The translations under genes were made by a program, and so were the position numbers. Of a stretch of DNA of 64,000 nucleotides, positions 1 through 64,000 are shown one piece after another. The stretch is from assembly GCA_963674745.2 (NCBI GenBank), contig CAXXDV010000003.1:1376001-1440000 (forward strand), written 5' to 3'. Positions within the stretch are counted from its first letter, which is position 1. Every line of letters starts with the position of its first letter. Below the pieces are notes generated by a model, which worked only from the letters and a program-made list of their open reading frames with translations, ran no database searches and was not told the origin of the DNA. This DNA comes from Desulfosudaceae bacterium (GTDB taxonomy: Bacteria; Desulfobacterota; Desulfobacteria; Desulfobacterales; Desulfosudaceae).

Positions 1-564
1 AAAGTCCGGATGACCGACGGATGAATGCCAGTACCAGGCATTGGCGCCGCCATAAACCGCGGCCAGCTGGTCTTGAAGGCCGCAGGGAATCCGGGCCACG
101 GCTTCTTCTATGGCATGGGCGACGAGCGCGATTTGTTTGCGTGAAAGGGCATCTTTCGGGTTAATCGAAGCCAGGGCGCAGACAAGGGCCACGGCAGCTG
201 CTGATGATCCGCCCAGAGCGCTTTTTGGCGGAGAAGTCGAATTGATGGTAATATGCAGGCCGGATACATTAAAATAGTCGGCAATGGCAAACATCAGACC
301 GAGTGGATGTTGATACGGTGCCGCACCGGAAGAAAATTCGACGCTTTCAAATCCCCGGGAAGAAATTTTAACCACCCCTTCGGTATAAGGCAAAAGGGTT
401 ACTTCCGTACGGAGATCAATGGCCAGGTTAAAGGTCGCCGGCAACAGATTCTGCATGGGCAGGTAAATCGTTTTAATGTCCAAGGTTCCCCCCATATCGA
501 CACGGCATGGCGCGGATGTCGTCAGCGGGGATTTTTCAAGATACTTTTTTATATTTTGTGACAT
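1..564 (-). CDS. GHMP-family sugar kinase (galactokinase/heptose-7-P kinase-like), 3' end runs off the window
   Basis: Manual minus-strand translation from ATG at 564 (not in the ORF track): MSQNIKKYLEKSPLTTSAPCRVDMGGTLDI...TSPPKSALGGSSAAAVAL...CGLQDQLAAVYGG. Contains GHMP motif I (APxRVDxGG), a PxxxGLGSSAA-like ATP motif and GxQDQ. Overlaps the recO stop. Confidence 0.85.
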   Translation of the reverse strand, partial: MSQNIKKYLEKSPLTTSAPCRVDMGGTLDIKTIYLPMQNLLPATFNLAIDLRTEVTLLPYTEGVVKISSRGFESVEFSSGAAPYQHPLGLMFAIADYFNVSGLHITINSTSPPKSALGGSSAAAVALVCALASINPKDALSRKQIALVAHAIEEAVARIPCGLQDQLAAVYGGANAWYWHSSVGHPDF

Positions 565-1351
565 TGTCTTTCTGTCTCCATTCTCTCAGACTACGCAGGA
601 CCTTAAGGCTTTTAATGTCCGTAGAAAGATGAAAGGGCACAAACAATTCCATGGCAGCCAGACCTTCCCGTTTGGCAGCGGGCGTAAGCTGGATTCTCCC
701 GGCTTTCTGGAGGTTGCCCTCTTTTAACCACAACAGCTGTTTTATGGCTCCTTTGGAAATCATCACGTACCGGGTCACCCGGGCGGAAGAAAAGCATGTA
801 CCGCAGACCAGCCCGCCCATGGCAATATCAAACGCCATCTGCGCTTCGGCCAGATCTTCCAACGGTTTATGGCAGACCCGGCAACCGGTCAACCCGGGCG
901 ACATCCCCGCCAGGCTCATAAAGCGGATCTGGAACAAAAGGCTGATGGTCTCTCTGGTCGCCATATCCTTGTCCAGCATGGTCAGGGCGTGAAAAAAAAG
1001 AGCGAACAGATTATTCTGAAAGCCGCCACTGACGACCCAGCGATTGATCATTTCCGACCAGTAGCTGGCGTAGGCAATTTTTTCAGCGTCGTTTCTCATG
1101 CCGGCAAAAGGATGCGTTAAAACGACTTCTTTTAGCAACAGCAGGTTTCCCCGGCCGTTTTTAGGAACCGCAAAATTGGCGTCCAGGCAGGAAAACGGTT
1201 CTAAAACACCGGCAAAACGTTTTTTGCTTTTTTTGGCGTTTTTAGCGATGGCGGAAATTTTTCCGTGATCCCGGGTCAGAAAATCAATGATGTAATCATA
1301 TTCGGAAAAATCCATCCGCCTGAGTATAATTGAAGCTGTAGCCAGGGACAT
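536..1351 (-). CDS. recO: DNA repair protein RecO
   Basis: N-terminal OB-fold (ILRRMDFSEYDYIIDFLTRDHGKISAIAKNAKKSKKRF...LEPF) and Zn-finger CRVC...GGLVCGTC. Confidence 0.93.
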   Translation of the reverse strand: MSLATASIILRRMDFSEYDYIIDFLTRDHGKISAIAKNAKKSKKRFAGVLEPFSCLDANFAVPKNGRGNLLLLKEVVLTHPFAGMRNDAEKIAYASYWSEMINRWVVSGGFQNNLFALFFHALTMLDKDMATRETISLLFQIRFMSLAGMSPGLTGCRVCHKPLEDLAEAQMAFDIAMGGLVCGTCFSSARVTRYVMISKGAIKQLLWLKEGNLQKAGRIQLTPAAKREGLAAMELFVPFHLSTDIKSLKVLRSLREWRQKDNVTKYKKVS

Positions 1352-1354
1352 AAA

Positions 1355-2722
1355 TTATATTCCGAGGATTGTTGTCGCCGCTATAAAATAAAAAAATACG
1401 CTGATGATATCGATAAAGGTGGTCACAAACGGGCCGGTCGCAACCGCGGGATCGATTTTCAACCGGGCAAACGTCATGGGGAACAGCGAGCCGACCAGGG
1501 CGGCAATGGACATGGATGAAACAACGGATGTTCCGACCGCCAGGCTAAAACCCGACATGCCGTATTGCACCTGGGCAACAGCGCCGATGATGGCGCCGTA
1601 AAAAAGGCCCAGCAGCAGACCGACTGCGATCTCCTTGAAAATGACGGCACTAAAGTCACTGATACTCAATCTGTTTGTCGCCAGCCCGCGGACAACAATG
1701 GTGCATGACTGGGTGCCGATATTCCCGCCCATCCCCATGATGACCGGAATAAAAGCGGCGATATAAGCAAACGTGCGCAGATGTTCTTCGAAATGGCCGA
1801 TTATAAAAAAAGCCACAATCCCGCCGAAACAACTGGCAAACAGCCATGGCAGACGGATGCGGATACTGCGGAAAACGGTCTGCGTTTCCACAAAGGTTTC
1901 GCCGACACCGGCCATTTTCAGGATGTCTTCCGTGGCTTCTTCCCGGAAAACATCGATGACATCGTCAACCGTGACAATTCCCACCAGGACATTGGACCTG
2001 TCTATAACGGGAACGGCCAGAAAGTCATAACGCTCTACGATTTTTGCCACATCTTCCTGGTGGGTATCGGTTGTCACGGAATAGACATCCGTGGTCATAA
2101 ACTCTTTTAGCGGTGTATGTCCGGGTACCACAACCAGCTGACGCAAAGAGACCACTCCCACCAGTCGCTTGTATTCATCCACGACATACAGATAAAACGG
2201 CATTTCCACATTAATATATTCACTCTGCAAAGACTGGATAGCCTCACTGGCGGTAACGTCCTGCTGCAGGGCTATAAAATCCGGCAGCATGATCGCGCCG
2301 GCGGTATCATCTTCATAAGCCAGCAGCTCTTCCACGTCCTCCGATGCTTCGCGCTGCATTTTTTCAAGCAGTTCAGTGGATTTTGTTTCAGGCAGACACC
2401 CCAGCAGGGCAGCGACATCATCGGGGGACATCTCCATCAGCACCTCAACGACGTCGTTCACATCCAGTTTGTCGATAAGACTGGGCACAATAGATTCATC
2501 CAGGGTGGCGAACAGCACCCCTTTATGTTCCACTGCATCAAGCATATTAAACAGTTTTACCTGATTAACCAGGGGTATATCCTTAAACACAAGCGCCAGG
2601 TCGGCAGCATGCGTTTTATTGACCATTTTTCGCAGGTGGGTAATCGCATTTCGCCTCAGGAGCCGCTTAATGCTTTCAACAAGTATTCTGTTTCGATGAC
2701 TGAGCCGGCCGATGTCAACCAT
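1355..2722 (-). CDS. mgtE: Magnesium transporter MgtE
   Basis: MgtE N-domain, CBS pair (LVGVVSLRQL; VGIVTVDDVID), TM region with RLPWL, GGNIGTQS and IDPAVATGPFVTTFIDI. Confidence 0.95.
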   Translation of the reverse strand: MVDIGRLSHRNRILVESIKRLLRRNAITHLRKMVNKTHAADLALVFKDIPLVNQVKLFNMLDAVEHKGVLFATLDESIVPSLIDKLDVNDVVEVLMEMSPDDVAALLGCLPETKSTELLEKMQREASEDVEELLAYEDDTAGAIMLPDFIALQQDVTASEAIQSLQSEYINVEMPFYLYVVDEYKRLVGVVSLRQLVVVPGHTPLKEFMTTDVYSVTTDTHQEDVAKIVERYDFLAVPVIDRSNVLVGIVTVDDVIDVFREEATEDILKMAGVGETFVETQTVFRSIRIRLPWLFASCFGGIVAFFIIGHFEEHLRTFAYIAAFIPVIMGMGGNIGTQSCTIVVRGLATNRLSISDFSAVIFKEIAVGLLLGLFYGAIIGAVAQVQYGMSGFSLAVGTSVVSSMSIAALVGSLFPMTFARLKIDPAVATGPFVTTFIDIISVFFYFIAATTILGI

Positions 2723-2753
2723 TTTTCCATCCCTTGTAAAAAAAGCAGTACAA

Positions 2754-3527
2754 TCAGGGAATATCGATATTTACGACTTTTCCCTGTTCCCGGGGAAGTT
2801 CAACCGGAACATCATTGGCAAAAAGTTTTATGCCGGCGGCATTCCCGATGAGCAGGTTATATCTCCTGAGCGCTTCAAATTCAAGACGGTCTCCCGGTCG
2901 AAGTGTATATTCCCTGTTTTTGTTATTATCAATGTTAATTTTTAACCAGGTGTCCGCCACGGCAACTACGGATAAACGAATCGTTTTTGTATCAGTATCG
3001 CCCGGCAATACACTACCGGTATCATTTATTTCATCACCACAATCAGCGGGTGGCGTTAAAACCGGTTCCGAGGTGACCGCTACCCTGCCCTTATCCGTTT
3101 GCTTTTGATGTCTTACCTGCTCTTCATGCCGGGTTGAAAGAAAAACAGTCAGTGAAATAAGGATAAAAATGACAGTCCCGGACATGATCAGTTTTTTCCA
3201 GAACAAATCATTTTCCCTGACCAGGTTCTCGCTTGACACAATTGTCTGCTTAAACTGGTTTAATCGTTGCAGATAATCCTGAATAACCCTGGCTTCATCA
3301 GCATCTACGAGTCGGGCAAATCCCCTTAAAAAGCCTTTGGCAAATACCGGCTCCGGCATCCTTGACAAATCTTCATTCTCAATCGCTTTTAAGACGCTTG
3401 TACCGATTTTTAAGTCCAGCGCAACAACCTCCAGGTTCAGATTTTTCGTTTTTCTGCACCATTGAAGATAGCGGCCAAAAGACATTTGCGTTTGACTACC
3501 GGTAAGGGCCATGTCAGTTTTTTTCAA
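2754..3527 (-). CDS. rodZ: RodZ-like cell-shape protein (HTH + TM + DUF4115)
   Basis: HTH 'FGRYLQWCR...LKAIENED...PEPVFAKGFLRGFARLV', single TM, C-terminal 'DTWLKINID...LLIGNAAGIKL'. True start may be a downstream ATG. Confidence 0.85.
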   Translation of the reverse strand: MKKTDMALTGSQTQMSFGRYLQWCRKTKNLNLEVVALDLKIGTSVLKAIENEDLSRMPEPVFAKGFLRGFARLVDADEARVIQDYLQRLNQFKQTIVSSENLVRENDLFWKKLIMSGTVIFILISLTVFLSTRHEEQVRHQKQTDKGRVAVTSEPVLTPPADCGDEINDTGSVLPGDTDTKTIRLSVVAVADTWLKINIDNNKNREYTLRPGDRLEFEALRRYNLLIGNAAGIKLFANDVPVELPREQGKVVNIDIP

Positions 3528-3555
3528 CCATAGGGTGGTCAGGCATTAATATTGT

Positions 3556-4608
3556 TTATTCAAGAATTTTAATATGGGCCGAATCACGCAATTCACTAAT
3601 CCAGGCATTAAATTTATCATCCAGTTTTTTCTCATAAAGTTTTTTGTGAATCCTGCCGGCTGTTTCATCATCAAGATTACCGTCATTGTTTATGACCGAG
3701 TGGACATAAAAAATCTGATATCCAAAACCCGTTTCAATCACGGGGGTTATATCACCTTCAGCCGTATTGATAATTGCCTCTTTAATGGTATCGGCCAGAT
3801 CGTTTTCAGCAAATAGACCGAGATCTCCGCCTGTCTCGGCCACGGACGACTGCGAGTATTGCCTGGCCATGTCTTCAAAAGAAGCGCCCGCTTTAATCTG
3901 CTGATGGATTTCTTCCATTTTTGCAAGAACCGCCTCCCTTTGATCCGGTTCAGCCCCTTTTGGCGTTAAAAGGACGATCTGTTTCAAATGATACCAGGTC
4001 CCGGTGGCGAACTCTTCAGGATGATCCTGATAATAATGCTCGACTTCCTCTCTGGTGACAACGATTTTTGACTTGACCTCATGACTCAATAACTTGTTTT
4101 TAATAAGCTGATTTTTTACATTTTCTCGATACTCATCAACCGTCTGGCCGATTTCAGAAAGGTATGATTGAAAAGCGTCATCAGAGTAAAGCATAGATTG
4201 TTTCATTTGATCCAGGGCTTCGGTAACCTCCTGGTCACTCACGATAATGCCCAGATCCGCTGCTTGCTGTCTGCCCAACTTTTCGTTGATCAGGCCGGCC
4301 AGAATTTCATTTCGCGCCTGGGCAAGGACATTTTTTTCGGTTTCTTCCGGCAGATGCTGCTGCATGATATTCATTTTGTATGGAACCAGGGCCTTGTCAA
4401 TATCAGACAATAAAACAATATCGTTGTTGACAATGGCGACTATCCTGTCCACCACTTTTTCAGGCTTGTTCTGTTGTGCCGGGGATGGATAGACGAATAA
4501 CCCTGAAATGATGACCACCGTTCCAATCAAAAAAAAGCGCTCGATGGCTTTTGTCAAACGGGTTATCCGCCTGCGTGATTTGTGCTTTACTTGTAAATTT
4601 TTTCCCAT
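3556..4608 (-). CDS. surA: SurA-like peptidyl-prolyl isomerase/chaperone
   Basis: 'VVDRIVAIVNNDIVLLSD' SurA N-domain; parvulin motif 'SFEDMARQYSQ...GGDLG'. Confidence 0.85.
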   Translation of the reverse strand: MGKNLQVKHKSRRRITRLTKAIERFFLIGTVVIISGLFVYPSPAQQNKPEKVVDRIVAIVNNDIVLLSDIDKALVPYKMNIMQQHLPEETEKNVLAQARNEILAGLINEKLGRQQAADLGIIVSDQEVTEALDQMKQSMLYSDDAFQSYLSEIGQTVDEYRENVKNQLIKNKLLSHEVKSKIVVTREEVEHYYQDHPEEFATGTWYHLKQIVLLTPKGAEPDQREAVLAKMEEIHQQIKAGASFEDMARQYSQSSVAETGGDLGLFAENDLADTIKEAIINTAEGDITPVIETGFGYQIFYVHSVINNDGNLDDETAGRIHKKLYEKKLDDKFNAWISELRDSAHIKILE

Positions 4609-5267
4609 TGTTGCTCATTCAATTCTATGTCGTATTGTTGTTGCAGACTGCTCATCCATTGTGGATAAAGCGCCTGTGCTTTTTCCCTGCGTAATTGTTT
4701 TACAAAAGAAGCGTCAATCTTATGCGAAAGAGATGCTTCATCTTCCTGATCAACGGGAAGACAGGCACGAAAATGCCGCCTGACCTCTTCCGGTGACAGG
4801 TTGATTTTGATGACCAGCTCATGATCGATCACTTTTTCCGTCAACAATCGGATGGCCACCCTTTTTTTCCAGGCGTCAAAAGGAATCGCCCTTTCCTGTA
4901 AGGTCTTATTAAAAACACCATCCGGATAATCATCCTTGACCTCTTTAACCGCGTTTTCCAATTCTGCGGGCGATACAGACAACCCCAGTTCCTCGGCCCT
5001 TTTGGTCAGGATAAGCTCTTCGGTCAACTGCTTCAGAAGCCGGGTTTTCAATTTATCAACCACCGGTTTTTCCTGAAGGGCTTCATAGGGATAGGAGGCC
5101 TTCATTACTTCCAGAGCGTCCAGGTAGTCTTCAACGGTTACAGCTGTATTGTCGATTCGAACAAGATAATTTTTATTTGTGTCGTTATCGAAAATACTGC
5201 AACCGATGATGAGCATGAAAGGCAGAACAACCCCGAGCACCACTTTTTTAAGAAATTGAAAAGCCAT
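4587..5267 (-). CDS. SurA N-terminal-domain lipoprotein (PrsA/PpiD-like, no complete rotamase domain)
   Basis: Lipobox-like 'LIIGC'; 'LTEELILTKRAEELGLSVS' SurA_N helix pattern; lies between mfd and surA. Confidence 0.75.
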   Translation of the reverse strand: MAFQFLKKVVLGVVLPFMLIIGCSIFDNDTNKNYLVRIDNTAVTVEDYLDALEVMKASYPYEALQEKPVVDKLKTRLLKQLTEELILTKRAEELGLSVSPAELENAVKEVKDDYPDGVFNKTLQERAIPFDAWKKRVAIRLLTEKVIDHELVIKINLSPEEVRRHFRACLPVDQEDEASLSHKIDASFVKQLRREKAQALYPQWMSSLQQQYDIELNEQQWEKIYK

Positions 5268-5311
5268 TATTCCCCTGATTTTCCCACCTGAATAAGAACA
5301 TATACTATAAA

Positions 5312-8300
5312 TTATTTATTGTTAACACGATAAGTTATGTCTTTCAAGAGATTTCTGGCAAAGACAATACCGTTTCGACGCTTTTTCGGAGGAAGATTTA
5401 CCTTGAAGGCCTGTTCGGAGAGCGTTTCAAAAGGCAACTGCTTTTCTGATAAGATCTCCTGGATGACCGGATGTGACGACAAACGGTCCGGACCAAGATA
5501 AAGGGCCAGGTATGAATCTGTTAATTCCACTCTTTTTATCCCGGCCCTGACGGCAAAGACCTTAAGAAGGATTTTTAAAAGCAGGTTCTCTGTTTCTACC
5601 GGCATCCGGCCGTACCGGTCGGTCAATTCTTCTTTTACGCTGTTAATGTCACCGGTTGTCCGGGCTCTGGCCAGGCGTCTGTAAATCGACATCCGCTGGT
5701 CAATGGCCGGGATATATTCATCGCTGATAAAGGCTGAAAGCGGGATGTTGATCTCGGCGTCAACCGGTCCTTCGGCCGGCTCCCCTTTTAATTCAGCCAC
5801 TGTTTTTTCCATCAATTGCAGGAACATATCATATCCGACAGCCGCTATATGTCCGGACTGGGAAACACCCAGAACCGAACCGCCGCCGCGAATCTGCAAG
5901 TCGTTCATCGCGATCTGAAAACCGGAACCAAGATCGCTGTGCTCCATCAGTACTTTCAGCCGTTTCTGGGCGTCCTTGCTCAAAGCCGTGTCTTTGGGAA
6001 TGAACAGGTAAGCATAGGCCTGTTCATCCGAGCGCCCCACTCTTCCACGCAACTGGTAAATCTGGGCCAGACCGAACTTGTCGGCACGATTGACAAAAAT
6101 GGTGTTGGCCGACGGGATATCCAGGCCGGATTCAATAATACGGGTGCAGACAAGCATATCAATTTCTTTGTTCACGAATTTCAGCATTTCCTGTTCCAGC
6201 TTATCACTTCCCAGCCGTCCGTGGGCGACACCGATTCTTACCTCCGGCACCAGCTTCTGCAGGTGATTGGCGATATACCATATTTTATTGATATTGTTAT
6301 GAACAAAATAGATCTGGCCGCCGCGTTTGAGCTCTCTTCGGACGGCCGCTTTTATAATGCCATCGTCAAACTCGCAGACATAGGTTTTGACAGCCAGGCG
6401 GTCTTCCGGCGGCGTGTTGATTACGCTGATATCTCTGACGCCGATCAGGGACATATGCAGGGTCCTGGGAATGGGCGTTGCAGTCAAAGAAAGTACATCC
6501 ACCGTGCTTCTAAGTGTTTTCAGCTTTTCTTTGTGTTTGACACCGAATCGCTGTTCTTCATCCATTATGACCAACCCCAGGTCTTTAAAAGAGACATCCT
6601 TGGATAATAAGCGATGGGTCCCGATAACAATATCGATCTTTCCGTCACTGACATCACGGACGATCTGCTTCTGCCTGGCAGGCGACCGGAAACGATTCAA
6701 ACACGCGATCTGTACCGGATAATCCGAAAACCGGTTTTTGAATGTGGCCAGATGCTGTTCAGCCAGAACTGTGGTGGGTACCAGAACCGCTATCTGCTTG
6801 CCGTCGCAGACAGCCTTGAATGTGGCTCTCATGGCGATTTCGGTTTTTCCGAACCCGACATCGCCACAAACCAGACGGTCCATGGGTTTTGTCATCTCCA
6901 TATCGGACAACACCTCTTCAATTACGTTGAGCTGATCGTCTGTCTCATCGTAGGGGAAGCTTGCCTCAAAATCGTCAAAGTAGGCGTCGGCCGGGCTGAA
7001 AGAATACCCCTGGTTGACTTTACGCCGGGCGTAAAGCGTTAACAGTTCCTTGGCGATTCTTTCCGCTTCTTTTTTGGCCTTTGCTTTTGCCGTTTGCCAT
7101 GATTTACCACCCATCTTGTCCAGCTCTGGAACGATATCGTCGACCCCGATATATTTTCTGGCCATATCCATCCGGTCGACGGACAAATAAAGACGGTCAT
7201 CATATTTGTATCGGATCAGCAGAAAATCACCATAAACGTTTTCTACTTTAATTTTCCGCATACCGTCATAACGGCCAATACCGTGATCAACATGAACGAT
7301 AAAATCACCTTTTTTCAGTTCTTCGAGCTCCAGGATTTCCGCCCGGGTCGTCGGCCGCCGGACGCGTCTGCGCTTACGGTTGCTGCCGAAAATATCTGAT
7401 TCGCAGATCAAAGACAATCCGCAACCGGGGCATATAAATCCGGTTGATACCTGACCCGGGACCAGTCGTATCAGTCCGGCAGAACCTGAAAGAACATCGG
7501 GGAACCCGTCAACATGAACCGGTTTGATGCCATACGGCGCCAACAGGGCCTGTATCCGTTCCTCCCGGGAAAGATTACTGCAGGTGATTACGGTGGTCTG
7601 TCCCGCCTGTTGATTGTTTGTCAACCATTCCGCAAAAGGTTTTAACGGGTTGTCTGTGTCATGGTTGTACTTTAAGGTTGCCGGCAGGCTGTTTACCGAC
7701 TTGACGTCCATGTGGATCCGGTTTTTGGCCTGTTTGTCTTCCGGTAATCCCGGAGATTCTTCCTTTGCCAGCGCACGAAGCAAAATCGTACGCCTTTGGA
7801 AAACCATCTCTTTTGCTTCTTCCCAGTCGAGGAACAGGTCCTCCGGCGGAACACACAGTTTTCTTTCGTTTTCCGAAGCCTCGTAATTCTCAGCAATCTG
7901 TTGCCGATGGTAAGCGGCAGCGCTTTCTATATCTTCCGGGATTGCCAGGACGAAACAGGTATTGCCGGGAAGATAATCAAACAGCGTGGATAAATGGTTG
8001 TACAACAGCGGCGTCATTCTATGGATATCGTCACCGGCGGATCCGGTGGTGACCCGCTCCACCATTTCCCTGACGGCAGACAGGGGTAAATCGAGTTCAG
8101 CGGCCCGTTTTTTGATGGCTGCGATATATCGGCCGGTATGCTCTTTTTTCAGAATTGTTTCTCTGGCCGGCAACAATATGATCTCTTCAGCTGTTTTGGT
8201 CCGGCGCTGGGAAACCGGTGAAAAAAAGTGGAGGGTGTCTACTGTATCTCCGAAAAAATCCACCCGCACGGGATCATCGTAAAAGGGTGAAAACACGTCC

Positions 8301-8845
8301 AGAATACCGCCACGTAAAGAGAAATCACCCGGTTCCTCTACGATGGCGCTCCGGGAATAGCCGCCATTGGTCAGTTTCTCCAGCAGTCCCGATAAATCAA
8401 CATCTTCGCCGACCATCAGGATTTCAGCAAAATCACACAATTCGGTTTTCGGTAGAAGCCGTTGCAGCAATCCTTCAAGGGACAGAACGAGTACCGACGG
8501 CATAACGCCCTGGGTCATCTGGTATAAAAGGCGAACTCTCGCAGCCGACGTTCGGTTGTGATATGACAGGTGGGTATATGGCAGAATGCTGTAACCCGGG
8601 AAAACTTCCAGAGACCGGTCCCGGGAATCACCCAGAAAAAATGACAGGTCGCTTGACAGTCGCTCGGCTTCGCGGGCATCGGCTGTAACAACGACCACGG
8701 GTGCTCCGGTAAAGTCGGCGATCCGAAAAGCAATATAAGCATCAGCCGAACCGTTTATGCCGCTACATTCAATATGAGAAGCGGACCCCTGAACGGCATC
8801 GAGGAGCTGCTGTATTTTTTTCTCTTGATTTTGAAACATACTCAC
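5312..8845 (-). CDS. mfd: Transcription-repair coupling factor Mfd
   Basis: UvrB-like N-part, CarD-like RID 'VHVDHGIGRY', helicase motifs CGDVGFGKTE, DEEQRFGV, TATPIPRT, QLRGRVGRS, C-terminal TRCF domain. Confidence 0.98.
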   Translation of the reverse strand: MSMFQNQEKKIQQLLDAVQGSASHIECSGINGSADAYIAFRIADFTGAPVVVVTADAREAERLSSDLSFFLGDSRDRSLEVFPGYSILPYTHLSYHNRTSAARVRLLYQMTQGVMPSVLVLSLEGLLQRLLPKTELCDFAEILMVGEDVDLSGLLEKLTNGGYSRSAIVEEPGDFSLRGGILDVFSPFYDDPVRVDFFGDTVDTLHFFSPVSQRRTKTAEEIILLPARETILKKEHTGRYIAAIKKRAAELDLPLSAVREMVERVTTGSAGDDIHRMTPLLYNHLSTLFDYLPGNTCFVLAIPEDIESAAAYHRQQIAENYEASENERKLCVPPEDLFLDWEEAKEMVFQRRTILLRALAKEESPGLPEDKQAKNRIHMDVKSVNSLPATLKYNHDTDNPLKPFAEWLTNNQQAGQTTVITCSNLSREERIQALLAPYGIKPVHVDGFPDVLSGSAGLIRLVPGQVSTGFICPGCGLSLICESDIFGSNRKRRRVRRPTTRAEILELEELKKGDFIVHVDHGIGRYDGMRKIKVENVYGDFLLIRYKYDDRLYLSVDRMDMARKYIGVDDIVPELDKMGGKSWQTAKAKAKKEAERIAKELLTLYARRKVNQGYSFSPADAYFDDFEASFPYDETDDQLNVIEEVLSDMEMTKPMDRLVCGDVGFGKTEIAMRATFKAVCDGKQIAVLVPTTVLAEQHLATFKNRFSDYPVQIACLNRFRSPARQKQIVRDVSDGKIDIVIGTHRLLSKDVSFKDLGLVIMDEEQRFGVKHKEKLKTLRSTVDVLSLTATPIPRTLHMSLIGVRDISVINTPPEDRLAVKTYVCEFDDGIIKAAVRRELKRGGQIYFVHNNINKIWYIANHLQKLVPEVRIGVAHGRLGSDKLEQEMLKFVNKEIDMLVCTRIIESGLDIPSANTIFVNRADKFGLAQIYQLRGRVGRSDEQAYAYLFIPKDTALSKDAQKRLKVLMEHSDLGSGFQIAMNDLQIRGGGSVLGVSQSGHIAAVGYDMFLQLMEKTVAELKGEPAEGPVDAEINIPLSAFISDEYIPAIDQRMSIYRRLARARTTGDINSVKEELTDRYGRMPVETENLLLKILLKVFAVRAGIKRVELTDSYLALYLGPDRLSSHPVIQEILSEKQLPFETLSEQAFKVNLPPKKRRNGIVFARNLLKDITYRVNNK

Positions 8846-8880
8846 GTTATTTTCTTTTTCTATTATGATAAGTCAGATCG

Positions 8881-8956
<76 letters not shown>

Positions 8957-9109
8957 TCTTTTCTTCGTCCTTTATCCAGTAAACTCAATCCATTTCTTCC
9001 GCACCAATAACCTGTCGCATGAAAGATATTATTGCCATCCGGGCAAATGTGAATTATGATAATGGATTAATGATGAATGATCATCAACCATAAAAAATAA
9101 ATACTGAAA

Positions 9110-11287
9110 ATGAATCGTTTTGCCTATCGCACTACAGGGCTGGCCATCAAAACGCTTTCCGGGCTGATTAAACCGAGGGTCAGGATCTACGAACAGGAGA
9201 ATATCCCCACGGATAGCTCTATTATCTTTGTCATTAATCATTTCACCCGAGCAGAAACGCTTCTGCTACCCTATTACATCAATAAAATTACCGGCCGGCA
9301 AATCTGGTCTCTGGCCGATCATGGCCTTTTCAGGGGTGGCCTGGGCATGTTTCTTGAGAGGGTTGGTGCCGTTTCCACCGGTGATCCGGACCGGGACAAG
9401 CTGATCGTCAAAACCCTGCTGACAAATGAAGCCTCGTGGATCATTTTCCCAGAAGGCCGAATGGTCAAAAATAAAAAAATTTATGATGTTGTCGATCAGA
9501 AGGGTCAGTATATCGTTTCCTCTTCGGTAGGGAAGCACCCACCCCATACCGGTGCGGCTACCCTTGCTTTGAGAACCGAATTCTACAGAAACCGCATCGG
9601 AAAAATGCTGGAAATTTATCCGGATGAGGCCCGGCGGCTTCTGGATCTTTATCAGATTGATTCCTTCGAGAGCATAAAAGAAAACAAAACCCTGATCGTT
9701 CCGGTAAACATTACCTATTACCCCATCAGGGCCAAAGAAAATATCGTCAGCAGCCTGGCCGGCCGGCTGTTTGAGAACCTTTCCTTACGTGCTGTTGACG
9801 AGTTGCAGGCCGAAGGTACCCTGCTGCTTTCCGACACGGACATTGATATCCGATTTGGCGAACCCATTGACGTCAGCGGTTTTTTAAAAGCGAAAATCAT
9901 CCAGGAAAACATCGCGTTACGGGCGAAAATCGGTTTTAACGACTCCATCGCCGCCAAGAATATGTTGCGCGCCATCGCGGTCGAAATCATGGAACGATAC
10001 ATGTCGTCGATTTACAATATGACGACGGTTAACCATGATCATATTTTCGCGTCGATTTTAAAACATATTTCCGGAGACCGGATCCAGGAAGACGATTTGA
10101 AGCGAAGAGCCTTTCTGGCCATTACGGCAGTTGATTCACTGACCACCCGGACATTCAAACACTCTTCATTAATGCAGGACCAGAGTCATCTGCTGACCGA
10201 TGACAGGCACAAGAAATACGCCAATTTTGTTGCTATTGCGGAAGAAACCGGGGCTGTTAAAAGAGAAGACGGCTGGGTAATCAAAGCGGTTGACATGGAT
10301 GCTCTGCCGGATTTTCACAGTGCCCGCATGACCAATCCCATAACGGTCATTGCCAATGAAGTGGAGCCATTGGCAGATCTTCAGGATTCCATTAATGACC
10401 TGGCCGGAGCCACTTACCAGGAAATAAGGCAGCTGATATCCACCCACCTGATAACAACTGCTGATTTCGAGTTTGAAAAAGATTACGCCAATTTTTCCAT
10501 TCAAGGTGAATCCAAGAAAAAGAACGTTGGCCGGCCATATTTATTAAAAGGCGCCTCTCCGCGCCTGGGGGTCGTTCTGGTACATGGATACATGGCCGCA
10601 CCGCTGGAGGTAAGGGCCCTGGCCACCTACTTGAATGATATGGGCATTACCGTTTATGCCCCCCGTTTAAAGGGTCACGGTACTTCTCCTGTGGATCTGG
10701 CAAAATGTCAGTTTACCGAATGGATAGAATCCGTGGAAAAAGGCTACGCCATCATCAGGAACCGTTGCGACAAGGTGATTGCCGGCGGATTTTCCATGGG
10801 TGCCGGTCTTGTGATTGATCTGACGTCAAGAGTGACCGATCTTTCCGGAATGTTCGCTATTGCGCCGCCACTCAAGCTCCAGAACTTCTCCAGTAATTTC
10901 GTCCCAGCCGTAAACCTGTGGAACCGGCTGCTCAAACGGATCAACATTGATCGAAACAGAATGGAGTATGTTGAAAATACGCCTGAAAACCCGGCTATCA
11001 ATTATATCCGTAACCCCATTGCCGCAGTCGCCGAAATGGGCCGCTTGATGGATACGTTGGAATCAAAACTGTCTTCGATTACCGTCCCGGCACTGGTCAT
11101 CCAGTCCCAGGCGGACCCGGTGGTCGACCCTAAAGGATCCAGAACGATTTTCAAAAAACTCGCTTCAGTTGATAAAGAATATCTCCTGATCAATTATCCA
11201 CACCACGGTATTGTCAATGGGGAAGGATCGGAACGCGTCTTTAAGGCAGTCGGCGATTTTGTCAAGAAACTGATGACAGACGCTTGA
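9110..11287 (+). CDS. Glycerolipid acyltransferase (PlsB/PlsC-like) fused to an alpha/beta carboxylesterase
   Basis: NHFTRAE (HX4D-like, with E), IIFPEGR; C-terminal VHGY oxyanion motif, GFSMG nucleophile, DPVV and HHG triad candidates. Confidence 0.8.
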   Translation: MNRFAYRTTGLAIKTLSGLIKPRVRIYEQENIPTDSSIIFVINHFTRAETLLLPYYINKITGRQIWSLADHGLFRGGLGMFLERVGAVSTGDPDRDKLIVKTLLTNEASWIIFPEGRMVKNKKIYDVVDQKGQYIVSSSVGKHPPHTGAATLALRTEFYRNRIGKMLEIYPDEARRLLDLYQIDSFESIKENKTLIVPVNITYYPIRAKENIVSSLAGRLFENLSLRAVDELQAEGTLLLSDTDIDIRFGEPIDVSGFLKAKIIQENIALRAKIGFNDSIAAKNMLRAIAVEIMERYMSSIYNMTTVNHDHIFASILKHISGDRIQEDDLKRRAFLAITAVDSLTTRTFKHSSLMQDQSHLLTDDRHKKYANFVAIAEETGAVKREDGWVIKAVDMDALPDFHSARMTNPITVIANEVEPLADLQDSINDLAGATYQEIRQLISTHLITTADFEFEKDYANFSIQGESKKKNVGRPYLLKGASPRLGVVLVHGYMAAPLEVRALATYLNDMGITVYAPRLKGHGTSPVDLAKCQFTEWIESVEKGYAIIRNRCDKVIAGGFSMGAGLVIDLTSRVTDLSGMFAIAPPLKLQNFSSNFVPAVNLWNRLLKRINIDRNRMEYVENTPENPAINYIRNPIAAVAEMGRLMDTLESKLSSITVPALVIQSQADPVVDPKGSRTIFKKLASVDKEYLLINYPHHGIVNGEGSERVFKAVGDFVKKLMTDA

Positions 11288-11389
11288 ACCGGGACGTCAC
11301 CACCTGCCTGCCTGACCGTTAAGAATTCACCTGAGAAAAACAATTAAAACAAAACGATGTCATAAGAATACATTCAAAGGAGGAAACAT

Positions 11390-13081
11390 ATGAAGTTGTT
11401 AATTATCGGCGGCGTCGCCGGCGGAGCCACAGCAGCTGCCAGAGCACGCAGACTGAACGAAGATGCCGAGATCGTTCTTTTTGAACGCGGTGAGTTTATC
11501 TCTTTTGCCAATTGCGGGCTGCCCTATTACATCGGTCAGATTATCAAGGAGCAGGAAGACCTGCTGGTGATCACGGTCGAGGATTTTGTTAAACGTTATG
11601 CGGTTGATGTCCGGGTATTTACAGAAGTAACGGCTATTGATCGGGAAAATCGACAGGTCGCAATCAAAAATCTCAAAACAGGAGAAACCTATCAGGAGTC
11701 TTTTGATAAAATAATTCTCTCTCCGGGCGCTGAGCCGATAAAACCACCCCTTGAGGGGATTGATCTGGACAATATCTTTAACCTTCGTAACATTCCCGAT
11801 TCCGTAAAAATTAAAAACTTTGTCGATACCCATAGCCCGGAAGCTGCTGTTGTCGTGGGCGGCGGGTTTATCGGCCTGGAAATGGCGGAAAACCTGGCCA
11901 TCCGCGGTATTAAAACCACTATTGTAGAAAAGTTGGACCAGGTGATGCCCTCACTCGATGTGGAGATGGCGGCGTTCATGTCCGCCCATCTAAAAGAAAA
12001 AAACGTGGAGTGTATCCTCGGTGACGGCATCAGCGCCTTTTCAAAGGACAATGGACGTTTGGTCGTACATACGGAAAAAGGACAGAAACTGTCCTGTGAC
12101 CTGGTGATACTGTCCATCGGTGTCCGTCCTGAAAACCGGCTGGCAAGAGAAGCCGGGCTGGAAATCAGCGGTCGTGGCGGTGTCAAGGTCAGCGCCACCA
12201 TGCAGACATCGGATCCGGATATTTTTGCCGTCGGCGATGCGGTTGAAATAATGGATCACGTCACCGGCTTTCGTACCATGACGCCGCTGGCCGGCCCGGC
12301 CAATAAACAGGGGCGTATCGCGGCTGACAATGTTATGGGACGACGAAGTATTTTCCGCGGGACACTGGGCACGTCAGTCGTAAAACTGTTTGACATGACC
12401 GTGGCTTCTACCGGTGCCAATGAGCGTTTTTTGACCGCTAACAATGTTCCCTTTCTGGTCAGTTACACCCATTCCGGCTCCCATGCCTCATATTATCCGG
12501 GTGCGGAAATGATGGCCATCAAGCTGTTTTTCTCTCCGGGCAGCGGGAAGGTTCTGGGCGCCCAGATTATCGGTCAGGACGGCGTGGATAAACGGATCGA
12601 TGTCATTGCCACCGCCATTCATGGATCCATGACGGTTTACGATCTGGAAGAACTGGAACTGGCCTACGCGCCGCCTTATTCATCCGCCAAGGATCCGGTC
12701 AATATTGCCGGCTTTGTGGCATCCAATTTACTCAAGGGTGATGTACGGAATATCAACTGGCATGAATTTATCGACATTGATCCGGAAGGCATTGAGTTGA
12801 TCGACCTCAGAAACAAGGATGAACTGGAAGAAGCCGGCGTCGTCCCCGGGGCGATGCATATCCCCCTGCCTGAACTCAGAAACCATTTAAGTAAACTGGA
12901 TCCGCACAAGCAATACATAACGTTCTGCGCCATTGGTTTGCGGGGATACGTGGCTTACCGCATCATGTCACAGAAGGGATACAATGTTCAGAACTTAAGT
13001 GGCGGATATAAAACCCTTATGGGTGCCAAGGGGAAAATTATGGCCGAGTCCGCCCGGACTCAGCTCTGGCGTTCGGAATAG
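11390..13081 (+). CDS. CoA-disulfide/persulfide reductase with C-terminal rhodanese domain
   Basis: GGVAGG FAD motif, SFANCGLPY redox Cys, GGGFIGLE NADH motif, YAPPYS, rhodanese 'FCAIGLRG...NLSGGY'; SD AAGGAGG upstream. Confidence 0.92.
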   Translation: MKLLIIGGVAGGATAAARARRLNEDAEIVLFERGEFISFANCGLPYYIGQIIKEQEDLLVITVEDFVKRYAVDVRVFTEVTAIDRENRQVAIKNLKTGETYQESFDKIILSPGAEPIKPPLEGIDLDNIFNLRNIPDSVKIKNFVDTHSPEAAVVVGGGFIGLEMAENLAIRGIKTTIVEKLDQVMPSLDVEMAAFMSAHLKEKNVECILGDGISAFSKDNGRLVVHTEKGQKLSCDLVILSIGVRPENRLAREAGLEISGRGGVKVSATMQTSDPDIFAVGDAVEIMDHVTGFRTMTPLAGPANKQGRIAADNVMGRRSIFRGTLGTSVVKLFDMTVASTGANERFLTANNVPFLVSYTHSGSHASYYPGAEMMAIKLFFSPGSGKVLGAQIIGQDGVDKRIDVIATAIHGSMTVYDLEELELAYAPPYSSAKDPVNIAGFVASNLLKGDVRNINWHEFIDIDPEGIELIDLRNKDELEEAGVVPGAMHIPLPELRNHLSKLDPHKQYITFCAIGLRGYVAYRIMSQKGYNVQNLSGGYKTLMGAKGKIMAESARTQLWRSE

Positions 13082-13101
13082 TTTTAGCGGACATTTCACT
13101 T

Positions 13102-13125
13102 ATAGGCCCCCCCCTGTGGGTGCCC
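13102..13125. repeat. Degenerate copy of the GTAG-type REP found at 28633-28691
   Basis: ATAGGCCCCCCCCTGTGGGTGCCC resembles GTAGGGGCAACCCCCTGTGGTTGCCC; lies between convergent genes. Confidence 0.45.
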
Positions 13126-13188
13126 TTTGATTTCGCCCGGCGGGTGAGATATCCGGATTATGCCGAAGTTTACTGGTTACTGGACCGG

Positions 13189-14688
13189 CTACCGTCTGGT
13201 CTCTGATTTCTTTCTGAACCCATCCCAAAAACCTGAAAATTGGCATCTGCTTTTTAAAATGAGGTACATCATTTTTAAAGCATTTTGAGCAAGCGGGATG
13301 AAATTGCCGGAATGCTTTGATTGTCCGCCCATCCGTCTTCGATACGTTACAGGGATCTCGATAACTCTGCTTCGGCAGATCAGCATAGCGATGATCATTT
13401 CCGGAGAAAATTCGGGGCCTGGTGCATTCAAGTAGGGTTTAATTCGTATATAACTGTTTCTCCAAAGGGCACGATACGTGCACCCCACATCCGTAAAGCG
13501 TGGTTCCTGCCCCCACCAGAGAACTTCAATAATCTTACCGTAAAACACATTACCCCATCTGACAAGGCTCCTCATATTCGCGCCCTGCTCGATCATCTGA
13601 CGGGTGGTCCGTGTGCCGATGACCATATCGCAATCTTTTAGATATTCCAGAAACTTCGGAATATCATTGGCAGTAAAACTGCCGTCAGCCTCAGTGATTA
13701 TAATAATATCTCCGTTGGCTTCCTCAAGCCCACGCCTGATAGCGTTCCCATATCCCTGGCGGGTCTCAGTAATCACATGGGCACCCGCCTCTAAGGAGAT
13801 TTCTTTCGTGCGATCACTTGAATTGTTATCCACAACCAGGACTTCGTTAACCTGGTTATGAACACTGAAATCCGCTATAACGCTGGCAATGGTTTCTTCT
13901 TCGTTGTAAGCCGGTATCAGAACGGTAACATTTTTTTGATCAAAATCGGACGAGCGAACGAGATAATTGGCTTTGTTAAGATCATCTAGATTGTTGATAT
14001 TCATATAGTGACCCGTCAGAATCTCCGCCATTACCTTTTCATGGCGGGCCATCTCTGAAAGCGCATCAGTCAATTCCACTTCATGCCTGAGGCTGGAAGG
14101 CGGGGTCCTACGGATATAGTCAAACACCTTCGGTGTCAACAGGTAGGTGCCGACGCCCATCAGTTCAGTCCGGGTGTTGACCGGTTTTTCAATTAAGGCG
14201 CGAATACGCCCGTCATGGATATCTCCAGTATAGTTATCGGAGATTCTGCTATGGTCATTCTCCTTTTTAAACATAATGACGCCGTCACAAGTTCGCATAT
14301 CATATTCAAGCAGCGTATCATGATTTGTCTCCAAATACAGTTCATCCCCCAGCATGACAAGGAAATGTCCGGGCTGAAGAATGTAGGGTTCTGCCATTAG
14401 TAAGGCATGACCTACGCCTCCTGGCTCCTTCTGTTCGGCAAAAACAAACTCCAGGCCAAAATCCCGTGAAGACAAATGCGCAACAAGCTGATCACCGCAA
14501 TGCCCGATCACGACGATGACCCGACGCACACGGCACTGGCTTTTCATTATAGAAAGCGTTCGTTCAATAAGCGGTATACCGGCTATTTCCATGAGCGCTT
14601 TTGGTATATAGTGTGAAGCGGGGTAAGCCCGGACCCCTCTTCCGGCGGCAAGAATAACACCGGTCATATCATTTTCAGTTGAGGGCAT
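13189..14688 (-). CDS. Sugar-phosphate nucleotidyltransferase fused to a GT2 glycosyltransferase
   Basis: ILAAGRGVR...PKALM, LGD, EKP (RmlA-like); then LIPAYNEE, VVDNNSSD, EADGS (DPM1-like GT2). Confidence 0.88.
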   Translation of the reverse strand: MPSTENDMTGVILAAGRGVRAYPASHYIPKALMEIAGIPLIERTLSIMKSQCRVRRVIVVIGHCGDQLVAHLSSRDFGLEFVFAEQKEPGGVGHALLMAEPYILQPGHFLVMLGDELYLETNHDTLLEYDMRTCDGVIMFKKENDHSRISDNYTGDIHDGRIRALIEKPVNTRTELMGVGTYLLTPKVFDYIRRTPPSSLRHEVELTDALSEMARHEKVMAEILTGHYMNINNLDDLNKANYLVRSSDFDQKNVTVLIPAYNEEETIASVIADFSVHNQVNEVLVVDNNSSDRTKEISLEAGAHVITETRQGYGNAIRRGLEEANGDIIIITEADGSFTANDIPKFLEYLKDCDMVIGTRTTRQMIEQGANMRSLVRWGNVFYGKIIEVLWWGQEPRFTDVGCTYRALWRNSYIRIKPYLNAPGPEFSPEMIIAMLICRSRVIEIPVTYRRRMGGQSKHSGNFIPLAQNALKMMYLILKSRCQFSGFWDGFRKKSETRR

Positions 14689-14730
14689 TATTCGCTCACA
14701 TTAATTTAGACGGGAGGGTGAATATTCGGA

Positions 14731-15435
14731 CTATACGGTATCGACGTCCAGCAACATCGTTGACGGATTTAAATACAGGCCCGGATCGGAAGCCGCTGTT
14801 TCTTTTGTCGGCAGGGCTCTGACCCGGATTTTTTTATTCTCCGGCAACAACTCCCAGGCAACGTCAAACAGATCGGCCAGGCCGGCAAATCCGGCCGGGC
14901 GGTTCTGGTCATCCCGTTCTGCCTCTCGATGTGACGGGATAGAGAGCCATGCGCCAAAAGACAATTCCCGGCCGAGTTCCTTGATCCCGGTGATCGTGTC
15001 GGGCGCTGAGGCGTCGAGAAAAAAACCGTCTAGGATAACCATTTGCGGTGAGAAGACACTCTGCTCCACGAAGTCCATCAGTCTCTCCCTGACACCGTCA
15101 ATGGAAAAGCCTGGGGCTTTCATGGTCATAATCAAGCGGCGGGAAAGCAGTGGAGAAAGCGACAAGTTTTCCCCGGTTTTTCCGCCATGGGCCTTCACCA
15201 GATTAAAGACCTCGTTATACCACAAGGCGGTCTTCTTTACCGAATCGGACAAATTGATATGCAGCACGTTTTTCCCGGTCATCATGGCATATATAGCGGA
15301 CTGGACCAAAAAAGAGGTTTTACCGACACCGGCGCGAGCCACCACGGCTCCGAGTTTGCCGTCAGACAGGGCGTCATTAATGATACCGGCCACGGGAGCC
15401 AGTGATTCTGGTATGGTTACGGTTTGCTCCTGCAT
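14731..15435 (-). CDS. RecA/KaiC/DnaB-like P-loop protein of unknown function
   Basis: Walker A 'ARAGVGKT', Walker B-like 'MVILDG'; start codon directly abuts the fusA stop. Confidence 0.7.
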   Translation of the reverse strand: MQEQTVTIPESLAPVAGIINDALSDGKLGAVVARAGVGKTSFLVQSAIYAMMTGKNVLHINLSDSVKKTALWYNEVFNLVKAHGGKTGENLSLSPLLSRRLIMTMKAPGFSIDGVRERLMDFVEQSVFSPQMVILDGFFLDASAPDTITGIKELGRELSFGAWLSIPSHREAERDDQNRPAGFAGLADLFDVAWELLPENKKIRVRALPTKETAASDPGLYLNPSTMLLDVDTV

Positions 15436-17517
15436 TTATTTCTCCTGCTTTTTATTTTTCATTTTTTCAATTTCTTCGGCAATGGCCGCCGGCACCTGCT
15501 GGTAAGCCATAAACTCCATGGCGAATTGTGCCTGTCCCTGGGTAGATGACCGCAGAACGTTTGAGAAACCGAACATTTCAGCCAACGGTACCTGGGCTTC
15601 AATCGCACAGGAAACGCCTTCGTCCTGGGTACCGACAATGATACCGCGCCGCTGGTTTAACAGCTTCATTACGCCGCCCTGAAATTCCGGCGGGGTTTCA
15701 ACCGTTACTTTCATTATGGGTTCATGAATAATCGGACCGGCCTTTCTGTAAGCTTCGAGAAAGGCGCCTCGGGCCGCGGCCTCAAAAGCCATTTCCGATG
15801 AATCAACCGAATGAAAGGCGCCGTCATTGATTTCAATTTTGACATCCACCACCGGGAATTCCAGCCAGGGCCCCTTATCCATGCACTTTGAAAAGCTTTT
15901 TTCACAGGATGGAATATATTGGGTCGGTATGGCACCCCCGGTTATTTTGTTTTCAAACACGAAACCCTCTCCGGGAGCGGGTTCCATGTATCCCGCGACG
16001 CGCCCGAACTGACCTGCCCCACCCGTCTGTTTTTTATGGGTATAATTAAATTCAACCCGGCGGGTGATTGTTTCCCGGTAAGCCACCTGGGGGCTACCGA
16101 TGGAGATGGCGGCGTCATATTCACGGCGCATACGTTCCAGATAGACATCCAAATGCAGTTCGCCCATACCCTGGATAATTGTTTCGTTGGTCTCTTTGTC
16201 CACAAACGTTTGAAAGGTCGGATCTTCCCTGGTAAACCGGCCGATGGCTTTGGACATGGCGATTTCCGACTTGTTGTCCTTGGGCTTGATGGCCAGAGAG
16301 ACGACCGGATCGGGCACGAAAATAGATGTCATCGTCAGCCTTAAGCCGTCACTGGTAAACGTGTCGCCGGAAGCACAATCGATCCCGAACAAAGCGCCGA
16401 TACCGCCGGCCGATATTCGTTCGATATCTTCCATCTGGTCGGCATGCATGCGTACCAGCCGGCCGATGCGGACTTTCTTACCCGTTCTGACATTGATGAC
16501 GTTATCCCCTTTTGATAAGGTTCCCTGGTATACGCGCACATAGGTCAACTGACCGTAACGCCCGTCTTCCAGTTTAAACGCCAGGGCGACGACGGGCTGG
16601 CCCGGGTCGTGGGACAGGGTCACCTGCGACTGATCATTATCCAGGTCAATAGCCGTGTTCTGTGCGTCTTCAGGGGCCGGCATATAAGTGATAATCGCGT
16701 CCAGCAGGGGTTGTACACCCTTATTTTTGTAAGCCGATCCCACGAAAACCGGCGTCAATTCCCGGGCAAAAGCGCCCTTCCGGATGGCTTCAGCCAGCAT
16801 CGCTTCGGTAATTTCCGTTTCTTCCAGAACGGCATCGGTCAGTTCTTCCGAAAAGGCTGATGCGGCATCGATCAGCACTTCACGCTGTTCTGCCGCCCGA
16901 TCTTTAAGGTCATCCGGAATTTCAGTGGTTTTGATTGTCTCACCGTTGTCACCCTCGAAATAAACGGCTTTCATGGTTACCAGGTCCACAACGCCATTAA
17001 AATCCGCTTCCAGGCCAATGGGAATCTGTATCAGCACGGCATTGTGGCCGAGTTTATCTTTGAGTTGTCGGGTTACGCGAAAGGGATCGGCCCCGCTGCG
17101 GTCACATTTATTGACAAAGGCCAGGCAGGGAACCTTATACCGCTTCATCTGCCGGTCCACGGTAATCGACTGGGATTGGACCCCGCCCACGGCGCACAAG
17201 ACCAGGACGGCACTGTCCAGGACCCGAAGTGACCGCTCAACTTCAATAGTAAAATCCACATGGCCCGGTGTGTCGATAATATTGACGCTATACCCCTTCC
17301 ACTCACAAAAGGTCGCCGCCGAGGCGATGGTAATCCCCCGCTCTTTTTCAAGCTCCATGAAATCCATGGTCGCACCCACGCCGTCTTTTCCCTTAACGTC
17401 ATGGATAGAATGAATCCGTTGGGTATAGAACAGTATCCGTTCGGTCAGTGTGGTTTTTCCCGAATCAATATGGGCGCTGATGCCGATGTTTCTCAGTTTC
17501 TGTTTTGCAGGTTTCAT
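15436..17517 (-). CDS. fusA: Elongation factor G (mtEFG1-like/spdEFG1 subtype)
   Basis: [42 protein letters not shown]; '[17 protein letters not shown]' insert typical of the mtEFG1-like clade. Confidence 0.96.
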
Positions 17518-17694
17518 TTTTCAGTAATACCCTATTTTAATAATCTTTCATCAATCTCTTGGATTAAAACAATAAAACGGTAAAAGCCGGTTTATGAGTC
17601 GCGCTCCGGGTGTCATACGGATAACTTAAGCAGCATGATTACAGAAAACAGTTCAGGGATACTTAGTCTTTTCCATTCCCGAAAAAATCTGTTG

Positions 17695-17723
17695 TATATA
17701 TCAGGTTGTTTTTCATGGTGCAA
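17695..17723 (-). promoter_or_regulatory. Candidate sigma70 promoter for fusA
   Basis: Minus strand TTGCAC-17 bp-TATATA. Confidence 0.4.
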
Positions 17724-17874
17724 GAGAAAAGATGTGAACACAAGATAATTATCGTTCGCCTCAAGAGCGATCACAGATCCCCTTAAATCGCCGACTGTTT
17801 CCTCCGCCTCTCTGGTTACACCTGATAAATGTCATCCCAAAGCCACTTGACAACATGTGGTACCCTCAAAAATA

Positions 17875-17906
17875 TTGACACACAAGATGCTCTTGCTATA
17901 TATAAT
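17875..17906 (+). promoter_or_regulatory. Candidate sigma70 promoter of the radical-SAM operon
   Basis: TTGACA (17875-80) followed by TATATA at 16 or 18 bp and TATAAT at 20 bp; dyad CAAGA-tgc-TCTTG inside the spacer. Confidence 0.55.
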
Positions 17907-17932
17907 ACCCATAAAAGCAGATTCTTACATAA

Positions 17933-19300
17933 ATGCAGCCTCTTCCTCCACATATGCATGTCTACATCATACCCTTCCAGGATAAGTTTGTCGTCTACAG
18001 ACCTTTAAAAAGATTAGCCTTTATTGCTAATTCGGCCATGGTTAATCTTATTGCGAAGATACAGGAGAAGTCACATTTTAAGGGCCTGCCGACGCACAGT
18101 GAAGCCATGGCCTTTCTCGATGCCGTCGGTTTTTTTGAACCCGACCCCCGGCCTACCCAACCGCCGCCAGTTCAAGAACCGTATTTACCGACAGTCGCGG
18201 TCGTGTTTTTAACCACTGACTGTAATTGTAAATGTGTTTATTGTTATGCTTCAGCAGGCGGTGTGCCGGCCACGGAAACGCTTCCCGTCAGGCTGGGATA
18301 TCGCACCATTGATGTTGTCTGTGAAAATGCCCTGCTGACCGGAAAAAACAAATTCACGTTGAGCTTTCATGGCGGCGGCGAACCGACGATGGCGTCGAAA
18401 AAAATGAAACAGCTGATAAATTACGCCAGAAAAAAAGAAGTACCCTGTCATGCCAATCTTACAACCAACGGTTGCTGGTCTGCGGCTGACAGGGAGTGGA
18501 TTCTGAACAATTTTGACGATGTCAGCCTCTCTTTTGACGGTTTGCGTGAAATTCAGGACCGCCAGCGTCCGCTTGCAAGCGGTAGAGGAACATATGACCT
18601 GGTTATGGCGAGCATTACGGCCATGGACCAGCGGCAGTTGTCTTATGGTATCCGAATGACGGTAACAGAGGACTCTGTCGATCAATTGCCGGAAAACATG
18701 AAATTCCTTTGCAGCAGCACGGATTGCCGGGTTTTCCAGGTGGAGCCGGCGTCCAATCATGGACGGGCAATGCAGGGCCATAATGCCCTGACCCAATACG
18801 ATCGATTTGCCCGGGCCTTTCTTAAAGCATATGATATTGCCGTGGCTGCGGGCAGGCACATGTATTATTCAGGCGCAAGGCCCTGGGTGATTACCCCACG
18901 TTTTTGTCAGGCCCCGGAAAATGCTTTGATTGTGGGTACGGACGGGTTTCTCACGGCATGTTATGAAGTGTGCAGTAGAGACCACGAACTGGCGGGGCTG
19001 TTTTGCTTTGGTGATATCTCCGAAAACGGGATAATGTCCGTGCACGAAAAGACCCGGCAGGCGCTTTTTGAAAAAATTGAACAGCGAAAAAAACAGTGCC
19101 GGGACTGCTTTTGTTTCTGGCATTGTGCCGGAGACTGCCCGTCCAAGACAATGACGGCGGATGGCAGGGGGCACCTTCGGTTTGACCGACGGTGTGATTT
19201 GAACCGCCATATTACCCGGGAACTGATTATACGCAACATTACAAACGGTAACGGTATCTGGCAGGGGGCATCAGAAGAACAGATGCTTGTCGCCTGTTAG
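17933..19300 (+). CDS. Radical SAM/SPASM peptide-maturase-like enzyme 1
   Basis: CNCKCVYC (CxxxCxxC), FHGGGEP, TTNG, SFDG; SPASM: FC...DGFLTAC...CRDCFCFWHCAGDC...C. Confidence 0.92.
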   Translation: MQPLPPHMHVYIIPFQDKFVVYRPLKRLAFIANSAMVNLIAKIQEKSHFKGLPTHSEAMAFLDAVGFFEPDPRPTQPPPVQEPYLPTVAVVFLTTDCNCKCVYCYASAGGVPATETLPVRLGYRTIDVVCENALLTGKNKFTLSFHGGGEPTMASKKMKQLINYARKKEVPCHANLTTNGCWSAADREWILNNFDDVSLSFDGLREIQDRQRPLASGRGTYDLVMASITAMDQRQLSYGIRMTVTEDSVDQLPENMKFLCSSTDCRVFQVEPASNHGRAMQGHNALTQYDRFARAFLKAYDIAVAAGRHMYYSGARPWVITPRFCQAPENALIVGTDGFLTACYEVCSRDHELAGLFCFGDISENGIMSVHEKTRQALFEKIEQRKKQCRDCFCFWHCAGDCPSKTMTADGRGHLRFDRRCDLNRHITRELIIRNITNGNGIWQGASEEQMLVAC

Positions 19301-19327
19301 GGCAGTTAACACCAAAAGGAATCGACG

Positions 19328-19780
19328 ATGGAAAAGAGAAGGAATCCTGGCGCTGCGACAACATCCCGCCGGAACTTTTTCCGTCGTTTTTTTACTGAAA
19401 CGATAAGCCTTATTGAGGAAGCCAGGGGAACCCCCCAGCTCAACCTGAATGATATCGCAGCGCTCCCGGATGAGATTTTCGGTAGTATCATTCCGGTTTT
19501 CAGTGAACATACCCGGTATCGGATTGAAGGTGATCGGCTACTCATCGTCGATGAAAAGAGCGCTATTTTCAGAAAAGCCTATCAATTTACGCCTCGAGAG
19601 CTGTATGTTTTGAATCAATTTGACGGACATAATACATTAAATTCAATTGTTTATGTAATTATAAACCAGTTTGACCAAGATGCCGAAGCAGCGTTTCAGC
19701 AGGTAAAAAATCTGTTCTGCACCATGGCCGGATACGCGGTATGCCATCCGCTGCATGAAACACCGGAGCAGCAAAAATGA
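19328..19780 (+). CDS. PqqD/RRE-like protein with an N-terminal SRRNFF extension
   Basis: C-terminal 'RLLIVDEK...YQFTPRELYVLNQFDGHNTLNSIVYVIINQFDQDAEAAFQQVKNLFCTM' fits the PqqD/RRE winged-helix pattern; SD AAGGA; ATGA overlap with the next gene. Confidence 0.7.
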   Translation: MEKRRNPGAATTSRRNFFRRFFTETISLIEEARGTPQLNLNDIAALPDEIFGSIIPVFSEHTRYRIEGDRLLIVDEKSAIFRKAYQFTPRELYVLNQFDGHNTLNSIVYVIINQFDQDAEAAFQQVKNLFCTMAGYAVCHPLHETPEQQK

Positions 19781-21162
19781 ACCGGGCAGATATTGCCGAT
19801 ATTTACGCCATTTCCTTACCAGAAGAGAAGTTTCTGCTATATTCCCCGTTAAGGGGTTTTTCCGCGCTCGTAAACCGGAAAGCCCTTGATGAATCCGCCC
19901 GGTTTGTAACGGGAAAACCATGCCGAAACAGGGGGGCGTCACCGCTTGACGCTATTTTCAATGCGCTTTCAACGCCTGCTTTACCCCCTCCATTTGAACC
20001 GGATAAGCTGCTGGCTCCTTTTTTTCTGGGTATTATTCCCACGCGGGCCTGTAACATGTCCTGCCGTTATTGCGATTTCGGGGACCAATCGCCGGGTTCG
20101 CAGTCCATGGATTTACGGACTGCTGTAGCTGCTGTGGACTGGATGGCGGACCATGTTTATCGGACAGGCCGGGATAAACTGGAAATCCACTTTTTCGGCG
20201 GAGAGCCGTTTGTCGCCCCAGATGTCGTGGACGCCGCCGTTTACCGGGCGCGGGCTGTTGCCGGGGAAAAAGGGATACCCCTTCATCTGGAAGTGTCCAC
20301 CAACGGTCTATTTGATGAGAACAGGGCCGTTTTTGTGGGGGATTACTTTAATTCAGCTGTTATTTCCCTGGATGGATTCCGGGAAACACATGACCGTCAC
20401 CGCCCCCTAGACGGGAGCAGAGGTAGTTTTGATGGTGTCGTAGAGTCAATTCGGCGGCTTTCGATGACGCCGGCAGAGGTTTGTCTGCGGTGTTGTATAT
20501 CGCATATAAACGTGGACAGGATGGAAGCGATTGCCCGGTGGTTCTGTGAAGAATTAAAACCATCTGTCGTAAACTTTGAAATCGTAAGTTCAAATTCAAA
20601 ATCAGATGCGGCGGGATTGTTTCCGCCCGACCCGTATCGTTTTGCCGGTAATTGCGTTCGGGCCTGTCGTCTTGTCCGACAATTCGGGATTCAAGCGGTT
20701 TACGCGTCGGCATCTATTGATACCGTGCGTCGAAGTTTTTGTCCCATGGGAAAGGATACCTTGATCGTTTCTCCCGATGGACGGATCAGCAGTTGTTATC
20801 TGCCGGACAGGGACTGGAAGAAAAAGGGACTGGATCTTGATGTGGGACGTCTGAGAACGGATGGTTCAATGGATATTGACATGGCTGCAATCCAGCGTCT
20901 GCGCCGGATAACCGCCGATAAGCCCGGCTGTGAAAAATGCTTTTGCAAATGGACTTGCGCCGGAGGCTGTCATGTCAGGCAATACGATCAGGCAGCTGTT
21001 TCTACAAAAAATGATTTTTGTGTTCAGACGCGCCTTATTACCGCCTGTTCTCTGCTGGACAACCTTGGATTCCGCGATCTGGCCGATTCGCTTCTGGCGG
21101 ATATGGACGCGATGGAAACTCTGGCGTTGAATCCATCGGATTATTTGGTACAATTCACATGA
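19777..21162 (+). CDS. Radical SAM/SPASM peptide-maturase-like enzyme 2
   Basis: CNMSCRYC, FFGGEPF, STNG, ISLDG; SPASM FC...PDGRISSC...CEKCFCKWTCAGGC...FC. Confidence 0.92.
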   Translation: MNRADIADIYAISLPEEKFLLYSPLRGFSALVNRKALDESARFVTGKPCRNRGASPLDAIFNALSTPALPPPFEPDKLLAPFFLGIIPTRACNMSCRYCDFGDQSPGSQSMDLRTAVAAVDWMADHVYRTGRDKLEIHFFGGEPFVAPDVVDAAVYRARAVAGEKGIPLHLEVSTNGLFDENRAVFVGDYFNSAVISLDGFRETHDRHRPLDGSRGSFDGVVESIRRLSMTPAEVCLRCCISHINVDRMEAIARWFCEELKPSVVNFEIVSSNSKSDAAGLFPPDPYRFAGNCVRACRLVRQFGIQAVYASASIDTVRRSFCPMGKDTLIVSPDGRISSCYLPDRDWKKKGLDLDVGRLRTDGSMDIDMAAIQRLRRITADKPGCEKCFCKWTCAGGCHVRQYDQAAVSTKNDFCVQTRLITACSLLDNLGFRDLADSLLADMDAMETLALNPSDYLVQFT

Positions 21163-21196
21163 TGTATGGAAATTAAACCATAACGAAAGAGGCCAT

Positions 21197-22822
21197 ATGG
21201 ATGACTCTAGAAAAGATGATCGCTTGAAGCAAGTGCCCGAGAATCCGGATGAAAAACCTGAGGTGTACGCGGTCTCAATGAAAAAAAAGAGGGTTTCATT
21301 AAGCCGTCGTGCTTTTTTGGGCAGTATCGGTACCGGCGCGCTGCTGACCGCCTGTGCTGAACTAAATCCTCAAAAAAACGGATGTGTCGACAAAACAGCC
21401 GGCCGGCCGGGGGGTGTTTCACAATTACCGTCGGAACCGGTAAAAGAAGTGTATGAGTGGTGCGAAAATTTTAATACCCATTCAAATTCCGTCAATGCCC
21501 TGGCTGTCAGCCCGAATGGCCGGATGCTGGTGTCGGGAAGCGCCGACACAACGATCAAATTATGGTCTCTCCCCGGGGGAAAGCTCCTGAAAATCTTAAA
21601 GGGGCATTCAAATGTTGTAAATACGGTAGCCGTCAGTCCGGACGGCAAGCTGCTGGCTTCCGGAAGCGGCGGTAAGACTGTCAGGCTGTGGTCTCTTAAA
21701 AATGGCCGGGGGCTGCTTTCTTTGAAAGGGCATTCAGCGTTTGTCAAGTCTGTTGCCTTCAGCCCGGATGGCCGGCTGCTGGCTTCCGGAAGCGGAGACA
21801 AAACCATTAAGTTGTGGTCTCTGCCGGAGGGGAAACTGCTGAAAACCCTGACGGGACATTCGAGTTATGTGTATGCGGTTGCCTTCAGCCCGGACGGTAA
21901 ATTTCTAATATCCGGAAGCGCTGACAAAACCATCCGGTTGTGGTCTTTGCCGGACGCAATGCTGTCACAAACCCTGACAGGGCATTCCGACTATGTCAAC
22001 TCACTGGTTGTCGGTTCGGACAGCCGGCTCCTGATATCGGGAAGCTGTGACAGAACGATTAAACTGTGGTCTTTGCCGGACGGGGGGCTGTTGCAAACCC
22101 TGGCAGGTCATTCCGGCTGGATCAATACTTTAGCGATCAGCCTGTGCGGACATCTGCTGGCGTCGGGAAGTGCTGATAAAACGGTAAGAATATGGTCCCT
22201 GCCGGAGGGTAAACCGCTTCTGGTGATGATGGGCCAGGATTTGCCGATAAAATCCGTGGTAATCAACCCGGAAGGGAATTTGTTAATATCGGCCGGTAGT
22301 GACAAAACCATTACCGTATGGACGCTTCCGGATGGATCCCCCAGTTGGTGCTTTTCCGATCCTGCCTTAACCGCGCCGCAGGAGATGAAAACCTTTCGTC
22401 AGATGGGATTTTGCACCCGGATCCTGCCCTGTGGCGCACAGATACCGCCGGGGGCTGTTTGCACTTGTAATTGTGTGGCAGCGGCCTCTATCCACAAGGG
22501 GCCTGAAACGATCTGTATTTGTGATACCATCGCCGTCCCGGCCTTCAAAACGCTGCCGGGAAATACGGTGTGTGTCTGCAACACAATTTTAGTCGGCACG
22601 GGTTGTATCCCCAAGAATCATGAACGGCACATGTCAGGGAAGTCCTGTACCTGCAATACTATTTGTACCTGTGATACGGTGTCGAGGGCCGGTCTTCCTT
22701 GTTCCCGTTATGCTGTAGGCGGCCACACAAAACAGACGACCGGAACGACTTGTACCTGCGATACCATCTGCACCTGCGATACGGTTTCAACAGGAGGCGG
22801 GCATTACTGGTATCCCACTTAA
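21197..22822 (+). CDS. Tat-lipoprotein WD40 beta-propeller with a Cys-rich repeat tail (candidate substrate of the rSAM operon)
   Basis: SRRAFL + hydrophobic stretch + LTAC lipobox (Cys53); seven 42-aa GH...W repeats; tail with 7 CxC[DN]x[IV] units ending GGGHYWYPT; SD GAGG. Confidence 0.88.
   Translation: MDDSRKDDRLKQVPENPDEKPEVYAVSMKKKRVSLSRRAFLGSIGTGALLTACAELNPQKNGCVDKTAGRPGGVSQLPSEPVKEVYEWCENFNTHSNSVNALAVSPNGRMLVSGSADTTIKLWSLPGGKLLKILKGHSNVVNTVAVSPDGKLLASGSGGKTVRLWSLKNGRGLLSLKGHSAFVKSVAFSPDGRLLASGSGDKTIKLWSLPEGKLLKTLTGHSSYVYAVAFSPDGKFLISGSADKTIRLWSLPDAMLSQTLTGHSDYVNSLVVGSDSRLLISGSCDRTIKLWSLPDGGLLQTLAGHSGWINTLAISLCGHLLASGSADKTVRIWSLPEGKPLLVMMGQDLPIKSVVINPEGNLLISAGSDKTITVWTLPDGSPSWCFSDPALTAPQEMKTFRQMGFCTRILPCGAQIPPGAVCTCNCVAAASIHKGPETICICDTIAVPAFKTLPGNTVCVCNTILVGTGCIPKNHERHMSGKSCTCNTICTCDTVSRAGLPCSRYAVGGHTKQTTGTTCTCDTICTCDTVSTGGGHYWYPT
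21479..22360 (+). repeat. Seven tandem 126-bp WD40 coding repeats
   Basis: Units such as HSxxVxxVAFSPDGxLLASGSxDKTIKLWSLPxGxLLxTLxG at 42-aa period. Confidence 0.93.
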
Positions 22823-22834
22823 GCCGGACGGCAG

Positions 22835-25672
22835 ATGAATATTTTAACTCCTGCGAATAAAAACGACATAACCGACGATTTCACGGCAGCGGACACTTTT
22901 TCTGTCGGCAATTTTATGCTTAAGGGGAAGGTCCATCCGAAACTGCCTCTGTTTGAACTGCGTTCGGGCGGTCAAAGCGTATTGTATGCGCCCGGAAAAG
23001 TTGCCGTTGTAGATTATCCGAATGCCGAAGCGATCTGCCGGGCATGGTCCGGAGACGGTGTCCTGTCTCCGGGCAGCATTTCCGGTCAGACGGCCCGATG
23101 GCTTGAAACGCATGCGGAAAATGCCCTGAAAAAATGGAAGGCTGTTACCGGCATGCCTTTCCAGCCCGAATGCCTGACCATTTACCCGGGTATTCAGTGC
23201 AACCTGAAATGTGGTTATTGTTACGCGCGGAACCGTGACGTTGATGAAACAGCGGGAAGCAGGTCAGGCCGTCCGGTTATGGCTGATTCGGTTGTGGCTT
23301 CCGCTGCCGCGATTGTAGCGAAAAACTGCGCCGACAAAGGACTTCCGTTTCATCTGGTTCTGCACGGCGGTGGAGAGCCCTCATACTACTTTGATCAGGT
23401 GCGCCGTTATACGGCGATAACCCGCCAGGCTGCCCGGCAGCTCGGGCTGGACTGGTTCGGGTATATCGCCACCAATGGGGTAATGCCTGAAAAAAATGCC
23501 CGGTGGCTGGCTGAAAATTTTACGCGGATCGGACTGTCGTGCGACGGCCCTCCAGATATTCAGGACAGGCAGCGGCCGCTTAAAACTGGCGGCAGAACCT
23601 CGCCACAGGTAAAACAGACCGCGCGTATTTTAACTGAACATGGCGCGGATATGGTTGTCCGCGCCACCCTGACACCCTGGTCTTTTTCTCGTCAGACTGA
23701 AATTGTCACCTATTTTTATGAGCATTTAAATCCATCCGCCATACGTTTTGAACCGGCTTTTCGACTTCGGGATAATGGGCATCCGGGATTCACCGCAGAC
23801 GATGCGTCAATTTTTGTCGAGCATTTTCTGGCTGCCAGGAAGACAGCAGAATCCATGGGATGCCATCTTTCCTTATCCGGTATCCGGCCCGAAGAGATCC
23901 ACGGCCCTTTTTGCGATGTCCTGCGGAATGTCCTGCGTCTGGGACCGGACGGTTCGGCTACGGCCTGTTTTCTGATATCAGATGAAACGGTACCTGTCAG
24001 TTCGCCTTTTTTGATTGGCCGGGCGGACCCGGACACGGGTGATTTTATTTTAGACACCAAAAAGATAGAGGCATTCCGGCGTTCCGTCGCCGTCATACCT
24101 GCCGAATGTGAACAATGCATCAATATCTGTCATTGCGCCCGGGGATGTCCGGACCGGTGTCCGGTTTTAACCGGGTCGCCCGTTGATCCGGAGAATAAAA
24201 ATAATAATAATTTTCTGTGCCGGTTGTATCAAAAACTGGCGCCGGCCCTCATTATGGACGCAGCGGACAGGTTGATAAACAGAGAACAAAAAAAGGCGGT
24301 GACGATACTACCCGATATCGGCATCTCCGATGAAGCCGGCCTTAACCTGAATGATCTGCCGGCTGCCGTAAACAGGGAAGAGATCAGAAAACAGTATGAC
24401 GCGGTGGGCGGTACCTATGATATTACAGCCGGCCGCTTGCCGGAGCCTGCCTGGCGGAAAAAGGGGTTTACCTTCAATGGCCCTGATGCCTGGCATTATC
24501 TGCGTCGGGTTTTACCGGATACGGATCACGCCCGACCGGTGTCTATTTATTTCCATGTCCCGTTTTGTGAACACCGGTGTGCCTTTTGTGACTGCTATGC
24601 CTTTCCCTTCGGGAAAAAAAGGTCCGTAAAAGAAGAGGCCTTTTGCCGGGCGCTTGTAGCTGAAATGCGTTTTTGGTCGGATATTTACCCGATCAGCCGA
24701 CGCCGGGTTACGACCGTCCATTTCGGCGGAGGGACCCCGGGGTGTTTGAATGCTCCTGTGTTTGATCGAATTCTGACGGAATGCCGCGATCTTTTTAAAG
24801 TCCATGAGCAGACGGAATGGGCGCTGGAAACAACCGTTTCTCACATCAGGCAGGAAGATTTGAACCGGTTGGGAAAATTGGGCTTTTCCCGGCTGCATGT
24901 TGGGGTTCAGACCTTAAATGAGGATTTAAGGCAATCCATTGGGAGAAGGACTTCAGCCAAGGATGCTGTCTTCAGGCTGAAAAAGGCCATGGGGGCAGGT
25001 TTTGTTGTTTCCGTAGATATTTTATATGGCCTCCCCGGACAGCGCTTATCGGATGTGCTGAATACCCTGTCGATCCTGATTGACATGGAGATTCACGGTC
25101 TGTCGCTTTACCGTTTCAATGTATCAAAACGGAATCGATGGTATATTAAGCGTTGCCGGGAGTTTAACCCGGATCCGCGTCGTGATTACTTGATGTTTCA
25201 GGCCGCGGAGCAAATGCTGACCAAAGCCGGTTATCGGAAAAACCATTTTGCGCATTTTGCAAAACAAGCGGATCGCAACCTGTATTTCACCTGTCCGCTG
25301 AGGGGGGAAGACCTGCTGGCCATGGGGCCGACGGCAGACGGTTTTTTCGGTAATTATCGATACCGTAACGCGGAATATGCAAGGTATATGAACCAGTTGC
25401 AAAACAAATCAGGCATGCCGGTGCTGCAAGGCTGTCTTGAGGAATCAGACCTTGAGGTCAGGGCGCGTCCGGCGATCCTCGACATTATGGGCAGCCATAT
25501 CCGGAGAAGCGTTCATGAACATCTGGGTATCGACAGTCTGATCAAGAAATGGGAAGACTGTCTGCTGATCGAAAATTTATCCGGCGGAAATGATTTTGCG
25601 TTAACACCGAACGGCTCCTGGTTTGTTAATCAAATGATTGCTGATGTTTTACATGATCTTGAAAGCAGGTGA
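22835..25672 (+). CDS. Double radical-SAM fusion: N-terminal rSAM/SPASM + C-terminal HemN/class C methyltransferase-like rSAM
   Basis: CNLKCGYC, LHGGGEP, SPASM (FC...C; CEQCINICHCARGC); second domain SIYFHVPFCEHRCAFC, TVHFGGGTP, RLHVGVQT, DILYGLPGQ. Confidence 0.9.
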   Translation: MNILTPANKNDITDDFTAADTFSVGNFMLKGKVHPKLPLFELRSGGQSVLYAPGKVAVVDYPNAEAICRAWSGDGVLSPGSISGQTARWLETHAENALKKWKAVTGMPFQPECLTIYPGIQCNLKCGYCYARNRDVDETAGSRSGRPVMADSVVASAAAIVAKNCADKGLPFHLVLHGGGEPSYYFDQVRRYTAITRQAARQLGLDWFGYIATNGVMPEKNARWLAENFTRIGLSCDGPPDIQDRQRPLKTGGRTSPQVKQTARILTEHGADMVVRATLTPWSFSRQTEIVTYFYEHLNPSAIRFEPAFRLRDNGHPGFTADDASIFVEHFLAARKTAESMGCHLSLSGIRPEEIHGPFCDVLRNVLRLGPDGSATACFLISDETVPVSSPFLIGRADPDTGDFILDTKKIEAFRRSVAVIPAECEQCINICHCARGCPDRCPVLTGSPVDPENKNNNNFLCRLYQKLAPALIMDAADRLINREQKKAVTILPDIGISDEAGLNLNDLPAAVNREEIRKQYDAVGGTYDITAGRLPEPAWRKKGFTFNGPDAWHYLRRVLPDTDHARPVSIYFHVPFCEHRCAFCDCYAFPFGKKRSVKEEAFCRALVAEMRFWSDIYPISRRRVTTVHFGGGTPGCLNAPVFDRILTECRDLFKVHEQTEWALETTVSHIRQEDLNRLGKLGFSRLHVGVQTLNEDLRQSIGRRTSAKDAVFRLKKAMGAGFVVSVDILYGLPGQRLSDVLNTLSILIDMEIHGLSLYRFNVSKRNRWYIKRCREFNPDPRRDYLMFQAAEQMLTKAGYRKNHFAHFAKQADRNLYFTCPLRGEDLLAMGPTADGFFGNYRYRNAEYARYMNQLQNKSGMPVLQGCLEESDLEVRARPAILDIMGSHIRRSVHEHLGIDSLIKKWEDCLLIENLSGGNDFALTPNGSWFVNQMIADVLHDLESR

Positions 25673-25946
25673 AGATGGTTCACTTTGATCCTGATGTCGT
25701 CTGGTCTGTTGACTGCCGCGGTTTGTCGCTGGTTCACCGTAAAACAGGTGACCGCGCTTGCCTGGTTTATCCCCAAGCCGCTTTATGGGATCTGTTGAGC
25801 AGAGAGGTGGAAATGACGAGGATCATCCGGATCATGACGGCTCTGACGGCGTTGAGGACCCGGCTGTCCGGCTATGGTGCCGCCGGACCGTCCAGGGCTG
25901 GATTGACGCGGGCTGGATGCTCGAAGACGGGGAAACCGCATCATGA
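25669..25946 (+). pseudogene. PqqD/RRE-like protein interrupted by a 1-nt frameshift near 25848 (real lesion or assembly error)
   Basis: Joining ORF 25669 (to ...IMTALT) with the -1 frame (GVEDPAVRLWCRRTVQGWIDAGWMLEDGETAS*) gives a 92-aa RRE-sized protein with a GTGA overlap upstream and an ATGA overlap downstream. Confidence 0.72.
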
Positions 25947-27940
25947 CGAATCTTTCCCTTACCTCTGAATGTAACCAGAATTGTTCATACTGCTTTGCCG
26001 GGAATATAACGGAAGTCAGCCGTTTTCCCCGCCGGGAGTATGATGGGTTCCTCGCGTTTTTGAGGCGGTCAGGGATCAAGCAGGTCCGGTTGCTGGGCGG
26101 TGAACCCACGCTTCATCCGGACTTTATTTTTTTTGTAGAAGAGGCTTTCCGTCAGGGCTTTCATGTGCTGGTATTTTCAAACGGCATGATGCCTGAAAGC
26201 GCCGTAAAATGTCTTGAAATCCTGCCCCCGGACAAGCTACTGGTTCTGGTAAATACCACCCCTTCCCGGCGTTGGAACATGAACCTACGTGGTCGCCGGA
26301 TCGAGATATTGAAACGTTTGAATCAGAGGGTAATGATCGGTTTAACCATTCACACAACGAACCCTGATATTGATTCCATCTGTTCGTATATTGAAATATT
26401 GAATTTACGCCCCGCCATCCGCCTGGGTCTGGCCCATCCCTGCCCGGACAGCACCAATCAATGGTTGCCTCCCAAGCATTATTGTCTGGTCGGACAAATC
26501 ATAGCCGATTTTATCATTCGGCACCCGGATCTGTCGATCGAGTTTGATTGCGGCTTCGTGCCCTGCATGTTCCCGGACTGGTTTTTTTCACAGTCTGTTT
26601 TCAAACCGGAGGACATCGGGCGCCGCTGCGGGCCGATACCGGACATCTTACCCGATGGCTCAGTAGTGCACTGTTTTCCGTTACGTGCCATATCGAAACT
26701 GACACTGGATCAACTGGCCTGTGCCCGGGCGGCAGGAAAAGAATTGTCGCGAATGGTTGCACCGTATCAGCATACGGGTATTTTCCCGGAATGCGGCTGC
26801 TGTGAATATCGGACGGCGGATCAGTGCTCCGGCGGTTGTATTGCGGCAGCCGGCCGGCGCTTGAGAAGTTCGTCTCAATGCTTTTCTCTGTCAATTCCGC
26901 TCAGCACATCCCTTGCGTCGGATTTTACCGGCAATGAGCCGTCCCCCGGTAACGGGACGCTGGAAGATGTGAACGATGCCAGGGTGGACAAAGATTTCAT
27001 CATTCCGTATATCGATCAGCCACCGCGTTTCTGGGAGGAAATTTATAGCGCCTTTGGCCGGTTTATCAAAAAGGTGTATTGTCCCCTGCCCGGCAGTAAA
27101 ATCGGTTCCGGGCGTCCGCCTCAACCCGATGACCATTTACATCAATTTTTATGTTCCGGTTATTTTGAGACGGATATCCTTATCAACTCGCCTTTTGTTA
27201 AAGAACCGCTGGACGATTTTACAAGCCGTGTCATCAGGGAATTGAGGCTGTTTTCGGAGAAATACCCTTTATCGGGCGTGACGATTGCCAATCGTAAGGT
27301 CGGCAGACGGATCCGGGAGGTATTTCCTGACCTGACCCTGACGGCTTCGGTGTTGATGGATGTTTACGGGCCTGATCAGATAAAACGGATGGGGGATACT
27401 TTTGACTGCCTGGTTCCGTCCAGCAGGATTATGCGTAATATCAATGCCCTGATGCGGATCAGGCAGGCTTTTGCCGGGAAGATACGGTTGATCGCCAATG
27501 AAGCGTGCCTTCCGGGCTGCCCCTACCGTGATCAGCATTTTTACGAGATGAATTCCGACCGTTCGTACCCTGAATCGCTCTGTACCGACCTTCTCGAGGA
27601 AAAACCATGGCTGCGCTTAACCGGTGCCTGGGTTCTTCCGCAGCACCTGTCTTTTTTCGATACCATCTATGATGAACTCAAACTGGCGGGCCGCGTTACC
27701 TTAAAAGATCCGGCAAAGTATATGAAGGTGCTGAATGCTTATATTACCGGGACGCCGCTGACCCCGGATGAAATCGGCGGCGGGCCGGCGTCTGTCCTAG
27801 ACCCTGTTTATATTGATTCTGATTTTTATTTTTCCACGTTAAATTGTGATAAACAATGCCATCAATGCGATATCTGCAGCACATATTATGAAATGCAGAC
27901 CAATCCGGTAGAAAATGAAACAGAAAAAGTGCCTGTATGA
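25943..27940 (+). CDS. Radical SAM/SPASM fused to a peptidase-U32-like Fe-S domain
   Basis: CNQNCSYC, LLGGEPTLHP, SPASM-like C...C...CGCC...CSGGC; from ~aa 352 a U32-like barrel: GVTIAN, LTASV, IANEACLPGCPYRDQH, C, LKLAGR, terminal CDKQCHQCDIC. Confidence 0.8.
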   Translation: MTNLSLTSECNQNCSYCFAGNITEVSRFPRREYDGFLAFLRRSGIKQVRLLGGEPTLHPDFIFFVEEAFRQGFHVLVFSNGMMPESAVKCLEILPPDKLLVLVNTTPSRRWNMNLRGRRIEILKRLNQRVMIGLTIHTTNPDIDSICSYIEILNLRPAIRLGLAHPCPDSTNQWLPPKHYCLVGQIIADFIIRHPDLSIEFDCGFVPCMFPDWFFSQSVFKPEDIGRRCGPIPDILPDGSVVHCFPLRAISKLTLDQLACARAAGKELSRMVAPYQHTGIFPECGCCEYRTADQCSGGCIAAAGRRLRSSSQCFSLSIPLSTSLASDFTGNEPSPGNGTLEDVNDARVDKDFIIPYIDQPPRFWEEIYSAFGRFIKKVYCPLPGSKIGSGRPPQPDDHLHQFLCSGYFETDILINSPFVKEPLDDFTSRVIRELRLFSEKYPLSGVTIANRKVGRRIREVFPDLTLTASVLMDVYGPDQIKRMGDTFDCLVPSSRIMRNINALMRIRQAFAGKIRLIANEACLPGCPYRDQHFYEMNSDRSYPESLCTDLLEEKPWLRLTGAWVLPQHLSFFDTIYDELKLAGRVTLKDPAKYMKVLNAYITGTPLTPDEIGGGPASVLDPVYIDSDFYFSTLNCDKQCHQCDICSTYYEMQTNPVENETEKVPV

Positions 27941-28049
27941 AAACAGAGGGGGTGATAATGACAGATAGTGCCCTTTTATTTTTCTGGACAAGAATGATCG
28001 TCCGGTGAATGGATCGGAAATGCCTTGCAAAGGATGCTTTTACAGTTTG

Positions 28050-28496
28050 TTATCCAAATATATCGATTTTACTTTCACCGCTCATATATCTGAAATAGTC
28101 AGACAAAATACGCCCGTGATCAAAAGCCAGGGTTTCCGGCAAGGTGTCTTTGGTATAAACAACGGCCCTGGCGGCATCGTCTGCAGCAATGGGCGTACCT
28201 TCGGCTTCGGCGATAAAAACGACGCTGGCCGTATGGTGACGGGGGTCACGGGCTGGATCGGAATAAACGTGAAACTGCTCTTTCAGGCTCACATTCAGCC
28301 CGGTTTCTTCAGCCGCCTCGCGAACAGCAGCCCTTTCCACCGATTCACCGTAATCGACAAACCCGCCCGGCAAAGCCCAGCCATAGGGCGGATTTTTGCG
28401 TTCAATCAGAATGATACCGCCATTGATTTGAATAATGATATCAACAGTCAAAAAGGGGTTGCGGGGATTGTTCATATACGGATTCTTCCCTTTCAA
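28050..28496 (-). CDS. NUDIX hydrolase (ADP-ribose pyrophosphatase-like)
   Basis: Nudix box [33 protein letters not shown]. Confidence 0.93.
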
Positions 28497-28540
28497 AGCC
28501 AGGCCGGTGTTTTTGTTATTTAAGAGGCTGGGTTGTTCAA

Positions 28541-28860
28541 GGTGTTTATGTGGTTAAGTGTTTATGTGATTAAGGTATCAGGGTGTTACGTGTTATTTAT
28601 TTTTGGTTAAGGTGTTGTCGCTCGCGAATGTTGTAGGGGCGGCCCCCTGTGGCCGCCCGGCAAAAGGGCAACCACAGGGGGTTGCCCCTACAGGAGTTCG
28701 GGGCCCTCGCCTATCATCACTCAACCTCCGAACCTACAACCCTCGCAATGACGCAATCAACTAAAACTCTAACACTTTAAAACCTAAAACTTAAGTCTTT
28801 AATGCCTCAACAAACCAATCAACCACGATATCCACTTAATCACTTAATCACATAAACACC
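28541..28860. repeat. Inverted CAC(A/T)TAAN octamer arrays flanking the REP doublet
   Basis: GGTGTTTATGTGGTTAAGTGTTTATGTGATTAAG (28541-74) is largely the reverse complement of CACTTAATCACTTAATCACATAAACACC (28833-60). Confidence 0.7.
28633..28691. repeat. GTAG-family REP doublet (REPIN-like)
   Basis: GTAGGGGCGGCCCCCTGTGGCCGCCC (28633-58) and inverted GGGCAACCACAGGGGGTTGCCCCTAC (28666-91), 22/26 identical, each with an internal hairpin. Confidence 0.85.
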
Positions 28861-28955
28861 TTCTAAGTAACTTAACAAAAAAACGCCATATGTTGTGTTA
28901 TATACACGCCGAAGCACAACCCACGAAACAACCCAGTGTAAGAAAGTTATTTGTA

Positions 28956-28987
28956 GGTTTGGTTCCGGGCCGTGCCCGGTTGGAACG
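28956..28987. repeat. Dispersed hairpin repeat, copy 1
   Basis: GGTTTGGTTCCGGGCcgtGCCCGGTTGGAACG; second copy at 58916-58947. Confidence 0.75.
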
Positions 28988-29109
28988 CTAATCACCCGCT
29001 CACCAAGTCATTATTTTAAACCCGTTGATTTCAATTGCTTTTTGTAAATACAGCGTTATATAGAGAGTATCCGAAATAAACGCCTTTCTAATTTGAGCAA
29101 AGAGGTTTT

Positions 29110-29529
29110 TTGATGGGAGACTGGATGTCCGAGTTGTTTCGACTGAAATCAGTCTTTAAACCGTTGGTTATTGTTATGCTGGGGGGCGGTCTGGGCGCGG
29201 CCAGCCGATATCTGGTCGGTTTATTGAGCGCCAGGATATGGGGGACTCATTTTCCCTGGGGAACGCTTATCGTTAATCTGGCGGGTTGTTTTCTGATCGG
29301 TTTTTTTTTCGCCCTTTCGGACCGGGCCCGACTGCTGACACCGGAAATGCGCCTTCTGTTGATCACCGGATTTCTGGGCGCACTGACCACATTTTCTACG
29401 TTTTCTCTTGAAACCACCAACGCCGCTCGAGCCGGCATGACGCTTCAGCCGGTTGTTAATATTCTGGTCAACAACCTGGGCGGTATCGGCTTGACCTTTC
29501 TGGGGTTATGGCTGGGAAGCCTTAAATAG
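29110..29529 (+). CDS. crcB: Fluoride channel CrcB/Fluc
   Basis: GGGLGAASRY, FPWGTLIVNLAGCF, TGFLGALTTFSTF; true start may be ATG 29125. Confidence 0.95.
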   Translation: MMGDWMSELFRLKSVFKPLVIVMLGGGLGAASRYLVGLLSARIWGTHFPWGTLIVNLAGCFLIGFFFALSDRARLLTPEMRLLLITGFLGALTTFSTFSLETTNAARAGMTLQPVVNILVNNLGGIGLTFLGLWLGSLK

Positions 29530-29537
29530 GGGGGGGA

Positions 29538-30827
29538 ATGCTTAATTACAAAGCGATCGAGATTTTTACCAGCGAAGAAGCACGTTACCGGAAAAAGCCG
29601 TTAGTCGATACGGTCCTGCAATATATCAAAGACTTGAAGATTGCCGCCCGCTGTATCGTCACCCGGGGTATTGCCGGTTGTTACGAAAGCGGTGAATTGA
29701 CGACTACCCGCCTGGAAATCCTCTCTTTCAACCTGCCGGTCCGAATCTATATCGTTCTTCCAGACGCTGAAGCCGAACGGGTGCTCGACGGACTGAACGA
29801 GATGATCACCGACGGCATCGTGGCGCTGCATGATCTGAACGTACTCTGTCACCGGACGCAAAATGCCTTTTTTCCCAGGCAGCTCCTGGTTCGGGACGTC
29901 ATGACCCGCGATCCGGAATGTGTGACAGCCGGCACCGCTTTGAGCGATGTGGTTCGCCTGCTTTTATCCTCGATTTTTTCAGGGTTGCCCGTAGTCGATG
30001 AGTTCAACCGTCCCGTGGGTGTCATCACCCAGGGGGATTTGATTAAAAAAGGCGGCCTTCCCCTGCGTTTGGGGCTGCTGGCAGAGTCCGATCAGAACCG
30101 CCTGGCGTCTGTTTTAAACCGGCTTTCTTCCCGAACGGCCAGCGAAGTCATGACGACACCGGCGGTGATGATTGCCGCCGACCAGCCATTAACCAAAGCA
30201 GTGGAACTGATGTTGAACAAAGGCGTTAAACGCCTGCCGGTAGTCGATAAGAACGGCGGAATCTCAGGCATGCTGTCGCGGCTGGATATCTTCCGGACGG
30301 TCATGCGGGAGGCGCCGGACTGGGACACATTCAAGGCGCAAAAAATAGAAGTAAAACAGCTAAAACGCGTAGGGGACATTTTACACCGGGACGTGCACGC
30401 CGTCTCACCGGAGACGACGATTGATGAAGTTATCCGGTTTATCGATGACAACGCCATTCAACGGGTGGCCGTTGTTGACACCGGGGGAAAACTGCTGGGG
30501 TTGATTTCGGATCGTGATTTGCTGCGATACTTCAAGCCGGAGCAGGAAGGTGTCTGGCGTATATTGGCAAAGATGAAAAACCCCTTCAAGCAGGAGACTT
30601 CCGATTCCGGAGATATTCAAAAGCGCCTGTCCGAGATAACCGCAGGAGCGGTCATGACAACAACGGTGATTACGGTTGATGAGGACATGAAAATCGAAAC
30701 GGCCATCGGTTTGATGCTTGACAAGGGGCTAAAACGGCTTCCCGTAATTAACCGGGATGGCCGGTTCCAGGGCATGATCAGTCGGGACGCGCTGTTGCGG
30801 ACGGGGTATGGAAGCCAGGCGTCTTGA
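29538..30827 (+). CDS. DUF190 (PII-like) domain + two CBS pairs
   Basis: 'IFTSEEARY...VTRGIAG...ILSFNLPVRI' DUF190; four CBS repeats (GLPVVD, KRLPVVD, RVAVVD, KRLPVIN). Confidence 0.85.
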   Translation: MLNYKAIEIFTSEEARYRKKPLVDTVLQYIKDLKIAARCIVTRGIAGCYESGELTTTRLEILSFNLPVRIYIVLPDAEAERVLDGLNEMITDGIVALHDLNVLCHRTQNAFFPRQLLVRDVMTRDPECVTAGTALSDVVRLLLSSIFSGLPVVDEFNRPVGVITQGDLIKKGGLPLRLGLLAESDQNRLASVLNRLSSRTASEVMTTPAVMIAADQPLTKAVELMLNKGVKRLPVVDKNGGISGMLSRLDIFRTVMREAPDWDTFKAQKIEVKQLKRVGDILHRDVHAVSPETTIDEVIRFIDDNAIQRVAVVDTGGKLLGLISDRDLLRYFKPEQEGVWRILAKMKNPFKQETSDSGDIQKRLSEITAGAVMTTTVITVDEDMKIETAIGLMLDKGLKRLPVINRDGRFQGMISRDALLRTGYGSQAS

Positions 30828-30842
30828 ACGCCTGATGTCTGT

Positions 30843-31529
30843 TTATACCCCTCCCCTGTTCAAGGCATCCAGCAAAGGTGCGATATCTTCTTTATATTCC
30901 GGTTCAATCAGTAAATTTCTGGCCGGGAAATTGGGGATAAACGGTTGACCATGCACCGACAAGTACCCCTCTCTGTATCGCATTCTGTTTTCCGCCGATT
31001 GCATGAAAATCAGCACATCTGTCATGTTGCCGGTAAAACCGTATGAATCAATATGTTCAATATACTGCAACATGACATGATTAACCGATACGGTCAGCGG
31101 TGACATGCGCGCGTATTCCCCTCGCCGGCAAGTCTTCTGGGAAACCAGGCAACGGCAGGCAAAAGGACGCACATCATATATCGGGCACTGGTTCTCGCTC
31201 AACAAAGGGCAATCTCCCCAGGCCGGATCAATAACCTCTTCCGGCACTTCCTCCTCTTTGACAATCATTTCCGTCAACCGGTTAAACGTGAACTGAGGGA
31301 TAAAACGCTTTCTTAATAAGTATGCTTGCAACTGATCCGGAACAGCCACCCGGCCTGCCCGTTCCAATGCCTCGACAATCAGAAAGCCCTCCAGAGAAGT
31401 TATGGTTACATTAATGGTGCAGCAGGTGGCGCACCCGGCCCGGCAAGCCAGGTCAAGCGAGTCGACATGCTCATCATACACTTTGCAAATATGATTATAA
31501 GCAGTTGTTTTATCATCGATATTAAACAT
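30843..31529 (-). CDS. YkgJ-family (CxxxCxxCC) putative Zn/Fe-chelating protein
   Basis: CRAGCATCC; CPLLSENQCPIYDVRPFACR. Confidence 0.85.
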   Translation of the reverse strand: MFNIDDKTTAYNHICKVYDEHVDSLDLACRAGCATCCTINVTITSLEGFLIVEALERAGRVAVPDQLQAYLLRKRFIPQFTFNRLTEMIVKEEEVPEEVIDPAWGDCPLLSENQCPIYDVRPFACRCLVSQKTCRRGEYARMSPLTVSVNHVMLQYIEHIDSYGFTGNMTDVLIFMQSAENRMRYREGYLSVHGQPFIPNFPARNLLIEPEYKEDIAPLLDALNRGGV

Positions 31530-31762
31530 AATTTATGCACCTGGCCGTTTCGCATTTGTCGATTTTCCCCGTTATCTCCAATCGGAAAAGCATCTACTTA
31601 AATTTCCGGAATTTCACGAACGGCAAAGCGACCTGGTTCCTTCAAAACTTGCGCGCCGTAATCTTGAATTTTATGCCTCCATGAAGCTTGTTTTTCTTAC
31701 TTCATACCATGAGGCACACCCCCCATTCAATACTATTACGCCTCAAGTTGATAGAATAAGCA

Positions 31763-31791
31763 TTGACACTTAAAAGCCGGGTTGGTAAAAT
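31763..31791 (+). promoter_or_regulatory. sigma70 promoter upstream of the 1170-aa gene
   Basis: TTGACA-17 bp-TAAAAT with a TG extended -10. Confidence 0.65.
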
Positions 31792-31920
31792 AATCGAATA
31801 AAAAAAGGAACTTGATGCCACACTGAGGCACATATCACCATAATTACAAAATTTTATGAGGGCCACATGCTTGGAAAAATGCTGAAACTGCCTCAGAAAC
31901 CCCATCAACCGGAGTAATTT

Positions 31921-34900
31921 GTGACAAAAAACAATAAATTCAAGATGCTTATAATATTTCTGCTGGTCTTCCCCCTTTTTCCCGTCGACGTCACCGCCAA
32001 TGCGGATAAATATGAACTGGTCCTGCGTCAAACCGCTTCCGACTTAGGATTTGATCCGGCTGTTAACCGGGAGGGAACGGAAGATGAGATTTTTTACTCT
32101 ATTACCGCTTACAACCCGGACATGATGGGGCTGCAATTCAAGGTCATGGTCTATAAAAGCAAAAAGATCAAACAGGGTGTCTTGGAAATGGGCAATGCCT
32201 TTATGCAAACAGCCAAAGCCCAGGCCGGTTCACTGCCCTCAAAATCCTCGTCCACACGGATCTTTGACGGAATCAGTGTAGAACAGGTGTCGTGGGCGCC
32301 CCACAACTACAGCGGCCCAGTTACCGCCGGCGCCACGCTTAAAACCACCACCCTGACGGTAGAGCCCGATCCACTGATTGTTTTTTCGGTCCTGGTCCAG
32401 GGCGATCGCAATCCCGACCCCTATATGTCGGCCTTGATCAAGAATCTTAAAAATGCCGGGCTGTTCGGACCGGTGGATGAAGGTGTGGCCTTTACGGTCC
32501 AGGTCCGAAAAGACGGCTGGCTGCCTGTTGATCGGCCGGTGGCCACAGGCAATGCCTCCCCTTCCTCCATCACATTGACAGGGCGCGTACTGGACCCGGC
32601 CGGGCAACCCGTCACCGGCGCGCGACTGCACATCCCGTCGCTAAACCTCTCGACTGACACCAACATGGATGGTTCGTTCCGGCTTTATACGGCAACCCAA
32701 GGGAAAGACCCTTTTACACTGGATTTCAATATTACCATGCAGCAGCCCGTATCCGGCACACGGGTCACCATAACCGGGCCGGATTTTCAAACATTGCCGG
32801 TGCCTTATAACACACAGTTAACCATTTCCGCGACTGACCGGAACGGCCAACCAATCTCAAAGGCGGCGGTCGGCCTGAACTGGACCATTCCCGGTTTTGT
32901 CAGGGCCCCGGTAGCATCCACCATGCTCGACACCCTGGGGCAAGCGAAAATCCCCCTGGAAATCCATAGGCCGGGCCCCATAAACAGCAATGTTTTGGCC
33001 GCCGAAATGCTGACCGTCAAAGTGGAAGCCGTCGTCAAACCCCGGGACGGCGGCGAAACCGCCCGGGGCATCTATACCTCCCCGCTTAACCTGGCCCTGA
33101 TTTCAGGCTTGACTGTGGGGCCGGACATGCAGCCTCGAGAGGAAGCCGAAGCGCCCCGCATAACAGGGGTATCACAGAAAATGTGTGTCGACCGCTGGAA
33201 AGATGAAACCGGACGGTTCGGCATTTTGGTCCACCCGCTTCATCCGGTTTCTTTGAAACCCATGGACAACTGGGAGTTGTTCTGGAACGAGAACAACCAC
33301 CTGCCGCTCAATTATCCAATGGCAACAAGCCCCCAACCCGGTCAGGTTCTTGAAGTGGGAAAAATTGACGTGCTGACGCCCCAAGAACACATCCAACGAT
33401 TGACCGGCGTTTTAAAAGAATTCTGCTCTGCCATGGCGCTGACACCGACAGAACAGTCCGGCATTCAGAACGCCATTCTCAGGCTGGTGTTTCAGCCCGG
33501 TTCTTCAAATGATGTTCCCGTTTACCTGGACAACTATACGGATGATTCCGGAATTATCACCACACCCGGAAAAGCAGAAGCATACTGGGGCAACAACCTG
33601 AACGTGGGCGATGACCCGGCTTACCAGATCATTCCCCATGAGCTGGGTCATTTTGTCCACCATCATCTCGTCGAAAAGCACGCCTTCATCCATATGTGCT
33701 ACAACAAGCTGTCCACCGGAGATCATGAGACATGGAAAGTGCCGTCCACGGCACGATTCAAGGCCCCCTATCTGAGTTTTTCCGAAAACACCGCCGATTT
33801 CTTCGCCCTGGTATTCCGGAATTTCTGGGCGTCCCGTCACCCGGAAATCAAAGAGTCCCCTTATTTTATGCGGCCGGGGTACATGCCGGAGTTTAAAACA
33901 GACGAAAAGGCCATGGCGGTGGTCGGTTCCGGTACTCCCGGTTACCTGGTCGAAGGCGTACAAACACGTTTTCTGCGGGCGTTTTACGGCAACGCGGTAA
34001 ACACCCGGCCGGCGGTTGTCTTCAACGACTATCTCAACACCATGCTGCTTCACCTCGACCGGCAAAGCGGCTGGGCGGGCACCTTGACCAACCGGCCGGC
34101 ACGGACCATCTCCCAGTGGGTGCAGACCAAACAAAGTTTACCCAGAGGGCTCGGTTCTGCTGATGTCAGCGCCCTGGCAGGCCGGTACCGCCTGTTTGAG
34201 GGTGCCGAACCGGAACCGACCGCGACACCCGAATTCGGCAAAAAAGAGTCCCGCATCATCATCTATGGCCATAAAGAAGACTTCAGCGCTTTTCCGGTTG
34301 TGACGATTCCATTCAACCAGATTATCCAGGTCACGGCCGGGTTGATCAATATCGATCTCTCGGACGCGACCGTCACGCGCACACTGGTGGTTAAGGCCCC
34401 GGCCCGGATAAAACTGTACTCCCGCACCAGAATAAAGGTTTACATGGGAATGGTCGGTGCGGATTTTCCGATAGAAATCGAAACGCCGGGCGGCATTATC
34501 AAACCAACAGGCACCGTGGTCCAGGTTCATGTCGATGATCAGGAACAGACCGACGTGAGCACCCTGCACGGGAGTGTCCAGGTCACGTCAAACACCGGCC
34601 GGATTACATCTCTGGGTGCCGGGCAATCGATTCAAATGACCGCCGATGGCGCTTTTTCCGCTGTTAATGCCTTCAACCCGGAAGCGCGTCTGTCTGCGTT
34701 CCTGCCCGACCTGGAATTGCCCCCCCTCCCCCGGCAGGGATCCGGATCTTCGCCGGGATTAATCCTGAATCAAATTCAGGAGCGCATCAAAGACTTTCCC
34801 TGGACGAACCCGGACCGGGTCAGGGAAAGGATAAAAAACCTTCCCCGGTGGGCACTGCCGGCTGCGGCCCTGCTGGCCGCCATCCTGGGAGCCATTTCGC

Positions 34901-35433
34901 TATGGCTGATTCGACGCCTGCTGATTGCACTGGTTGTCGGGCCCGTAATGACCATCATCGTGGCCGGTATCGGCTGGGCCATTATTACCGGCAACGCCCT
35001 GGACATCACAGCCTTTTTCCGGTTCCTGCTGTCTCCGTTATCGGCCTGGCAGAACGCCGGGCAGGGATTACCGGCCGTGGCCTGGCTGGCCGGCGGCCTG
35101 GCTGGCGGAATGATTGTGGGCAGACGGATTCAAAGTCTTGTTGCCGGGCTGCTGATCCCGATCATTCCCTGGCTGCTGATTCAGCAACCGCTTAAAATTT
35201 CTGACATCGGCAGTGGTCAGGAAGTCCAAATTCTGAAGAAAGCTGTCATGGCCGCCCCCAAAGACCTGATGGTGGTACTGGCAGCAACGGCCCTGGGCGC
35301 ATTTCTGGGGGGACTGATACTTCCCCGCCGTAAGAAAGCAAAAAGATCCCGAAGGCGCAGCAGCCGGCATCATTATGATGACAACTATGATGATGACCTG
35401 GATGATCCGGGCGGTTTTGACGGAGATGATTAG
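31921..35433 (+). CDS. Large exported, membrane-anchored protein: Ig/carboxypeptidase-regulatory-like domains, HExxH zincin-like region, FecR-like domain, multi-TM C-terminus
   Basis: Signal peptide; 'LTGRVLDPAGQPVTGARL'; IIPHELGHFVHH and SFSENTADFFA; 'IETPGGIIKPTGTVVQV...VSTLHGSVQV'; ~5 hydrophobic segments; basic then acidic tail. Confidence 0.7.
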   Translation: MTKNNKFKMLIIFLLVFPLFPVDVTANADKYELVLRQTASDLGFDPAVNREGTEDEIFYSITAYNPDMMGLQFKVMVYKSKKIKQGVLEMGNAFMQTAKAQAGSLPSKSSSTRIFDGISVEQVSWAPHNYSGPVTAGATLKTTTLTVEPDPLIVFSVLVQGDRNPDPYMSALIKNLKNAGLFGPVDEGVAFTVQVRKDGWLPVDRPVATGNASPSSITLTGRVLDPAGQPVTGARLHIPSLNLSTDTNMDGSFRLYTATQGKDPFTLDFNITMQQPVSGTRVTITGPDFQTLPVPYNTQLTISATDRNGQPISKAAVGLNWTIPGFVRAPVASTMLDTLGQAKIPLEIHRPGPINSNVLAAEMLTVKVEAVVKPRDGGETARGIYTSPLNLALISGLTVGPDMQPREEAEAPRITGVSQKMCVDRWKDETGRFGILVHPLHPVSLKPMDNWELFWNENNHLPLNYPMATSPQPGQVLEVGKIDVLTPQEHIQRLTGVLKEFCSAMALTPTEQSGIQNAILRLVFQPGSSNDVPVYLDNYTDDSGIITTPGKAEAYWGNNLNVGDDPAYQIIPHELGHFVHHHLVEKHAFIHMCYNKLSTGDHETWKVPSTARFKAPYLSFSENTADFFALVFRNFWASRHPEIKESPYFMRPGYMPEFKTDEKAMAVVGSGTPGYLVEGVQTRFLRAFYGNAVNTRPAVVFNDYLNTMLLHLDRQSGWAGTLTNRPARTISQWVQTKQSLPRGLGSADVSALAGRYRLFEGAEPEPTATPEFGKKESRIIIYGHKEDFSAFPVVTIPFNQIIQVTAGLINIDLSDATVTRTLVVKAPARIKLYSRTRIKVYMGMVGADFPIEIETPGGIIKPTGTVVQVHVDDQEQTDVSTLHGSVQVTSNTGRITSLGAGQSIQMTADGAFSAVNAFNPEARLSAFLPDLELPPLPRQGSGSSPGLILNQIQERIKDFPWTNPDRVRERIKNLPRWALPAAALLAAILGAISLWLIRRLLIALVVGPVMTIIVAGIGWAIITGNALDITAFFRFLLSPLSAWQNAGQGLPAVAWLAGGLAGGMIVGRRIQSLVAGLLIPIIPWLLIQQPLKISDIGSGQEVQILKKAVMAAPKDLMVVLAATALGAFLGGLILPRRKKAKRSRRRSSRHHYDDNYDDDLDDPGGFDGDD

Positions 35434-35455
35434 ATATATCATGAGGGGGTTTTAA

Positions 35456-36814
35456 ATGCTGGAAACATTGAATTCCATCAGCGGTTTTGTGTGGGGACCC
35501 ATAACAATTGTTTTACTGGTCGGGACAGGGATTTTTATTACACTTCTTTGCCGGGTGATTCAGGTTCGAAAATTCTTTTATGCCTGGCGACTTATTTCCG
35601 GCAAGTTTGACAACCCTGATGACAAGGGGGAGATCACCCACTTCCAGGCGCTGTCGGCCGCTTTGTCTGCTACCCTGGGAACCGGTAATATTGCCGGTGT
35701 GGGTACGGCCATCGCCCTGGGCGGGCCCGGAGCGGTCTTCTGGATGTGGATTACCGCCATTTTCGGTATGTCCCTGAAATACGGCGAATGCCTGCTGTCT
35801 CTCAAATACCGGGTAATCCATCCTGACGGCGTTGTCGGTGCGGGTCCCATGTATTACCTGGAAAAAGGGCTGAAACAGAAATGGCTGGGTGTGCTTTTCG
35901 CCTTTTTTGCGGCCATTGCTTCTTTCGGAATCGGAAACATGGTCCAGGCCAATTCCGTGGCCGAACCGGTGGAAACCTATTTCGGCATCCCCAAGATCGT
36001 TACCGGCCTGGTTATCGGCGGCCTGGTTTTTCTGGTTATTGTCGGCGGCATTAAAAGAATCGGTCAGGTAGCCAGCAAAATGGTGCCTTTTATGACCGTC
36101 TTTTACGTGCTGGGATGCCTGGTAATCATCATCCTCAATATCAAAACGATTCCCCACGCATTTTCCCTGATATTTCACGACGCCTTTACCGGCACGGCCG
36201 CTGCCGGCGGTTTCGCCGGGGCCACCCTGGCCCAGGCGATTCGTTTCGGTGTCGCCAGAGGCGTATTTTCCAATGAGTCCGGCCTGGGAAGCGCACCCAT
36301 TGCGCATGGTGCGGCCAGGACCAAAGAACCGGTCAGGGAAGGCCTGGTGGCCATGCTGGGGCCGTTTATCGACACAATTGTCGTATGCACCATGACCGCC
36401 CTGGTAATCGTGCTGACCGGTGCTTTTGAAAGCGGCACCACCGGAGCCGACCTGACCGCCAAAGCCTTCAACCTCGGCCTGCCCGGACCCGGCGGCTTCA
36501 TTGTGGCCTTCGGTATCATCTTTTTCGCCTTCTCGACGGCCATCAGCTGGTCCTATTATGGCGATCGCTGTGTGGATTATCTGCTGGGTGAAAAAATGGT
36601 CATGCCCTACCGGGTGCTGTTCTGTATTTTGTTGCCGGTGGGCGCCTATATCAAACTGGAAACGGTCTGGCTGATCTCGGATATTTTTAACGCCCTCATG
36701 GCCTGGCCCAACCTGATCGGTCTGATTTTATTAAGCCCGGTAATCATTAAATCGACCAAAGAATATTTCAGTGATCCTTCCCGGGTATCTCCACCGGACA
36801 GAACCCGTTCATAA
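35456..36814 (+). CDS. Alanine/glycine:cation symporter (AGCS family)
   Basis: ATLGTGNIAGV, GGPGAVFWMW, GIGNMVQ, FSNESGLGS, FIDTIVVCT. Confidence 0.95.
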   Translation: MLETLNSISGFVWGPITIVLLVGTGIFITLLCRVIQVRKFFYAWRLISGKFDNPDDKGEITHFQALSAALSATLGTGNIAGVGTAIALGGPGAVFWMWITAIFGMSLKYGECLLSLKYRVIHPDGVVGAGPMYYLEKGLKQKWLGVLFAFFAAIASFGIGNMVQANSVAEPVETYFGIPKIVTGLVIGGLVFLVIVGGIKRIGQVASKMVPFMTVFYVLGCLVIIILNIKTIPHAFSLIFHDAFTGTAAAGGFAGATLAQAIRFGVARGVFSNESGLGSAPIAHGAARTKEPVREGLVAMLGPFIDTIVVCTMTALVIVLTGAFESGTTGADLTAKAFNLGLPGPGGFIVAFGIIFFAFSTAISWSYYGDRCVDYLLGEKMVMPYRVLFCILLPVGAYIKLETVWLISDIFNALMAWPNLIGLILLSPVIIKSTKEYFSDPSRVSPPDRTRS

Positions 36815-36869
36815 TGTGCTATTAGCCGGGAAAATAATTGCAAACGCCCCTAAAGGTGCGCCTTGAGCG

Positions 36870-37379
36870 TCAGCGACCGTTGGCAACGCCGGAAACGGGT
36901 CGGGGATGCCGTTTCAAGTAAGATCTCAAAGCACTTCGTGAGGCCCGATCTACAAGCGAAAAAATTTCATCAATACGATGCCGGCAACCCGACGGCATAT
37001 GCCCGCTTAACAGATGAAACTGTATATCAAACTTCTCGGTGCAATCGAAAAATGCTTTATAAAGCGCGTGATTTTTTATCCGTCGCCCTTTGTTCGAACA
37101 GTATTGATTCTTTACCAGTCTGTCCTTCCGGAAAAGCAACCCTGCAATATTCTGAGAATCAGTGTAAGCGACGATCTTTCTTTCAGATATTTCAGACAAT
37201 GCCCAGAGCAGTGTCTGCAGTTCCAGCTTAGTGGATGATGTGTTTTCAAAACGTTTGGTCTTAATCAGATCGCTCAGCACGCTGATATTCTCAGGCGCGT
37301 TGGTAAATGCCAGATATGCGCCAAAGCCAATGCCTTGCCTGGGGCTCACACTACCGTCGGAAAACAGAAAAAGATTCAT
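36870..37379 (-). CDS. Ribonuclease H (RNase HI-like)
   Basis: FSDGS...GIGFGAY, TKLELQ, AYTDSQ, IKNHALY, SGH, D. Start placed at ATG 37379 (MNLFLFSDGS) rather than the longer ORF-track start. Confidence 0.82.
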   Translation of the reverse strand: MNLFLFSDGSVSPRQGIGFGAYLAFTNAPENISVLSDLIKTKRFENTSSTKLELQTLLWALSEISERKIVAYTDSQNIAGLLFRKDRLVKNQYCSNKGRRIKNHALYKAFFDCTEKFDIQFHLLSGHMPSGCRHRIDEIFSLVDRASRSALRSYLKRHPRPVSGVANGR

Positions 37380-37661
37380 AAAAAAATTAATGATGATTAT
37401 TAATAAGTGGGGCCTATCCCTAAGAATGTGTTTTAAGGCTTGATATATCACTTTATGCTATCACCTACTGCAGTCCAAGCAAAAAGAACGGTTTAAAACG
37501 AAAACCGTGAAACCTTCCGCCCCATAAAACGCCTGCCCTTTGCGGAAAATTGACGGGTTTGCAGTATGTGATAAGGATTGAAATCTAAGGCAAAATTTGG
37601 TATTATTTAAAAATTAACTTAACAGCAGCCTGCAATTCCCTTTTTACCAAAAAGTTGATAG

Positions 37662-39848
37662 GTGATGAAAAAGACTTTTCAAAACAGAACCAGGCCCTGT
37701 TTCCTTATCATCACCGTTATATCTCTGTTTGCTGTTTATGCCGATTTGAGTGGTTTTTATGGCACCTGGGAGCGGCAAACCATTGACATGAGAACCCGCC
37801 TGATCAGAAAAGACACCCCCCTGCCCCCGAAAATAGCCATAATTGTGGTTGATGAAGCATCCCTCAATTATGTCAACTATATCGCCGGGCGATGGCCATG
37901 GCCGAGAAGCATCCATGCGGATCTTATTGAAGCGTTAACGCAATGGGGAGCTGAGAATATCGTTATTGACTATCTGTTTACGGAAAATCAGTTTGATACC
38001 GATACATCCAGCAGCGAGCTTGGTGCTGACGATACCCGGCTGTCTGCAGCCACCGCTGCTGCCGGCAATGTCTTTCATGCCGTTCAGCTGGTCGAGGATA
38101 CGGAAGATGAAGTCAACAAAACCCAGTTGGACCGTGATATGCCGGATGATTTTCTTAACACTTTTGCCGTGGATGTGACAACCGACACCGTTTACGCCGG
38201 TTACAACAACTATTATCTTCCCTTCCCGTCACTGTATCAGGCGGCCAAAGGCATCGGCGTGATCACATTCGACCCCGATCGGGACGGTGTTCTGCGTGAA
38301 GAGCGGCTCTTGTTCAATTATAAGGGGCGTTATTTCCCGGGCCTTTCCCTGTCCCCGGTATTAAGCGGATATGCAAATGAGAAGATCATCCAGACGGATA
38401 AAGCGCTTCATCTTCCCGATGTGATAATCCCGTTACGGGACAAACAGTATTATGTCAATATGTACGGTCAATATGATAATAATGTCTATTCCTATGGCGG
38501 CGCACTGGTAACCATCGGAAAGCTTCATGACGGAATTCTTGATGATCTGCCCGTCAGGCCGGAAGAGTTTGATGGCAAAACCGTGTTTGTCGGGGCGGCC
38601 GCTGTCGGAGTGGAAGATTTGAAACATACGTCCATTGCCACCAAAACCCCCGGGGTATTTCTGCACGCGTCTATTTTCGGTAATATTATTACCCGGGACT
38701 TTTTGCTGTTTGTTTCCCGTCCCCTGTCTCTGGCCGTCATCTTCCTGCTGGTTATCGTGACCGTGATGCCGATTTTTTATATTAAAAAAGTTTTTGCCCA
38801 GGTGCTCATTCCCCTTTCCGCCATCTCTCTGTACCTTGTGACTGCTTTGGCGGTGTTTAAAAGCAATACCGTTGTGATGATGATCAACCCCTTGTTCTCG
38901 TTTGTCGGTGCCTATATTCTCAGCTTTACGTATATCGGCCTGACCGAAGGCCGGGACAAACGCAAAATCAAAAACATCCTGGGCCAGTATGTCTCCCCCG
39001 ACATGCTCAACGAGGTACTGGAAAAGCACAAGGACGATTACTTCAAGGCGGAAGTCGGCACCAGGGAAGAGCTGACCATGTTTTTCTCTGATATCCGCGG
39101 CTTTACGTCCCTGTCCGAAAAGCTCAGGGAAGAACAGGTGGTGGAAATGCTTAACGCTTACCTGTCACGCATGGTCAACATTATTCATGAAAATGAAGGG
39201 ACCCTGGATAAATTCATCGGTGACGCGGTGGTCGCCTTCTGGGGCGCGCCTTTGCCTCATGACGACGATCACTACCGGGCCGTGAAATCGGCCCTGGAGA
39301 TGCTGGACTCCCTGGAAGGGATTAACCGCTACAACCGGAAAAACGACCTCCCCGAACTGGCCATCGGGATCGGCATCCATACCGGCAGCGTCATCCTCGG
39401 CAATATCGGTTCCGAGAAAAAACTGGACTACACGGTTATCGGCGACAATGTCAATCTCACCTCACGTCTTGAAGGGTTGACCAAAGGCTATCAATGCCGG
39501 GTTATAATATCCGGGGAGACGTATCAGCATGTTAAAGACAAAGTGCTTTGCCGAATCGTCGATTATGTGGTGGTCAAGGGGAAAAACAAACCGATCATGA
39601 TTTATTCGGTCCTGTGCCATCGTGAAGCAGCAACTCAGGAAGATATGGACGTTGCCTTCTTTTCGCTTCAGGCGTTTGAATTTTATCAAAAAAAACAATT
39701 CACCGATGCCATTGCCTGTTATGAAAAAATTTTAAAGATCAGGCCGGAAGATTATCTGGCGAACATGTTTATAGAACGTATCAGAGGGCATATGACGTCC
39801 CCGCCGCCGGACGACTGGGACGGGGCCTTTATTCAGACAACCAAATAA
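37662..39848 (+). CDS. CHASE2-domain class III adenylate cyclase
   Basis: CHASE2 (GRWPWPRSIHA, DRDGVLR, PGVFLHA), 3 TMs, FSDIRGFT, DKFIGDAV, DYTVIGDNVNLTSRLE (Lys/Asp residues of ATP-specific cyclases), TPR-like tail. Confidence 0.93.
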   Translation: MMKKTFQNRTRPCFLIITVISLFAVYADLSGFYGTWERQTIDMRTRLIRKDTPLPPKIAIIVVDEASLNYVNYIAGRWPWPRSIHADLIEALTQWGAENIVIDYLFTENQFDTDTSSSELGADDTRLSAATAAAGNVFHAVQLVEDTEDEVNKTQLDRDMPDDFLNTFAVDVTTDTVYAGYNNYYLPFPSLYQAAKGIGVITFDPDRDGVLREERLLFNYKGRYFPGLSLSPVLSGYANEKIIQTDKALHLPDVIIPLRDKQYYVNMYGQYDNNVYSYGGALVTIGKLHDGILDDLPVRPEEFDGKTVFVGAAAVGVEDLKHTSIATKTPGVFLHASIFGNIITRDFLLFVSRPLSLAVIFLLVIVTVMPIFYIKKVFAQVLIPLSAISLYLVTALAVFKSNTVVMMINPLFSFVGAYILSFTYIGLTEGRDKRKIKNILGQYVSPDMLNEVLEKHKDDYFKAEVGTREELTMFFSDIRGFTSLSEKLREEQVVEMLNAYLSRMVNIIHENEGTLDKFIGDAVVAFWGAPLPHDDDHYRAVKSALEMLDSLEGINRYNRKNDLPELAIGIGIHTGSVILGNIGSEKKLDYTVIGDNVNLTSRLEGLTKGYQCRVIISGETYQHVKDKVLCRIVDYVVVKGKNKPIMIYSVLCHREAATQEDMDVAFFSLQAFEFYQKKQFTDAIACYEKILKIRPEDYLANMFIERIRGHMTSPPPDDWDGAFIQTTK

Positions 39849-39877
39849 TTCGATAAAAACAAGGAGCAAACTGTTTT

Positions 39878-40375
39878 ATGCCAAGAAAAACGCTGATGTT
39901 TCTTATTTGCGCACTTGTTGTCCCGGCAGTTGTTTCGGCTTATGACCTGTATGTCAAAAGCGTCAAAGCGCCGGTATATGCCATGCCGGATACGGCTTCA
40001 GGCCTCATGGTCACATATGAGAAAGGAACGAAACTGGCCGGGGTTGAGAACAAGGGCAACTGGCATATGATCAGGGTAAAAGATGGCACCGGCTGGGTAT
40101 ACCGGTTTCTGGTCGGCGACAAGCCGCCCCTGAACGCCGAAGAAAACGATGCCCTGATCAATCAGTACAAAACGTTTTCCTCCAAAGCCAGGCGGCGGCC
40201 GTCATCTTACACGGCGGCGGCGGCGGCAAGAGGGCTCAGGGAAAAACGCAAACGTTTTGCTGAAAAATACAACCTTGACTATAAAACACTGGAAAAAGTT
40301 GAAGCGGTTCAGATTTCCGAGGCCGAACTGATGTCATTCATCAAACAGGGGATTGAAAATGCGCACAAGGATTAA
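39878..40375 (+). CDS. Exported SH3-domain protein
   Basis: Signal peptide; 'KGTKL...ENKGNWHMIRVKDGTGWV' bacterial SH3 pattern; TAAAAARGL. Confidence 0.75.
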   Translation: MPRKTLMFLICALVVPAVVSAYDLYVKSVKAPVYAMPDTASGLMVTYEKGTKLAGVENKGNWHMIRVKDGTGWVYRFLVGDKPPLNAEENDALINQYKTFSSKARRRPSSYTAAAAARGLREKRKRFAEKYNLDYKTLEKVEAVQISEAELMSFIKQGIENAHKD

Positions 40376-41192
40376 TGTCGTTCTCTTTATTTTAATATTC
40401 GCTCTTTTGACCGTAAGCTTCGTTTTCGCGGGTGAAGGGAGAAGGCGGCTGTCCGCCCTTGATGAAAATTATGATGACCAGAGCGATCTGGAAGCGGAAA
40501 TCAGTTTCGGCCGGGACCTGGCCGCCAGGATTCTTGGTAACTACACGCTCCTGGACAATGTCGGGGTCAATCACTATGTCAACCTGGTGGGAAACGCCGT
40601 AGCCCTCTATTCCGGAAGACCGGAGTTGAAATTCCATTTTGCCGTTCTGGATGCCGGTGAATGCAATGCTTTCGCCGCCCCGGGAGGCTATGTGTTCATC
40701 ACCCGGGGGGCCCTCGATCTCATGGAGAACGAGGCGCAACTGGCGGGTGTGCTGTCCCATGAAATTGCCCATATCACTGAAAAACACATCGTCAAAGAGC
40801 TCAATATCCGGGGAGCGGACGATTCGATCACCGCTGGTCTGGCCAACCTGATCGGGGGATCTACTGACACCATGCGAAAAACGCTGGAGCAGGCGCTGGA
40901 AACAGCCGCTGATATCCTTTTTAACCGGGGTTATAAAATCAAAGATGAACTGGAAGCCGATCAGATCGGCATCCTCATGTCTGCCGTGGCGGGATATAGC
41001 CCAGACGGACTGAAAAATTTTCTGTCCAAAGTCAAACACTTTGAGCCCGAAGACGCCACCTATAAAAACAAAGAACACCCCATGCATATGGTACGCCTTG
41101 AAACAATTGATCAGACCATAAAGATAAACGGCCTGACCCAAAACCTTAACGCCACGATGAAAGGGAGGTTTAATGAACACATCAACCCTTAA
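40353..41192 (+). CDS. M48 family metallopeptidase (BepA/LoiP-like)
   Basis: NAFAAPGGYVFITRG, EAQLAGVLSHEIAH, ELEADQIG, HP. Confidence 0.92.
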   Translation: MKMRTRINVVLFILIFALLTVSFVFAGEGRRRLSALDENYDDQSDLEAEISFGRDLAARILGNYTLLDNVGVNHYVNLVGNAVALYSGRPELKFHFAVLDAGECNAFAAPGGYVFITRGALDLMENEAQLAGVLSHEIAHITEKHIVKELNIRGADDSITAGLANLIGGSTDTMRKTLEQALETAADILFNRGYKIKDELEADQIGILMSAVAGYSPDGLKNFLSKVKHFEPEDATYKNKEHPMHMVRLETIDQTIKINGLTQNLNATMKGRFNEHINP

Positions 41193-42456
41193 ATATCTGT
41201 TGATATTACTGGTCTTTCTGGTACCGAACAGCGTACTGGCCGACGACTTTCATTATGTCAATATGATCGTGGGAAACAGAGCCGCCGGTTTGGGCGGGGC
41301 ATACAGCGCCGTCTCCGATGACCCTTCCGGGTGTTATTACAACCCGGCCGGCATCGCCTTTGCGCCGGAAATGAGCCTTTCGGCCAGTGTCAATGTTTTC
41401 GGTACGTCGGAAAAAACCTACAAGGACGTGCTTACCAGGGTGAACGGCGGTAAGCTTGACTGGAAGCAGGAATCGTCCAGCCTGTTACCCAACTACTTCG
41501 GTGTTGTCCGAAAGATCGGCCGTGGCAGGCTCGGTTTGTCATATGCGGTTCCGGATTCGACCCACCGCCGGCAGAAACAGTACTTCAAAGACATTGCCAC
41601 TGTTTATGAAGACAATCCGGTCGAGTCCTATCTGATTCACATCAACGACAGTGACAAGGAATACCTGTTCGGCCCCTCCTATGCCATGTCGCTGTCCGAC
41701 TCCTTGTCGGTGGGCGCGACCATGTATTTTTATTACCGGGACATGGAAATCATCCGCAGCCAGCTGCTGCAGTTTCAACAGGGGGAACATTATTTTATTA
41801 ATTACTACAAAACCCGTAAAGATCGGGGCATTAAACCGATCCTGGGGCTGATCTGGGAACCCTATGATACGGTCGCCATCGGTCTTTCGGTCTCACAAAC
41901 GATTATTCTCGACAACGATACCCATACCACCGATATCTTCCGTGAAACCATTTCCGGCGGCTTTACCCTGGTTGACGGACAGGAATACGATTTTTCCGAC
42001 ACCGACAGTATTCACTTCCAGAGCCAGGACCAGGATAACAAGGAAGATTATCCCTGGTCCGGTTCACTCGGACTGGCCTGGTTTGTTTCCCCGAGCCTCC
42101 TGTTCACCGGGGACATCACCTTTCACGGCTCAGAAAAGGATAAAGAATCCGTGGTCAATTTTGCCCTTGGTACAGAATATTATTTTTCACGCAATCTGGC
42201 CTGGCGATGCGGCCTGTATACCGACTTTGCCAATACGGACAAGATATCGGACGGTGACACCAACCAGAAAGAGAATATTGATGTTTACGGCTTGAACACC
42301 AGCCTGACATTGTTCCACAAGCTGTCCAACATCACCATGGGTGTGTCCTACGGATACGGAAAAGGCGAGGCCCAGATGATAACCGACAGCACATTGATTC
42401 AGGACGCGGAAATCGAAAACATCTCCTTCTATCTGTCGGCCGCATACAAATATTGA
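41173..42456 (+). CDS. FadL/OmpP1-like outer-membrane beta-barrel
   Basis: GNRAAGLGGAYSAVSDDPSGCYYNPAG hatch motif; alternating beta-strand pattern; aromatic C-terminus (AYKY). Confidence 0.8.
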   Translation: MNTSTLKYLLILLVFLVPNSVLADDFHYVNMIVGNRAAGLGGAYSAVSDDPSGCYYNPAGIAFAPEMSLSASVNVFGTSEKTYKDVLTRVNGGKLDWKQESSSLLPNYFGVVRKIGRGRLGLSYAVPDSTHRRQKQYFKDIATVYEDNPVESYLIHINDSDKEYLFGPSYAMSLSDSLSVGATMYFYYRDMEIIRSQLLQFQQGEHYFINYYKTRKDRGIKPILGLIWEPYDTVAIGLSVSQTIILDNDTHTTDIFRETISGGFTLVDGQEYDFSDTDSIHFQSQDQDNKEDYPWSGSLGLAWFVSPSLLFTGDITFHGSEKDKESVVNFALGTEYYFSRNLAWRCGLYTDFANTDKISDGDTNQKENIDVYGLNTSLTLFHKLSNITMGVSYGYGKGEAQMITDSTLIQDAEIENISFYLSAAYKY

Positions 42457-42531
42457 TGGACTTGCAAATAATCAGTAACCGGATGGCATCCATACTGACA
42501 AGGCAATCAACATTCTCTCAAAGGAGAAAAC

Positions 42532-45171
42532 ATGCTGATTAATACAAGAAAAACCACACAACCGGGACGAAGAACGATCATCGTCGGTATCGTTATCTGG
42601 TGTGCCGCATGCCTGTTGGCAGGTTGCGACAGTACACCCTCCTATAACGCCCTGAGCAACAGCGGTGAGACAACCCAGGACGACTCTCAGACAGGCACCA
42701 CCCTGGCCCGTTTCACCCTGCCCAATGAAATCTCCGCCGTGCCGGCCGGCGTGGACAGTAATGGCAACACAACCGCCAGTGTCATTTACAGGGCGGCCAT
42801 GAATCCGGGAACGGATTATACCAATGCGGTCACACAACGATATATCGAGGAAAAGAGCCTTCATCATTGTGAAACCCTGGAATCCATTCTGGAACTGCTC
42901 GCCCAGACAAACTACACCGACGAAATTGACCAGGGGCCATATCGGGTCATCGTCGCCATCCGGGAAGCAGAAGGCGGGCGCATGTATACGCACCTCAAGG
43001 AGTGGGTTGTTCAATCGGATTCAATTCGCGAAAACGGCCGCAACGCGCTCAGGATCCGCATCTGGATGGAAGTTGAATATGCTTATTTAAAAGGGGAATT
43101 CAAGGTCTTTACCCCTCCGACCCGCAATGACGACGGTTCTTATGAAAACTACGGCGAATGGACGATTAACCTGAAATATGATGAAACCGGCGAAGAAGAC
43201 TATATCACTGCCTCCTGCACAACAACCGCCGACGGGCTTTCCCTGATCAAGCTCTACGAAAAGTTTTCCGGCCATAGCGAAGAGGGCGGAGAAGACCAGC
43301 CCACCCGGGTAAAAGCCATTATGTACCGTTCGGCCTCCAGCGGGTACGGAAAAGTGTTTTATCCCGATCTTGACGAATACTACTGTCCGGATTTTGAGAC
43401 CGGCTCCGAAATTCCCCACAAAACGTCAGTTTATGCCTACGACCAAGACACCCTTGCCGTTCAAGTGGGAAGCGGCAGCGTGGTCTATAAAGACAGAAAT
43501 ACCATCGTGCCGGTAACGCTTCAATATGGCGTGTATGATTCGGAAACCGGCAATGATGTCTTGAAAACCAGAAACTTCGGTTTCCCGGTCAAGTATACCG
43601 AAAACAACATGACCCGTCATGCATACTACGCCGCGTTCGACGGTCGTCATGAATTAATAAATGAACAAGGACTTCCGCTTTCTCAAGGGACCGTTGTTAC
43701 CCGCGAAGATACGCCTCCGGACCAGACACCGGTTACATACACAGTCGGTGAAACATTTGAAGGGGTCCTGGTTAAAAGCAATTATGAAGAAGCCCGGCTC
43801 GATGATATTAAAGGCGTCCCCCTGGAATGCTGGGTGGATCAGGAATTCAATCTGCACTATAATTTTGACGCTGAGAAATGGTATTACTGTCCCCGCGTGG
43901 ACTGGTCCACAGACCCGCCCACCTGTTTATCCGGAGATGAACCATTTGACAATATCGTCGGCCTGAGAACACTGATCGTTGGTAAAAACAACTTCATGAA
44001 AATGGTGGAAATCTGGGGCTGGGATGAAACGGATCAGCAAGAGGTGCAGTTCGTTTACGAAGCGGCCGATACCGCCAACGGCATTACCGCCGGGTTCTAT
44101 GAAGCCGAAACCGTCTTAAACGACAAGCTGGAACCGATCACGCAGGCAAAAATACCACGGGTCAAGCTCGATACGGAAAATATCACCCACCTTTATATTT
44201 ATATCGGCGGCAGTATTTACATCGAATATCAGGGGAGTGTTGTCGGATGGGTTGAAAAGCAGCTTGATTATTTCGATCAACGCGTCTGGAAACCGGTTTT
44301 CGTCAAAGACGGCGATCAGCCATTTGTTATGCCGGAGGGTAAAGAGTTTTATATCAACTCCCAGGGCGTCAATTATGTCGTTGCAAAAACCGCCGACGGA
44401 TTTGAAGTCTCCAAAGAACTCCAGACGGTATGCAATCCGGTCAATGCCGATAAAATAGTGCCTGACGGTACGGTTTTTTATGATTCCTGGAACCCCGATT
44501 ACAACTCGACTTATGAATTTATCACCGATCCGTCCAGTCAATATTATCTCATGCTGGTATACAGGTCCATTGGCGACAATGACCGGGACGTAAACGGAGA
44601 ACCTCTTGAGGGCGCGGAAGTTGGCAAACCGGCCAGGAGTATCTGGGGGCTTGAAGCCGAAATTGACGGGGAAAACGAATGGTTCAACTGGGAGCGGCCT
44701 GAATTTGACGGTGACTGGGGAACCGTCACATTTCTGATGAACGGCGCCACCTACATTTTGATCGATGACCCCATGATTTTCAGCCCGATTACCGTTACCC
44801 GGCTTGACGGCTCAACCCGGAAACTGACCCTGATGTACGACGGATGGTTAAGCGGGGTCCCTTACGCGGAAGATCTTCTGGAAGAAGCCGGGTGGCAGAT
44901 GACCGATGCCATAAAAGAAAAAGTCATTAACCTGCCGGCCGGCACAACGGTTCAGGAATCGTCAACCGGCATCAGCTATCTCATAAAACCCCTGGAGATC
45001 AGCCTGTTTTTAACACTGACCGGTGATCCCGGAAATCTGAATATTATCGACGCCCAGAACCTGGATCTGGCTGAAGTCCCGATTTATGCCGAACACGGCA
45101 TGGGTAATATGCCGGAAAACGCGGAACTTAAATATATTGAAGGGGTGCCTCTGGAAGAAGATGATACATAA
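42532..45171 (+). CDS. Large acidic lipoprotein of unknown function
   Basis: Lipobox LLAGC, 879 aa, Tyr/Asp/Glu/Thr-rich; SD AAGGAG. Confidence 0.75.
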   Translation: MLINTRKTTQPGRRTIIVGIVIWCAACLLAGCDSTPSYNALSNSGETTQDDSQTGTTLARFTLPNEISAVPAGVDSNGNTTASVIYRAAMNPGTDYTNAVTQRYIEEKSLHHCETLESILELLAQTNYTDEIDQGPYRVIVAIREAEGGRMYTHLKEWVVQSDSIRENGRNALRIRIWMEVEYAYLKGEFKVFTPPTRNDDGSYENYGEWTINLKYDETGEEDYITASCTTTADGLSLIKLYEKFSGHSEEGGEDQPTRVKAIMYRSASSGYGKVFYPDLDEYYCPDFETGSEIPHKTSVYAYDQDTLAVQVGSGSVVYKDRNTIVPVTLQYGVYDSETGNDVLKTRNFGFPVKYTENNMTRHAYYAAFDGRHELINEQGLPLSQGTVVTREDTPPDQTPVTYTVGETFEGVLVKSNYEEARLDDIKGVPLECWVDQEFNLHYNFDAEKWYYCPRVDWSTDPPTCLSGDEPFDNIVGLRTLIVGKNNFMKMVEIWGWDETDQQEVQFVYEAADTANGITAGFYEAETVLNDKLEPITQAKIPRVKLDTENITHLYIYIGGSIYIEYQGSVVGWVEKQLDYFDQRVWKPVFVKDGDQPFVMPEGKEFYINSQGVNYVVAKTADGFEVSKELQTVCNPVNADKIVPDGTVFYDSWNPDYNSTYEFITDPSSQYYLMLVYRSIGDNDRDVNGEPLEGAEVGKPARSIWGLEAEIDGENEWFNWERPEFDGDWGTVTFLMNGATYILIDDPMIFSPITVTRLDGSTRKLTLMYDGWLSGVPYAEDLLEEAGWQMTDAIKEKVINLPAGTTVQESSTGISYLIKPLEISLFLTLTGDPGNLNIIDAQNLDLAEVPIYAEHGMGNMPENAELKYIEGVPLEEDDT

Positions 45172-45178
45172 CCGTTTA

Positions 45179-46384
45179 TCATCTGCCCGCTTCGCCGGTT
45201 GAAAATAACATTTTCAAATCCACCCCTGTCCAGTCCTGAAAACCGGGCACTTTAACCCAGAGTGCCCGGTCTTCGGGAACGGCTATGATCTGGTAAACCG
45301 TTCGTATGCCGCCTTCCAGCGGCCAGGTGGCACCGCCACCGGCCATGGGCGTATCCAGGATTTTCATCATGATTGACGGCCCAAAACGGCCCTTATTCTT
45401 TTGCCCCAGTGCCAGAAGGTTCTCCCGCCGCAAAACTGATTTAAAGCCCGTATTCTGCTGCAGCACAACACCCCAGGACGGGTCGACAAAGTGATTGGTC
45501 TCTACCAGCAGGCCCTCAACGTCACCACAACGTTTTTTAAGCCCAAACGGTGGCCATTCGTAAGCACAGGCGGACTCGCTGTCGGCAACATTGATAATAA
45601 AAGTAAAATCGGGACGGGTGGTTTGAAACGCTGCGTCAAGCTGCTTCCTGGTGTCGCAGTCTATCAGAAAAGCCAAAAGGTTGGCAATCGCCGGTACCCG
45701 GTTTGAGAAGCTGAGGCCGCCTCCCGAAGGCAGGCCATTGTTCAACTCCAGAAACAGGCTCTTTTCATTTATGCCCGTGGTAACATAAATCACTCCGGCG
45801 AATGTGACAATAGCCGTAGAAATACCGGAATCCGGATGAAAAACAGTGACCGTCAGGTTGCGGGCAAAATCAGCATAGCTGTCAAACCAGTCATAGTTCC
45901 GGCCGGCGATCAAAGGGCCGTGTTTCGTATAGTCCCCCCAGGCAAATATGCCGGAACATCCTGACATCGTGCCGTACAGCTCCAGCGCATTGAGAAGGAG
46001 CTGCTGATCCAGAAAAAGCCCTGAAGTTTCTGCCATGCCGAGAATTATGTCTTTGAAACGCTGGGGATAAAATTGAAATAATCCTTCTGCTGCCTGTTTC
46101 ATGGTCTCCTGTGAAAGGCCTTTTTCCTCCATAAAATATTTGACCACGGCCCGGGAATAAAGGTCCTGCAGTTCTTCAGCCAACAGGTAGCCGTACTGAC
46201 GCCCCATCTGCCGCCAGGTGCCATGCAGGTCCAGCACGGGGATCTTACCGGAGCGATAAAGGGTCCCGCCCTCAAAAACTTTAACCGGTCCAGATAAAGG
46301 TAAATTGCCAGCACGGCTGGTTTCAATCATGAATCCGATCAGGGTCAGACAGACAACAAATAAAATCCACCGGGATTTTTTCAT
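45179..46384 (-). CDS. C45-family Ntn hydrolase/acyltransferase, exported
   Basis: Signal peptide; G|CSG autoprocessing site, GRNYDW, TGINE, TNHF. Confidence 0.85.
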   Translation of the reverse strand: MKKSRWILFVVCLTLIGFMIETSRAGNLPLSGPVKVFEGGTLYRSGKIPVLDLHGTWRQMGRQYGYLLAEELQDLYSRAVVKYFMEEKGLSQETMKQAAEGLFQFYPQRFKDIILGMAETSGLFLDQQLLLNALELYGTMSGCSGIFAWGDYTKHGPLIAGRNYDWFDSYADFARNLTVTVFHPDSGISTAIVTFAGVIYVTTGINEKSLFLELNNGLPSGGGLSFSNRVPAIANLLAFLIDCDTRKQLDAAFQTTRPDFTFIINVADSESACAYEWPPFGLKKRCGDVEGLLVETNHFVDPSWGVVLQQNTGFKSVLRRENLLALGQKNKGRFGPSIMMKILDTPMAGGGATWPLEGGIRTVYQIIAVPEDRALWVKVPGFQDWTGVDLKMLFSTGEAGR

Positions 46385-46425
46385 TTTTCCCCTCTTTCAT
46401 CTGTTCTTTTTTTAAAAGGCATTGA

Positions 46426-46502
46426 GGGTATCTCTAAAAATTAGAATTTTGGTTTGAGCACAACGCCGACATCGGGCCAAAAGGCAATTTTTAGAGGTGC
46501 CC
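46426..46502. mobile_element. 77-bp MITE-like element
   Basis: 17-bp terminal inverted repeats GGGTATCTCTAAAAATT / AATTTTTAGAGGTGCCC (15/17) flanked by a TTGA direct repeat (46422-25, 46503-06). Confidence 0.7.
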
Positions 46503-46812
46503 TTGAGTCTTAATTGATTACCACTCAATAACACGCCGAATCGCGGATGATCAATTATAATTCTGTCCGGCTTTGTTTCCGTACTTTTTCATTTATTTCC
46601 GACCAGCAGCCGCAACAACTTGTTTTTACATTGTGTGTAGTATATATTAAGCAGAAATTTATCACGGGATATACCAACCCGGATATTTCATGAAATTTTC
46701 GGGCTAATTATCCTGCCCCGATACAAACGACCTTAAGAAGATATAGGCAAGTGACACGTCATTATTTCTTTATTGACGCGACTCGCCAAAATACTGAGCA
46801 GGATCCAGTAAT

Positions 46813-47412
46813 ATGATTATTGCCTGTCACGAATGTGATCTGCTGAATTCCGTAATTGATATTCCGGTCGGCACCACTGCCCGGTGCGCGCGCTGTGGGG
46901 TCGCGTTATATTCCAGAAAAAAGAACAGCATTGAACGCACGCTGGCCTGGGCCATAGCCGGCCTGGTATTTTTTGTCCTGGCCAACGCATATCCCATACT
47001 GATAATGAAAAGCGAAGGCGTTCTTTCTGAGACCACTTTATTTGAAAGCGTAAAAGCCCTTTACGCTCAGAATATGTGGGGTGTCGCGGCACTTGTTTTC
47101 ATTACCTGTATTCTTGTTCCCTTCATCCAGCTTGCAGGTCTGCTGTATATTCTCATACCCATACGGTTGAATCATTCGGCATGGCAAGCGCCATTGCTCT
47201 TTCGCTTTTTACGAAAACTGCAGCCATGGGGAATGATGGAAGTGTTTATGCTGGGTATCCTGGTTTCCATTGTAAAACTATCCGATATGGCGGCGGTCAT
47301 GCCGGGGTTCTCTTTATACGCATTTGCCGCGCTCGTCCTGGTTCTGACCGCGACTGTTTCATCTATGGATCCCTATCTGATCTGGGAAAAAACAGGAGTC
47401 CGGCATGACTGA
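46813..47412 (+). CDS. pqiA: Paraquat-inducible protein A (split, first half)
   Basis: CHECD...CARCG, ANAYP, PWGMMEVF. Confidence 0.92.
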   Translation: MIIACHECDLLNSVIDIPVGTTARCARCGVALYSRKKNSIERTLAWAIAGLVFFVLANAYPILIMKSEGVLSETTLFESVKALYAQNMWGVAALVFITCILVPFIQLAGLLYILIPIRLNHSAWQAPLLFRFLRKLQPWGMMEVFMLGILVSIVKLSDMAAVMPGFSLYAFAALVLVLTATVSSMDPYLIWEKTGVRHD

Positions 47413-48043
47413 GACGTCCATGATCGCCATGAATTCGTCCCTGACATCATGTCAATCCTGCCATCTTTTATGTCAGATGCCAGAGGTCGATAACTGGCAT
47501 CATGCTACCTGCCCCCGTTGTGGAGAAAGGCTTCATGTCCGTAAACCCAACAGTATCGTACGCACCTGGGCCTTATTGCTGGCGGCCTATATTCTTTATG
47601 TTCCCGCCAATGTATTTCCCATCATGAAGGTCACTACTTTGGGCTACACTGAAAGCGATACCATTCTTTCAGGTGTTTTTTATTTCATTGAAACCGGTTC
47701 CTGGCTTATTGCCATTATTATCTTTACCGCCAGTATTTTTATCCCCCTGTTAAAGCTGTTGACACTGACGGGTTTGCTGATTTCGGTCAGAAGAAAATCT
47801 CGGTGGCGGCCACGTGACCGGGCCCGGCTTTACCGGTTGATCGAGGGCATCGGTCGATGGTCAATGGTTGATATTTATGTGGTGACCCTGATGGTGGCAA
47901 TTGTAAAGATCGGTGCCATTGCTTCGATTGAAGCGGCTCCTGCGGCTGTTTATTTCGCGGCAGTGGTGGTCATTACCATGTTTGCCGCTACGAGCTTTGA
48001 TCCCCGCTTGATATGGGATAATTTGGAGGATACGGATGAGTGA
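47405..48043 (+). CDS. pqiA: Paraquat-inducible protein A (split, second half)
   Basis: CQSCH...CPRCG, YVPANVFP, GRWSMVDIY, SFDPRLIWD. Confidence 0.92.
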   Translation: MTETSMIAMNSSLTSCQSCHLLCQMPEVDNWHHATCPRCGERLHVRKPNSIVRTWALLLAAYILYVPANVFPIMKVTTLGYTESDTILSGVFYFIETGSWLIAIIIFTASIFIPLLKLLTLTGLLISVRRKSRWRPRDRARLYRLIEGIGRWSMVDIYVVTLMVAIVKIGAIASIEAAPAAVYFAAVVVITMFAATSFDPRLIWDNLEDTDE

Positions 48044-49664
48044 TACAGGCTACACGGCAGGCCACGTACCAGAGGCTGCTGAAGCGAATGTCAGCAAAAA
48101 TCAATCCATATCCATCGTATGGATTGTCCCACTGGTGGCGCTGATTCTCGCCGGCTGGCTGGTGTTTAAGGCCCTTACTGAAAAAGGGCCGGAAATTACA
48201 ATAACCTTTAAGAATGCGCAGGGCCTTGAAGCAGGTACCACCAAAATCAAATTCAAGGATGTTGAAATTGGACGGGTCGAGGCGATTAATCTGAGTGAGG
48301 ATTTGTCTCATGTGGTTTTGAAGGCCAGGTTGGTTAAGGGCTCAGAGCATTACCTGACCGATCACACAAAATTCTGGGTGGTCCGCGCCCGTTTGTCCGC
48401 CCGGGAAGTCACCGGTTTGAACACGCTTTTTGAAGGCGCCTACATTACCCTTGACCCCGGGAAAATCGGAAAGTTCTGTGAAAACTTTGAGGGTCTCGAA
48501 CGGCCGCCGGTAGTCACAACGGATCTGCCCGGAAAACATTTTACATTAAAATCAGAACAGCTGGGTTCCATCGATATCGGATCCCCGGTTCACTTTAAAC
48601 AGATCAATGTCGGGCAGGTCGCCAATTACAAACTGGATGATGACGGCCGGCATGTGACCATAACCGTTTTTATCAATGCGCCTCACGATAAGCTGGTTTA
48701 CAAATCCACCCGCTTCTGGAACGCCTCAGGTGTGGATGTGAAAATGGATGTGGGTGGTATAAAAATTGACACCCAGTCCCTGGTCAGCATGATGATCGGT
48801 GGCGTTGCCTTTTATACGCCTATAAGCGCAGAGCAACTTCAGCCCGCATCAAGTGATGACATTTTTGTCCTCTATGAAAACCGCCAGAAGGCACGGGAAC
48901 AGGCTTATCCCATAAAACATTACTGGATGCTCAACTTTACAGGTTCCGTAAGAGGCCTTTCGCCGGAATCAACGGTGGAGTTCAAAGGCATTACCATCGG
49001 CAAAGTCGTGAGCGTCGCTTCTCATTTTAACATCAACACGGACGATCTTTCTTATGCCATCCCGGTCCTGATTGAAACCGAACCGCAACGGTATTTGAAC
49101 CTGGAAAACATGAAAAACGAGAAGGAAATGTATCATTTTGCCGATCGTCTGGTGGACAAGGGGCTGCGGGCACAATTGAAAACAGACAACCTGCTCACCG
49201 GCCAGTTGTATGTAGACCTGGATTTTCACCCCGAAGCACCGGAGGCAACAATTGACTGGAGCGGCACGTATCCGATACTCCCGACCGTTCCCAAGCCGCT
49301 GGATGAACTGACAACTTCCTTGAACCGCATGATTGCCCGTATTGAAAATATGCCCTTTGAGGAAATCGGACAGGAAGCACGGCTATCACTCAAGAACCTG
49401 GGCGACGCCATCGGGTCAGCTAAGAATGTACTGAAAAAACTTGATTCCCAGATCGGCCCTGAGGCGGTTTCAGCACTTTCCCAGGCAAATAAAACCCTGG
49501 TTTCCATAGAAGAAGTCCTGTCTTCCGATTCACCGTTGAACACCGAGGCGATTCGCATGTTGGAAGAGCTGGCAGATACAGCCCGTTCAATTCGATTTCT
49601 GGCTGACTATCTTGAACAGCATCCGGATGCACTGATTTATGGAAAAGGAATGGATAATGAATAA
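48036..49664 (+). CDS. pqiB: Intermembrane transport protein PqiB (three MCE domains)
   Basis: SIVWIVPLVAL, GPEITITF, FWVVRARL, FWNASG, SVRGL, LEQHPDALIYGK. Confidence 0.95.
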   Translation: MSDTGYTAGHVPEAAEANVSKNQSISIVWIVPLVALILAGWLVFKALTEKGPEITITFKNAQGLEAGTTKIKFKDVEIGRVEAINLSEDLSHVVLKARLVKGSEHYLTDHTKFWVVRARLSAREVTGLNTLFEGAYITLDPGKIGKFCENFEGLERPPVVTTDLPGKHFTLKSEQLGSIDIGSPVHFKQINVGQVANYKLDDDGRHVTITVFINAPHDKLVYKSTRFWNASGVDVKMDVGGIKIDTQSLVSMMIGGVAFYTPISAEQLQPASSDDIFVLYENRQKAREQAYPIKHYWMLNFTGSVRGLSPESTVEFKGITIGKVVSVASHFNINTDDLSYAIPVLIETEPQRYLNLENMKNEKEMYHFADRLVDKGLRAQLKTDNLLTGQLYVDLDFHPEAPEATIDWSGTYPILPTVPKPLDELTTSLNRMIARIENMPFEEIGQEARLSLKNLGDAIGSAKNVLKKLDSQIGPEAVSALSQANKTLVSIEEVLSSDSPLNTEAIRMLEELADTARSIRFLADYLEQHPDALIYGKGMDNE

Positions 49665-50289
49665 AATTGATGATCAACGGCTCCGCCGAATATGGCACCC
49701 GGCAATAATCATATTGATTGTCCTCGTTACTCTGGCCGGCTGTCGGGGAAAAACCCGGCCGATTTCTTATTATACCCTGTCTCCGATTCAGTCGACGGTA
49801 TCAGATGCCTCCCAACAGCCAGAAAACGATGTTTCAATCGGCGTCGGGCCGATCAGTTTTCCGGAATATATCAACAAACCCCGGATCGCGATCCGCGACA
49901 GTTCCACAAAAATCCTGTATTCTGAATTTCATCGCTGGGCGGGGTTTTTGGAAAAAACGTTTCTAAGGGTAGTCGCCGAAGACCTGTCCGTTATTCTCGA
50001 CACCGACCTGATCGGCATATATCCCTGGAACGGTTCTTTTGAACCCCGATACCAGGTCAAGCTCGATGTTAAACAGTTTGACGGACAATTAAATGGTCAG
50101 GTAACGTTAAATGTCGTCTGGCAGGTTGTTGATAATTCTGAAAGCGGCCCTCCCATTGTCCGGCGTTCAGTCATCACTGAACCGGCAGGCGGTCAGGGCC
50201 CGGATGATTATACGGCGATGGTTTCGGCCCAGAGCCGAACACTGGAGCAGCTGAGCAGGGAAATTGCCGGTGTGATCAGCAAGGAGTAA
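49657..50289 (+). CDS. pqiC: PqiC family lipoprotein
   Basis: LAGC lipobox, YYTL, GVGPISFPEYI, HRWA; start placed at ATG 49657 overlapping the pqiB end. Confidence 0.9.
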   Translation: MNKIDDQRLRRIWHPAIIILIVLVTLAGCRGKTRPISYYTLSPIQSTVSDASQQPENDVSIGVGPISFPEYINKPRIAIRDSSTKILYSEFHRWAGFLEKTFLRVVAEDLSVILDTDLIGIYPWNGSFEPRYQVKLDVKQFDGQLNGQVTLNVVWQVVDNSESGPPIVRRSVITEPAGGQGPDDYTAMVSAQSRTLEQLSREIAGVISKE

Positions 50290-50314
50290 ACCGGGCGATT
50301 TTCCGGATGATTGG

Positions 50315-51949
50315 TTATTGAACCATGATGCCGCGGCGTTCCATCAGGCTGCCCTCGGCCAGGTAAAGTTTTACCAGGGCGATGCGATAATTTATGACCG
50401 CCCGGACTTCGGCGATGCGGCTGATCAGCAGGTCACGCTGGGCCTGGGCCACCAGGAGCGATGTACCGGCGCCGACCTCGAATCGCTCCTTTTCAGCATT
50501 GAGCTTTTCCTCTTCGAGTAAACGGGTGGCGTTACTGGCACTGATCTGCTTCCGGGCACGTTCAACTTCATTTGCGGCCAGCCGGACATTCAACTCAACC
50601 ACCTGTCGCAGATTGGCGACGGATTCCGCTGCCTGCCGGTAAGAAATCCGGGCCGCGTAATCCCTGGCTCTGGCCGTCCGGTCACCGATCAGGCCGTTCA
50701 GGCTGACACCGGCAGTGTAATCATAGGTATTTCCATCCAGTTCTTGAAAGGTATCAAAAAAGTTATCAGCGAATCCGGTCCGTCCCAGGCCGACAAAAAA
50801 ATCCAGTTGCGGCAGCAGCCCGTTCGCCGTCACGATGGTTTCCAGGCGATTCTGCATAAGCCGCAGGCGGGCTTCATTCAAATCGGGTCTGGATTGATCG
50901 GCCAGAAGAATACGATCCGCAAGGTCTTTTATCGGTTCAGCCGAAACAAACGGTTCAGAAACCGCTTTGATGTCAAGATCAAAACGGCCGTTTGTACCCG
51001 GGCTGATCTTGCGTAAAAGTCGCAGGCGCCTTTCCTCCAGGAGGCTTCGCGCGTCAATCAATGACTGTTCGTGGGTGGCCACCTGGGCACGGGCCGCGGC
51101 GGCCTCAGTCTCGGGCAGCAGGCCGACCTCTATTTTCTGTTCAATTTCATCCCGTTGCTGTTTCACCACGGCCAGGGAACTTTCAAAAATAGCGATTTCT
51201 TCTTCCGCAAGTACATATTGCCAATAAGCGATTTCACTGTCGGCCAGCAACGTCTCGATGTAGGCCCTGAGTTCGTAGATACTGGCACTTACACCCAGTT
51301 CCGCCTGACGTACACCGGCCAGGTTAACCATCGGGCTGAAGCCACGCAACAGGGCCTGGGTAATACTCAAACCGATCCGGGCGGTCTGCTGGTCCGGCGC
51401 CCGGTCAGATGTTTCCCGCTCATGACTGACAGTCGTTTCAATGGTGGTACCGGTCGGCAATTGCTGCCGAATCCCGATAAGGCTTTCGGTTTCAGTCCCT
51501 TTTACACCGAACTGTTCTCCGGTGGCCCGAGACGTTTCACTGGCTTTTTCTTTAAAATAGGTCCACTGAGCGAACCATTCCGGATCATAGGCACCACGTT
51601 CGATCTGTTCGAACGCCCCGGCCAGCGCCGGGTTTAATCTATTCACCCTGAGGTCCCGATTGTTTTGCAGGGTCAATATGGCCATCTGCTCAATGGTCAG
51701 TTTTAAGGTACCATCGGCCGAAGATATTTCCGGTAGCAGTTCCGCCGAGGCAGGGGTTTTCACGTATTCCGGAACATCCACTGCCGCAGCGGCCGGCGTG
51801 CCCGCATCAAGCCCTTTGATATCTTCGAGGGGGGGGCGGGAAGCGGTTTTAAAAACAGTCCATTGATCCACCGGCGCACATCCGATGATCAACATTGATA
51901 ATAAAAACAGTATTCCGGCAACCGGGCCGTTACAATGCATCAGCTTCAC
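50315..51949 (-). CDS. TolC-family outer-membrane efflux protein
   Basis: Lipobox IIGC; 'TLQNNRDL', two OEP helical repeats, 'ERFEVGAGT...VAQAQRDL'. Confidence 0.9.
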   Translation of the reverse strand: MKLMHCNGPVAGILFLLSMLIIGCAPVDQWTVFKTASRPPLEDIKGLDAGTPAAAAVDVPEYVKTPASAELLPEISSADGTLKLTIEQMAILTLQNNRDLRVNRLNPALAGAFEQIERGAYDPEWFAQWTYFKEKASETSRATGEQFGVKGTETESLIGIRQQLPTGTTIETTVSHERETSDRAPDQQTARIGLSITQALLRGFSPMVNLAGVRQAELGVSASIYELRAYIETLLADSEIAYWQYVLAEEEIAIFESSLAVVKQQRDEIEQKIEVGLLPETEAAAARAQVATHEQSLIDARSLLEERRLRLLRKISPGTNGRFDLDIKAVSEPFVSAEPIKDLADRILLADQSRPDLNEARLRLMQNRLETIVTANGLLPQLDFFVGLGRTGFADNFFDTFQELDGNTYDYTAGVSLNGLIGDRTARARDYAARISYRQAAESVANLRQVVELNVRLAANEVERARKQISASNATRLLEEEKLNAEKERFEVGAGTSLLVAQAQRDLLISRIAEVRAVINYRIALVKLYLAEGSLMERRGIMVQ

Positions 51950-51952
51950 TTT

Positions 51953-54900
51953 TCAACGCTCCGCATATTTTTGGTGAAATAATGAATAAATGGTCGGGAT
52001 CAGCAGTAACGTAATGAGGGTGGAAGCTGTCAGTCCGCCGACCACGGCTCTTGCCAGTGGCGCCTGGGCTTCGGCCCCCTCGCCTATTCCCATGGCCAGT
52101 GGCAGTAAGCCGAGAATTGTCGTCAGAGTTGTCATCAGAATCGGCCGCAATCTCCTGCGTCCGGCTTCCAGAAGGGCTTCCCGGATATCCAGGCCCTGCC
52201 TGTTGAGCCGTTCAGCCTGATCCACCAGCAGGATGGCGTTATTGACGACGATGCCTCCCAGCATAATACAACCGATATAGGATTGAACGTTCAAGGTTGT
52301 GCCGGTAAGAAAAAGCGTCAGTAACACGCCAACCGCCGCAACCGGAACGGAAAACATCACCACCAGTGGATTGACAAAAGATTCATACTGACAGGCCAGC
52401 ACCATATACACCAGTATCAGGGCCAGCAGGAACGAAATCATCAGTTCCCGGGATGCTTTTTTCTGTTCTTCGAAATTTCCGGCCACCGCCAGATCGTAAC
52501 CGACCGGCCGTGCCAGGGTGCCCAGCACGGATTCCACATCCGCGGCAACGGATCCAAGGTCACGGTTGGAGACATTGGCGGAAACCGTCACCAGTCGCTG
52601 CTGGTCTTTGCGATTAATGACAACCGGGCCGAGGCTTTTTTCGGTGGTCACGAAATTGCGCAGGGCGACCTGGTGACCGTCCGGCGAGGTCAGTGTCAAA
52701 TCGAGGATGTCATCCAAAGAGGTTTTTTCCACGTCTTTTAACTGGACGAAAATACGATAAGCGTTTCCTTCCGACCGGAACTCGCCTACTTTTGATCCCG
52801 CGACGGCGGTTTCAAGAATACCGGTCACATCGCGGATACTCAGTCCCAGATCGGCGATCTTGTCCCGATCCACATGAAAGGACTGCTGGGGCATGCCGCT
52901 GTCCCGGCTGATTTCCACGTCGGTGATGCCAGGCACGTCAACAATTGACTTCGCTACCCGGTCAGAAAGGGCCTTGAGGATATCAAGATCGTTTCCACGG
53001 ATTTCTATGACCAACCCCTCATCACCGCCGACAAGCCGATCCAGAAGAAACTGGCCCTGGGGTGCGCGGACACGGATCTTCATGCCTGCAATTTTACCTG
53101 TCAGCCGCTGTCGAAGATCATCGGCTATTTCCACGTTGGACCGTTTCCGTTGGGAAGATGACGTCAGTGAAAGTCGGATTTCCCCGGACGAATCCCTTCC
53201 ACCCCTGACACTGACAACAGAAGAAACGATTTCCGGAACAGCCGAAAATACCAGCTGTTCCATCAAGCGGGTCTGTCGGTCGAGAAGGCTCAGGCGTGTC
53301 CCGATTTCCATCTCACCGGAAATTCGCACTTCTCCCTCATCACTGGGCGGCAGGAACTCGCTGCCGATCAACGGCAGTAACAGCAGGCTGGCTGCGACAA
53401 TTAACGCTGCGGTGGTAACGGTTAAAAGACGGTTGTCGAGGACCCGAACCAGGGCGGATCGATAGTTGGCGTTCACCCGGGAGAAAAATGATTCCGAAAC
53501 TCCTGAAAACATTTCAAACAGTCGCTTGACCCCGGAAAACCTTTTCCCATACGCATCATGAGAAGCACCAAACAGCCTGGCGGTCATCATGGGTACCAGG
53601 CTCAGGGATACCAGTAGTGAGCAGGACAGGGAAAAGATGATCACGTAAGCAAGTTCCGTAAACAGTATACCGGAAACACCGCGCACAAAAACCAGGGGCA
53701 GAAAAATCACCAGGGTCGTGATGGTACTGGCCACAATGGCGGGTGCGACCTCTCCGGCCCCTTCGACAGCCGCGACTTCAGATGTCTCGCCGTTTTCCGT
53801 GTGCCGCCGGAAAATATTTTCCAGTACCACGATAGAGCTGTCCACCATCATGCCGACACCCAGAGCCAGTCCGCCCAGGGTCATCAGGTTGAGGGTGAAA
53901 CTACCGAAATATATCAATGTAAAGGTGGCCACGATGGATATGGGAATGGACAGGGAAATAACAATGGTGCTGCGGATGTTTCTTAAAAAAAACAGCAGGA
54001 CCAAAACGGCCAGCAGGCCACCATACAAGACGGAACGGGCCACATTGGCGATGGAACGTTCGATGAAATTTCCCTGGTTAATAACCGGTACAATATTCAT
54101 CTGGGGAAAAGCGCGATTGGCGGATTCTATTTCCGCCAGAACCCGTTTGGTCACCTCTACCGTGTTGGCATCCCCCTGCTTCCGGATAGCGACTCTTATA
54201 CCCCTGACATGATTGACCCGGATAACCCGGGAAATCTTTTCATAGGTGTCTTTAACGATGGCAATCTGACCCAGGGTCACAGCAGCACCGTCCTGCAGGT
54301 CGACAACGGTGTTGCGGATCTCATCGATATTGGTGAATTCTGCTGGCGCGCGGAGCGTAATCTCATAACGGCCCTGCTCGATAGTGCCGGCCGGGAGATC
54401 AAGGTTGGCGTTCCTGATGGCTGAAACAATTCTGTCCAGGGGAATGCCCAGAGCCCGGATCCGTTCATGATCCAGCTCGATCCGTATTTCACGGTTGTAT
54501 CCGCCCCACAGATCCACCTGCGCCACACCCGGAATACGGGCAAAACGATACCGGATACGATCTTCAATCAACCGGGTCAATTCCACCGGATCAAGGCTGC
54601 TGGAAATGCCCAGCAACATGACCGGAAAACTGTTGATGTCGAATTTCCGGATGCTGGGACGGACGACATCCTCCGGCAGTTCGTTTAATTCGTTTTCAAT
54701 AATCGATTGAACATCAAGAGCGGCGGTGTCGATATCCGTGCCCCAGGAAAACGTGATGCGGATGGCGCTTCGGCCTTCGGTTGATTCAGAGGTTAGTTCG
54801 GCCACTCCCGGAACAGTGGCAATAATCTCTTCTAAAATCTGTGTCACCAGCTTTTCCATCACCTCGGGGCTGGCCCCTTCGTATTCCGTGCGAACCGACA

Positions 54901-55033
54901 TTGTCGGCATTTCGATGTCGGGAAGCATATCAATACGAAGCCGACTCAGCGAAACGACCCCGAGAACGACAACAATAAGGGTGACCATGATGGTGAATAT
55001 CGGTCGATGAACGCTGAAACGCGGCAGATTCAT
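51953..55033 (-). CDS. RND efflux permease (AcrB/AcrD/AcrF family)
   Basis: [44 protein letters not shown]. Confidence 0.96.
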
Positions 55034-56253
55034 TATTGTGGCGTCTCCCTGCTGCCGGTATTCATTTTTTCCACTGACTCGGAAATGGTAATAACTGAGC
55101 CATCGTTTAAAAGCTGCTGGCCAAGCGTAACAACCTTTTGAGGAAGTTTCAGGTCGGACAAAAAACGGTCATCTATCTGCACCATGCCACTGTCAAGGAT
55201 GCCTGTCTTCACCAGTCGCCAGGAAACCGTCTGGCCACCGTTATCGACCACGAAAATGCCGGTTTTGTCATCCCGGCTGGTCAGGGCCTGTTCCGGTACG
55301 ATAACCGCATTTTCGATCCGGTCCAATACAATCGTCACCCGGATAAACATTCCCGGTTTCAGCAGGCCCTGATTGTTTTCGATTTTCAATTCGACTTTTG
55401 CCTGTCGAGAATTTCTACCAAATACCGGTGAAATCCGGTCAATAAGGGCCTTAAACCGGGTATCCGCAAAGGCATCTGTGACCAGGGAAGCCATTTGCCC
55501 TACCTTGAGGCTGGCATAGTCCTTTTCCGTTACATAGATGACACCAATCATGGGATCCAGCGAAACGATGGAAAGCAAGGGGGCATTGGCGGCCACGGTT
55601 TCTCCTTCGTCTACAAACCGCTCGGACACGATGCGGGAGCTACCTTCATCCGCCCAGGAAGCGCTGATTTCGGTATATCCAAGGCGAATCCTGGCGGTTT
55701 CCAGCAAAGCCTCCGCCCTGTTCACCCGGGCACGGGCCACTTCACGGGCGGCCTGTTTGGAAAGCTGATCGGCTTTAGCACCGTCAAACTGAGAGTCGGA
55801 CGCGACACCCCTGGAACGAAGGGTATCAAACCTTTTTAACTCACGCGCTGCGATTTCCAGTGCATTTTCCGCCTCCACCAGGTTGGCTTTAGCCACCTGC
55901 AAATCGGCTTCCGCCAGGGCGACCGACTGGAGGAACTCATCATTGTCCATCTGGGCCACCACCTGCCCTTTCTCAACGATATCTCCAAGGTCCGCGTATA
56001 CCCGCTCCACGCGGCCACTGACCTTTGGTGCGATCACAAATTCAGCAACCGGTTCCAAAGATCCGCTGAATATGCGGCGCAGCTCGATGGGGCCTCTTTT
56101 GATGACGCCGATCTCTACTGGAGCGGAATCCCTTTGTCCGGCCTGGCCGGTTGTTTCCCGATCATTGTACAACCGGTTGATAATGATTAAAAAAAAGCCG
56201 GCCGCCAGAATACAGGTGATGATGATTGTTTTTCGAAAAGAACGTGATTCCAT
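55033..56253 (-). CDS. RND periplasmic adaptor (MFP)
   Basis: APKVSGRV, coiled-coil hairpin, LKPGMF, VPEQAL. Confidence 0.94.
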
Positions 56254-56438
56254 GAATATTTATCTTTTCTTGTTTTAGTTATTCACAAGCAGAAGGGAAA
56301 AACCGTAATCCCAAAATGCACTAAAGAGATTGATATGTATTTTATTGAATTAGGTTGATTTTTAAAAGCATTTACTTAATATATTTTGTCAGACACATTT
56401 TGAGAAAACAAGAACCTCACAGAAACGAAAGGGAGATC

Positions 56439-56903
56439 ATGACCGATTCTGCAAGCGATATCATGGTTCGGGATTTTGATTCTATTGATGAAAACGCCCC
56501 GGTAGTAGAAGCCATCACAAAAATTATGGCCGGCAAACTGCGCCAAACCGGTTATAAAACCGTCAGCCTGATGGTAATCAACGAGTTGGGACAATTGGTG
56601 GGCGTGATTACCATGTTTGATATTCTATACCATTTAAGACCCGGCTTTTTAAACTACGATCTCGGGGGAAACGCCGTGCCCTGGGAAGGACTTTTTGAAC
56701 CGGCCCAGCGTGAACTAAAAGGAAAACGGGTCAAACAGATCATGAGCCAGGGCGTCGTTACCGCCAACCCGGATGACCATGTCATGGCCCTGCTCGACCG
56801 CATGGTGAAAAACAAATACCGCCGGCTGCCGGTGGTGAAAAACGGCCGCCTTGAAGGTGTTGTCTATATCGGGGATATTTTTCATTATCTCTTTAATCGG
56901 TAA
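56439..56903 (+). CDS. CBS-pair protein
   Basis: ASDIMVRD...LVGVITMFDIL; VKQIMS...RRLPVVKNGRLEGVV; start at ATG 56439 after GGGAG. Confidence 0.85.
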   Translation: MTDSASDIMVRDFDSIDENAPVVEAITKIMAGKLRQTGYKTVSLMVINELGQLVGVITMFDILYHLRPGFLNYDLGGNAVPWEGLFEPAQRELKGKRVKQIMSQGVVTANPDDHVMALLDRMVKNKYRRLPVVKNGRLEGVVYIGDIFHYLFNR

Positions 56904-56960
56904 CGGCTTGTCTTTATGAACATTTGGAAATTTTGGCCTTTCTCAATTCTTAGGTACCGG

Positions 56961-57240
56961 GTGGTTAAGTGTTTATTAGTCATCTCCATCCGCAAGCCTC
57001 GATCACATAATCATTTAACCACATAATAACCTCTACCTAAAACTTTAAAACGCTAACACCATAAACCTTAACCACAAAGTTTAAACTCCGATCTGGCCCC
57101 AGCGAAGCTGGCTAAACACTGTCCTTAAGCCCCGATCACTTAACCACATAAACACATAATCACATAACCACTTAACCTAAATCCCTAACACCTAACACCT
57201 TAATCACCTAATACCCTAACACTCTAAAACCCTAAAACCT
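56961..57240. repeat. Strand-biased CAC(A/T)TAAN / CCTAA(A)AC short-repeat tract
   Basis: Five in-register octamers at 57137-57176 (CACTTAAC CACATAAA CACATAAT CACATAAC CACTTAAC); inverted copy GTGGTTAAGTGTTTAT at 56961. Confidence 0.75.
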
Positions 57241-57241
57241 T

Positions 57242-58606
57242 CTAAAAGAATACCTGCCACCGCATCTGGTAAATATCCGCTTCCGCGTCCTCAATACCTG
57301 CCGCGGCAAGGCTGTCTTCTACATCAATATGAACATAGTTAAAACTCCAGCGAAGGTTCTGGTTGATATACCAGTTCAATGCCAGGGTAACATCTTTCAT
57401 CTCACCGCCGTAAAGCAGATGGTCGTTTAAATCAACATCCGCATATCGCACCGCCGCTTCCCAGGCACCCCAACCGCCCCGATCCGGTTCAAAAGGTGAT
57501 GTGACATCCACCAGGGAAAACTCGGCCCCGTCATTCCCTTTTAATTTATACTTTTTGTGTTCCCCGGTTAAAAAATAACTGGCCGTCAGGTAATATCCCT
57601 TCAACTCAGGATCATCAAAAGCTTCCGAATCAACACGGGTATACCAGTATTCTGCTTGAAGGCAGAAAGGCCCCAGTACAATCGCTGCTTCCGGTCCCAG
57701 CATGTCGGCGCTGTCGGCGGGTATATTACCGGTGTCAATGGGTCGAAAATCAGAAACGTGAAGTTCAGGTCGTTTGCGGAACCGCAGACCGTCATCAGCG
57801 ATCTTATGGCTGTAACCAAGGCCCAGATGCAATAGTTTACTACCGTCGTCCGCATACCAGGGCGTGATGGTGACCCGGCCGGTTATATTGTAATCGCCGT
57901 TCTTGGTGTACCCCTCGGCACCGGCATCGGTCTCCTTGAAAATACCCAGGCTCCAGCTTACACGTGGATGATCAAAAAAATTCAAAAAACGGATGCCGAT
58001 GTTCCTGCCGGGAACGATGCCATCCGGAAGCGCCCGCTCCATAACCGGCATATAAAGCCGACTGTCCAGTCTCTCCAGTGAAAACGGCTCCTTGGTATGA
58101 CCGATCCGCATCCGGCCCAGATAGGCAAGGCGCTGGAATTCAATCCAGTTCTCCTGAAAAGCCACATCGCCGGCTGAAAAATCAAATTCATTGCTGAAAG
58201 CAAATCTGTCATAAATCAATCCGGTGATGTGAAGCCGTGTCTGCCGGAACTCGACGCCGGTTCCCTCAAAAGCATTGCCGTTTGCATCCGCCGCCGCTTC
58301 CATTTGCCTGTCACTGCTGACATGTGCCGCGTCGATCATGATCCGGCCGCCGATCTGGAATTTAAAAAGACCGTCATCCGAATCGACATGAAGTACTTTA
58401 TCAAAGGTTGTTGAAAATCCCCGGTCTTCTTTTGCGGCCTTTTGTTTCAGTTCTTCATACTTTTCATCTGTGATGTCTCCACGAGAATGCAGAATCTCCA
58501 ATATTTCCTGCGTTATCTCAGCGCCGTTCGCTTCCGGCAGGCTGGGGAAAAGAATAAACATACCGAATAAAACCGTTACGCCCGCAATAAACAGAATCCT
58601 TTGCAT
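57242..58606 (-). CDS. OprO/OprP-family (phosphate-selective-type) porin
   Basis: Signal peptide; GGRIMID, EFRQTRL, KEPFSLE, MERAL, SYFLTGE, GAWEAAVRY, LNWY, C-terminal Phe. Confidence 0.9.
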   Translation of the reverse strand: MQRILFIAGVTVLFGMFILFPSLPEANGAEITQEILEILHSRGDITDEKYEELKQKAAKEDRGFSTTFDKVLHVDSDDGLFKFQIGGRIMIDAAHVSSDRQMEAAADANGNAFEGTGVEFRQTRLHITGLIYDRFAFSNEFDFSAGDVAFQENWIEFQRLAYLGRMRIGHTKEPFSLERLDSRLYMPVMERALPDGIVPGRNIGIRFLNFFDHPRVSWSLGIFKETDAGAEGYTKNGDYNITGRVTITPWYADDGSKLLHLGLGYSHKIADDGLRFRKRPELHVSDFRPIDTGNIPADSADMLGPEAAIVLGPFCLQAEYWYTRVDSEAFDDPELKGYYLTASYFLTGEHKKYKLKGNDGAEFSLVDVTSPFEPDRGGWGAWEAAVRYADVDLNDHLLYGGEMKDVTLALNWYINQNLRWSFNYVHIDVEDSLAAAGIEDAEADIYQMRWQVFF

Positions 58607-58810
58607 CAGTTTTCTCCTTAAATGTAAAAACGTGGTGTAACATAACCTTACAATCTGTCAAACAATAATAATGAAATATCTTTTTGTTCAATTCTAAATC
58701 GCTAACGTCAGGCTGTCCCCGGACAGATACAACTTACTCAAATTAATAAGTAATAATCGATATTGTAAGTTCACTCATATCTCTTCATGAATTGTTCTTT
58801 TCAGTAATAG

Positions 58811-58827
58811 TGCATTTGCCGTGCCAA
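58811..58827 (-). promoter_or_regulatory. sigma54 (-24/-12) promoter upstream of the porin
   Basis: Minus strand TTGGCACGGCAAATGCA: TGGCACG...TGCA with GG-N10-GC spacing, ~200 bp above the start. Confidence 0.65.
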
Positions 58828-58915
58828 CCCTCACCCTTCCGATTTTGATCAAAACCTCTCAGCCTGAAAAATTAACGCTTCCAACGAACAAGAGTACAAT
58901 CCATTGTTATTTATC

Positions 58916-58947
58916 GGTTTGGTTCCGGACCCGGTCCGGTTGGGACG
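58916..58947. repeat. Dispersed hairpin repeat, copy 2
   Basis: GGTTTGGTTCCGGACccgGTCCGGTTGGGACG; compensatory stem change relative to 28956-28987. Confidence 0.75.
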
Positions 58948-58980
58948 TTTAAAACCTTTTATCCTTCTGCACCCCATACC

Positions 58981-59085
58981 CACTTAATCACTTAAACACC
59001 TAAACACTAATCCATTAATGCCTTTCCATCACAAACAACAAAAAGGCTAAATCTTTAATACATAACACTTTAAAACCTAAAACCT
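58981..59085. repeat. Third CAC(T/C)TAAN tract
   Basis: CACTTAAT CACTTAAA CACCTAAA; TAACACTTTAAAACCTAAAAC (59063-83) is identical to 28770-28790. Confidence 0.7.
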
Positions 59086-59168
59086 GTTTTCAATCACCTT
59101 TTCATTGACACCCCGACGTTTTCATCATACTAACGGGATTAAAATCTCAATCTCAGGAACACCCCAGA

Positions 59169-61241
59169 ATGTTTGAAAAAACAAAAATAAAAGAGATCTT
59201 AAACGAATTTCCGGATCTATCCCGGGAGATGGCCGAAAGGATATATACCTCCCGCCTTATCGGGGAAAAACCCGAATGGGTCCTCCACGGCGGCGGCAAC
59301 ACTTCAATCAAGCTGACAGGCCCTGACCTGTTCGGTGAAGACCGTGACGTTATTTTTGTCAAAGGCAGCGGTGTTGACATGGCGGCCATTAAAGCCGACG
59401 ATTTTACCGGACTTGACCTTGCTTCCCTCAAACGACTTCGTCAATTACCCCGGTTAAGCGACGATGAGATGGACAACCAGCTGAGGCTGAGCAAGCTGCG
59501 GGCAGACGCACCGGATCCCTCGGTGGAAGCCTTGCTGCACGCGTTTTTACCTCACAGATTCATCGACCATACCCATGCCGATGCCATACTGGCTATGACC
59601 AGCCGGGATGAAGCCGAAAGCCTGATCGTGAGTGTTCTGGGCGATAAGGTATGCGTCATCCCTTATGAAAAATCAGGACTCCCACTGGCATCAGCCGCGG
59701 TAACCGCCTGGGAAAAAAACCCTGAAGCCGAAGCCATTATCGTACTGCATCACGGCATCTTTACTTTTGGAGAAGATGCCGAAACCGCTTTTCAGCGTAT
59801 GGCCGACTATGTTGCCCGGGCTGAAAAATGGCTGGCGGAACAGTCACCTGTGGAATTGAAATGGTCTGCCGTTATCCGGAATGACAGCGCCATTCCCAGA
59901 ATCGCCCAGATTATTCGCAGCACATGTGCCGTAACGGAAAGCCCTGATCATGTCAATACGCTGCTGGTCGATATTCGCGATCATGATGAGATAATCGAAA
60001 TTTCTTTAAGCTGGGAAGTTGAAAATATCTGTTCTTCCGGGGTGTTGACACCCGACCATGTCATCCGGACCAAAAATCGGTACGTGTATATTGATTATGT
60101 GCCTGATGACGACGAAGAACTGACGGCCCTGATTACAAAAAGAATCAATGCTTTCAAGGCCGATTACGAAACATATTTTAAAACGTTTCAAGAAGATCCC
60201 GACAAAACCATGCTGGATCCAAAGCCCCGGGTGTTTCTGGTGGCCGGAGCCGGGTTGTTTGCTCTGGGCGAGACAAGAAAGGCGGCAAAAATCGCTGCTG
60301 ATATTGCCGAACATACCATCATCACCAAATTTCGGGCAGGCATGGAATCTTATACGCCAATTGATGAGGCCCATATATTTGACATGGAATACTGGCCTCT
60401 CCAGTTGAAAAAATTGAAAACAAAAGCCCCTCCCCCCCTGCAGGGGAAAATCGGCCTTGTCACAGGCGCTGCCGGCGCCATTGGATTCGGCATTGCCGAC
60501 CGTCTCCTGGCAGCGGGAGCGGCAGTGGTCGTCTCAGATATTGATGAAACCGGACTGGAAAATGTGCGTCGGATCCTGGCTGACCGGTATGACAAAGACC
60601 GGGTCGCCGCCATTCATTTTGACGTTACCCGGGAAGAAAGTGTCCGGTCCGGCATGGAAAAAGCCTGCCTGGCATTTGGTGGAATGGACATCCTGGTGCC
60701 CAATGCCGGGACAGCTCATGTGGCAAAAATAGAAGATCTTGATTTCGATAAATTTCAAAATGTTACAAACGTAAACCTCATGGGTACGTTCAATGTAATA
60801 AAGGCCGTAATACCCGTCTTCAAACGACAAAACACCGGCGGCAACATCGTGGTCATCAGCACCAAAAATGTGTTTGACCCTGGTGCTGCTTTTGGCGCCT
60901 ACAGCGCCTCAAAGGCGGGAGCCCATCAGATGGCCCGGATCGCCGCCCTGGAGCTGGCCGAACTGGGCGTTCGGGTCAATATGATTAATCCTGATGCTGT
61001 TTTCGGGGATGAAGCCGTCCCTTCGAAACTCTGGGAAATGATCGGCCCCGACCGGATGAAAGCCCGTGGACTTGATCCAGAGGGACTGAAAGCCTATTAT
61101 CGGCAACGAAACCTGTTGAAAATTACGGTAACAGCAGAACATGTCGGCAATGCCGTGGTATTTTTCGCCACCAACCAGACACCTACAACCGGGGCCGCGC
61201 TTCCGGTGGACGGTGGCGTACCGGCGGCGTTCCCGAGATAA
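59169..61241 (+). CDS. Bifunctional class II aldolase / short-chain dehydrogenase (RhaEW/YuxG-like)
   Basis: HGGGNTSIK, KGSG, PSVEALLH, HTHAD, HHG; SDR VTGAAGAIG, NAG, YSASK. Confidence 0.92.
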   Translation: MFEKTKIKEILNEFPDLSREMAERIYTSRLIGEKPEWVLHGGGNTSIKLTGPDLFGEDRDVIFVKGSGVDMAAIKADDFTGLDLASLKRLRQLPRLSDDEMDNQLRLSKLRADAPDPSVEALLHAFLPHRFIDHTHADAILAMTSRDEAESLIVSVLGDKVCVIPYEKSGLPLASAAVTAWEKNPEAEAIIVLHHGIFTFGEDAETAFQRMADYVARAEKWLAEQSPVELKWSAVIRNDSAIPRIAQIIRSTCAVTESPDHVNTLLVDIRDHDEIIEISLSWEVENICSSGVLTPDHVIRTKNRYVYIDYVPDDDEELTALITKRINAFKADYETYFKTFQEDPDKTMLDPKPRVFLVAGAGLFALGETRKAAKIAADIAEHTIITKFRAGMESYTPIDEAHIFDMEYWPLQLKKLKTKAPPPLQGKIGLVTGAAGAIGFGIADRLLAAGAAVVVSDIDETGLENVRRILADRYDKDRVAAIHFDVTREESVRSGMEKACLAFGGMDILVPNAGTAHVAKIEDLDFDKFQNVTNVNLMGTFNVIKAVIPVFKRQNTGGNIVVISTKNVFDPGAAFGAYSASKAGAHQMARIAALELAELGVRVNMINPDAVFGDEAVPSKLWEMIGPDRMKARGLDPEGLKAYYRQRNLLKITVTAEHVGNAVVFFATNQTPTTGAALPVDGGVPAAFPR

Positions 61242-61253
61242 TAAAGGTACAAA

Positions 61254-61628
61254 ATGGAACTGCTTCACATCGCCCTTGTCAATTCCTCAGAGAAAAACAG
61301 CGATTTGTTTTACAAAGACTTGTTGGGATGTGAAAAAAAACCACCGCGCCAGGTTCCGGCCACCCTGATGAAATCGTTGTTCAACCAGGATGAAGTCGCC
61401 ACCATTATCAATTATGTTCACAAAGATGGCCTTGTTTTTGAAGTTTTTATCATGGCCGTCAGGGAACTCACCCCTGTCTCTCATGCCTGCCTGAAGGTAA
61501 AAGCGCACGATGGTTTTTTGACAACCTGTAAAAAAATGAACATTTCCATCCGCCGTTTTGTAAAAGATGACGGCGACAGTATCGTTTTTATAGAGGATTT
61601 TGATCAAAATTTATTTGAAATAAAATAG
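61254..61628 (+). CDS. VOC/glyoxalase-family protein
   Basis: LHIAL...FYKDLLG; HACL; FIEDFDQNLFEI. Confidence 0.85.
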   Translation: MELLHIALVNSSEKNSDLFYKDLLGCEKKPPRQVPATLMKSLFNQDEVATIINYVHKDGLVFEVFIMAVRELTPVSHACLKVKAHDGFLTTCKKMNISIRRFVKDDGDSIVFIEDFDQNLFEIK

Positions 61629-61665
61629 AAAACTTCAATAATTACTCATTGTAAGGAGGTATACC

Positions 61666-62547
61666 ATGCCTGATGTTGATGATGTCAAAGAAGGGAAAAA
61701 CTATTATACGGACAAACCCCAGGAATGTGACGGCTTTTTTCTTAAAGGCTGCAACTCCCTGGACTGGGGAATGAAAAACCGGCTGGCCCGGATATTCAAC
61801 CCGGAAAGCGGCCGAACCGTCATGCTGGCCGTCGATCACGGTTACTTTCAGGGGCCGACCACCGGCCTGGAACGGATCGATATCAACATCCTGCCCCTGG
61901 TTCCTTATGCCGATACCCTCATGCTCACCCGGGGCATCCTCCGGAGCATCGTGCCGCCATCTTCAACCATTCCCATTGTACTGCGGGCTTCCGGCGGCAC
62001 CAGTATTCTTTCTGAACTGTCCAACGAAAAAATTGCCGTGGACATCGAAGATTCCATCCGACTCAATGTCTGCGCCATGGCCGTGCAGGTGTTTATCGGC
62101 GGGGAATACGAGCGCCAATCCATCATTAACATGACCAATCTGGTGGATCTGGGAAATCGCTACGGTATTCCCACCCTGGCCGTTACCGCAGTGGGTAAGG
62201 ACATGGCCAGAGACGCCCGCTACTTCCGGCTGGCCACCCGCATCTGCGCCGAACTGGGGGCGACCTACATCAAATCCTACTATATTGAAGAAGGCTTTGA
62301 GACCGTCACCTCATCCTGCCCTGTCCCCATCGTCATGGCCGGCGGTAAAAAAATCCCCGAACTGGATGCCCTGACCATGGCCTACAACGCGGTTCAACAG
62401 GGCGCCGCCGGTGTGGATATGGGTCGTAATATCTTTCAGTCAGAAGACCCCATTGCCATGATCCAGGCCGTTCACAGCGTTGTGCATAAACTGGAGAAAC
62501 CGGAAAAAGCCTTTGATATGTATAATACGTTGAAGAATGAAAAATGA
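61666..62547 (+). CDS. lsrF: LsrF-type DhnA-family thiolase/aldolase
   Basis: [14 protein letters not shown]...[36 protein letters not shown] as in LsrF; SD AAGGAGG. Confidence 0.9.
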
Positions 62548-62657
62548 CCTGAAAAATATTGACATCAAAGGAAGCTGTTGTTAGAAACAAAGTTTGCTGA
62601 TTTGACTTTTTATTTAACCTTTGAACCAATTTTTGAATGAAAAAGGAGCTTCTGTAA

Positions 62658-62918
62658 ATGACGAAACATGTCCCTCTGCCCAAAGATACCAAGGCTTTTC
62701 ACTGTGCCAACTGCGGTGCTGTAGCACTTGATCAGAATAATATATGCAATCCTGCCGGAAGAATAACAAAAATTGACTGGTGCGGCTCCAAGGACCTGCC
62801 GCCCCCTCAGGCCTGCCACAACCGTGTCAACAATGACCGCTATTCATGTAAAAAATGTGGTAAAACCGCCATCAACCCGGCCCTGCTCTGTGAACCGGAA
62901 AAAATGGAACTGGCATAA
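62658..62918 (+). CDS. Small Cys-rich protein with two CxxCG-x9-CxP units
   Basis: FHCANCGAVALDQNNICNP and YSCKKCGKTAINPALLCEP; SD AAGGAG; own terminator. Confidence 0.8.
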   Translation: MTKHVPLPKDTKAFHCANCGAVALDQNNICNPAGRITKIDWCGSKDLPPPQACHNRVNNDRYSCKKCGKTAINPALLCEPEKMELA

Positions 62919-62929
62919 TAAATAATACG

Positions 62930-62968
62930 ATACCGGGAGAGATATGCTTCTCTCCCGGTATTTTGTTT
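62930..62968 (+). terminator. Rho-independent terminator
   Basis: 13-bp stem ATACCGGGAGAGA/TCTCTCCCGGTAT, 6-nt loop, then TTTGTTT. Confidence 0.85.
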
Positions 62969-63254
62969 CTCCCGCAATCGTTTCACCCCATTTTCATCAC
63001 GAATTTTTCAAACCGTTAACACCACCTTTATCCCGACCTGGTCCAGGTTGTCGATATCAATAATATATCCGTTATAAAAAAGATATTTTCTTCATTTCGA
63101 GATTGTTATATAAAAATGATCATAAGGGGGGCATATTTAACCACATCTTATTCCTCTTTATTTTCGTCTCAGACATTCAATCGCCTCTTTTGTTTGTTGA
63201 TCGATAAGCGGAATGACGGACAGCCGCTTTAATCTCAATAGCGTGAGGTGAAAA

Positions 63255-64000
63255 ATGAACAATATGGCGCTCAATTTGGCGCTCGTTCACGATAAAACCC
63301 ATTCATTCGGCGATTTCCGCAGATTGTTTTTAAAAATCTTTTTTGTTTTTCCTGTTGTGTTTTTTTTATTCGTTCTGACAGGCCTGGCCGAAGACACAAC
63401 TATCGGGAAATTATATGATTTCCAGGGCCGGGTAAGTATCTCGAAAAATAACGGCCAATCCTTTCTTCCGGCTGAAAAAGAAGCCGGGCTGCACGAAGGG
63501 AATATTGTCAGGACCGGGCCTAAAAGCCGCGCGTTTATTCTTCTGGCTGATCAGAGCCTGATGACACTGGCCGAACAGAGTGAAGTTGCCTTAACCCGAG
63601 TGATGATTTCCGGCAATACCGGTTGGGGCCAGATGATCAACACCGCCCTGACCAGAGCCGTTTATTCAGCCTACAAACTGTTCAACGGGAAAATGCGCAT
63701 ACGCGCCTTTTATGCCATGGATATTGAGACCCCGACATCGGTAATCGGCGTTCGAGGCACCGAATTCGGCCTGGAAGTCACGCCAACCGGCGATACCATG
63801 CTGGCCATGCTGGAAGGAAGCGCCAGAATGTCAAACGACTATGGTTCGGTAATGGTCAATTCCGGTGAACAGGGCATGGCTGAAAAGGGTAAGGCACCTG
63901 TCAAACGGATTCTGGTAAACCCGGCGGATGCCGTGCAATGGTCCCTTCACTACCCGGTTGCACCTTATTTAAAAGACTATGCCCTGGTTTCAGGCAACCG
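63255..64000 (+). CDS. FecR-domain exported protein (runs off the window)
   Basis: Manual translation from ATG 63255 (SD GAGGTG): TM/signal, GNIVRTGPKSRAFILLAD, IETPTSVIGVRGTEF, MLEGSARM, PADAVQWSLHYP; no stop before 64000. Confidence 0.85.
   Translation, partial: MNNMALNLALVHDKTHSFGDFRRLFLKIFFVFPVVFFLFVLTGLAEDTTIGKLYDFQGRVSISKNNGQSFLPAEKEAGLHEGNIVRTGPKSRAFILLADQSLMTLAEQSEVALTRVMISGNTGWGQMINTALTRAVYSAYKLFNGKMRIRAFYAMDIETPTSVIGVRGTEFGLEVTPTGDTMLAMLEGSARMSNDYGSVMVNSGEQGMAEKGKAPVKRILVNPADAVQWSLHYPVAPYLKDYALVSGN

Follow-up and report, generated by a model that had tools for sequence, protein, structure and literature searches.

The 541-residue protein encoded near the middle of the operon described here is, with a probability of roughly 0.6, a RiPP-like substrate of protein size in which leader and twin-arginine (Tat) signal have merged. 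The window, i.e. the whole stretch of 64,000 nucleotides of Desulfosudaceae bacterium DNA that was analysed, places its gene among genes of radical SAM (rSAM) enzymes, and since such neighbours are nearly constant across phyla, the whole protein is probably cross-linked before export in the manner of a small peptide natural product. This reading draws on the anatomy of the precursor, its gene linkage, the co-variation of the neighbouring genes with the type of tail, and a leader contact supported by a structural model. A full-text search for radical SAM with WD40/beta-propeller, Tat, RiPP/thioether, and the tail motifs found no description of this system in print, and the terms WD40, propeller, twin-arginine, Tat, U32, and HemN are all absent from the main text of the rSAM RiPP compendium (PMC10288494).

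The precursor begins with a conserved N-terminal stretch, which is followed by a Tat signal that includes a lipobox, then by seven WD40 repeats, and finally by a tail of 136 residues:

21197..22822, plus strand: precursor ORF, 541 aa (list of open reading frames and translation)
21197..21304, plus strand: putative leader, precursor residues 1-36, with the conserved motif E-x-P-[EQ]-[IV]-[YF] (P21-Y24) before the RR pair
21305..21355, plus strand: twin-arginine signal RRAFLGSIGTGALL and lipobox LTAC with Cys53 (sequence and alignment)
21461..22342, plus strand: seven-repeat WD40 beta-propeller, approximately residues 89-382 (Pfam WD40, E 1.5e-82, seven stretches)
22421..22477, plus strand: entry motif ILPCGAQIPPGAVCTCNCV, residues 409-427 (alignments of related tails)
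22514..22786, plus strand: CxC hexamer units CICDTI (22514-22531), CVCNTI (22571-22588), CTCNTICTCDTV (22646-22681), and CTCDTICTCDTV (22751-22786)
22802..22819, plus strand: C-terminal HYWYPT (family consensus G-G-H-Y-W-[YHR]-P-N)

In an alignment of 39 sequences, P21 of the N-terminal motif and R37, R38, and F40 of the twin-arginine motif are invariant, and the spacing from the former motif to the RR pair is fixed save for a 1-residue indel. Judged by its sequence, the segment SRRAFLGSIGTGALLTAC (residues 36-53) looks like the signal of a Tat substrate, in which a hydrophobic stretch comes after an S/T-R-R-x-F-L-K-like motif; a lipobox-like motif is present in 34 of the 64 motif-bearing ORFs in which the RR pair was located. 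The seven-bladed propeller that the preliminary description had placed ahead of the tail is recovered by Pfam. It is optional cargo within the family: fellow members carry an SH3-like domain, other middle domains, or none, and some have further domains C-terminal of the Cys tail. Because precursors without a propeller exist (P0027 of 154 aa and P0031 of 186 aa), the earlier description as a core with a propeller fused to it is fitting. The precursor has a single match region in the 5.55 Mb genome, and a second genomic copy was rejected on this ground.

The translated tail (positions 22412-22822, 136 residues and the stop codon) contains 19 Cys and ends in GGGHYWYPT. Its seven CxC[DN]x[IV] units (CTCNCV, CICDTI, CVCNTI, CTCNTI, CTCDTV, CTCDTI, and CTCDTV) begin at precursor residues 422, 440, 459, 484, 490, 519, and 525, and the last four make up the two dodecamers at residues 484-495 and 519-530; the Cys count, the units, the dodecamers, and the HYWYP end had been correctly described from the sequence. 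When the same tail was shuffled 20,000 times, the mean number of units was 0.023 and the maximum 2; none of the 20,000 shuffles reached the observed 7, and chance or low complexity was rejected as the source of the repeats. The DNA segments bearing the dodecamers (22628-22683 and 22733-22788) are merely 75% identical over 56 nt and thus represent neither a recent tandem duplication nor an assembly artefact.

Comparison with related tails revealed which positions are constrained. In the entry motif, with the consensus PCG..P..GA.C.CNCV, residues C412, P417, C422, C424, and C426 are invariant in alignments of 16 and of 62 tails, and the motif is found in both types of tail, with and without a C-terminal YW.P. 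At the other end, Y537, W538, and P540 are invariant or almost so across the aligned tails. In 149 non-identical related tails, CxC pairs hold 1094 of the 1121 Cys (97.6%), and the commonest inter-unit spacing is 6 residues. Position 4 of the unit, examined in 552 units, is filled by D (42%), N (26%), V (21%), or Q (6%), together 95%, and position 6 is V, I, H, or Y in 87%. The preliminary description, in proposing iterative thioether sites, had pointed to the Asp, Thr, or Asn beside the Cys; Asp and Asn do predominate at position 4, while the share of V and Q shows that they are not obligatory. As far as the sequences indicate, an acceptor, if any, would fit better under a rule linking Cys(i) to residue i+3 than as the residue adjacent to the Cys, and the profile of positions 4 and 6 is consistent with such a C-x-x-acceptor rule. 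Individual tails carry anywhere between 0 and 9 CxC units, odd counts included, as would be expected if the units are iterative sites.

The same Cys pattern could belong to a domain that binds metal or iron-sulfur clusters, like a metallothionein or a cluster ladder, and keeps its Cys as thiolates. Such a protein would be loaded in the cytoplasm before Tat exports it in folded form, and the rSAM enzymes would build or insert the cofactor or act only on the YWYP end. CxC pairing, so prevalent here, is a hallmark of metallothioneins, and runs of CxC are typical of metal-binding proteins; the four invariant Cys of the entry motif fall inside 15 residues, tails without YW.P typically have 4 + 4 Cys, and the Tat system, whose signal the precursor carries, commonly exports cofactor-loaded proteins. 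Moreover, the tail alone yields no confident fold: an AlphaFold2 model from 62 alignment rows (pLDDT 44.8, pTM 0.26) has hairpins only, at both dodecamers, and is not usable as a structure, a low confidence that is no evidence of disorder; the same lack of a confident fold speaks for the substrate reading too. A metal role is also suspected for the Cys-rich protein CrpA by its authors in the available text of their report (PMC13692751). However, no metal-binding family matches the tail in Pfam and NCBIfam at E <=0.01 or in Pfam up to E 10, the best match in a PDB profile search has E 0.48, and the variable number of units, which may be odd, fits poorly to a fixed cluster stoichiometry. Metal binding, moreover, leaves unexplained both the conservation of a leader for which docking on an RRE-type domain is predicted and the gene linkage, including the near-obligate SPASM neighbour in minimal systems. 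We consider it improbable as the main role of the tail; it is compatible with partial cross-linking.

The reading as an enzyme substrate is suggested by the surrounding genes. The precursor lies inside an operon of seven genes that share one strand and either overlap or stand a short gap apart; the operon encodes four rSAM proteins with five rSAM domains (three SPASM-type, one HemN-like, and one joined to a U32-like barrel) and two PqqD-like proteins:

17847..17876, plus strand: promoter-like site, TTGACA, 18 nt, AATATT (consensus match only, 10/12)
17933..19300, plus strand: rSAM1, rSAM/SPASM protein of 455 aa (Pfam, NCBIfam, and PDB matches), its N-terminal domain putatively RRE-like
19328..19780, plus strand: PqqD-like protein 1, 150 aa (match to ScmD, a PqqD relative, 3.4e-4), with a stop codon that overlaps the rSAM2 start
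19777..21162, plus strand: rSAM2, rSAM/SPASM protein of 461 aa (Pfam, NCBIfam, and PDB matches)
22835..25672, plus strand: rSAM3, fusion protein of 945 aa, SPASM-type rSAM at about 112-451 and HemN-like class C rSAM at about 555-939
25669..25968, plus strand: PqqD-like protein 2, 99 aa (profile match to PqqD-like protein 1)
25943..27940, plus strand: rSAM4, 665 aa, N-terminal rSAM (PF04055, 46 bits) and C-terminal U32-like barrel encoded at 26963-27937 (fold match)

The promoter-like site has the joint-best score in 17400-29200, a region with 21 such sites versus 12.8 expected. GC content stays at 0.46-0.55 over 14-32 kb without a step, and a foreign island was rejected by composition.

Both rSAM1 and rSAM2 exceed the Pfam cutoffs for the rSAM domain (PF04055, 32.2 and 50.8 bits, cutoff 29.5) and for SPASM (PF13186, 25.7 and 24.3 bits, cutoff 21.5). 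Among the NCBIfam models their top match is PapB (NF047865), at 110.3 and 117.3 bits, below the cutoff of 340. The SCIFF maturase (TIGR03974) ranks second and third with 100.6 and 99.0 bits versus a cutoff of 425, and the six-Cys precursor of about 45 aa that characterizes SCIFF has no counterpart in the 541-aa protein; QhpD (TIGR03906; 73.2 and 79.4 bits, cutoff 453) and the CrpC family (TIGR04463; 49.2 and 74.9 bits, cutoff 525) follow below their thresholds, and the scores with PqqE and MftC are very low, at 19.9 and 45.9 bits. Similarly, the PDB ranking of rSAM1 is headed by CteB (5wgg/5why, 1.3e-21; the available text of PMC13692751 assigns 5WHY to CteB), then SkfB, ChlB, and anSME, and that of rSAM2 by CteB (5wgg, 9.2e-19), with anSME, ChlB, and SkfB far weaker. 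By these scores the closest relatives of rSAM1 and rSAM2 appear to be thioether formers.

The remaining proteins are more diverse. The SPASM-type part of rSAM3 (residues 113-451) scores 60.2 bits with PapB (cutoff 340). Its second part (residues 555-939) gives 185.7 bits with ChuW/HutW (cutoff 400) and 143.5 with HemW (cutoff 205.4); PDB matches of rSAM3 are HemN (1olt, 1.2e-26), the methyltransferase NocN (9p2u, 1.8e-20), and, on the N-terminal part, 5wgg (1.6e-9). These matches place the HemN-like domain within the broad HemN-like class C group, apparently in no named family. In several related loci the halves of rSAM3 are encoded as separate genes, and the same is true of rSAM4 in eight loci. 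For the C-terminal half of rSAM4, Pfam at E up to 10 gave no match for the window copy and a PDB sequence profile gave noise only (U32 entry 5d88, E 1.4). Among its homologues, U32 (PF01136) is weakly matched in 7 of 9 (best E 0.0015), and an AlphaFold2 model (pLDDT 82.4) has as its top fold match the U32 peptidase Mk0906 (5d88, E 5.4e-8, TM 0.51/0.64), generic barrels reaching 4.6e-5 or weaker; the Atlas lead to U32 is 0.94. In the family of PqqD-like protein 1, Pfam PqqD is matched by 6 of 23 members (best E 1.5e-5; window copy E 0.12), and in that of PqqD-like protein 2 by 3 of 7 (best E 0.0082), the 99-aa window copy having no Pfam match at E up to 10. A profile-profile comparison relates the second family to the first with a probability of 64% and E 6.5e-5 over 80 columns.

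Similarity between SPASM enzymes is a poor predictor of the bond made, and the tail might be modified by another chemistry, such as formylglycine formation (as by anSME), C-C cross-links, epimerisation, or C-methylation between the Cys. For each of the three SPASM domains the relatives of known structure include anSME, the operon contains a HemN-like domain of methyltransferase type, and a gene with an FGE-sulfatase domain recurs in 6 of the related loci. Nevertheless, the best-scoring families are thioether formers, and the paired Cys with conserved i+3 positions resemble the proven sites of CrpA. The target motif of anSME, C/S-x-P-x-R, is absent from the units. Although SPASM enzymes are known to form many bond types (available text of PMC10114670), such chemistries seem to us unlikely here.

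Gene linkage was examined in a sample of related loci. When 185,579 species genomes were scanned for the pattern, 203 stretches were returned, 165 of them relatives, and 75 loci were kept, with ORFs called mechanically as longest frames and flanks of 10 kb; the sample was drawn by the entry motif, and P0029, P0033, and P0035, which do not have it, therefore lie outside. Every locus fetched is bacterial, and together they represent more than 10 phyla (Thermodesulfobacteriota, Bacteroidota, Chloroflexota, Acidobacteriota, Pseudomonadota, Nitrospirota, Planctomycetota, Verrucomicrobiota, Chlorobiota, Actinomycetota, Myxococcota, and Gemmatimonadota). In a profile search against 1.84 billion representatives, the matches formed 207 clusters when grouped at 50% identity.

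Of the 75 loci, 73 contain homologues of the rSAM genes found in the window, which supports the earlier proposal that the tail is a substrate core for the adjoining rSAM/SPASM enzymes; in this sample the tail is not common on WD40 proteins without rSAM neighbours, the distribution named in the preliminary description as one that would speak against it. An orthologue of rSAM1 is present in 67 of the 75 loci. Six of the eight loci without it in the DNA examined have other rSAMs, four being on contigs shorter than 10.3 kb and the others on 16.8 kb (L007) and 17.9 kb (L074), and the two without any rSAM (L044 and L063) are second loci of genomes with a full system elsewhere. Apart from the tail proteins (71 loci), SPASM rSAMs (68), rSAM4 (34), and PqqD-like proteins (28), no family recurs in more than 9 loci.

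The composition of the loci is correlated with the end of the tail. Accessory enzymes are found in 45 of the 48 loci with a YW.P-ended tail, with which rSAM2 co-occurs, and rSAM1 stands alone in 26 of the 27 loci without this end. On a quick IQ-TREE tree of rSAM1, the tail-type label switches six times, at least four of these switches being forced by supported branches, and the neighbour set follows every time (for example, in L029, L047, and L066 versus L013, L061, and L070). It is the HYWYP end, rather than the repeats, that tracks the extra enzymes; this point, the leader merged with a Tat signal, and the invariant entry motif had escaped the preliminary description.

These loci also bear on the notion of a classical secreted RiPP, in which the propeller would be a mere carrier and the modified peptide, once cleaved from it, would leave the cell as an antibiotic or signal. 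The family does include short precursors (135-190 aa), and related loci frequently contain two or three tandem precursor paralogues, in the style of bacteriocin loci. On the other hand, no protease or ABC exporter recurs across the 75 loci, the precursor's own Tat signal is the sole export feature, and the tail is joined to varied folded domains, sometimes with more domains C-terminal of it. Release of a peptide is the least probable of the explanations considered, and very unlikely.

A role for the N-terminal stretch as leader is suggested by a model of its complex with rSAM1, which scored 0.80, the best of three controls reaching 0.00. Residues 10-61 of rSAM1 contact leader residues 4-28 (4-16 and 19-28), at least 91% of the contacts are common to the runs, and the partner pLDDT is at least 71. 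This mark is attained by 116 of 157 solved complexes and by 2 of 215 mismatched pairs, counts that apply only roughly because the model was built on alignments prepared for this analysis. The leader is thus predicted to dock on the RRE-like N-terminal domain of rSAM1, and the pass may stem from likeness to the solved CteB-leader complex. The leader and the core are separated by about 370 residues, a distance which, to our knowledge, exceeds that of known RiPPs.

For the 541-aa protein as an rSAM substrate we infer the following course of events. Residues 1-36, directly ahead of the twin-arginine signal, would serve as leader and, in the cytoplasm, dock onto the RRE-like domain of rSAM1, which would then work on the C-terminal tail at the entry motif and the CxC hexamer units. 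The likeliest chemistry would be an intramolecular thioether of the ranthionine or sactionine type that joins each Cys to its i+3 residue. In CTCDTV, for instance, C1 would be linked to D (or N, Q, or V) at position 4 and C3 to V (or I) at position 6, so that every hexamer would contain a pair of small rings that overlap. The Y-W-x-P C-terminus would be the target of the accessory set, i.e. two PqqD-like proteins, rSAM2, rSAM3 with its HemN-like domain, and the rSAM-U32-like fusion. Tat would export the finished folded protein, and signal peptidase would remove leader and signal together, probably leaving a lipoprotein.

A more speculative idea concerns the H-Y-W-x-P-N C-terminus, which might give rise, in a process that needs no oxygen, to a redox cofactor bound to the protein; we regard this as doubtful. 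A PqqD-like partner and a SPASM enzyme would cross-link the Tyr/Trp pair, and the ring would be alkylated by the HemN-like domain and hydroxylated by the rSAM-U32-like fusion, U32 proteins being tied to O2-independent, prephenate-dependent hydroxylation in the available text of PMC10990095. The thioether-stapled CxC tail would form a rigid cage, and the propeller or other cargo the substrate site. As the RiPP leader would be reused within the signal peptide, a dedicated protease would be unneeded. If true, the protein would correspond, under anaerobic conditions, to the CTQ/TTQ quinoproteins, and Tat would export it with the cofactor already in place.

The nearest known parallel to the proposed substrate is CrpA with its enzyme CrpC in Methanococcus voltae. 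According to the available text of PMC13692751, CrpA is a 28.8 kDa Cys-rich protein with ranthionine links in CAGM, CAVD, CAGD, and CPLV motifs, so that the Cys lies three residues ahead of the acceptor (C-x-x-D/Q/V/M); both systems combine a protein-sized substrate, C-terminal Cys-rich repeats, a conserved N-terminal leader-like region, an RRE-rSAM-SPASM neighbour (the RRE being predicted here), and a low-confidence fold prediction for the Cys region. However, CrpA has a 17-residue repeat rather than CxC hexamers, and one rSAM enzyme serves it as compared with four proteins and five rSAM domains here (PMC13692751, available text). By the TIGR04463 scores CrpC represents a separate enzyme family, and Crp is archaeal, whereas the present family is bacterial in all loci fetched. 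A Tat signal or propeller is not mentioned for CrpA in the available text, and three supplementary files of PMC13692751 contain no WD40, twin-arginine, or propeller terms.

Other SPASM systems share single features with the present one. Periplasmic QHNDH has a cross-linked subunit with a Trp-derived quinone packed against a seven-bladed propeller subunit, whereas here the propeller and the Cys part form one chain with its own Tat signal. In addition, no gene families of the type of its haem subunit, QhpE protease, QhpF exporter, or QhpG flavoprotein recur in the 75 loci, as judged by recurrence counts and not by name. The rSAM/SPASM enzyme QhpD links Cys to Asp/Glu carbons in the small Cys-rich polypeptide QhpC, and the ranthipeptide precedents invoked in the preliminary description hold: QhpD forms C-beta/C-gamma-S bonds, and NxxcB and PapB are ranthipeptide enzymes (PMC10114670, available text). 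CteB is the nearest solved structure and PapB the nearest NCBIfam model; in both systems an N-terminal RRE binds the leader, as predicted here, and Cys sites are processed iteratively. Their substrates, CteA and PapA, are peptides of about 45-50 residues in which the leader adjoins the core, unlike the present precursor with its leader merged with a Tat signal, and the rSAM scores here are far under the family cutoffs.

The anaerobic sulfatase-maturating enzyme (anSME), a SPASM rSAM enzyme, acts in the cytoplasm on a Cys of full-length sulfatases that are exported afterwards, and is a weak solved relative of rSAM1 and rSAM2 (4k36/4k37, E 2.8e-5 to 5.3e-5); it differs in making one formylglycine, with no leader and no repeats. 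Finally, in PqqD-PqqE and MftB-MftC a PqqD-family partner and a SPASM rSAM act on a Tyr near the C-terminus and start a redox cofactor. Similarly, the PqqD-like genes and rSAM2 track the invariant C-terminal Y-W-x-P here, but no excision enzymes recur in the loci, and any product would therefore remain on the protein.

Few cases of enzymatic thioether stapling of a whole protein are proven, QHNDH and now CrpA being those named in the available text of PMC13692751. The present family would add a widespread bacterial case with two new design features. The first is a RiPP leader fused to a Tat signal, so that the general export machinery could both proof-read and remove the leader, and the second is a portable C-terminal module placed on varied cargo domains. 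The rSAM-U32 fusion among the enzymes is an unstudied type, and the split between systems with one enzyme and those with four rSAM and two PqqD-like proteins offers a handle for matching regions of the substrate to their enzymes.

The cysteine-rich tail belongs to a 541-residue protein, the precursor (ORF 21197-22822, + strand). Translation of positions 22412-22822 gives 136 residues and a stop codon, with 19 cysteines and the C-terminus GGGHYWYPT, and contains exactly the seven CxC[DN]x[IV] units listed in the preliminary description; not one of 20,000 shuffled versions of this tail has seven such units (mean 0.023, maximum 2). The seven-blade WD40 propeller described there was recovered by Pfam as seven WD40 stretches (E 1.5e-82). 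The identity between the two DNA segments bearing the dodecamers is only 75% (56 nt compared), which makes the repeat an old one, maintained at the protein level. The whole genome (5.55 Mb, 3 contigs) contains a single match region. The preliminary description of the tail is thereby confirmed.

Anatomy of the precursor, by residue
1-36: hydrophilic stretch (proposed leader), with PEVYAV at 21-26
Directly after 1-36: Tat-type signal SRRAFLGSIGTGALL, then a lipobox-like LTAC (Cys53)
About 89-382: WD40 propeller, followed by a linker
409-427: entry motif ILPCGAQIPPGAVCTCNCV
C-terminal of the entry motif: six more CxC units (hexamers such as CTCDTV), four of which form two dodecamers
C-terminal end: HYWYPT

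The precursor gene lies among seven genes on one strand, separated by small gaps or overlapping.

Genes of the operon
17933-19300, +: rSAM1, radical SAM (rSAM) and SPASM domains
19328-19780, +: PqqD-like 1, 150 aa
19777-21162, +: rSAM2, rSAM and SPASM domains
21197-22822, +: precursor, 541 aa
22835-25672, +: rSAM3, a 945-aa fusion of a SPASM-type rSAM and a HemN-like rSAM
25669-25968, +: PqqD-like 2, 99 aa
25943-27940, +: rSAM4, rSAM domain and a C-terminal half without direct family match

The top NCBIfam model for both rSAM1 and rSAM2 is the PapB ranthipeptide maturase, with the SCIFF maturase in second place (rSAM1) or third place (rSAM2); every score is far below cutoff. The closest solved structure is 5wgg/5why (1.3e-21 for rSAM1, 9.2e-19 for rSAM2); a passage in PMC13692751 identifies 5WHY as CteB. 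rSAM3 has matches in its C-terminal part to HemN (1.2e-26) and to NocN, a methyltransferase (1.8e-20). In eight related loci the C-terminal half of rSAM4 is encoded by a gene of its own, and 7 of 9 homologues have weak Pfam U32 matches; the structural model of this half, a confident one (pLDDT 82.4), is most similar in fold to the U32 protein 5d88 (E 5.4e-8), against 4.6e-5 or weaker for generic barrels, and an Atlas look-up again gave the U32 lead.

Pfam matches to PqqD were obtained for 6 of 23 PqqD-like 1 family members and 3 of 7 PqqD-like 2 family members, and a profile match of 64% probability links one family to the other; judged by these profiles, both small proteins can be called PqqD-like at the family level only. 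An N-terminal R-R-x-F-F (R14, R15) is invariant in all 23 homologues of PqqD-like 1 (19328-19780). It resembles the Tat motif, but no hydrophobic stretch follows, and it may be a mimic of the precursor RR.F segment or a common docking element. The PqqD-like 2 ORF (25669-25968) overlaps the rSAM4 start by 26 nt, and its last third cannot be aligned with homologues; its 3' end may be shifted or decayed. Three genes downstream of the operon (28005-30827), an unassigned 172-aa ORF without Pfam match, one CrcB-like gene and one DUF190-CBS gene, recur in none of the related loci and so probably have no connection with the system.

A word-indexed search with the tail yielded 17 proteins of similar length and 20 shorter ones, and a profile search of 1.84 billion representatives yielded 207 clusters at E <= 0.001 (53 at E <= 1e-10), nearly all matches reaching the last residue of the protein. 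In all members a leader precedes an RR signal; they also share the entry motif PCG..P..GA.C.CNCV (invariant residues C, P, C, C, C) and CxC units, whose number varies. Their middle domain is WD40, SH3-like, of unknown type, or absent, as in the relatives P0027 (154 aa) and P0031 (186 aa). Because this domain differs among members, the propeller is cargo, and the two protein ends are the module. Among 149 non-identical tails, with 0 to 9 CxC units each and 552 in all, position 2 of the unit is T (45%) or S (29%), position 4 D (42%), N (26%), V (21%) or Q (6%), position 5 T (45%), G (19%) or S (16%), and position 6 V (48%), I (23%), H (10%) or Y (6%). Three further proteins of 135-192 aa (P0029, P0033, P0035) combine the leader, the RR signal and CxC units with a C-terminal YWYPN and have no PCG...CNCV motif, a sub-form beyond the reach of the genome scan, which picked loci by that motif. 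Tandem paralogous precursor genes, 2-3 per locus and each with its own leader and tail, are present in six loci (L005, L006, L010, L017, L018, L060); the genome studied here has one precursor gene.

One genome per species was scanned with a degenerate pattern, which yielded 203 stretches, 165 of them relatives; 75 loci were retained, and their ORFs and starts were called mechanically and queried with the seven proteins of the window. An rSAM1 orthologue is present in 67 of the 75 loci and a homologue of any rSAM gene of the window in 73; the other two, L044 and L063, are each an additional locus in a genome that has its full system elsewhere (L016 and L010, respectively). According to the preliminary description, its reading would be refuted by the tail being common on WD40 proteins lacking rSAM neighbours; with these linkage counts the reading is not refuted. 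Clustering of all neighbours in the 75 loci revealed no other gene family in more than 9 loci, and no protease or exporter. Six loci contain an FGE-sulfatase (formylglycine-generating enzyme-like) domain protein, another type of Cys-modifying enzyme adjoining the system (e.g. L018:2-1603, PF03781, 2.7e-71). An additional rSAM gene of about 385 aa, absent from the window, occurs in eight loci; in L010 (11697-12851; Fer4_12 2.3e-12, Radical_SAM 9e-12) rSAM1 and the PqqD-like gene flank it.

The system exists in two forms. Tails ending in [YF]W[YHR]P (YW.P-type) are found in 48 loci, of which 45 have rSAM2, rSAM3, rSAM4 or a PqqD-like gene, and tails without this end in 27, of which 26 have rSAM1 only, raw counts that remain inflated by kinship. 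The three YW.P loci without accessory genes are L022, which ends inside rSAM1, L044 and L063; the sole exception among the 27 is L073, with a distant HemN-like match about 6 kb off. Tails of this one-enzyme form typically end in C.CN[KR][IV]CTC[VI]P, sometimes with more domains after it. A quick maximum-likelihood tree built from 62 rSAM1 sequences shows 6 changes of tail type, at least 4 of them forced by supported branches, and the neighbour set switches with the tail type in each case checked (L029, L047 and L066 one way; L013, L061 and L070 the other). We infer that rSAM1 acts for the entry motif and CxC units, and the accessory set for the Y-W-x-P end.

The same tree departs from taxonomy: Accumulibacter L012 groups with Desulfovibrionaceae L014 (branches 0.26 and 0.17), and Competibacteraceae L002 with Bacteroidales, which suggests repeated horizontal transfer, in many cases between genomes from wastewater and sediment. 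Four one-enzyme members (L064, 8534-10576; L024, L060, L067) carry 'SDR.VKESFE...IRHIGPMAQDF' after the Cys segment. In L064 this extension matches Peptidase_S74 (PF13884, 3.1e-8), the intramolecular chaperone of trimeric phage fibres, a match hinting that the Cys segment of these members may lie in a trimeric stalk. Four others (L020, L034, L059, L069) have a different C-terminal extension of about 120-200 aa starting 'CQAH.LLD...'; a family scan of the whole L020 protein gave only WD40-type families among the best 25 matches listed.

The n-regions of Tat signals are usually variable, and so the conservation of the leader calls for explanation. In 39 YW.P-type sequences, E-x-P-[EQ]-[IV]-[YF] stands at a near-fixed distance ahead of the invariant RR.F; in the one-enzyme form the conserved stretch is another one, and longer. 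When the longest frame is read, 29 of 93 motif ORFs have no RR up to residue 140; this results from truncated or over-extended frames and does not argue for absence. Complex prediction gave 0.80 for rSAM1 with residues 1-45 and 0.00 for the best of three controls. The score of the pair was attained by 116 of 157 solved complexes and by 2 of 215 mismatched pairs, a calibration that applies only roughly because the alignments were our own. Between runs, at least 91% of contacts agree, with a partner pLDDT of at least 71, and the models place rSAM1 residues 10-61 against leader residues 4-16 and 19-28. Since a similar complex, CteB with its leader, has already been solved, what the modelled pass shows is likeness, not binding.

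In the proposed mechanism, the leader would tether the nascent or folded precursor to rSAM1 in the cytoplasm. The two ends of a closed WD40 propeller are adjacent, and this geometry would therefore bring the tail near the bound leader. rSAM1 would then join each Cys to the residue three positions further on, while the PqqD-like partners and remaining enzymes would act on the aromatic end. We infer the bond type, which is the weakest step. The same i+3 geometry is reported, by mass spectrometry, for CrpA at CAGM, CAVD, CAGD and CPLV motifs in a passage of PMC13692751. Tat would export the product, and signal peptidase would cut off leader and signal together, which would explain why the search of the loci revealed no dedicated protease.

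The closest known systems are CrpA/CrpC and QhpC/QhpD in concept and CteB and PapB in sequence, but by NCBIfam scores none is of the same family. Topic and motif-string searches of the open-access literature found no description of the system. It is rated as belonging with the rSAM/SPASM cross-linked Cys-rich proteins, and three of its features are unreported: the merging of leader and Tat signal, the portability of the tail module, and the presence of an rSAM-U32-like fusion in the accessory set.

Follow-up and report, generated by a model that had tools for sequence, protein, structure and literature searches.

Introduction

The locus analysed here raises the question why a protein encoded among radical-SAM enzymes carries a long N-terminal extension in front of a twin-arginine signal. 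The protein, P0001, is encoded in a seven-gene radical-SAM operon in the window, i.e. the whole stretch of 64,000 nucleotides that was analysed. In the textbook RiPP route a leader is followed by a dedicated protease and then by a dedicated exporter; to our knowledge, Sec or lipoprotein signals that take over the roles of protease and exporter have been known only since 2024-2026, from MNIO-modified peptides. A preliminary description of the locus had proposed that the extension of P0001 doubles as a RiPP leader on which RRE domains dock and that signal peptidase II removes it.

Results

The precursor and its N-terminus

P0001 (541 aa) is encoded by one copy in its own genome, and the gene comprises the following features:

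21197..22822, + strand: P0001 precursor, with leader extension, Tat-type lipoprotein signal, linker, seven WD40 repeats and a Cys-rich tail ending in GGGHYWYPT
21197..21277, + strand: N-terminal extension, residues 1-27 (proposed leader), conserved in homologues retrieved via the tail and part of the modelled P0002 interface
21251..21274, + strand: core docking motif E19-K-P-E-V-Y-A-V26, with E19 and P21 invariant in alignment A1 and a modelled pairing with P0002
21278..21355, + strand: Tat-type lipoprotein signal, residues 28-53, with n-region MKKKRVSL, S-R-R-A-F-L, h-region and lipobox L-T-A-C53
22349..22819, + strand: Cys-rich tail, residues 385-541, presumed modified core, with PCGxxIPPGAVCxCNCV, CxCDT/CxCNT repeats and a C-terminal HYWYP

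The WD40 body was recognised by a Pfam search (PF00400, 269 bits, seven stretches). Residues 1-53, quoted in the preliminary description, read exactly MDDSRKDDRLKQVPENPDEKPEVYAVSMKKKRVSLSRRAFLGSIGTGALLTAC and are encoded by 21197-21355 (+), and the extension of about 35 residues ahead of the twin arginine amounts to 36 residues preceding R37-R38 (bases 21305-21310). M1 is the earliest start codon 3' of the upstream in-frame stop, its ATG is preceded by AAAGAGG at a distance of 4 bases, and the gene begins 34 bases downstream of the end of the preceding gene.

The extension is conserved in homologues retrieved through the tail

A search with the tail only yielded 18 homologues, 17 of which were aligned with P0001 (alignment A1, 18 rows). 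The remaining match, P0009, was excluded, its annotated N-terminus having neither leader nor signal, which may reflect a mis-called start. The motif E-x-P-E-[IV]-[YF]-A-[IV] is common to relatives retrieved by the tail alone. E19 and P21 are invariant in 18/18 rows of A1, and P21 is also invariant in all 16 rows of another alignment. In A1 the mean share of the commonest residue is 0.69 at positions 19-26; the WD40 body reaches 0.42 and the linker (54-95) 0.25. The PEVYAV segment, for which conservation had been predicted, is indeed the best-conserved part of the extension. In the tail itself C422, C424 and Y537 are invariant in A1. As the motif recurs in proteins retrieved through the C-terminal tail only, the conservation of the extension goes beyond chance.

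The distance between motif and twin arginine is conserved as well. By a rule of our own, [RK]R followed by an h-region is present in 76 of 92 tail-bearing open frames. An E-x-P-type motif occurs in 59 of these 76 signal-bearing relatives, with exactly 16 residues between the Pro and the first Arg in 52 of the 59. Like a RiPP-type leader, the extension thus contains a conserved motif separate from the core, with E19 and P21, a fixed spacing and joint occurrence with the tail. The extension is coding, conserved, located at a fixed distance from the RR, and linked with the tail and a P0002-type enzyme. Neither extension nor tail has a matching model in Pfam or NCBIfam, and a word-based search with residues 1-95 of P0001 gave 53 candidates, none at E<=1e-3, the family surfacing only in the tail search.

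These data also bear on the start codon. Translation from M28 would give a short, ordinary Tat lipoprotein signal (MKKKRVSLSRRAFLG...) of canonical appearance and would make the upstream 27 codons an artefact of choosing the longest ORF; a GAGG is indeed located 14 bases upstream of the M28 ATG (12 bases after GAGGTG). However, the 27 residues upstream are conserved at the protein level across phyla from the first residues on, including the invariant E19 and P21, and the good AAAGAGG sits before M1. None of the 17 remaining A1 sequences has Met at position 28, the residues there being K, R, D or L, and a Met anywhere in the 14 residues before the RR was found in just 2 of 36 HYWYPN-type relatives. 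We rejected M28 as true start, since it is contradicted by the cross-phylum conservation of the upstream residues, and regard translation from this codon as very improbable.

The operon encodes several radical-SAM enzymes and RRE-like proteins

The remaining features of the operon are:

17933..19300, + strand: P0002 (455 aa), radical-SAM/SPASM maturase 1, with Radical_SAM and SPASM domains and an N-terminal RRE-like domain at about residues 1-88
17933-18196, + strand: RRE-like domain of P0002, judged from conservation and the complex model
19328..19780, + strand: P0003 (150 aa), putative discrete PqqD-fold RRE protein (AF2 model and Foldseek) with its own N-terminal R-R-x-F motif
19777..21162, + strand: P0004 (461 aa), radical-SAM/SPASM maturase 2, its N-terminal region resembling that of P0002
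22835..25672, + strand: P0005 (945 aa), a third radical-SAM/SPASM-like half fused to a HemN/ChuW-HutW-like radical-SAM half
25669..25968, + strand: small conserved ORF, 99 aa as listed, with tblastn matches in related loci
25943..27940, + strand: P0006 (665 aa), radical-SAM enzyme without N-terminal RRE, fused to a U32-'peptidase'-like, Cys-rich TIM-barrel half
26960-27937, + strand: U32-'peptidase'-like half of P0006 (AF2 mean pLDDT 85; best Foldseek match U32 peptidase Mk0906, 5d88, E 1.3e-6)

P0002 and P0004 share 29% identity. The best NCBIfam match of P0002 is PapB with 110.3 bits (cut-off 340), and the SCIFF maturase model gives 100.6 bits (cut-off 425); the corresponding values for P0004 are 117.3 and 99 bits. 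Both proteins thus stay below the equivalog cut-offs of NF047865 (PapB) and TIGR03974, and judged by their sequences they are relatives of the PapB/SCIFF maturases rather than members of these families. Within the N-terminal domain of P0002 P14, Y22, P24, F30, and N33 are invariant in 30 homologues.

The AF2 model of P0003 has a mean pLDDT of 79.5, and Foldseek returned PqqD (5sxy, E 6.2e-4) as best match, followed by the lasso-peptide RREs TbiB1 and B1 with bound leaders. At the sequence level the match is weak, PF05402 being found in 6 of 13 homologues at E<=1 and in none above cut-off. Together with the N-domain of P0002, the structure match of P0003 points to an RRE fold both in an enzyme and in a partner protein. 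R14, R15, and F17 of P0003 are invariant in 13/13 rows, and the protein is cytoplasmic, without an export signal. We found no match to P0003 in 40 related genomes, and a contig search gave a single weak, partial match on a Saccharicrinis contig, which was not used.

P0005 resembles PapB on residues 113-451 and TIGR04107 on residues 555-939 (185.7 bits, cut-off 400), and its halves are separate genes in several related loci. The small ORF has tblastn matches in 13 related loci (E 8e-12 to 9e-3), is located directly upstream of a P0006-like gene in the loci inspected, and probably encodes a second discrete RRE-like protein. Radical_SAM covers residues 5-123 of P0006. Neither the small ORF nor the C-terminal half of P0006 has a model in Pfam or NCBIfam, and a sequence profile of this half gave nothing meaningful against PDB sequences, its fold being recognised through structure only; it is a stand-alone ORF in three related loci (L003, L007, L039). 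Scans of the operon for promoters and terminators were uninformative, with 21 promoter-like sites versus 11.5 +/- 2.9 expected and 13 terminator-like sites versus 14.6 +/- 3.9.

The signal has the layout of a Tat-type lipoprotein signal

Tat signals follow the consensus S/T-R-R-x-F-L-K, after which come an h-region of moderate hydrophobicity and a cleavage site, and the lipobox consensus is L-[ASTVI]-[GAS]-C. In P0001, S36-R-R-A-F-L41, a Gly/Ala/Thr-rich h-region (G42-A52) and the lipobox at 50-53 fit these patterns, the lipobox noted in the preliminary description being L50-T-A-C53. R37 and F40 are invariant in 18/18 rows of A1. The genome also encodes TatC (248.8 bits) and LspA (PF01252, 149.1 bits), as expected for a host that uses Tat and signal peptidase II. 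TatC was detected in 56/56 genomes tested (the genome itself and 5/5 plus 50/50 genomes of family members) and in 11/14 control genomes, which is weak evidence because TatC is common in bacteria. The TatC-positive family hosts include an Oscillospiraceae MAG, from a class that is often without Tat.

P0001 does not exceed the curated Tat cut-offs of PF10518 and TIGR01409. Its residues 1-95 gave no match to either model at E<=5 and only one to TIGR02811 (13.1 bits, cut-off 48.45). Five scanned relatives all remained sub-threshold (PF10518 14.7-16.4 bits versus 22.7; TIGR01409 11.6-16.1 versus 16.7), and TIGR04519, the NCBIfam 'extended' Tat signal, had a sub-threshold match on one relative. Short Tat profile models frequently miss genuine signals. 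The RR of P0001, at residues 37-38, lies deeper than usual and may escape TATFIND-type rules, which expect it among the first 35 residues. R-K replaces R-R in four Bacteroidales-type relatives. A loosely defined lipobox-like pattern was found in only 40 of 76 relatives, and signal peptidase II cleavage is therefore not general for the family. For P0001 itself the signal suggests export by Tat and cleavage at Cys53.

The family is widespread and accompanied by radical-SAM genes

As the full A1 was too diverse, related loci were searched with a narrower tail alignment. Species-representative genomes yielded 157 candidate stretches, of which 141 were confirmed; these represent 72 loci from many phyla. 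A leader profile run against 1.84 billion cluster representatives yielded 504 matches at E<=1e-3. The best 150 of these all match at the N-terminus; the motif is present in 142 and the 16-residue spacing in 132, and 65 of the 78 proteins of at least 250 aa among them have the Cys tail and the HYW-P end. Some complete precursors have no more than 93 aa, and 16 of the 72 loci contain tandem precursor copies.

Homologues of the operon's radical-SAM genes are located near the precursor in 66 of the 72 loci, and P0002 homologues adjoin it in most of them; in six loci (L014, L022, L029, L060, L061, L071) there is no radical-SAM gene in the stretch examined. Two leader subtypes pair with two enzyme sets. 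The real families that recur across the 72 loci are precursors (72), radical-SAM enzymes (65) and a PqqD-like protein (20), with no others; accordingly, neither a protease or transporter family nor a TorD/NapD-like gene recurs in them. The preliminary description had regarded leader peptidase and transporter as missing. For the 72 loci this agrees with our findings, but for the operon 'no peptidase' is not strictly true because a U32-'peptidase'-like module is fused to its last radical-SAM enzyme. Our literature searches revealed neither a description of this precursor family nor a radical-SAM system with a docking motif inside a Tat-type signal.

The leader is predicted to dock on P0002

The predicted complex of the P0001 leader with P0002 scored 0.80, compared with 0.00-0.01 for three controls (best 0.01). 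Among solved complexes 116 of 157 reached the mark applied to this score, as did 2 of 215 mismatched pairs; this calibration is approximate because our own alignments were used. Contact agreement between runs was at least 91%, and the pLDDT of the partner at least 64. The modelled interface comprises leader residues 4-16 and 19-28 on one side and P0002 residues 10-21, 30-44, and 56-64 together with parts of the SPASM region on the other, the lowest expected errors being those of leader residues 21-24 pairing with P0002 residues 31-36. The model thus places the extension on the RRE-like N-domain of P0002, in line with its proposed role as RRE docking site. Part of the score may stem from solved RRE-leader complexes that the model remembers, and what it shows is likeness rather than binding. 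The modelling covered P0002, one of four or five candidate RREs, and the leader might bind to P0003, P0004 or the product of the small ORF instead, or in addition.

R38, F40, and L41 of P0001 also touch P0002 in the model, and therefore the RR could belong to an enzyme-recognition sequence and not, or not only, to a Tat signal. RR and hydrophobic stretch would then be recognised by the maturases, any export would proceed via Sec, or the stretch would be an uncleaved N-in anchor, leaving the leader in the cytoplasm as permanent handle. Besides the modelled contacts of residues 38, 40, and 41, this agrees with the sub-threshold Tat profiles, the fixed 16-residue spacing that binds RR and docking motif into one unit, the invariant RR-x-F of cytoplasmic P0003, which has no export signal, the absence of a lipobox-like Cys from about half of the relatives, and the occurrence of R-K variants. 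By contrast, a Tat signal classically consists of S-R-R-x-F-L, an h-region that is weakly hydrophobic and rich in Gly and Ala, and a lipobox or small-residue site, in that order; in this family R37 and F40 do not vary within A1, and P0001 has a canonical lipobox. A folded seven-blade propeller with a cross-linked tail also fits Tat better than Sec, and TatC is present in all 56 genomes tested. On balance we consider a pure recognition sequence unlikely.

The extension might also be nothing but a long Tat n-region used for targeting or bound by a Tat proofreading chaperone, with no role in recruiting radical-SAM enzymes. Tat signals with long, conserved, chaperone-bound n-regions are those of TorA/TorD, NapA/NapD and the hydrogenase small subunits, and the sub-threshold match of TIGR04519 on one relative points in the same direction. 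As in these systems, a cytoplasmic partner would bind the extended signal region of a protein that needs completion before export; here, however, the place of the REMP would be taken by the domain with which a peptide-modifying enzyme recognises its substrate, and what corresponds to the 'cofactor' would be a set of covalent modifications that the protein carries in its tail. The loci have no recurrent TorD/NapD-like gene, the motif accompanies the Cys tail and a P0002-type enzyme instead of cofactor-binding domains, and the two leader subtypes track the two enzyme sets. Moreover, the motif is docked on the RRE-like domain of P0002 in the model, with controls at 0.00-0.01. A role restricted to targeting or proofreading is thus improbable, even more so than a pure recognition sequence.

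Discussion

Those predictions of the preliminary description that our data could address were all borne out. Taken together, we regard it as probable, albeit far from assured, that P0001 is a radical-SAM substrate of protein size whose translated leader, residues 1-27, is incorporated in the n-region of a Tat-type lipoprotein signal. Most likely the extension serves as a handle for radical-SAM enzymes in the cytoplasm, which hold the protein by it and modify the Cys-rich tail ahead of export. In the cytoplasm the strands around D8-R-L and P21-E-V-Y would dock on the RRE-like N-domain of P0002 and perhaps on other RREs of the operon. The maturases would then alter the Cys-rich C-terminal tail, introducing thioethers, with additional radical-SAM steps to follow; for the tail chemistry, ranthipeptide-like thioethers from Cys to Asp, Asn or Thr are the most likely prediction. 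The folded, modified WD40 protein would exit via Tat, and signal peptidase II would cut before the lipidated Cys53, so that signal and leader would be lost in one step and the system would need neither a leader peptidase nor an exporter of its own. From the features described above we infer this sequence of steps, export through Tat, cleavage and the tail chemistry.

Among published systems, MNIO RiPPs with Sec or lipoprotein signals come closest. According to the accessible parts of the reports, DAG-RiPPs and bufferins/oxazolins are MNIO-modified RiPPs whose precursors have Sec or lipoprotein signal peptides (PMC13056109, PMC12452194, PMC11626156). Signal peptidase II processing and lipidation are described there for the MNIO RiPP DybA, and a partner protein is suggested to mask the signal until modification is complete (PMC13056109, PMC12452194). 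As far as these texts go, both systems would let a general export signal stand in for the pair of leader peptidase and exporter, the modification being cytoplasmic, by enzymes without signal peptides (as proposed here), and both have Cys-rich cores, some MNIO precursors also being protein-sized (>30 kDa). The enzymes of our operon, however, are of the radical-SAM/SPASM instead of the MNIO type; among the Pfam matches of its six large proteins at E<=0.01 (for P0001, among the best 25 of 51) there is no MNIO (DUF692) and no MNIO partner. Furthermore, the system described here uses a twin-arginine signal, has a distinct conserved docking module of 27-40 residues at a fixed distance before the RR, and in most cases carries a folded WD40 propeller as cargo. 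The accessible text of the DAG-RiPP paper contains no mention of 'radical SAM', 'twin-arginine', 'Tat' or 'WD40'.

With the ranthipeptide/SCIFF maturases (PapB, CteB/CteA, ScfB), which are the best NCBIfam matches of P0002 and P0004, the system shares an RRE-like domain before the radical-SAM core, on which leader strands pair in our model, and a core rich in Cys beside Asp, Asn or Thr. It differs in that P0002 and P0004 are far under the cut-offs (110-117 bits versus 340; 99-101 versus 425) and that a single operon contains up to five radical-SAM domains. The substrate, moreover, is 541 residues long, and its leader, which is joined to an export signal, lies over 380 residues away from the core.

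Thioether formation on a protein is also part of the biogenesis of quinohemoprotein amine dehydrogenase (QHNDH), where, according to the accessible text, a cytoplasmic radical-SAM reaction links Cys to Asp or Glu through thioethers within a protein subunit, the product acting in the periplasm (PMC7876137). There, an N-terminal 28-residue leader of QhpC is described as required for enzyme binding, as cut by the dedicated subtilisin-like protease QhpE, and export as being performed by the ABC exporter QhpF (PMC7876137). As far as this text goes, the QhpC/D/E/F system and the one proposed here would have in common thioether-type radical-SAM work on a protein via an N-terminal leader before export. 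Yet no QhpE- or QhpF-like protease or exporter family recurs in our 72 loci, and TIGR03906 gave 73.2 and 79.4 bits versus a cut-off of 453, placing the operon outside QHNDH biogenesis. Finally, according to the abstract on CrpA/CrpC from Methanococcus voltae, a Cys-rich protein receives thioether (ranthionine) cross-links from a SPASM radical-SAM enzyme that contains an RRE (PMC13692751); like P0001, this substrate is a protein and not a short peptide. This system is archaeal and has a different precursor family, and its abstract mentions neither an export signal nor a Tat-type leader (PMC13692751).

A bolder reading, which we consider conceivable but rather doubtful, merges leader recognition and Tat quality control into one mechanism. 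The RRE gripping the motif 16 residues before the RR would also cover RR-F-L, and therefore the Tat receptor would see the signal only after the enzymes have released the finished protein. P0003 with its RR-x-F would join the hand-over, the signal peptidase would be the leader peptidase, and the arrangement would define a large Tat-leader radical-SAM superfamily. If this were true, the superfamily would comprise at least about 500 clusters at 50% identity with two leader and tail subtypes in many phyla, its Tat-leader, radical-SAM-matured members would range from 93 to more than 1000 residues, and RiPP chemistry would extend to folded exported proteins.

Our analysis suggests that radical-SAM systems reached a solution similar to that of the MNIO systems through the folded-protein (Tat) route, with the docking module inside the signal peptide. 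If the leader proposal is true, it would account for the decoration of whole exported proteins by a cytoplasmic chemistry that is sensitive to oxygen, and would provide a testable model of what keeps a still-unmodified Tat substrate from being exported too early. It would also offer a mining signature, E-x-P-E-[IV]-[YF], 16 residues from that Pro to the RR, and a CxC[ND] tail, for hundreds of precursors that lack annotation and at present go under 'WD40 repeat protein' or 'hypothetical'.

The precursor and its conserved N-terminal extension

21197-22822, + strand: P0001, the precursor ORF, 541 aa

The 53 residues quoted in the preliminary description are the exact translation of bases 21197-21355 on the + strand. 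M1 of P0001 is the first start codon past the upstream in-frame stop, with AAAGAGG located 4 bases upstream of the ATG and 34 bases separating the ATG from the end of the preceding gene. The twin arginine, R37-R38, lies inside S-R-R-A-F-L and is followed by a Gly/Ala/Thr-rich h-region and by L-T-A-C53, which matches the lipobox consensus. P0001 further comprises seven WD40 repeats (PF00400, 269 bits) and a Cys-rich tail, i.e. the final 157 residues, which contains PCGAQIPPGAVCTCNCV and several CxCDT/CxCNT units and ends in GGGHYWYPT.

A homologue search scored on tail residues 385-541 only yielded 18 proteins, nearly all of them WD40 proteins plus one SH3 protein. P0001 was aligned with 17 of these, P0009 being left out because nothing similar is present at its annotated N-terminus. 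Although they had been found via the opposite end, the proteins have the N-terminal extension in common: the invariant residues are E19, P21, R37 and F40, and positions 22-26 are E/Q, I/V/L, Y/F, A/S/G and I/V/L. The segment P-E-V-Y-A-V, part of the docking site suggested in the preliminary description, is conserved, the extension core being far less variable than the linker.

Conservation of P0001 segments in the 18-row alignment (share of rows with the commonest residue, column average)
Extension core, residues 19-26: 0.69
RR motif, residues 35-41: 0.75
Linker, residues 54-95: 0.25
WD40 body: 0.42

We also considered a start at M28, downstream of the extension core. M28 is replaced by K, R, D or L in 17/17 other rows, and only 2 of 36 relatives of the window's subtype have any Met within the 14 residues before RR; a downstream start was therefore rejected, and the true start is placed at M1.

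Leader and tail recur together in a widespread family

A degenerate tail pattern matched 157 stretches in species-representative genomes. Confirmation by tblastn was obtained for 141, the best 80 of which gave 72 loci. These span Desulfobacterota, Acidobacteriota, Bacteroidales, Chloroflexota, Planctomycetota, Nitrospirota, Verrucomicrobiota, Armatimonadota and others, one host being an Oscillospiraceae MAG. The loci hold 92 tail-bearing open frames, with tandem sets of two or three in 16 loci. By our own rule, [RK]R-x-hydrophobic followed by an h-region is present in 76/92 frames; the 16 failing frames include four of Bacteroidales type with R-K for R-R and several with R-R below the hydrophobicity threshold, the rest being truncated, interrupted or unclear. 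In both subtypes the distance from the Pro of E-x-P to the first Arg is exactly 16 residues, namely in 52 of the 59 motif carriers (29/33, 15/16 and 8/10 when split by subtype).

The window's subtype has an extension of ~27-38 residues and the C-terminal end HYWYPN. The second subtype has the N-terminal pattern P-x-F-E-L-x-R-V-Y-x-D-G-S-x-E-E-P-x-I ... M-G-R-R-G-F-L and ends in C-T-C-V-P-I-K. A Met two residues before RR occurs in 12/23 sequences of this second subtype (e.g. L028:8741-10141 and the loci L061 and L023) and in 7/17 sequences of the group classified as 'other'; an internal start at the Met of M-G-R-R-G-F-L would give a leaderless protein with a canonical short Tat signal.

A profile of the leader only, searched against 1.84 billion cluster representatives, matched 504 proteins at E<=1e-3, of which 39 reached E<=1e-10. 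Among the best 150 of the 504 the match is N-terminal in all, the motif is present in 142 and the 16-residue spacing in 132. In this set 78 proteins have a length of at least 250 aa, and 65 of them also have the Cys tail and the HYW-P end; the remaining 13 mostly stop inside the WD40 repeats and are taken to be cut by contig ends. The same 150 proteins include complete short precursors of 93-244 aa. Leader and tail therefore belong together, whereas the part between them differs from protein to protein and may be WD40, SH3, a Pro/Thr-rich linker or almost nothing.

A third group (loci L020, L026, L027, L034, L042, L051, L059 and L066) combines leader, RR and a PxGAxCxCxC motif. These proteins run 150-190 residues past the Cys motif and reach 1026 aa, without a Cys-rich C-terminal end.

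Predicted docking of the leader on P0002

17933-19300, + strand: P0002, radical-SAM/SPASM enzyme with an additional ~88-residue N-terminal domain

The N-terminal domain is strongly conserved in the P0002 family, P14, Y22, P24, F30 and N33 being invariant in 30 sequences. A complex of P0002 (30-row alignment) and leader residues 1-56 (16-row alignment) was modelled with a score of 0.80 (runs 0.79, 0.82 and 0.80), the best of three controls reaching 0.01. The mark for such scores is reached by 116/157 solved complexes and 2/215 mismatched pairs, which is approximate, our own alignments having been used. Contact agreement between runs was at least 91% and the partner pLDDT at least 64. On the leader side the confident contacts comprise residues 4-16 and 19-28 plus 33, 35, 38, 40 and 41, and on the P0002 side residues 10-21, 30-44 and 56-64 together with some of the SPASM region. 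P-E-V-Y, at leader positions 21-24, runs alongside residues 31-36 of P0002, and leader positions 8-10 run alongside P0002 residues 10-12. Strand pairing is the mode known from solved complexes of leaders with RREs, the PqqD-like leader-recognition domains, so the high score may in part stem from solved structures already known to the model. The model shows a likeness to such complexes and supports, as a prediction, binding of the leader to P0002 and the proposal that the extension is an RRE docking site. Further candidate RREs of the operon are P0003, the N-terminal domain of P0004 and the small ORF product.

The radical-SAM operon

19328-19780, + strand: P0003, 150 aa, PqqD-like by AlphaFold model
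19777-21162, + strand: P0004, second radical-SAM/SPASM enzyme
22835-25672, + strand: P0005, third SPASM-type radical-SAM half joined to a HemN/ChuW-HutW-like radical-SAM half
25669-25968, + strand: small, unannotated-looking ORF located where a 270-base 'gap' separates P0005 from P0006
25943-27940, + strand: P0006, radical-SAM enzyme without N-terminal RRE, with a fused C-terminal module
26960-27937, + strand: Cys-rich TIM-barrel module, C-terminal half of P0006, by structural match

The operon genes are all on the + strand and overlap or are tightly spaced. In NCBIfam, P0002 and P0004 match best to PapB, a ranthipeptide maturase, and to the SCIFF maturase, with scores of about one third of the cut-off or less; both are relatives, not members, of these families. 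The model of P0003 (mean pLDDT 79.5) matches PqqD best (5sxy, E 6.2e-4) and also lasso-peptide RREs crystallised with their leaders. Near its N-terminus, within residues 13-24, the cytoplasmic P0003 has an R-R-x-F-F motif whose R14, R15 and F17 are invariant in 13/13 homologues; a short predicted helix follows the motif, and neither an h-region nor a cleavage site was found after it. This stretch is similar to the RR segment of P0001, the presumed substrate.

The HemN/ChuW-HutW-like half of P0005 scores 185.7 bits with TIGR04107, under the cut-off of 400. The two halves of P0005 are encoded by separate genes in several related loci, and in one locus (L004) P0006-like and P0005-like parts share a fused reading frame of ~1590 residues. 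The small ORF begins at a GTG overlapping the P0005 stop, is kept in 13 related loci (tblastn), lies directly 5' of a P0006-like gene in the loci checked and has a Y-P-E-A-A-[IL]-W-D-L-L segment in common with its relatives; it gave zero Pfam matches. Its product is probably a second discrete RRE, serving the RRE-less P0006. The C-terminal half of P0006 (mean pLDDT 85) matches the U32 'peptidase' Mk0906 best (5d88, E 1.3e-6), above generic TIM barrels, and contains several invariant Cys residues, including a C-terminal CxxxCxxCxxC. The module is a stand-alone gene in three loci (L003, L007 and L039). Several U32 proteins are oxygen-independent hydroxylases, not proteases.

Homologues of the operon radical-SAM genes are present in 66/72 loci; the stretch examined contained none at L014, L022, L029, L060, L061 and L071. 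In second-subtype loci a P0002-like enzyme is the sole representative, its gene immediately preceding that of the precursor, and loci of the window's subtype additionally carry relatives of P0003, P0004, P0005 and P0006. All-against-all ORF clustering gave three real recurrent families, the precursors (72 loci), the radical-SAM enzymes (65) and a PqqD-like protein (20), the remaining recurrent clusters being antisense artefacts. No protease or exporter family recurs in the 72 loci, the best transporter-like cluster being present in 7. The absence of a dedicated leader peptidase and transporter noted in the preliminary description therefore holds across the loci, but the operon itself does encode a U32 'peptidase'-like module in P0006.

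One locus, L061, has three tandem second-subtype precursors (~8768-12900) and no radical-SAM gene in the 20 kb examined, so that its maturase may be encoded elsewhere.

Export and leader removal

The host genome encodes TatC (248.8 bits) and LspA (149.1 bits). TatC was found in 5/5 and 50/50 family-member genomes versus 11/14 control genomes; among these genomes were those of the Oscillospiraceae MAG and of the R-K Bacteroidales, in which a missing TatC would have spoken against Tat. As TatC is common, the tally supports Tat weakly. Curated Tat profiles gave no match at cut-off on P0001 or five relatives. The P0001 lipobox is canonical, but a lipobox-like pattern occurs in just 40/76 relatives, and therefore the leader peptidase of the family would be signal peptidase I or II.

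The operon enzymes are without signal peptides, radical-SAM chemistry is cytoplasmic and a folded propeller suits Tat; from this we infer that P0001 is modified before export, exported via Tat and cleaved. The RR segment may serve Tat, the maturase or both. In WD40 propellers the ring is closed by the first and last strands lying next to each other; leader and core, at opposite ends of the chain, would then be near each other in space once P0001 is folded.

Relation to known systems and proposed maturation pathway

Closest in logic are the DAG-RiPPs and those MNIO-modified RiPPs that carry Sec signals (bufferins, oxazolins); DAG-RiPPs have been shown to have a lipoprotein signal that is cut by signal peptidase II, to be lipidated and to include substrates >30 kDa (PMC12452194, PMC13056109). 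The terms radical SAM, twin-arginine, Tat and WD40 are absent from PMC13056109. QhpC/QhpD is similar in that a periplasmic protein with a leader is cross-linked by a radical-SAM enzyme, but differs in using a dedicated protease and an ABC exporter (PMC7876137). CrpA/CrpC is an archaeal case in which a protein substrate receives thioether cross-links (PMC13692751). Our literature search, which covered the main texts of a library of papers, found no description of a P0001-type system.

In the pathway that we consider most likely, the leader, embedded in the n-region of a Tat-type lipoprotein signal, would dock on the RRE of the maturase, the Cys-rich tail would be modified in the cytoplasm, P0001 would be exported through Tat, and the general signal peptidase would cut off leader and signal together. 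The whole chain, from docking to cleavage, appears somewhat more probable than not. As far as tested, the interpretation in the preliminary description is supported, and we rate the P0001 locus as a signal-peptide-led RiPP-like maturation system.

Follow-up and report, generated by a model that had tools for sequence, protein, structure and literature searches.

The 64-kb stretch of DNA analysed here (the window) contains a long gene, E, whose product appears to unite two radical-SAM (rSAM) enzymes of different subclasses, and this raises the questions of whether the fusion is genuine, what kind of enzyme its HemN-like half is, and which molecule the two halves might modify.

Two radical-SAM enzymes in one polypeptide

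The features of E are the following.

22835..25672, + strand: E, two-headed rSAM fusion of 945 aa, with a SPASM half and a HemN-like half
23198..23221, + strand: first rSAM cluster motif C122-x3-C126-x2-C129 (CNLKCGYC, residues 122-129), invariant in 109 sequences
23912..24220, + strand: SPASM cysteine region C360...C462, conserved in 109 sequences
24242..24499, + strand: linker of E (residues ~470-555), the breakpoint of split forms
24452..25669, + strand: HemN-like half (residues 540-945), with C578-x3-C582-x2-C585-x-C587 and H629-F-GGGTP

The ATG-initiated ORF reads through without a stop codon, and its translation contains two Radical_SAM (PF04055) stretches according to Pfam (E-value 4e-34); in NCBIfam, models of PapB-type rSAM/SPASM maturases covered residues 113-451, and HemN-family models covered residues 555-939. 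Each half combines a PF04055 match with a CxxxCxxC motif, the mark of the radical SAM superfamily within its partial TIM barrel, and thus belongs to that superfamily. The motif cysteines (C122/C126/C129 and C578/C582/C585) are unchanged across 109 aligned full-length homologues at 35-47% identity, a conservation that puts both motifs far above chance expectation. The ORF, the motifs, the profile matches and this conservation all bear out the original prediction that one polypeptide carries two different rSAM enzymes. Homologues start at about residue 28-32 of E, so translation may in fact begin at M28 (nt 22916) and not at M1.

The joining of two rSAM subclasses, which the prediction had called unusual, is indeed unusual but conserved. 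A total of 143 proteins matched E at E-values up to 1e-3, and among the matches listed 118 of 120 clusters, from many phyla and with 35-46% identity, covered at least 88% of the query. The family was found in at least a dozen phyla, chiefly uncultured anaerobes. In a comparison set of 74 related, independent genome loci, many of them cut by contig ends, the fused architecture was present in 33, and the halves were separate genes in 21, which answers positively the question, posed at the outset, of whether orthologous clusters split them. In 13 loci the gene for the N-terminal half (E_N) stops 59-143 nt ahead of the residue aligned to residue 540 of the window protein. At the junction, P536 and W540 are invariant among the 109 homologues and P538 and W553 are conserved in at least 90% of them. 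The fused forms constitute a single clade (88/93 support, with 96 SH-aLRT as a second tree value). The HemN-like domain was also found joined to other partners, namely to G and E together (P0024), to the U32-like half (L062) and to the SPASM paralogue C (L063), and with reversed domain order in P0173. That an assembly or sequencing error merely joined two adjacent genes has, in our judgement, a negligible chance of being true: an apparent 1-nt indel in the downstream gene F makes indel errors possible in this sequence, and split forms do occur in other genomes, but the recurrence of the fusion in so many loci and clusters, the conserved linker and the single clade of the fused forms all argue against it.

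The N-terminal half is a SPASM enzyme outside the named families

SPASM domains are recognised by seven cysteines arranged as C-x9-15-G-x4-C ... C-x2-C-x5-C-x3-C ... C, which hold two auxiliary clusters. Reading of the E sequence revealed C360-x12-G373-x4-C378, C425-x2-C428-x5-C434-x3-C438, C442 and C462, of which C378, C425, C428, C434, C438, C442 and C462 are invariant and C360 is conserved in at least 90% of the 109 sequences. With this cysteine set present and conserved, the N-terminal half falls within the SPASM subfamily; the Pfam SPASM model PF13186 stayed above an E-value of 0.01 on E and so missed the threshold. The best matches of this half were PapB, anSME and CteB. Equivalence to PapB, SCIFF, QhpD or anSME was rejected, every NCBIfam score lying under the curated cut-off (PapB, 60.2 bits against 340; anSME, 59.2 against 349; QhpD, 49 against 453; SCIFF, 42.2 against 425).

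The C-terminal half is neither HemN, HemW nor ChuW

Source annotations call members of the E family coproporphyrinogen oxidase, a routine misnomer for HemN-like enzymes, or 'anaerobilin synthase'. The C-terminal half carries HVPFCEHRCAFCDC at residues 574-587 and HFGGGTP at residues 629-635, and C587 is conserved in at least 90% of the 109 sequences. Its scores fell below the cut-offs of the three closest models: 134.9 bits for HemN (TIGR00538; cut-off 324.95), 143.5 bits for HemW (TIGR00539; 205.4) and 185.7 bits for ChuW/HutW (TIGR04107; 400). The last of these was the best-scoring HMM, and it gave 175-211 bits with relatives and 567 bits with ChuW from E. coli O157. In pairwise comparisons the half was equally distant from ChuW (113 bits), HemN (112 bits) and HemW (105 bits), and a PDB search returned HemN first (98.7 bits) and the methylase NocN second (77.9 bits). 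Phylogeny placed the family in its own clade, separate from E. coli HemN, HemW and ChuW (100/100), and the HemW clade, with five rows including E. coli HemW, leaves it out (100/100). No heme-biosynthesis gene was found in the 64-kb window. The prediction that this half is not a heme-biosynthetic HemN therefore holds, given its score, its separate clade and the lack of heme-pathway neighbours.

HemN-like proteins bind a second SAM beside the cluster-bound one, and the residues that bind it are described as diagnostic of the group (part of PMC12871812). These residues are present in E: Y572 corresponds to HemN Y56 and NocN Y34, and R686, D728 and S757 align with NocN R153, D196 and S225, all being invariant. 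The sequence thus places this half among HemN-like proteins in the broad sense and makes two-SAM chemistry plausible. Two further positions resemble HemN itself. The fourth cysteine of CxxxCxxCxC occurs in the C-terminal half and in HemN, whereas it is absent from NocN, ChuW and HemW, with Phe at that site in HemW and ChuW; and the residue at the head of the motif, before GGGTP, is His here and in HemN and Tyr in NocN and ChuW, Tyr96 of NocN being a second-SAM ligand (part of PMC12871812). The HemN-like state at both positions counts against simple methyl transfer, in a contrast that draws on two methylases only, NocN and ChuW.

A conserved cassette surrounds E

E belongs to a cassette (window positions 17933-27940) that is conserved across related loci and encodes, besides E, two SPASM enzymes, two PqqD-like proteins, an rSAM/U32-like protein and a WD40 protein, with five radical-SAM domains in all.

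17933..19300, + strand: A, radical SAM/SPASM maturase paralogue 1, 455 aa, with Pfam Radical_SAM and SPASM matches
19328..19780, + strand: B, PqqD/RRE-like protein, 150 aa
19777..21162, + strand: C, radical SAM/SPASM maturase paralogue 2, 461 aa, with Pfam Radical_SAM and SPASM matches
25669..25946, + strand: F, second small PqqD/RRE-like protein (alignment A6, three-frame reading)
25943..27940, + strand: G, rSAM and U32-like protein, with Radical_SAM at residues 1-~330 and a C-terminal half at ~340-665

Among the 74 related loci, G was present in 51, C in 49, A in 47, B in 40 and F in 18, a divergent F-like ORF being found in 23 more. The top NCBIfam match of A was PapB (110 bits, under the cut-off of 340); its homologues align from residue 8, so its start may be at 17954. 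The matches of B were weak (ScmD, 20.8 bits; PqqD, E-value 0.12), and the protein has an N-terminal RR (RRxFF; R14 and R15 invariant in alignment A4) without a hydrophobic signal core. Profile alignment of F with B by hhalign gave a probability of 93.3% (E-value 2.8e-7). F fits its family only after a 1-nt frame change near 25845-25850, and in the shifted frame its stop codon overlaps the start of G (ATGA); this apparent frameshift means that the cassette may be not fully intact here or that the sequence contains an indel error. For the N-terminal domain of E, a weak PqqD lead in the atlas (0.89, on 11% of cluster members) was not matched by similarity to B and F, the hhalign probability being 0.2%.

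The C-terminal half of G also had an atlas lead, U32 (0.94). Peptidase U32 (PF01136) was matched by 28 of 37 homologues of this half at E-values up to 1 (best 3.5e-6) and was not matched by the window's own copy; hhalign probabilities against E. coli UbiU and UbiV were not significant (0.9% and 0.2%), and a PDB profile search yielded nothing relevant, only a chance primase match.

Several other assignments were discarded. A SynChlorMet (Scm) cassette does not fit the scores of B for ScmD (20.8 against 100) and of G for ScmE (22.1 against 400), and PADLOC returned generic viperin-type radical-SAM matches only, so the locus was not taken as a known defence system. The ORF at 28005-28523 (+) occurs in none of the 74 loci, and the real gene at this site, on the minus strand, encodes a NUDIX hydrolase; the small ORF at 17829-18008, 5' of A, lacks both leader and core motif and was dismissed as a precursor. 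The window yielded no short ORF of precursor type. A scan of the window with Rfam at gathering thresholds detected a single tRNA.

A WD40 protein with a conserved leader and terminal motif

The gene 13 nt upstream of E encodes the WD40 protein of the cassette.

21197..22822, + strand: D, WD40 protein and probable substrate, 541 aa (WD40 E-value 1.5e-82)
22349..22819, + strand: Cys-rich tail of D, in which C-x-C-[ND]-T occurs six times
22802..22819, + strand: terminal core motif H-Y-W-Y-P-T, encoded by the six final codons of D

D begins with a leader (residues 7-26, DDRLKQV...EKPEVYAV), which is conserved over 34 precursors (alignment A5), followed by a twin-arginine signal (S36-RRAFL) and a lipobox-like LLTAC53, WD40 repeats at residues ~90-380 and the Cys-rich tail at residues 385-541. 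A six-frame scan found the C-x-C-[ND]-T motifs nowhere else in the window, and no window ORF other than D has a HYWYPT-type ending. In the related loci, 74 of 10,166 ORFs, spread over 55 loci, had a C-terminus of the form [YF][WY][YHRFW]P-x, with 0.15 expected from the internal rate. WD40 genes were present in 36 of the 74 related loci, with tandem WD40 motif carriers in L001 (four) and L018 (three). Other carriers were non-WD40 proteins, Pro/Thr-rich ones among them, and peptides 51 and 57 aa long, and in L047 and L057 the motif was fused to true PqqD domains (PF05402, 48 and 57 bits). Only 9 of 69 tail-bearing ORFs lay immediately upstream of the E_N gene. The number of Cys repeats in the tails showed no clean pattern with the presence of C or G. 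Compared with a set of 5.8 billion proteins, the tail of D gave 14 matches, all named 'WD40 repeat protein' or 'hypothetical'.

The simplest arrangement was found in L035, where a WD40 protein with the leader and a Cys-free tail ending in THYWRPN is followed 22 nt on by a fused E; the flanking 10 kb on each side contain no further radical-SAM or PqqD gene, and this locus is a minimal pair of WD40 protein and fused E. With PqqD-like proteins B and F and a precursor having both leader and core, the cassette has the make-up expected of a leader-guided, RiPP-type system, and D is likely to be the substrate of E.

The HemN-like gene accompanies a histidine at position -6

The first residue of the terminal motif provided a link to the C-terminal half of E. 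His occupied position -6 in all 66 tails from the 48 loci with a HemN-like gene, and in none of the 8 tails from the 7 loci without one, where the residue was Ser, Thr or Val, gene absence being judged within flanks of ~10 kb on both sides rather than genome-wide. The seven loci belong to Acidobacteriota (3), Calditrichota, Bacteroidota, Chromatiaceae and Desulfobacteriaceae and are scattered over the E_N tree, and no replacement enzyme specific to them was found. This co-occurrence ties the HemN-like half to the His at -6. Few evolutionary events could underlie this link: well-supported branches provide only 2 independent contrasts and the best tree 6, numbers with which a sign test is unable to reach 0.05.

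Proposed mechanism and alternatives

We propose, with a probability of roughly 0.6, that E is a two-headed maturase and that the multi-enzyme rSAM system to which it belongs modifies the C-terminal tail of exported proteins, here D. The precursor would be made in the cytoplasm, where B and F, the two PqqD-like proteins, would hold its leader (DDRLK...E-x-P-E-[IV]-Y-A-[IV]), placed directly ahead of the twin-arginine signal. The terminal Tyr/Trp part of H-Y-W-x-P-N would be the target of the SPASM half of E, and the Cys-rich repeats probably that of its paralogues A and C. Two SAM would be bound by the HemN-like half, which would act on, or require, the His at -6: it might attach a one-carbon unit from SAM to the imidazole or to an adjacent ring, or it might take hydrogen through a SAM-methylene radical, as HemN does. 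The finished, folded protein would be exported by the Tat pathway. From sequence we infer which half contacts which residue, the order of the steps and all of the chemistry. A more ambitious version, in which the SPASM half joins the aromatics and the HemN-like half methylene-bridges or crosslinks the His, so that His-Tyr-Trp of Tat-exported beta-propeller lipoproteins becomes an O2-free cofactor or crosslinked knot, seems unlikely at present.

The chemistry of the HemN-like half is where the readings diverge most. Class C rSAM methyltransferases pass a one-carbon unit from SAM to an sp2 carbon, and it is tentatively conceivable that, once the SPASM half has made a crosslink, a HemN-like half of this class C-methylates or methylene-bridges an sp2 carbon of the motif His, Tyr or Trp. 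The rank of ChuW/HutW as best model, NocN as second PDB match, the conserved second-SAM ligands and the imidazole ring of the co-varying residue speak for this, class C enzymes being described as targeting sp2 carbons in heteroaromatic rings (parts of PMC12871812 and PMC10114718); the score far under the ChuW cut-off, the equal distances from ChuW, HemN and HemW, and the HemN-like His and fourth cysteine speak against it. The last two features, together with HemN as best PDB match, fit better with a half that only abstracts hydrogen, which would lead to a His-Tyr/Trp crosslink, desaturation or C-terminal oxidative decarboxylation with no carbon transferred; the conserved core at the extreme C-terminus, where a free carboxylate is available, agrees with this, and the revised mechanism of HemN is hydrogen abstraction via a SAM-methylene radical (part of PMC12871812). 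We hold this reading somewhat doubtful, as the family scores far below the HemN cut-off in a clade of its own and the present evidence is equally compatible with one-carbon transfer. The original proposal of a crosslink-then-methylate machine thus survives in part: the non-HemN nature of the C-terminal half and the PqqD-like, Cys-rich maturation cassette agree with it, whereas the HemN-like state at the two methylase-discriminating positions does not, and both the nature of the crosslink and the order, crosslink before C1 transfer, are presumed.

Two readings depart further from modification of the tail. The C-terminal half might be a HemW-like heme chaperone or a ChuW-like heme handler, HemW and ChuW being the closest named families, with the His at -6, which tracks this domain, serving as axial ligand; Tat export, moreover, serves cofactor-loaded proteins. 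We consider this very improbable, because the half lies under both cut-offs and outside the HemW clade and differs from both families at the Phe site, CxxCH motifs and genes for heme uptake or synthesis are absent from the cassette and the window, and its cassette partners are of peptide-maturase types. Likewise, the WD40 protein might be a scaffold, a frequent role of WD40 domains, or an unrelated neighbour, the true substrate being either a small molecule or a peptide whose gene lies elsewhere. The occurrence of WD40 genes in just part of the related loci and the failure of the window search to yield short precursor ORFs would fit this, but leader and terminal motif are conserved whatever separates them, the motif co-varies with the HemN-like enzyme, and the tandem paralogues resemble multiple precursors, all of which makes such a role for D improbable.

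Significance and comparison with known systems

The gene set is widespread and apparently undescribed: neither fusion, cassette nor motif was described in the literature searched, with subscription journals and bioRxiv supplements outside its scope. A His-tracking HemN-like domain fused to a SPASM maturase offers a directly testable substrate for an orphan HemN-like branch. The system would act on full-size Tat substrates and not on short peptides, and the single case of protein-scale rSAM modification that we found is CrpC/CrpA (part of PMC13692751). Should a cofactor or structural knot be built on periplasmic beta-propellers, it would represent a new class of protein modification and explain the common annotation 'hypothetical WD40 repeat protein'; with a His-Tyr-Trp cofactor, E would be the first of the HemN-like enzymes to act on a side chain of a protein, and the cofactor would be an anaerobic counterpart to the oxygen-made quinone and crosslink cofactors of aerobes.

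An architectural parallel is the FO synthase FbiC, a CofG-CofH fusion with two rSAM domains that are encoded by separate genes elsewhere and serve the same pathway (part of PMC11917521). E is likewise one polypeptide with two rSAM domains, split elsewhere; FbiC, in contrast, involves other families and a small-molecule substrate, whereas the halves of E belong to different subclasses, SPASM and HemN-like. On the substrate side, D-type precursors share export signals, and would share Cys-based modification and a periplasmic destination, with bufferins, which are RiPPs with signal peptides (part of PMC11626156); bufferins are modified by MNIO enzymes, and rSAM enzymes would take this part here.

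The PQQ and mycofactocin pathways (PqqA/D/E, MftA/B/C) share with the cassette PqqD-type recognition, a SPASM enzyme and a conserved aromatic core. The mycofactocin core is located at the extreme C-terminus. The PqqE and MftC models gave only 19-46 bits, so membership fails, and here the core would stay on a large exported protein in a system with five rSAM domains.

The N-terminal half of E resembles PapB, CteB, anSME, QhpD and CrpC in its rSAM core, its seven-Cys SPASM set and its Cys-rich presumed substrate. The target of QhpD is likewise a protein, a subunit that it crosslinks and that belongs to an enzyme with a further, beta-propeller subunit. CrpC forms ranthionine crosslinks in CrpA, a Cys-rich protein rather than a short peptide (part of PMC13692751). 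The half differs from these maturases in scoring 41-60 bits against cut-offs of 340-453, in being one of three SPASM paralogues that would work alongside a HemN-like domain and an rSAM/U32-like protein, in a core that comprises an aromatic C-terminal motif beyond Cys, and in the Tat signals of the substrates. The C-terminal half, for its part, shares Y-x-H-x-P-F-C-x3-C-x2-C, GGGTP and the second-SAM ligands with HemN, HemW, ChuW, NocN, NosN and TbtI, among which TbtI and NosN show that HemN-like enzymes are able to act on ribosomal peptides (part of PMC10114718). Compared with these HemN-like and class C enzymes, it forms a clade of its own, is fused to a SPASM enzyme, and has as presumed substrate the C-terminus of a full-size exported protein.

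Architecture and conservation of E

The uninterrupted reading frame originally predicted for E reads through without a break, and the two quoted motif sets were located in its halves, a CxxxCxxC motif with a SPASM set in the N-half and a HemN-type motif with HFGGGTP in the C-half (residues 540-945). The features, the motifs being read from the sequence, are:

22835-25672, plus strand: E, fusion of a SPASM and a HemN-like radical-SAM enzyme, 945 codons, ATG start
C122-x3-C126-x2-C129, plus strand: cluster motif of the N-half
C360...C462, plus strand: full set of SPASM cysteines
H574-VPFC578-x3-C582-x2-C585-x-C587, plus strand: cluster motif of the C-half
H629-FGGGTP, plus strand: second motif of the C-half

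Two Radical_SAM stretches were recognised in E (Pfam, E-value 4e-34); residues 113-451 resemble PapB-type radical-SAM/SPASM maturases (NCBIfam, 60 bits), residues 555-939 align to HemN-family models (NCBIfam), and E reached the cut-off of no curated family. Since homologues begin near residue 28-32, the true start may be M28 (nt 22916). Searched against 5.8 billion proteins, E had 143 relatives at E-values up to 1e-3; among the matches listed, 118 of 120 covered at least 88% of E at 35-46% identity, under no other source names than 'radical SAM protein with SPASM domain', 'oxygen-independent coproporphyrinogen III oxidase' and 'anaerobilin synthase'. Invariant across 109 aligned full-length members were both cluster motifs, GGG631-633, the linker residues P536 and W540 and 7 of the 8 SPASM-region cysteines, the eighth, C360, being at least 90% conserved. 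With relatives of nearly full length and invariant motifs, the fusion is a protein family and not the assembly artefact that the original prediction had allowed for.

The cassette and its related loci

E stands fifth in a densely packed plus-strand operon (17933-27940), where the distance from one gene to the next ranges from -4 (overlap) to +35 nt. Scanning one genome per species yielded 74 related loci (L numbers below), nearly all from MAGs and many of them truncated. They belong to Acidobacteriota, Thermodesulfobacteriota, Chloroflexota, Planctomycetota, Verrucomicrobiota, Armatimonadota, Bacteroidota, Chlorobiota, Calditrichota, Gemmatimonadota, Actinomycetota, Pseudomonadota and candidate phyla, and the other cassette genes recur in them in varying order:

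Cassette gene 1, plus strand: A, radical SAM/SPASM, 47 of 74 loci
19328-19780, plus strand: B, PqqD-like, 40 of 74 loci
Cassette gene 3, plus strand: C, radical SAM/SPASM, 49 of 74 loci
Cassette gene 4, plus strand: D, WD40 protein, with WD40 found in 36 of 74 loci
25669-25946, plus strand: F, small protein, 18 of 74 loci, with a divergent F-like ORF in 23 more
25943-27940, plus strand: G, radical SAM plus a second domain, 51 of 74 loci

F and the PqqD-like part of B are homologous (hhalign 93.3%, E-value 2.8e-7), and the window copy of F follows its family over roughly the first 62 residues only. Beyond a break around 25845-25850, the C-terminus typical of the family (...RRTVQGWIDAGWMLEDGETAS) is found in the -1 frame, and its end overlaps the start of G (ATGA); the 1-nt frame change needed to match the family may be a real defect by deletion or a sequencing indel. 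No similarity to the PqqD-like proteins of the cassette was detected in the N-terminal domain of E. The C-half of G shows weak similarity to peptidase U32, to which the oxygen-independent hydroxylases UbiU/UbiV belong: 28 of 37 homologues match PF01136 at E-values up to 1, and an atlas lead points the same way. Comparing it with UbiU and UbiV of E. coli gave no significant match.

B carries an invariant N-terminal RR (RRxFF, alignment A4), like the twin-arginine motif of the putative substrate but with no hydrophobic core behind it; the RR might mimic a Tat signal, or B might serve as a proofreading chaperone. Chloroflexota cassettes also have lineage-specific additions, an extra radical-SAM protein of ~388 aa in 14 loci (Anaerolineae, e.g. 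L054:7369-8535) and a ~290-aa family beside the cassette in 7 loci.

Outside the cassette lie housekeeping genes of a diderm bacterium, and none of the genes in the rest of the 64 kb belongs to heme synthesis. The 172-aa ORF at 28005-28523 (plus strand) was rejected as spurious (0 of 74 loci); on the minus strand, 28050-28496 codes for a NUDIX-box protein of 148 aa. Further downstream lie crcB (fluoride exporter) followed by a DUF190 + 4xCBS protein (29110-30827), no fluoride riboswitch upstream of crcB reaching the Rfam gathering score, and a 1,170-aa protein with no more than weak CarboxypepD_reg and Big_1 matches (31921-35433).

D as candidate substrate

The 541-aa WD40 protein D, translated from the plus strand, consists of four parts:

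N-terminal leader: KDDRLKQVPENPDEKPEVYAV
Signal, after the leader: twin-arginine SRRAFL, hydrophobic stretch, lipobox-like LLTAC53
Middle: WD40 repeats
Tail, last 157 residues: Cys-rich, six C-x-C-[ND]-T motifs, ending HYWYPT

Neither the C-x-C-[ND]-T motifs nor a HYWYPT-type ending occurs in any other ORF of the window, and the leader, the Cys-rich repeats and, most of all, the extreme C-terminus recur in related loci. In the leader alignment of 34 precursors P21, R37, R38 and F40 were invariant. Among the ORFs of the related loci, 74 of 10,166, in 55 loci, terminated in [YF][WY][YHRFW]P-x, against 0.15 expected from how often the pattern occurs within proteins.

Residues at the C-terminus of the 74 matching ORFs (the search pattern limits positions -5, -4 and -3 and sets Pro at -2)
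-6: His 66, Ser 4, Thr 3, Val 1
-5: Tyr 74
-4: Trp 72, Tyr 2
-3: Tyr 48, His 13, Arg 12, Phe 1
-1: Asn 62, Thr 4, Cys 3, Ser 3, Asp 2

The stretch between leader and tail varies freely among loci. It may be made up of WD40 propellers, often in tandem (4 copies in L001, 3 in L018), of Pro/Thr-rich proteins in Anaerolineae, or of no more than bare peptides of 51 and 57 aa. In two loci a true PqqD domain (PF05402, 48 and 57 bits) is fused to the motif through a Ser/Gly-rich extension ending HYWYPN, which places recognition domain and core in one polypeptide (L057:16350-16793; L047:13809-14267, minus strand). The anatomy of D is, on its sequence, that of a putative leader-guided maturation substrate scaled up to whole Tat-exported proteins, and D would be the substrate of the cassette.

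One precursor of 51 aa (L016:9677-9832) combines the first leader motif, KNDRLHPVPQEEQ, with the terminus CTCVGHVSRSSHYWHPN and lacks an export signal. Its gene lies a short distance upstream of E, in a locus that also encodes a full WD40 precursor.

Fused and split forms of E

At the BLAST thresholds of this analysis the two halves form a single ORF in 33 of the 74 loci and are separate genes in 21. The split halves are adjacent, N then C, in 13 of these 21, where the SPASM half ends in a stop 59-143 nt ahead of the position that aligns with residue 540 of E, which puts the break in the linker, at residues of about 480-540. In the HemN-like domain tree the adjacent split forms, mostly from Chloroflexota, are one clade (100/98) and the fused forms another (88/93 in the careful tree; 96 SH-aLRT in a quick tree of 74 rows); rooted on the outgroups, this tree fits a single fusion with a few later fissions. 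Some rows that stand alone had merely been cut by contig ends.

Other combinations occur as well. Three proteins of about 1,560 aa (P0024, P0025 and P0037) are G+E triple fusions, G preceding E, with three radical-SAM domains, residues 1-657 of P0024 being 42% identical to window G (E-value 5e-171) and the other two being so called from length and match positions only. The HemN-like domain is also fused to the U32-like half of G (L062:2867-4810) or joined to the SPASM paralogue C (L063:2185-4620), and in P0173 it precedes the SPASM domain.

Family assignment of the C-half

The C-half scored 185.7 bits as ChuW/HutW (cut-off 400), 143.5 as HemW (cut-off 205.4) and 134.9 as HemN (cut-off 325), and such sub-cut-off scores were common to all C-half relatives tested. 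An exhaustive phmmer search of 1.84 billion representatives gave 226 matches below 1e-30; fused and standalone family members scored ~250-430 bits, ordinary HemW-type proteins only about 135-150. In a careful IQ-TREE run (bootstrap not fully settled; TbtI and NosN absent from the rows), 41 cassette rows fell on one side of a 100/100 branch, with HemW (5 rows, 100/100), ChuW plus a ChuW-like protein (84/90) and HemN alone elsewhere; the E. coli HemN, HemW and ChuW references, chosen by annotation, were confirmed at 808, 470 and 567 bits. Pairwise, the C-half was equidistant from ChuW (113 bits), HemN (112) and HemW (105), and against the PDB it matched NocN at 77.9 bits and HemN at 98.7, the NocN entry being the sole representative of the TbtI/NosN/NocN group. 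Given this branch and these equidistant scores, the C-half does not group with HemW or HemN, in line with the original view that it is no heme-biosynthetic HemN. A role as heme chaperone is unlikely.

The terminal His and the proposed chemistry

His occupied position -6 in 66 of 66 tails from 48 loci with a HemN-like gene of the family (counted at >=130 bits) and in 0 of 8 from the seven loci that lack such a gene within intact 10-kb flanks (L022, L031, L038, L050, L051, L059 and L068), whose endings are SYYYPN, SYWYPN, TYWYPN or VYYYPN. The probability of this split, calculated by hand and ignoring relatedness, is 1 in C(55,7), about 5e-9. Five phyla are represented among these seven loci, which lie dispersed over the tree of the SPASM half, and no other gene family specific to them was found. 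Once relatedness is counted the link is thinner: only 2 independent contrasts stand on branches with good support, and the best tree gives 6; all are concordant, and a sign test on them cannot reach 0.05. In a minimal pair (L035:7760-12757), a leader-bearing double-propeller WD40 protein, with a Cys-free tail ending THYWRPN, is followed after 22 nt by fused E, with no other radical-SAM, PqqD or cassette gene within 10 kb. Together, the His co-variation and this pair point to the terminal H-Y-W-x-P-N as the probable target of E, and suggest that its HemN-like half acts on the His or requires it.

We infer all chemistry of E and the cassette from sequence. The C-half keeps residues with second-SAM roles in NocN and HemN (PMC12871812), namely Y572 (NocN Y34, HemN Y56), R686, D728 and S757; because of this conservation it probably makes the SAM-derived methylene radical described as common to the HemN family (PMC10114718). 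The SPASM half would take the Tyr/Trp part of the motif, the Cys repeats of the tail being left to A, C and G.

Two outcomes would fit such a radical. It could add to an sp2 carbon, for instance of the imidazole or a neighbouring ring, leaving a methyl group or a methylene bridge; this corresponds to the methylation originally predicted, and the best HMM, ChuW, speaks for it. Alternatively, it could only abstract hydrogen, as in HemN, leading to a crosslink or decarboxylation. The fourth Cys of CxxxCxxCxC, common to HemN and absent from HemW, ChuW and NocN, speaks for abstraction, as does His629, where ChuW and NocN carry Tyr (Tyr96 of NocN contacts the second SAM; PMC12871812). With only these two methylases compared, the evidence from both positions is weak.

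Relation to known systems

Full-text searches of the literature outside subscription journals found no paper on the fusion, cassette or motif. The words 'fused' and 'fusion' do not occur in a review of HemN-like proteins, nor did a term search find 'HemN', 'WD40' or 'class C' in a compendium of RRE-associated radical-SAM enzymes (PMC10288494). The nearest known analogues are the HemN-like TbtI and NosN, the SPASM maturases CrpC and QhpD, and the fusion FbiC. QhpD reportedly crosslinks a protein. TbtI and NosN act on ribosomal peptides (PMC10114718), CrpC crosslinks the protein CrpA (PMC13692751) and FbiC is a two-radical-SAM fusion (PMC11917521). Next to these, the E system would belong to the radical-SAM pathways that mature ribosomal products; its enzyme architecture and its class of substrate would both be unusual.
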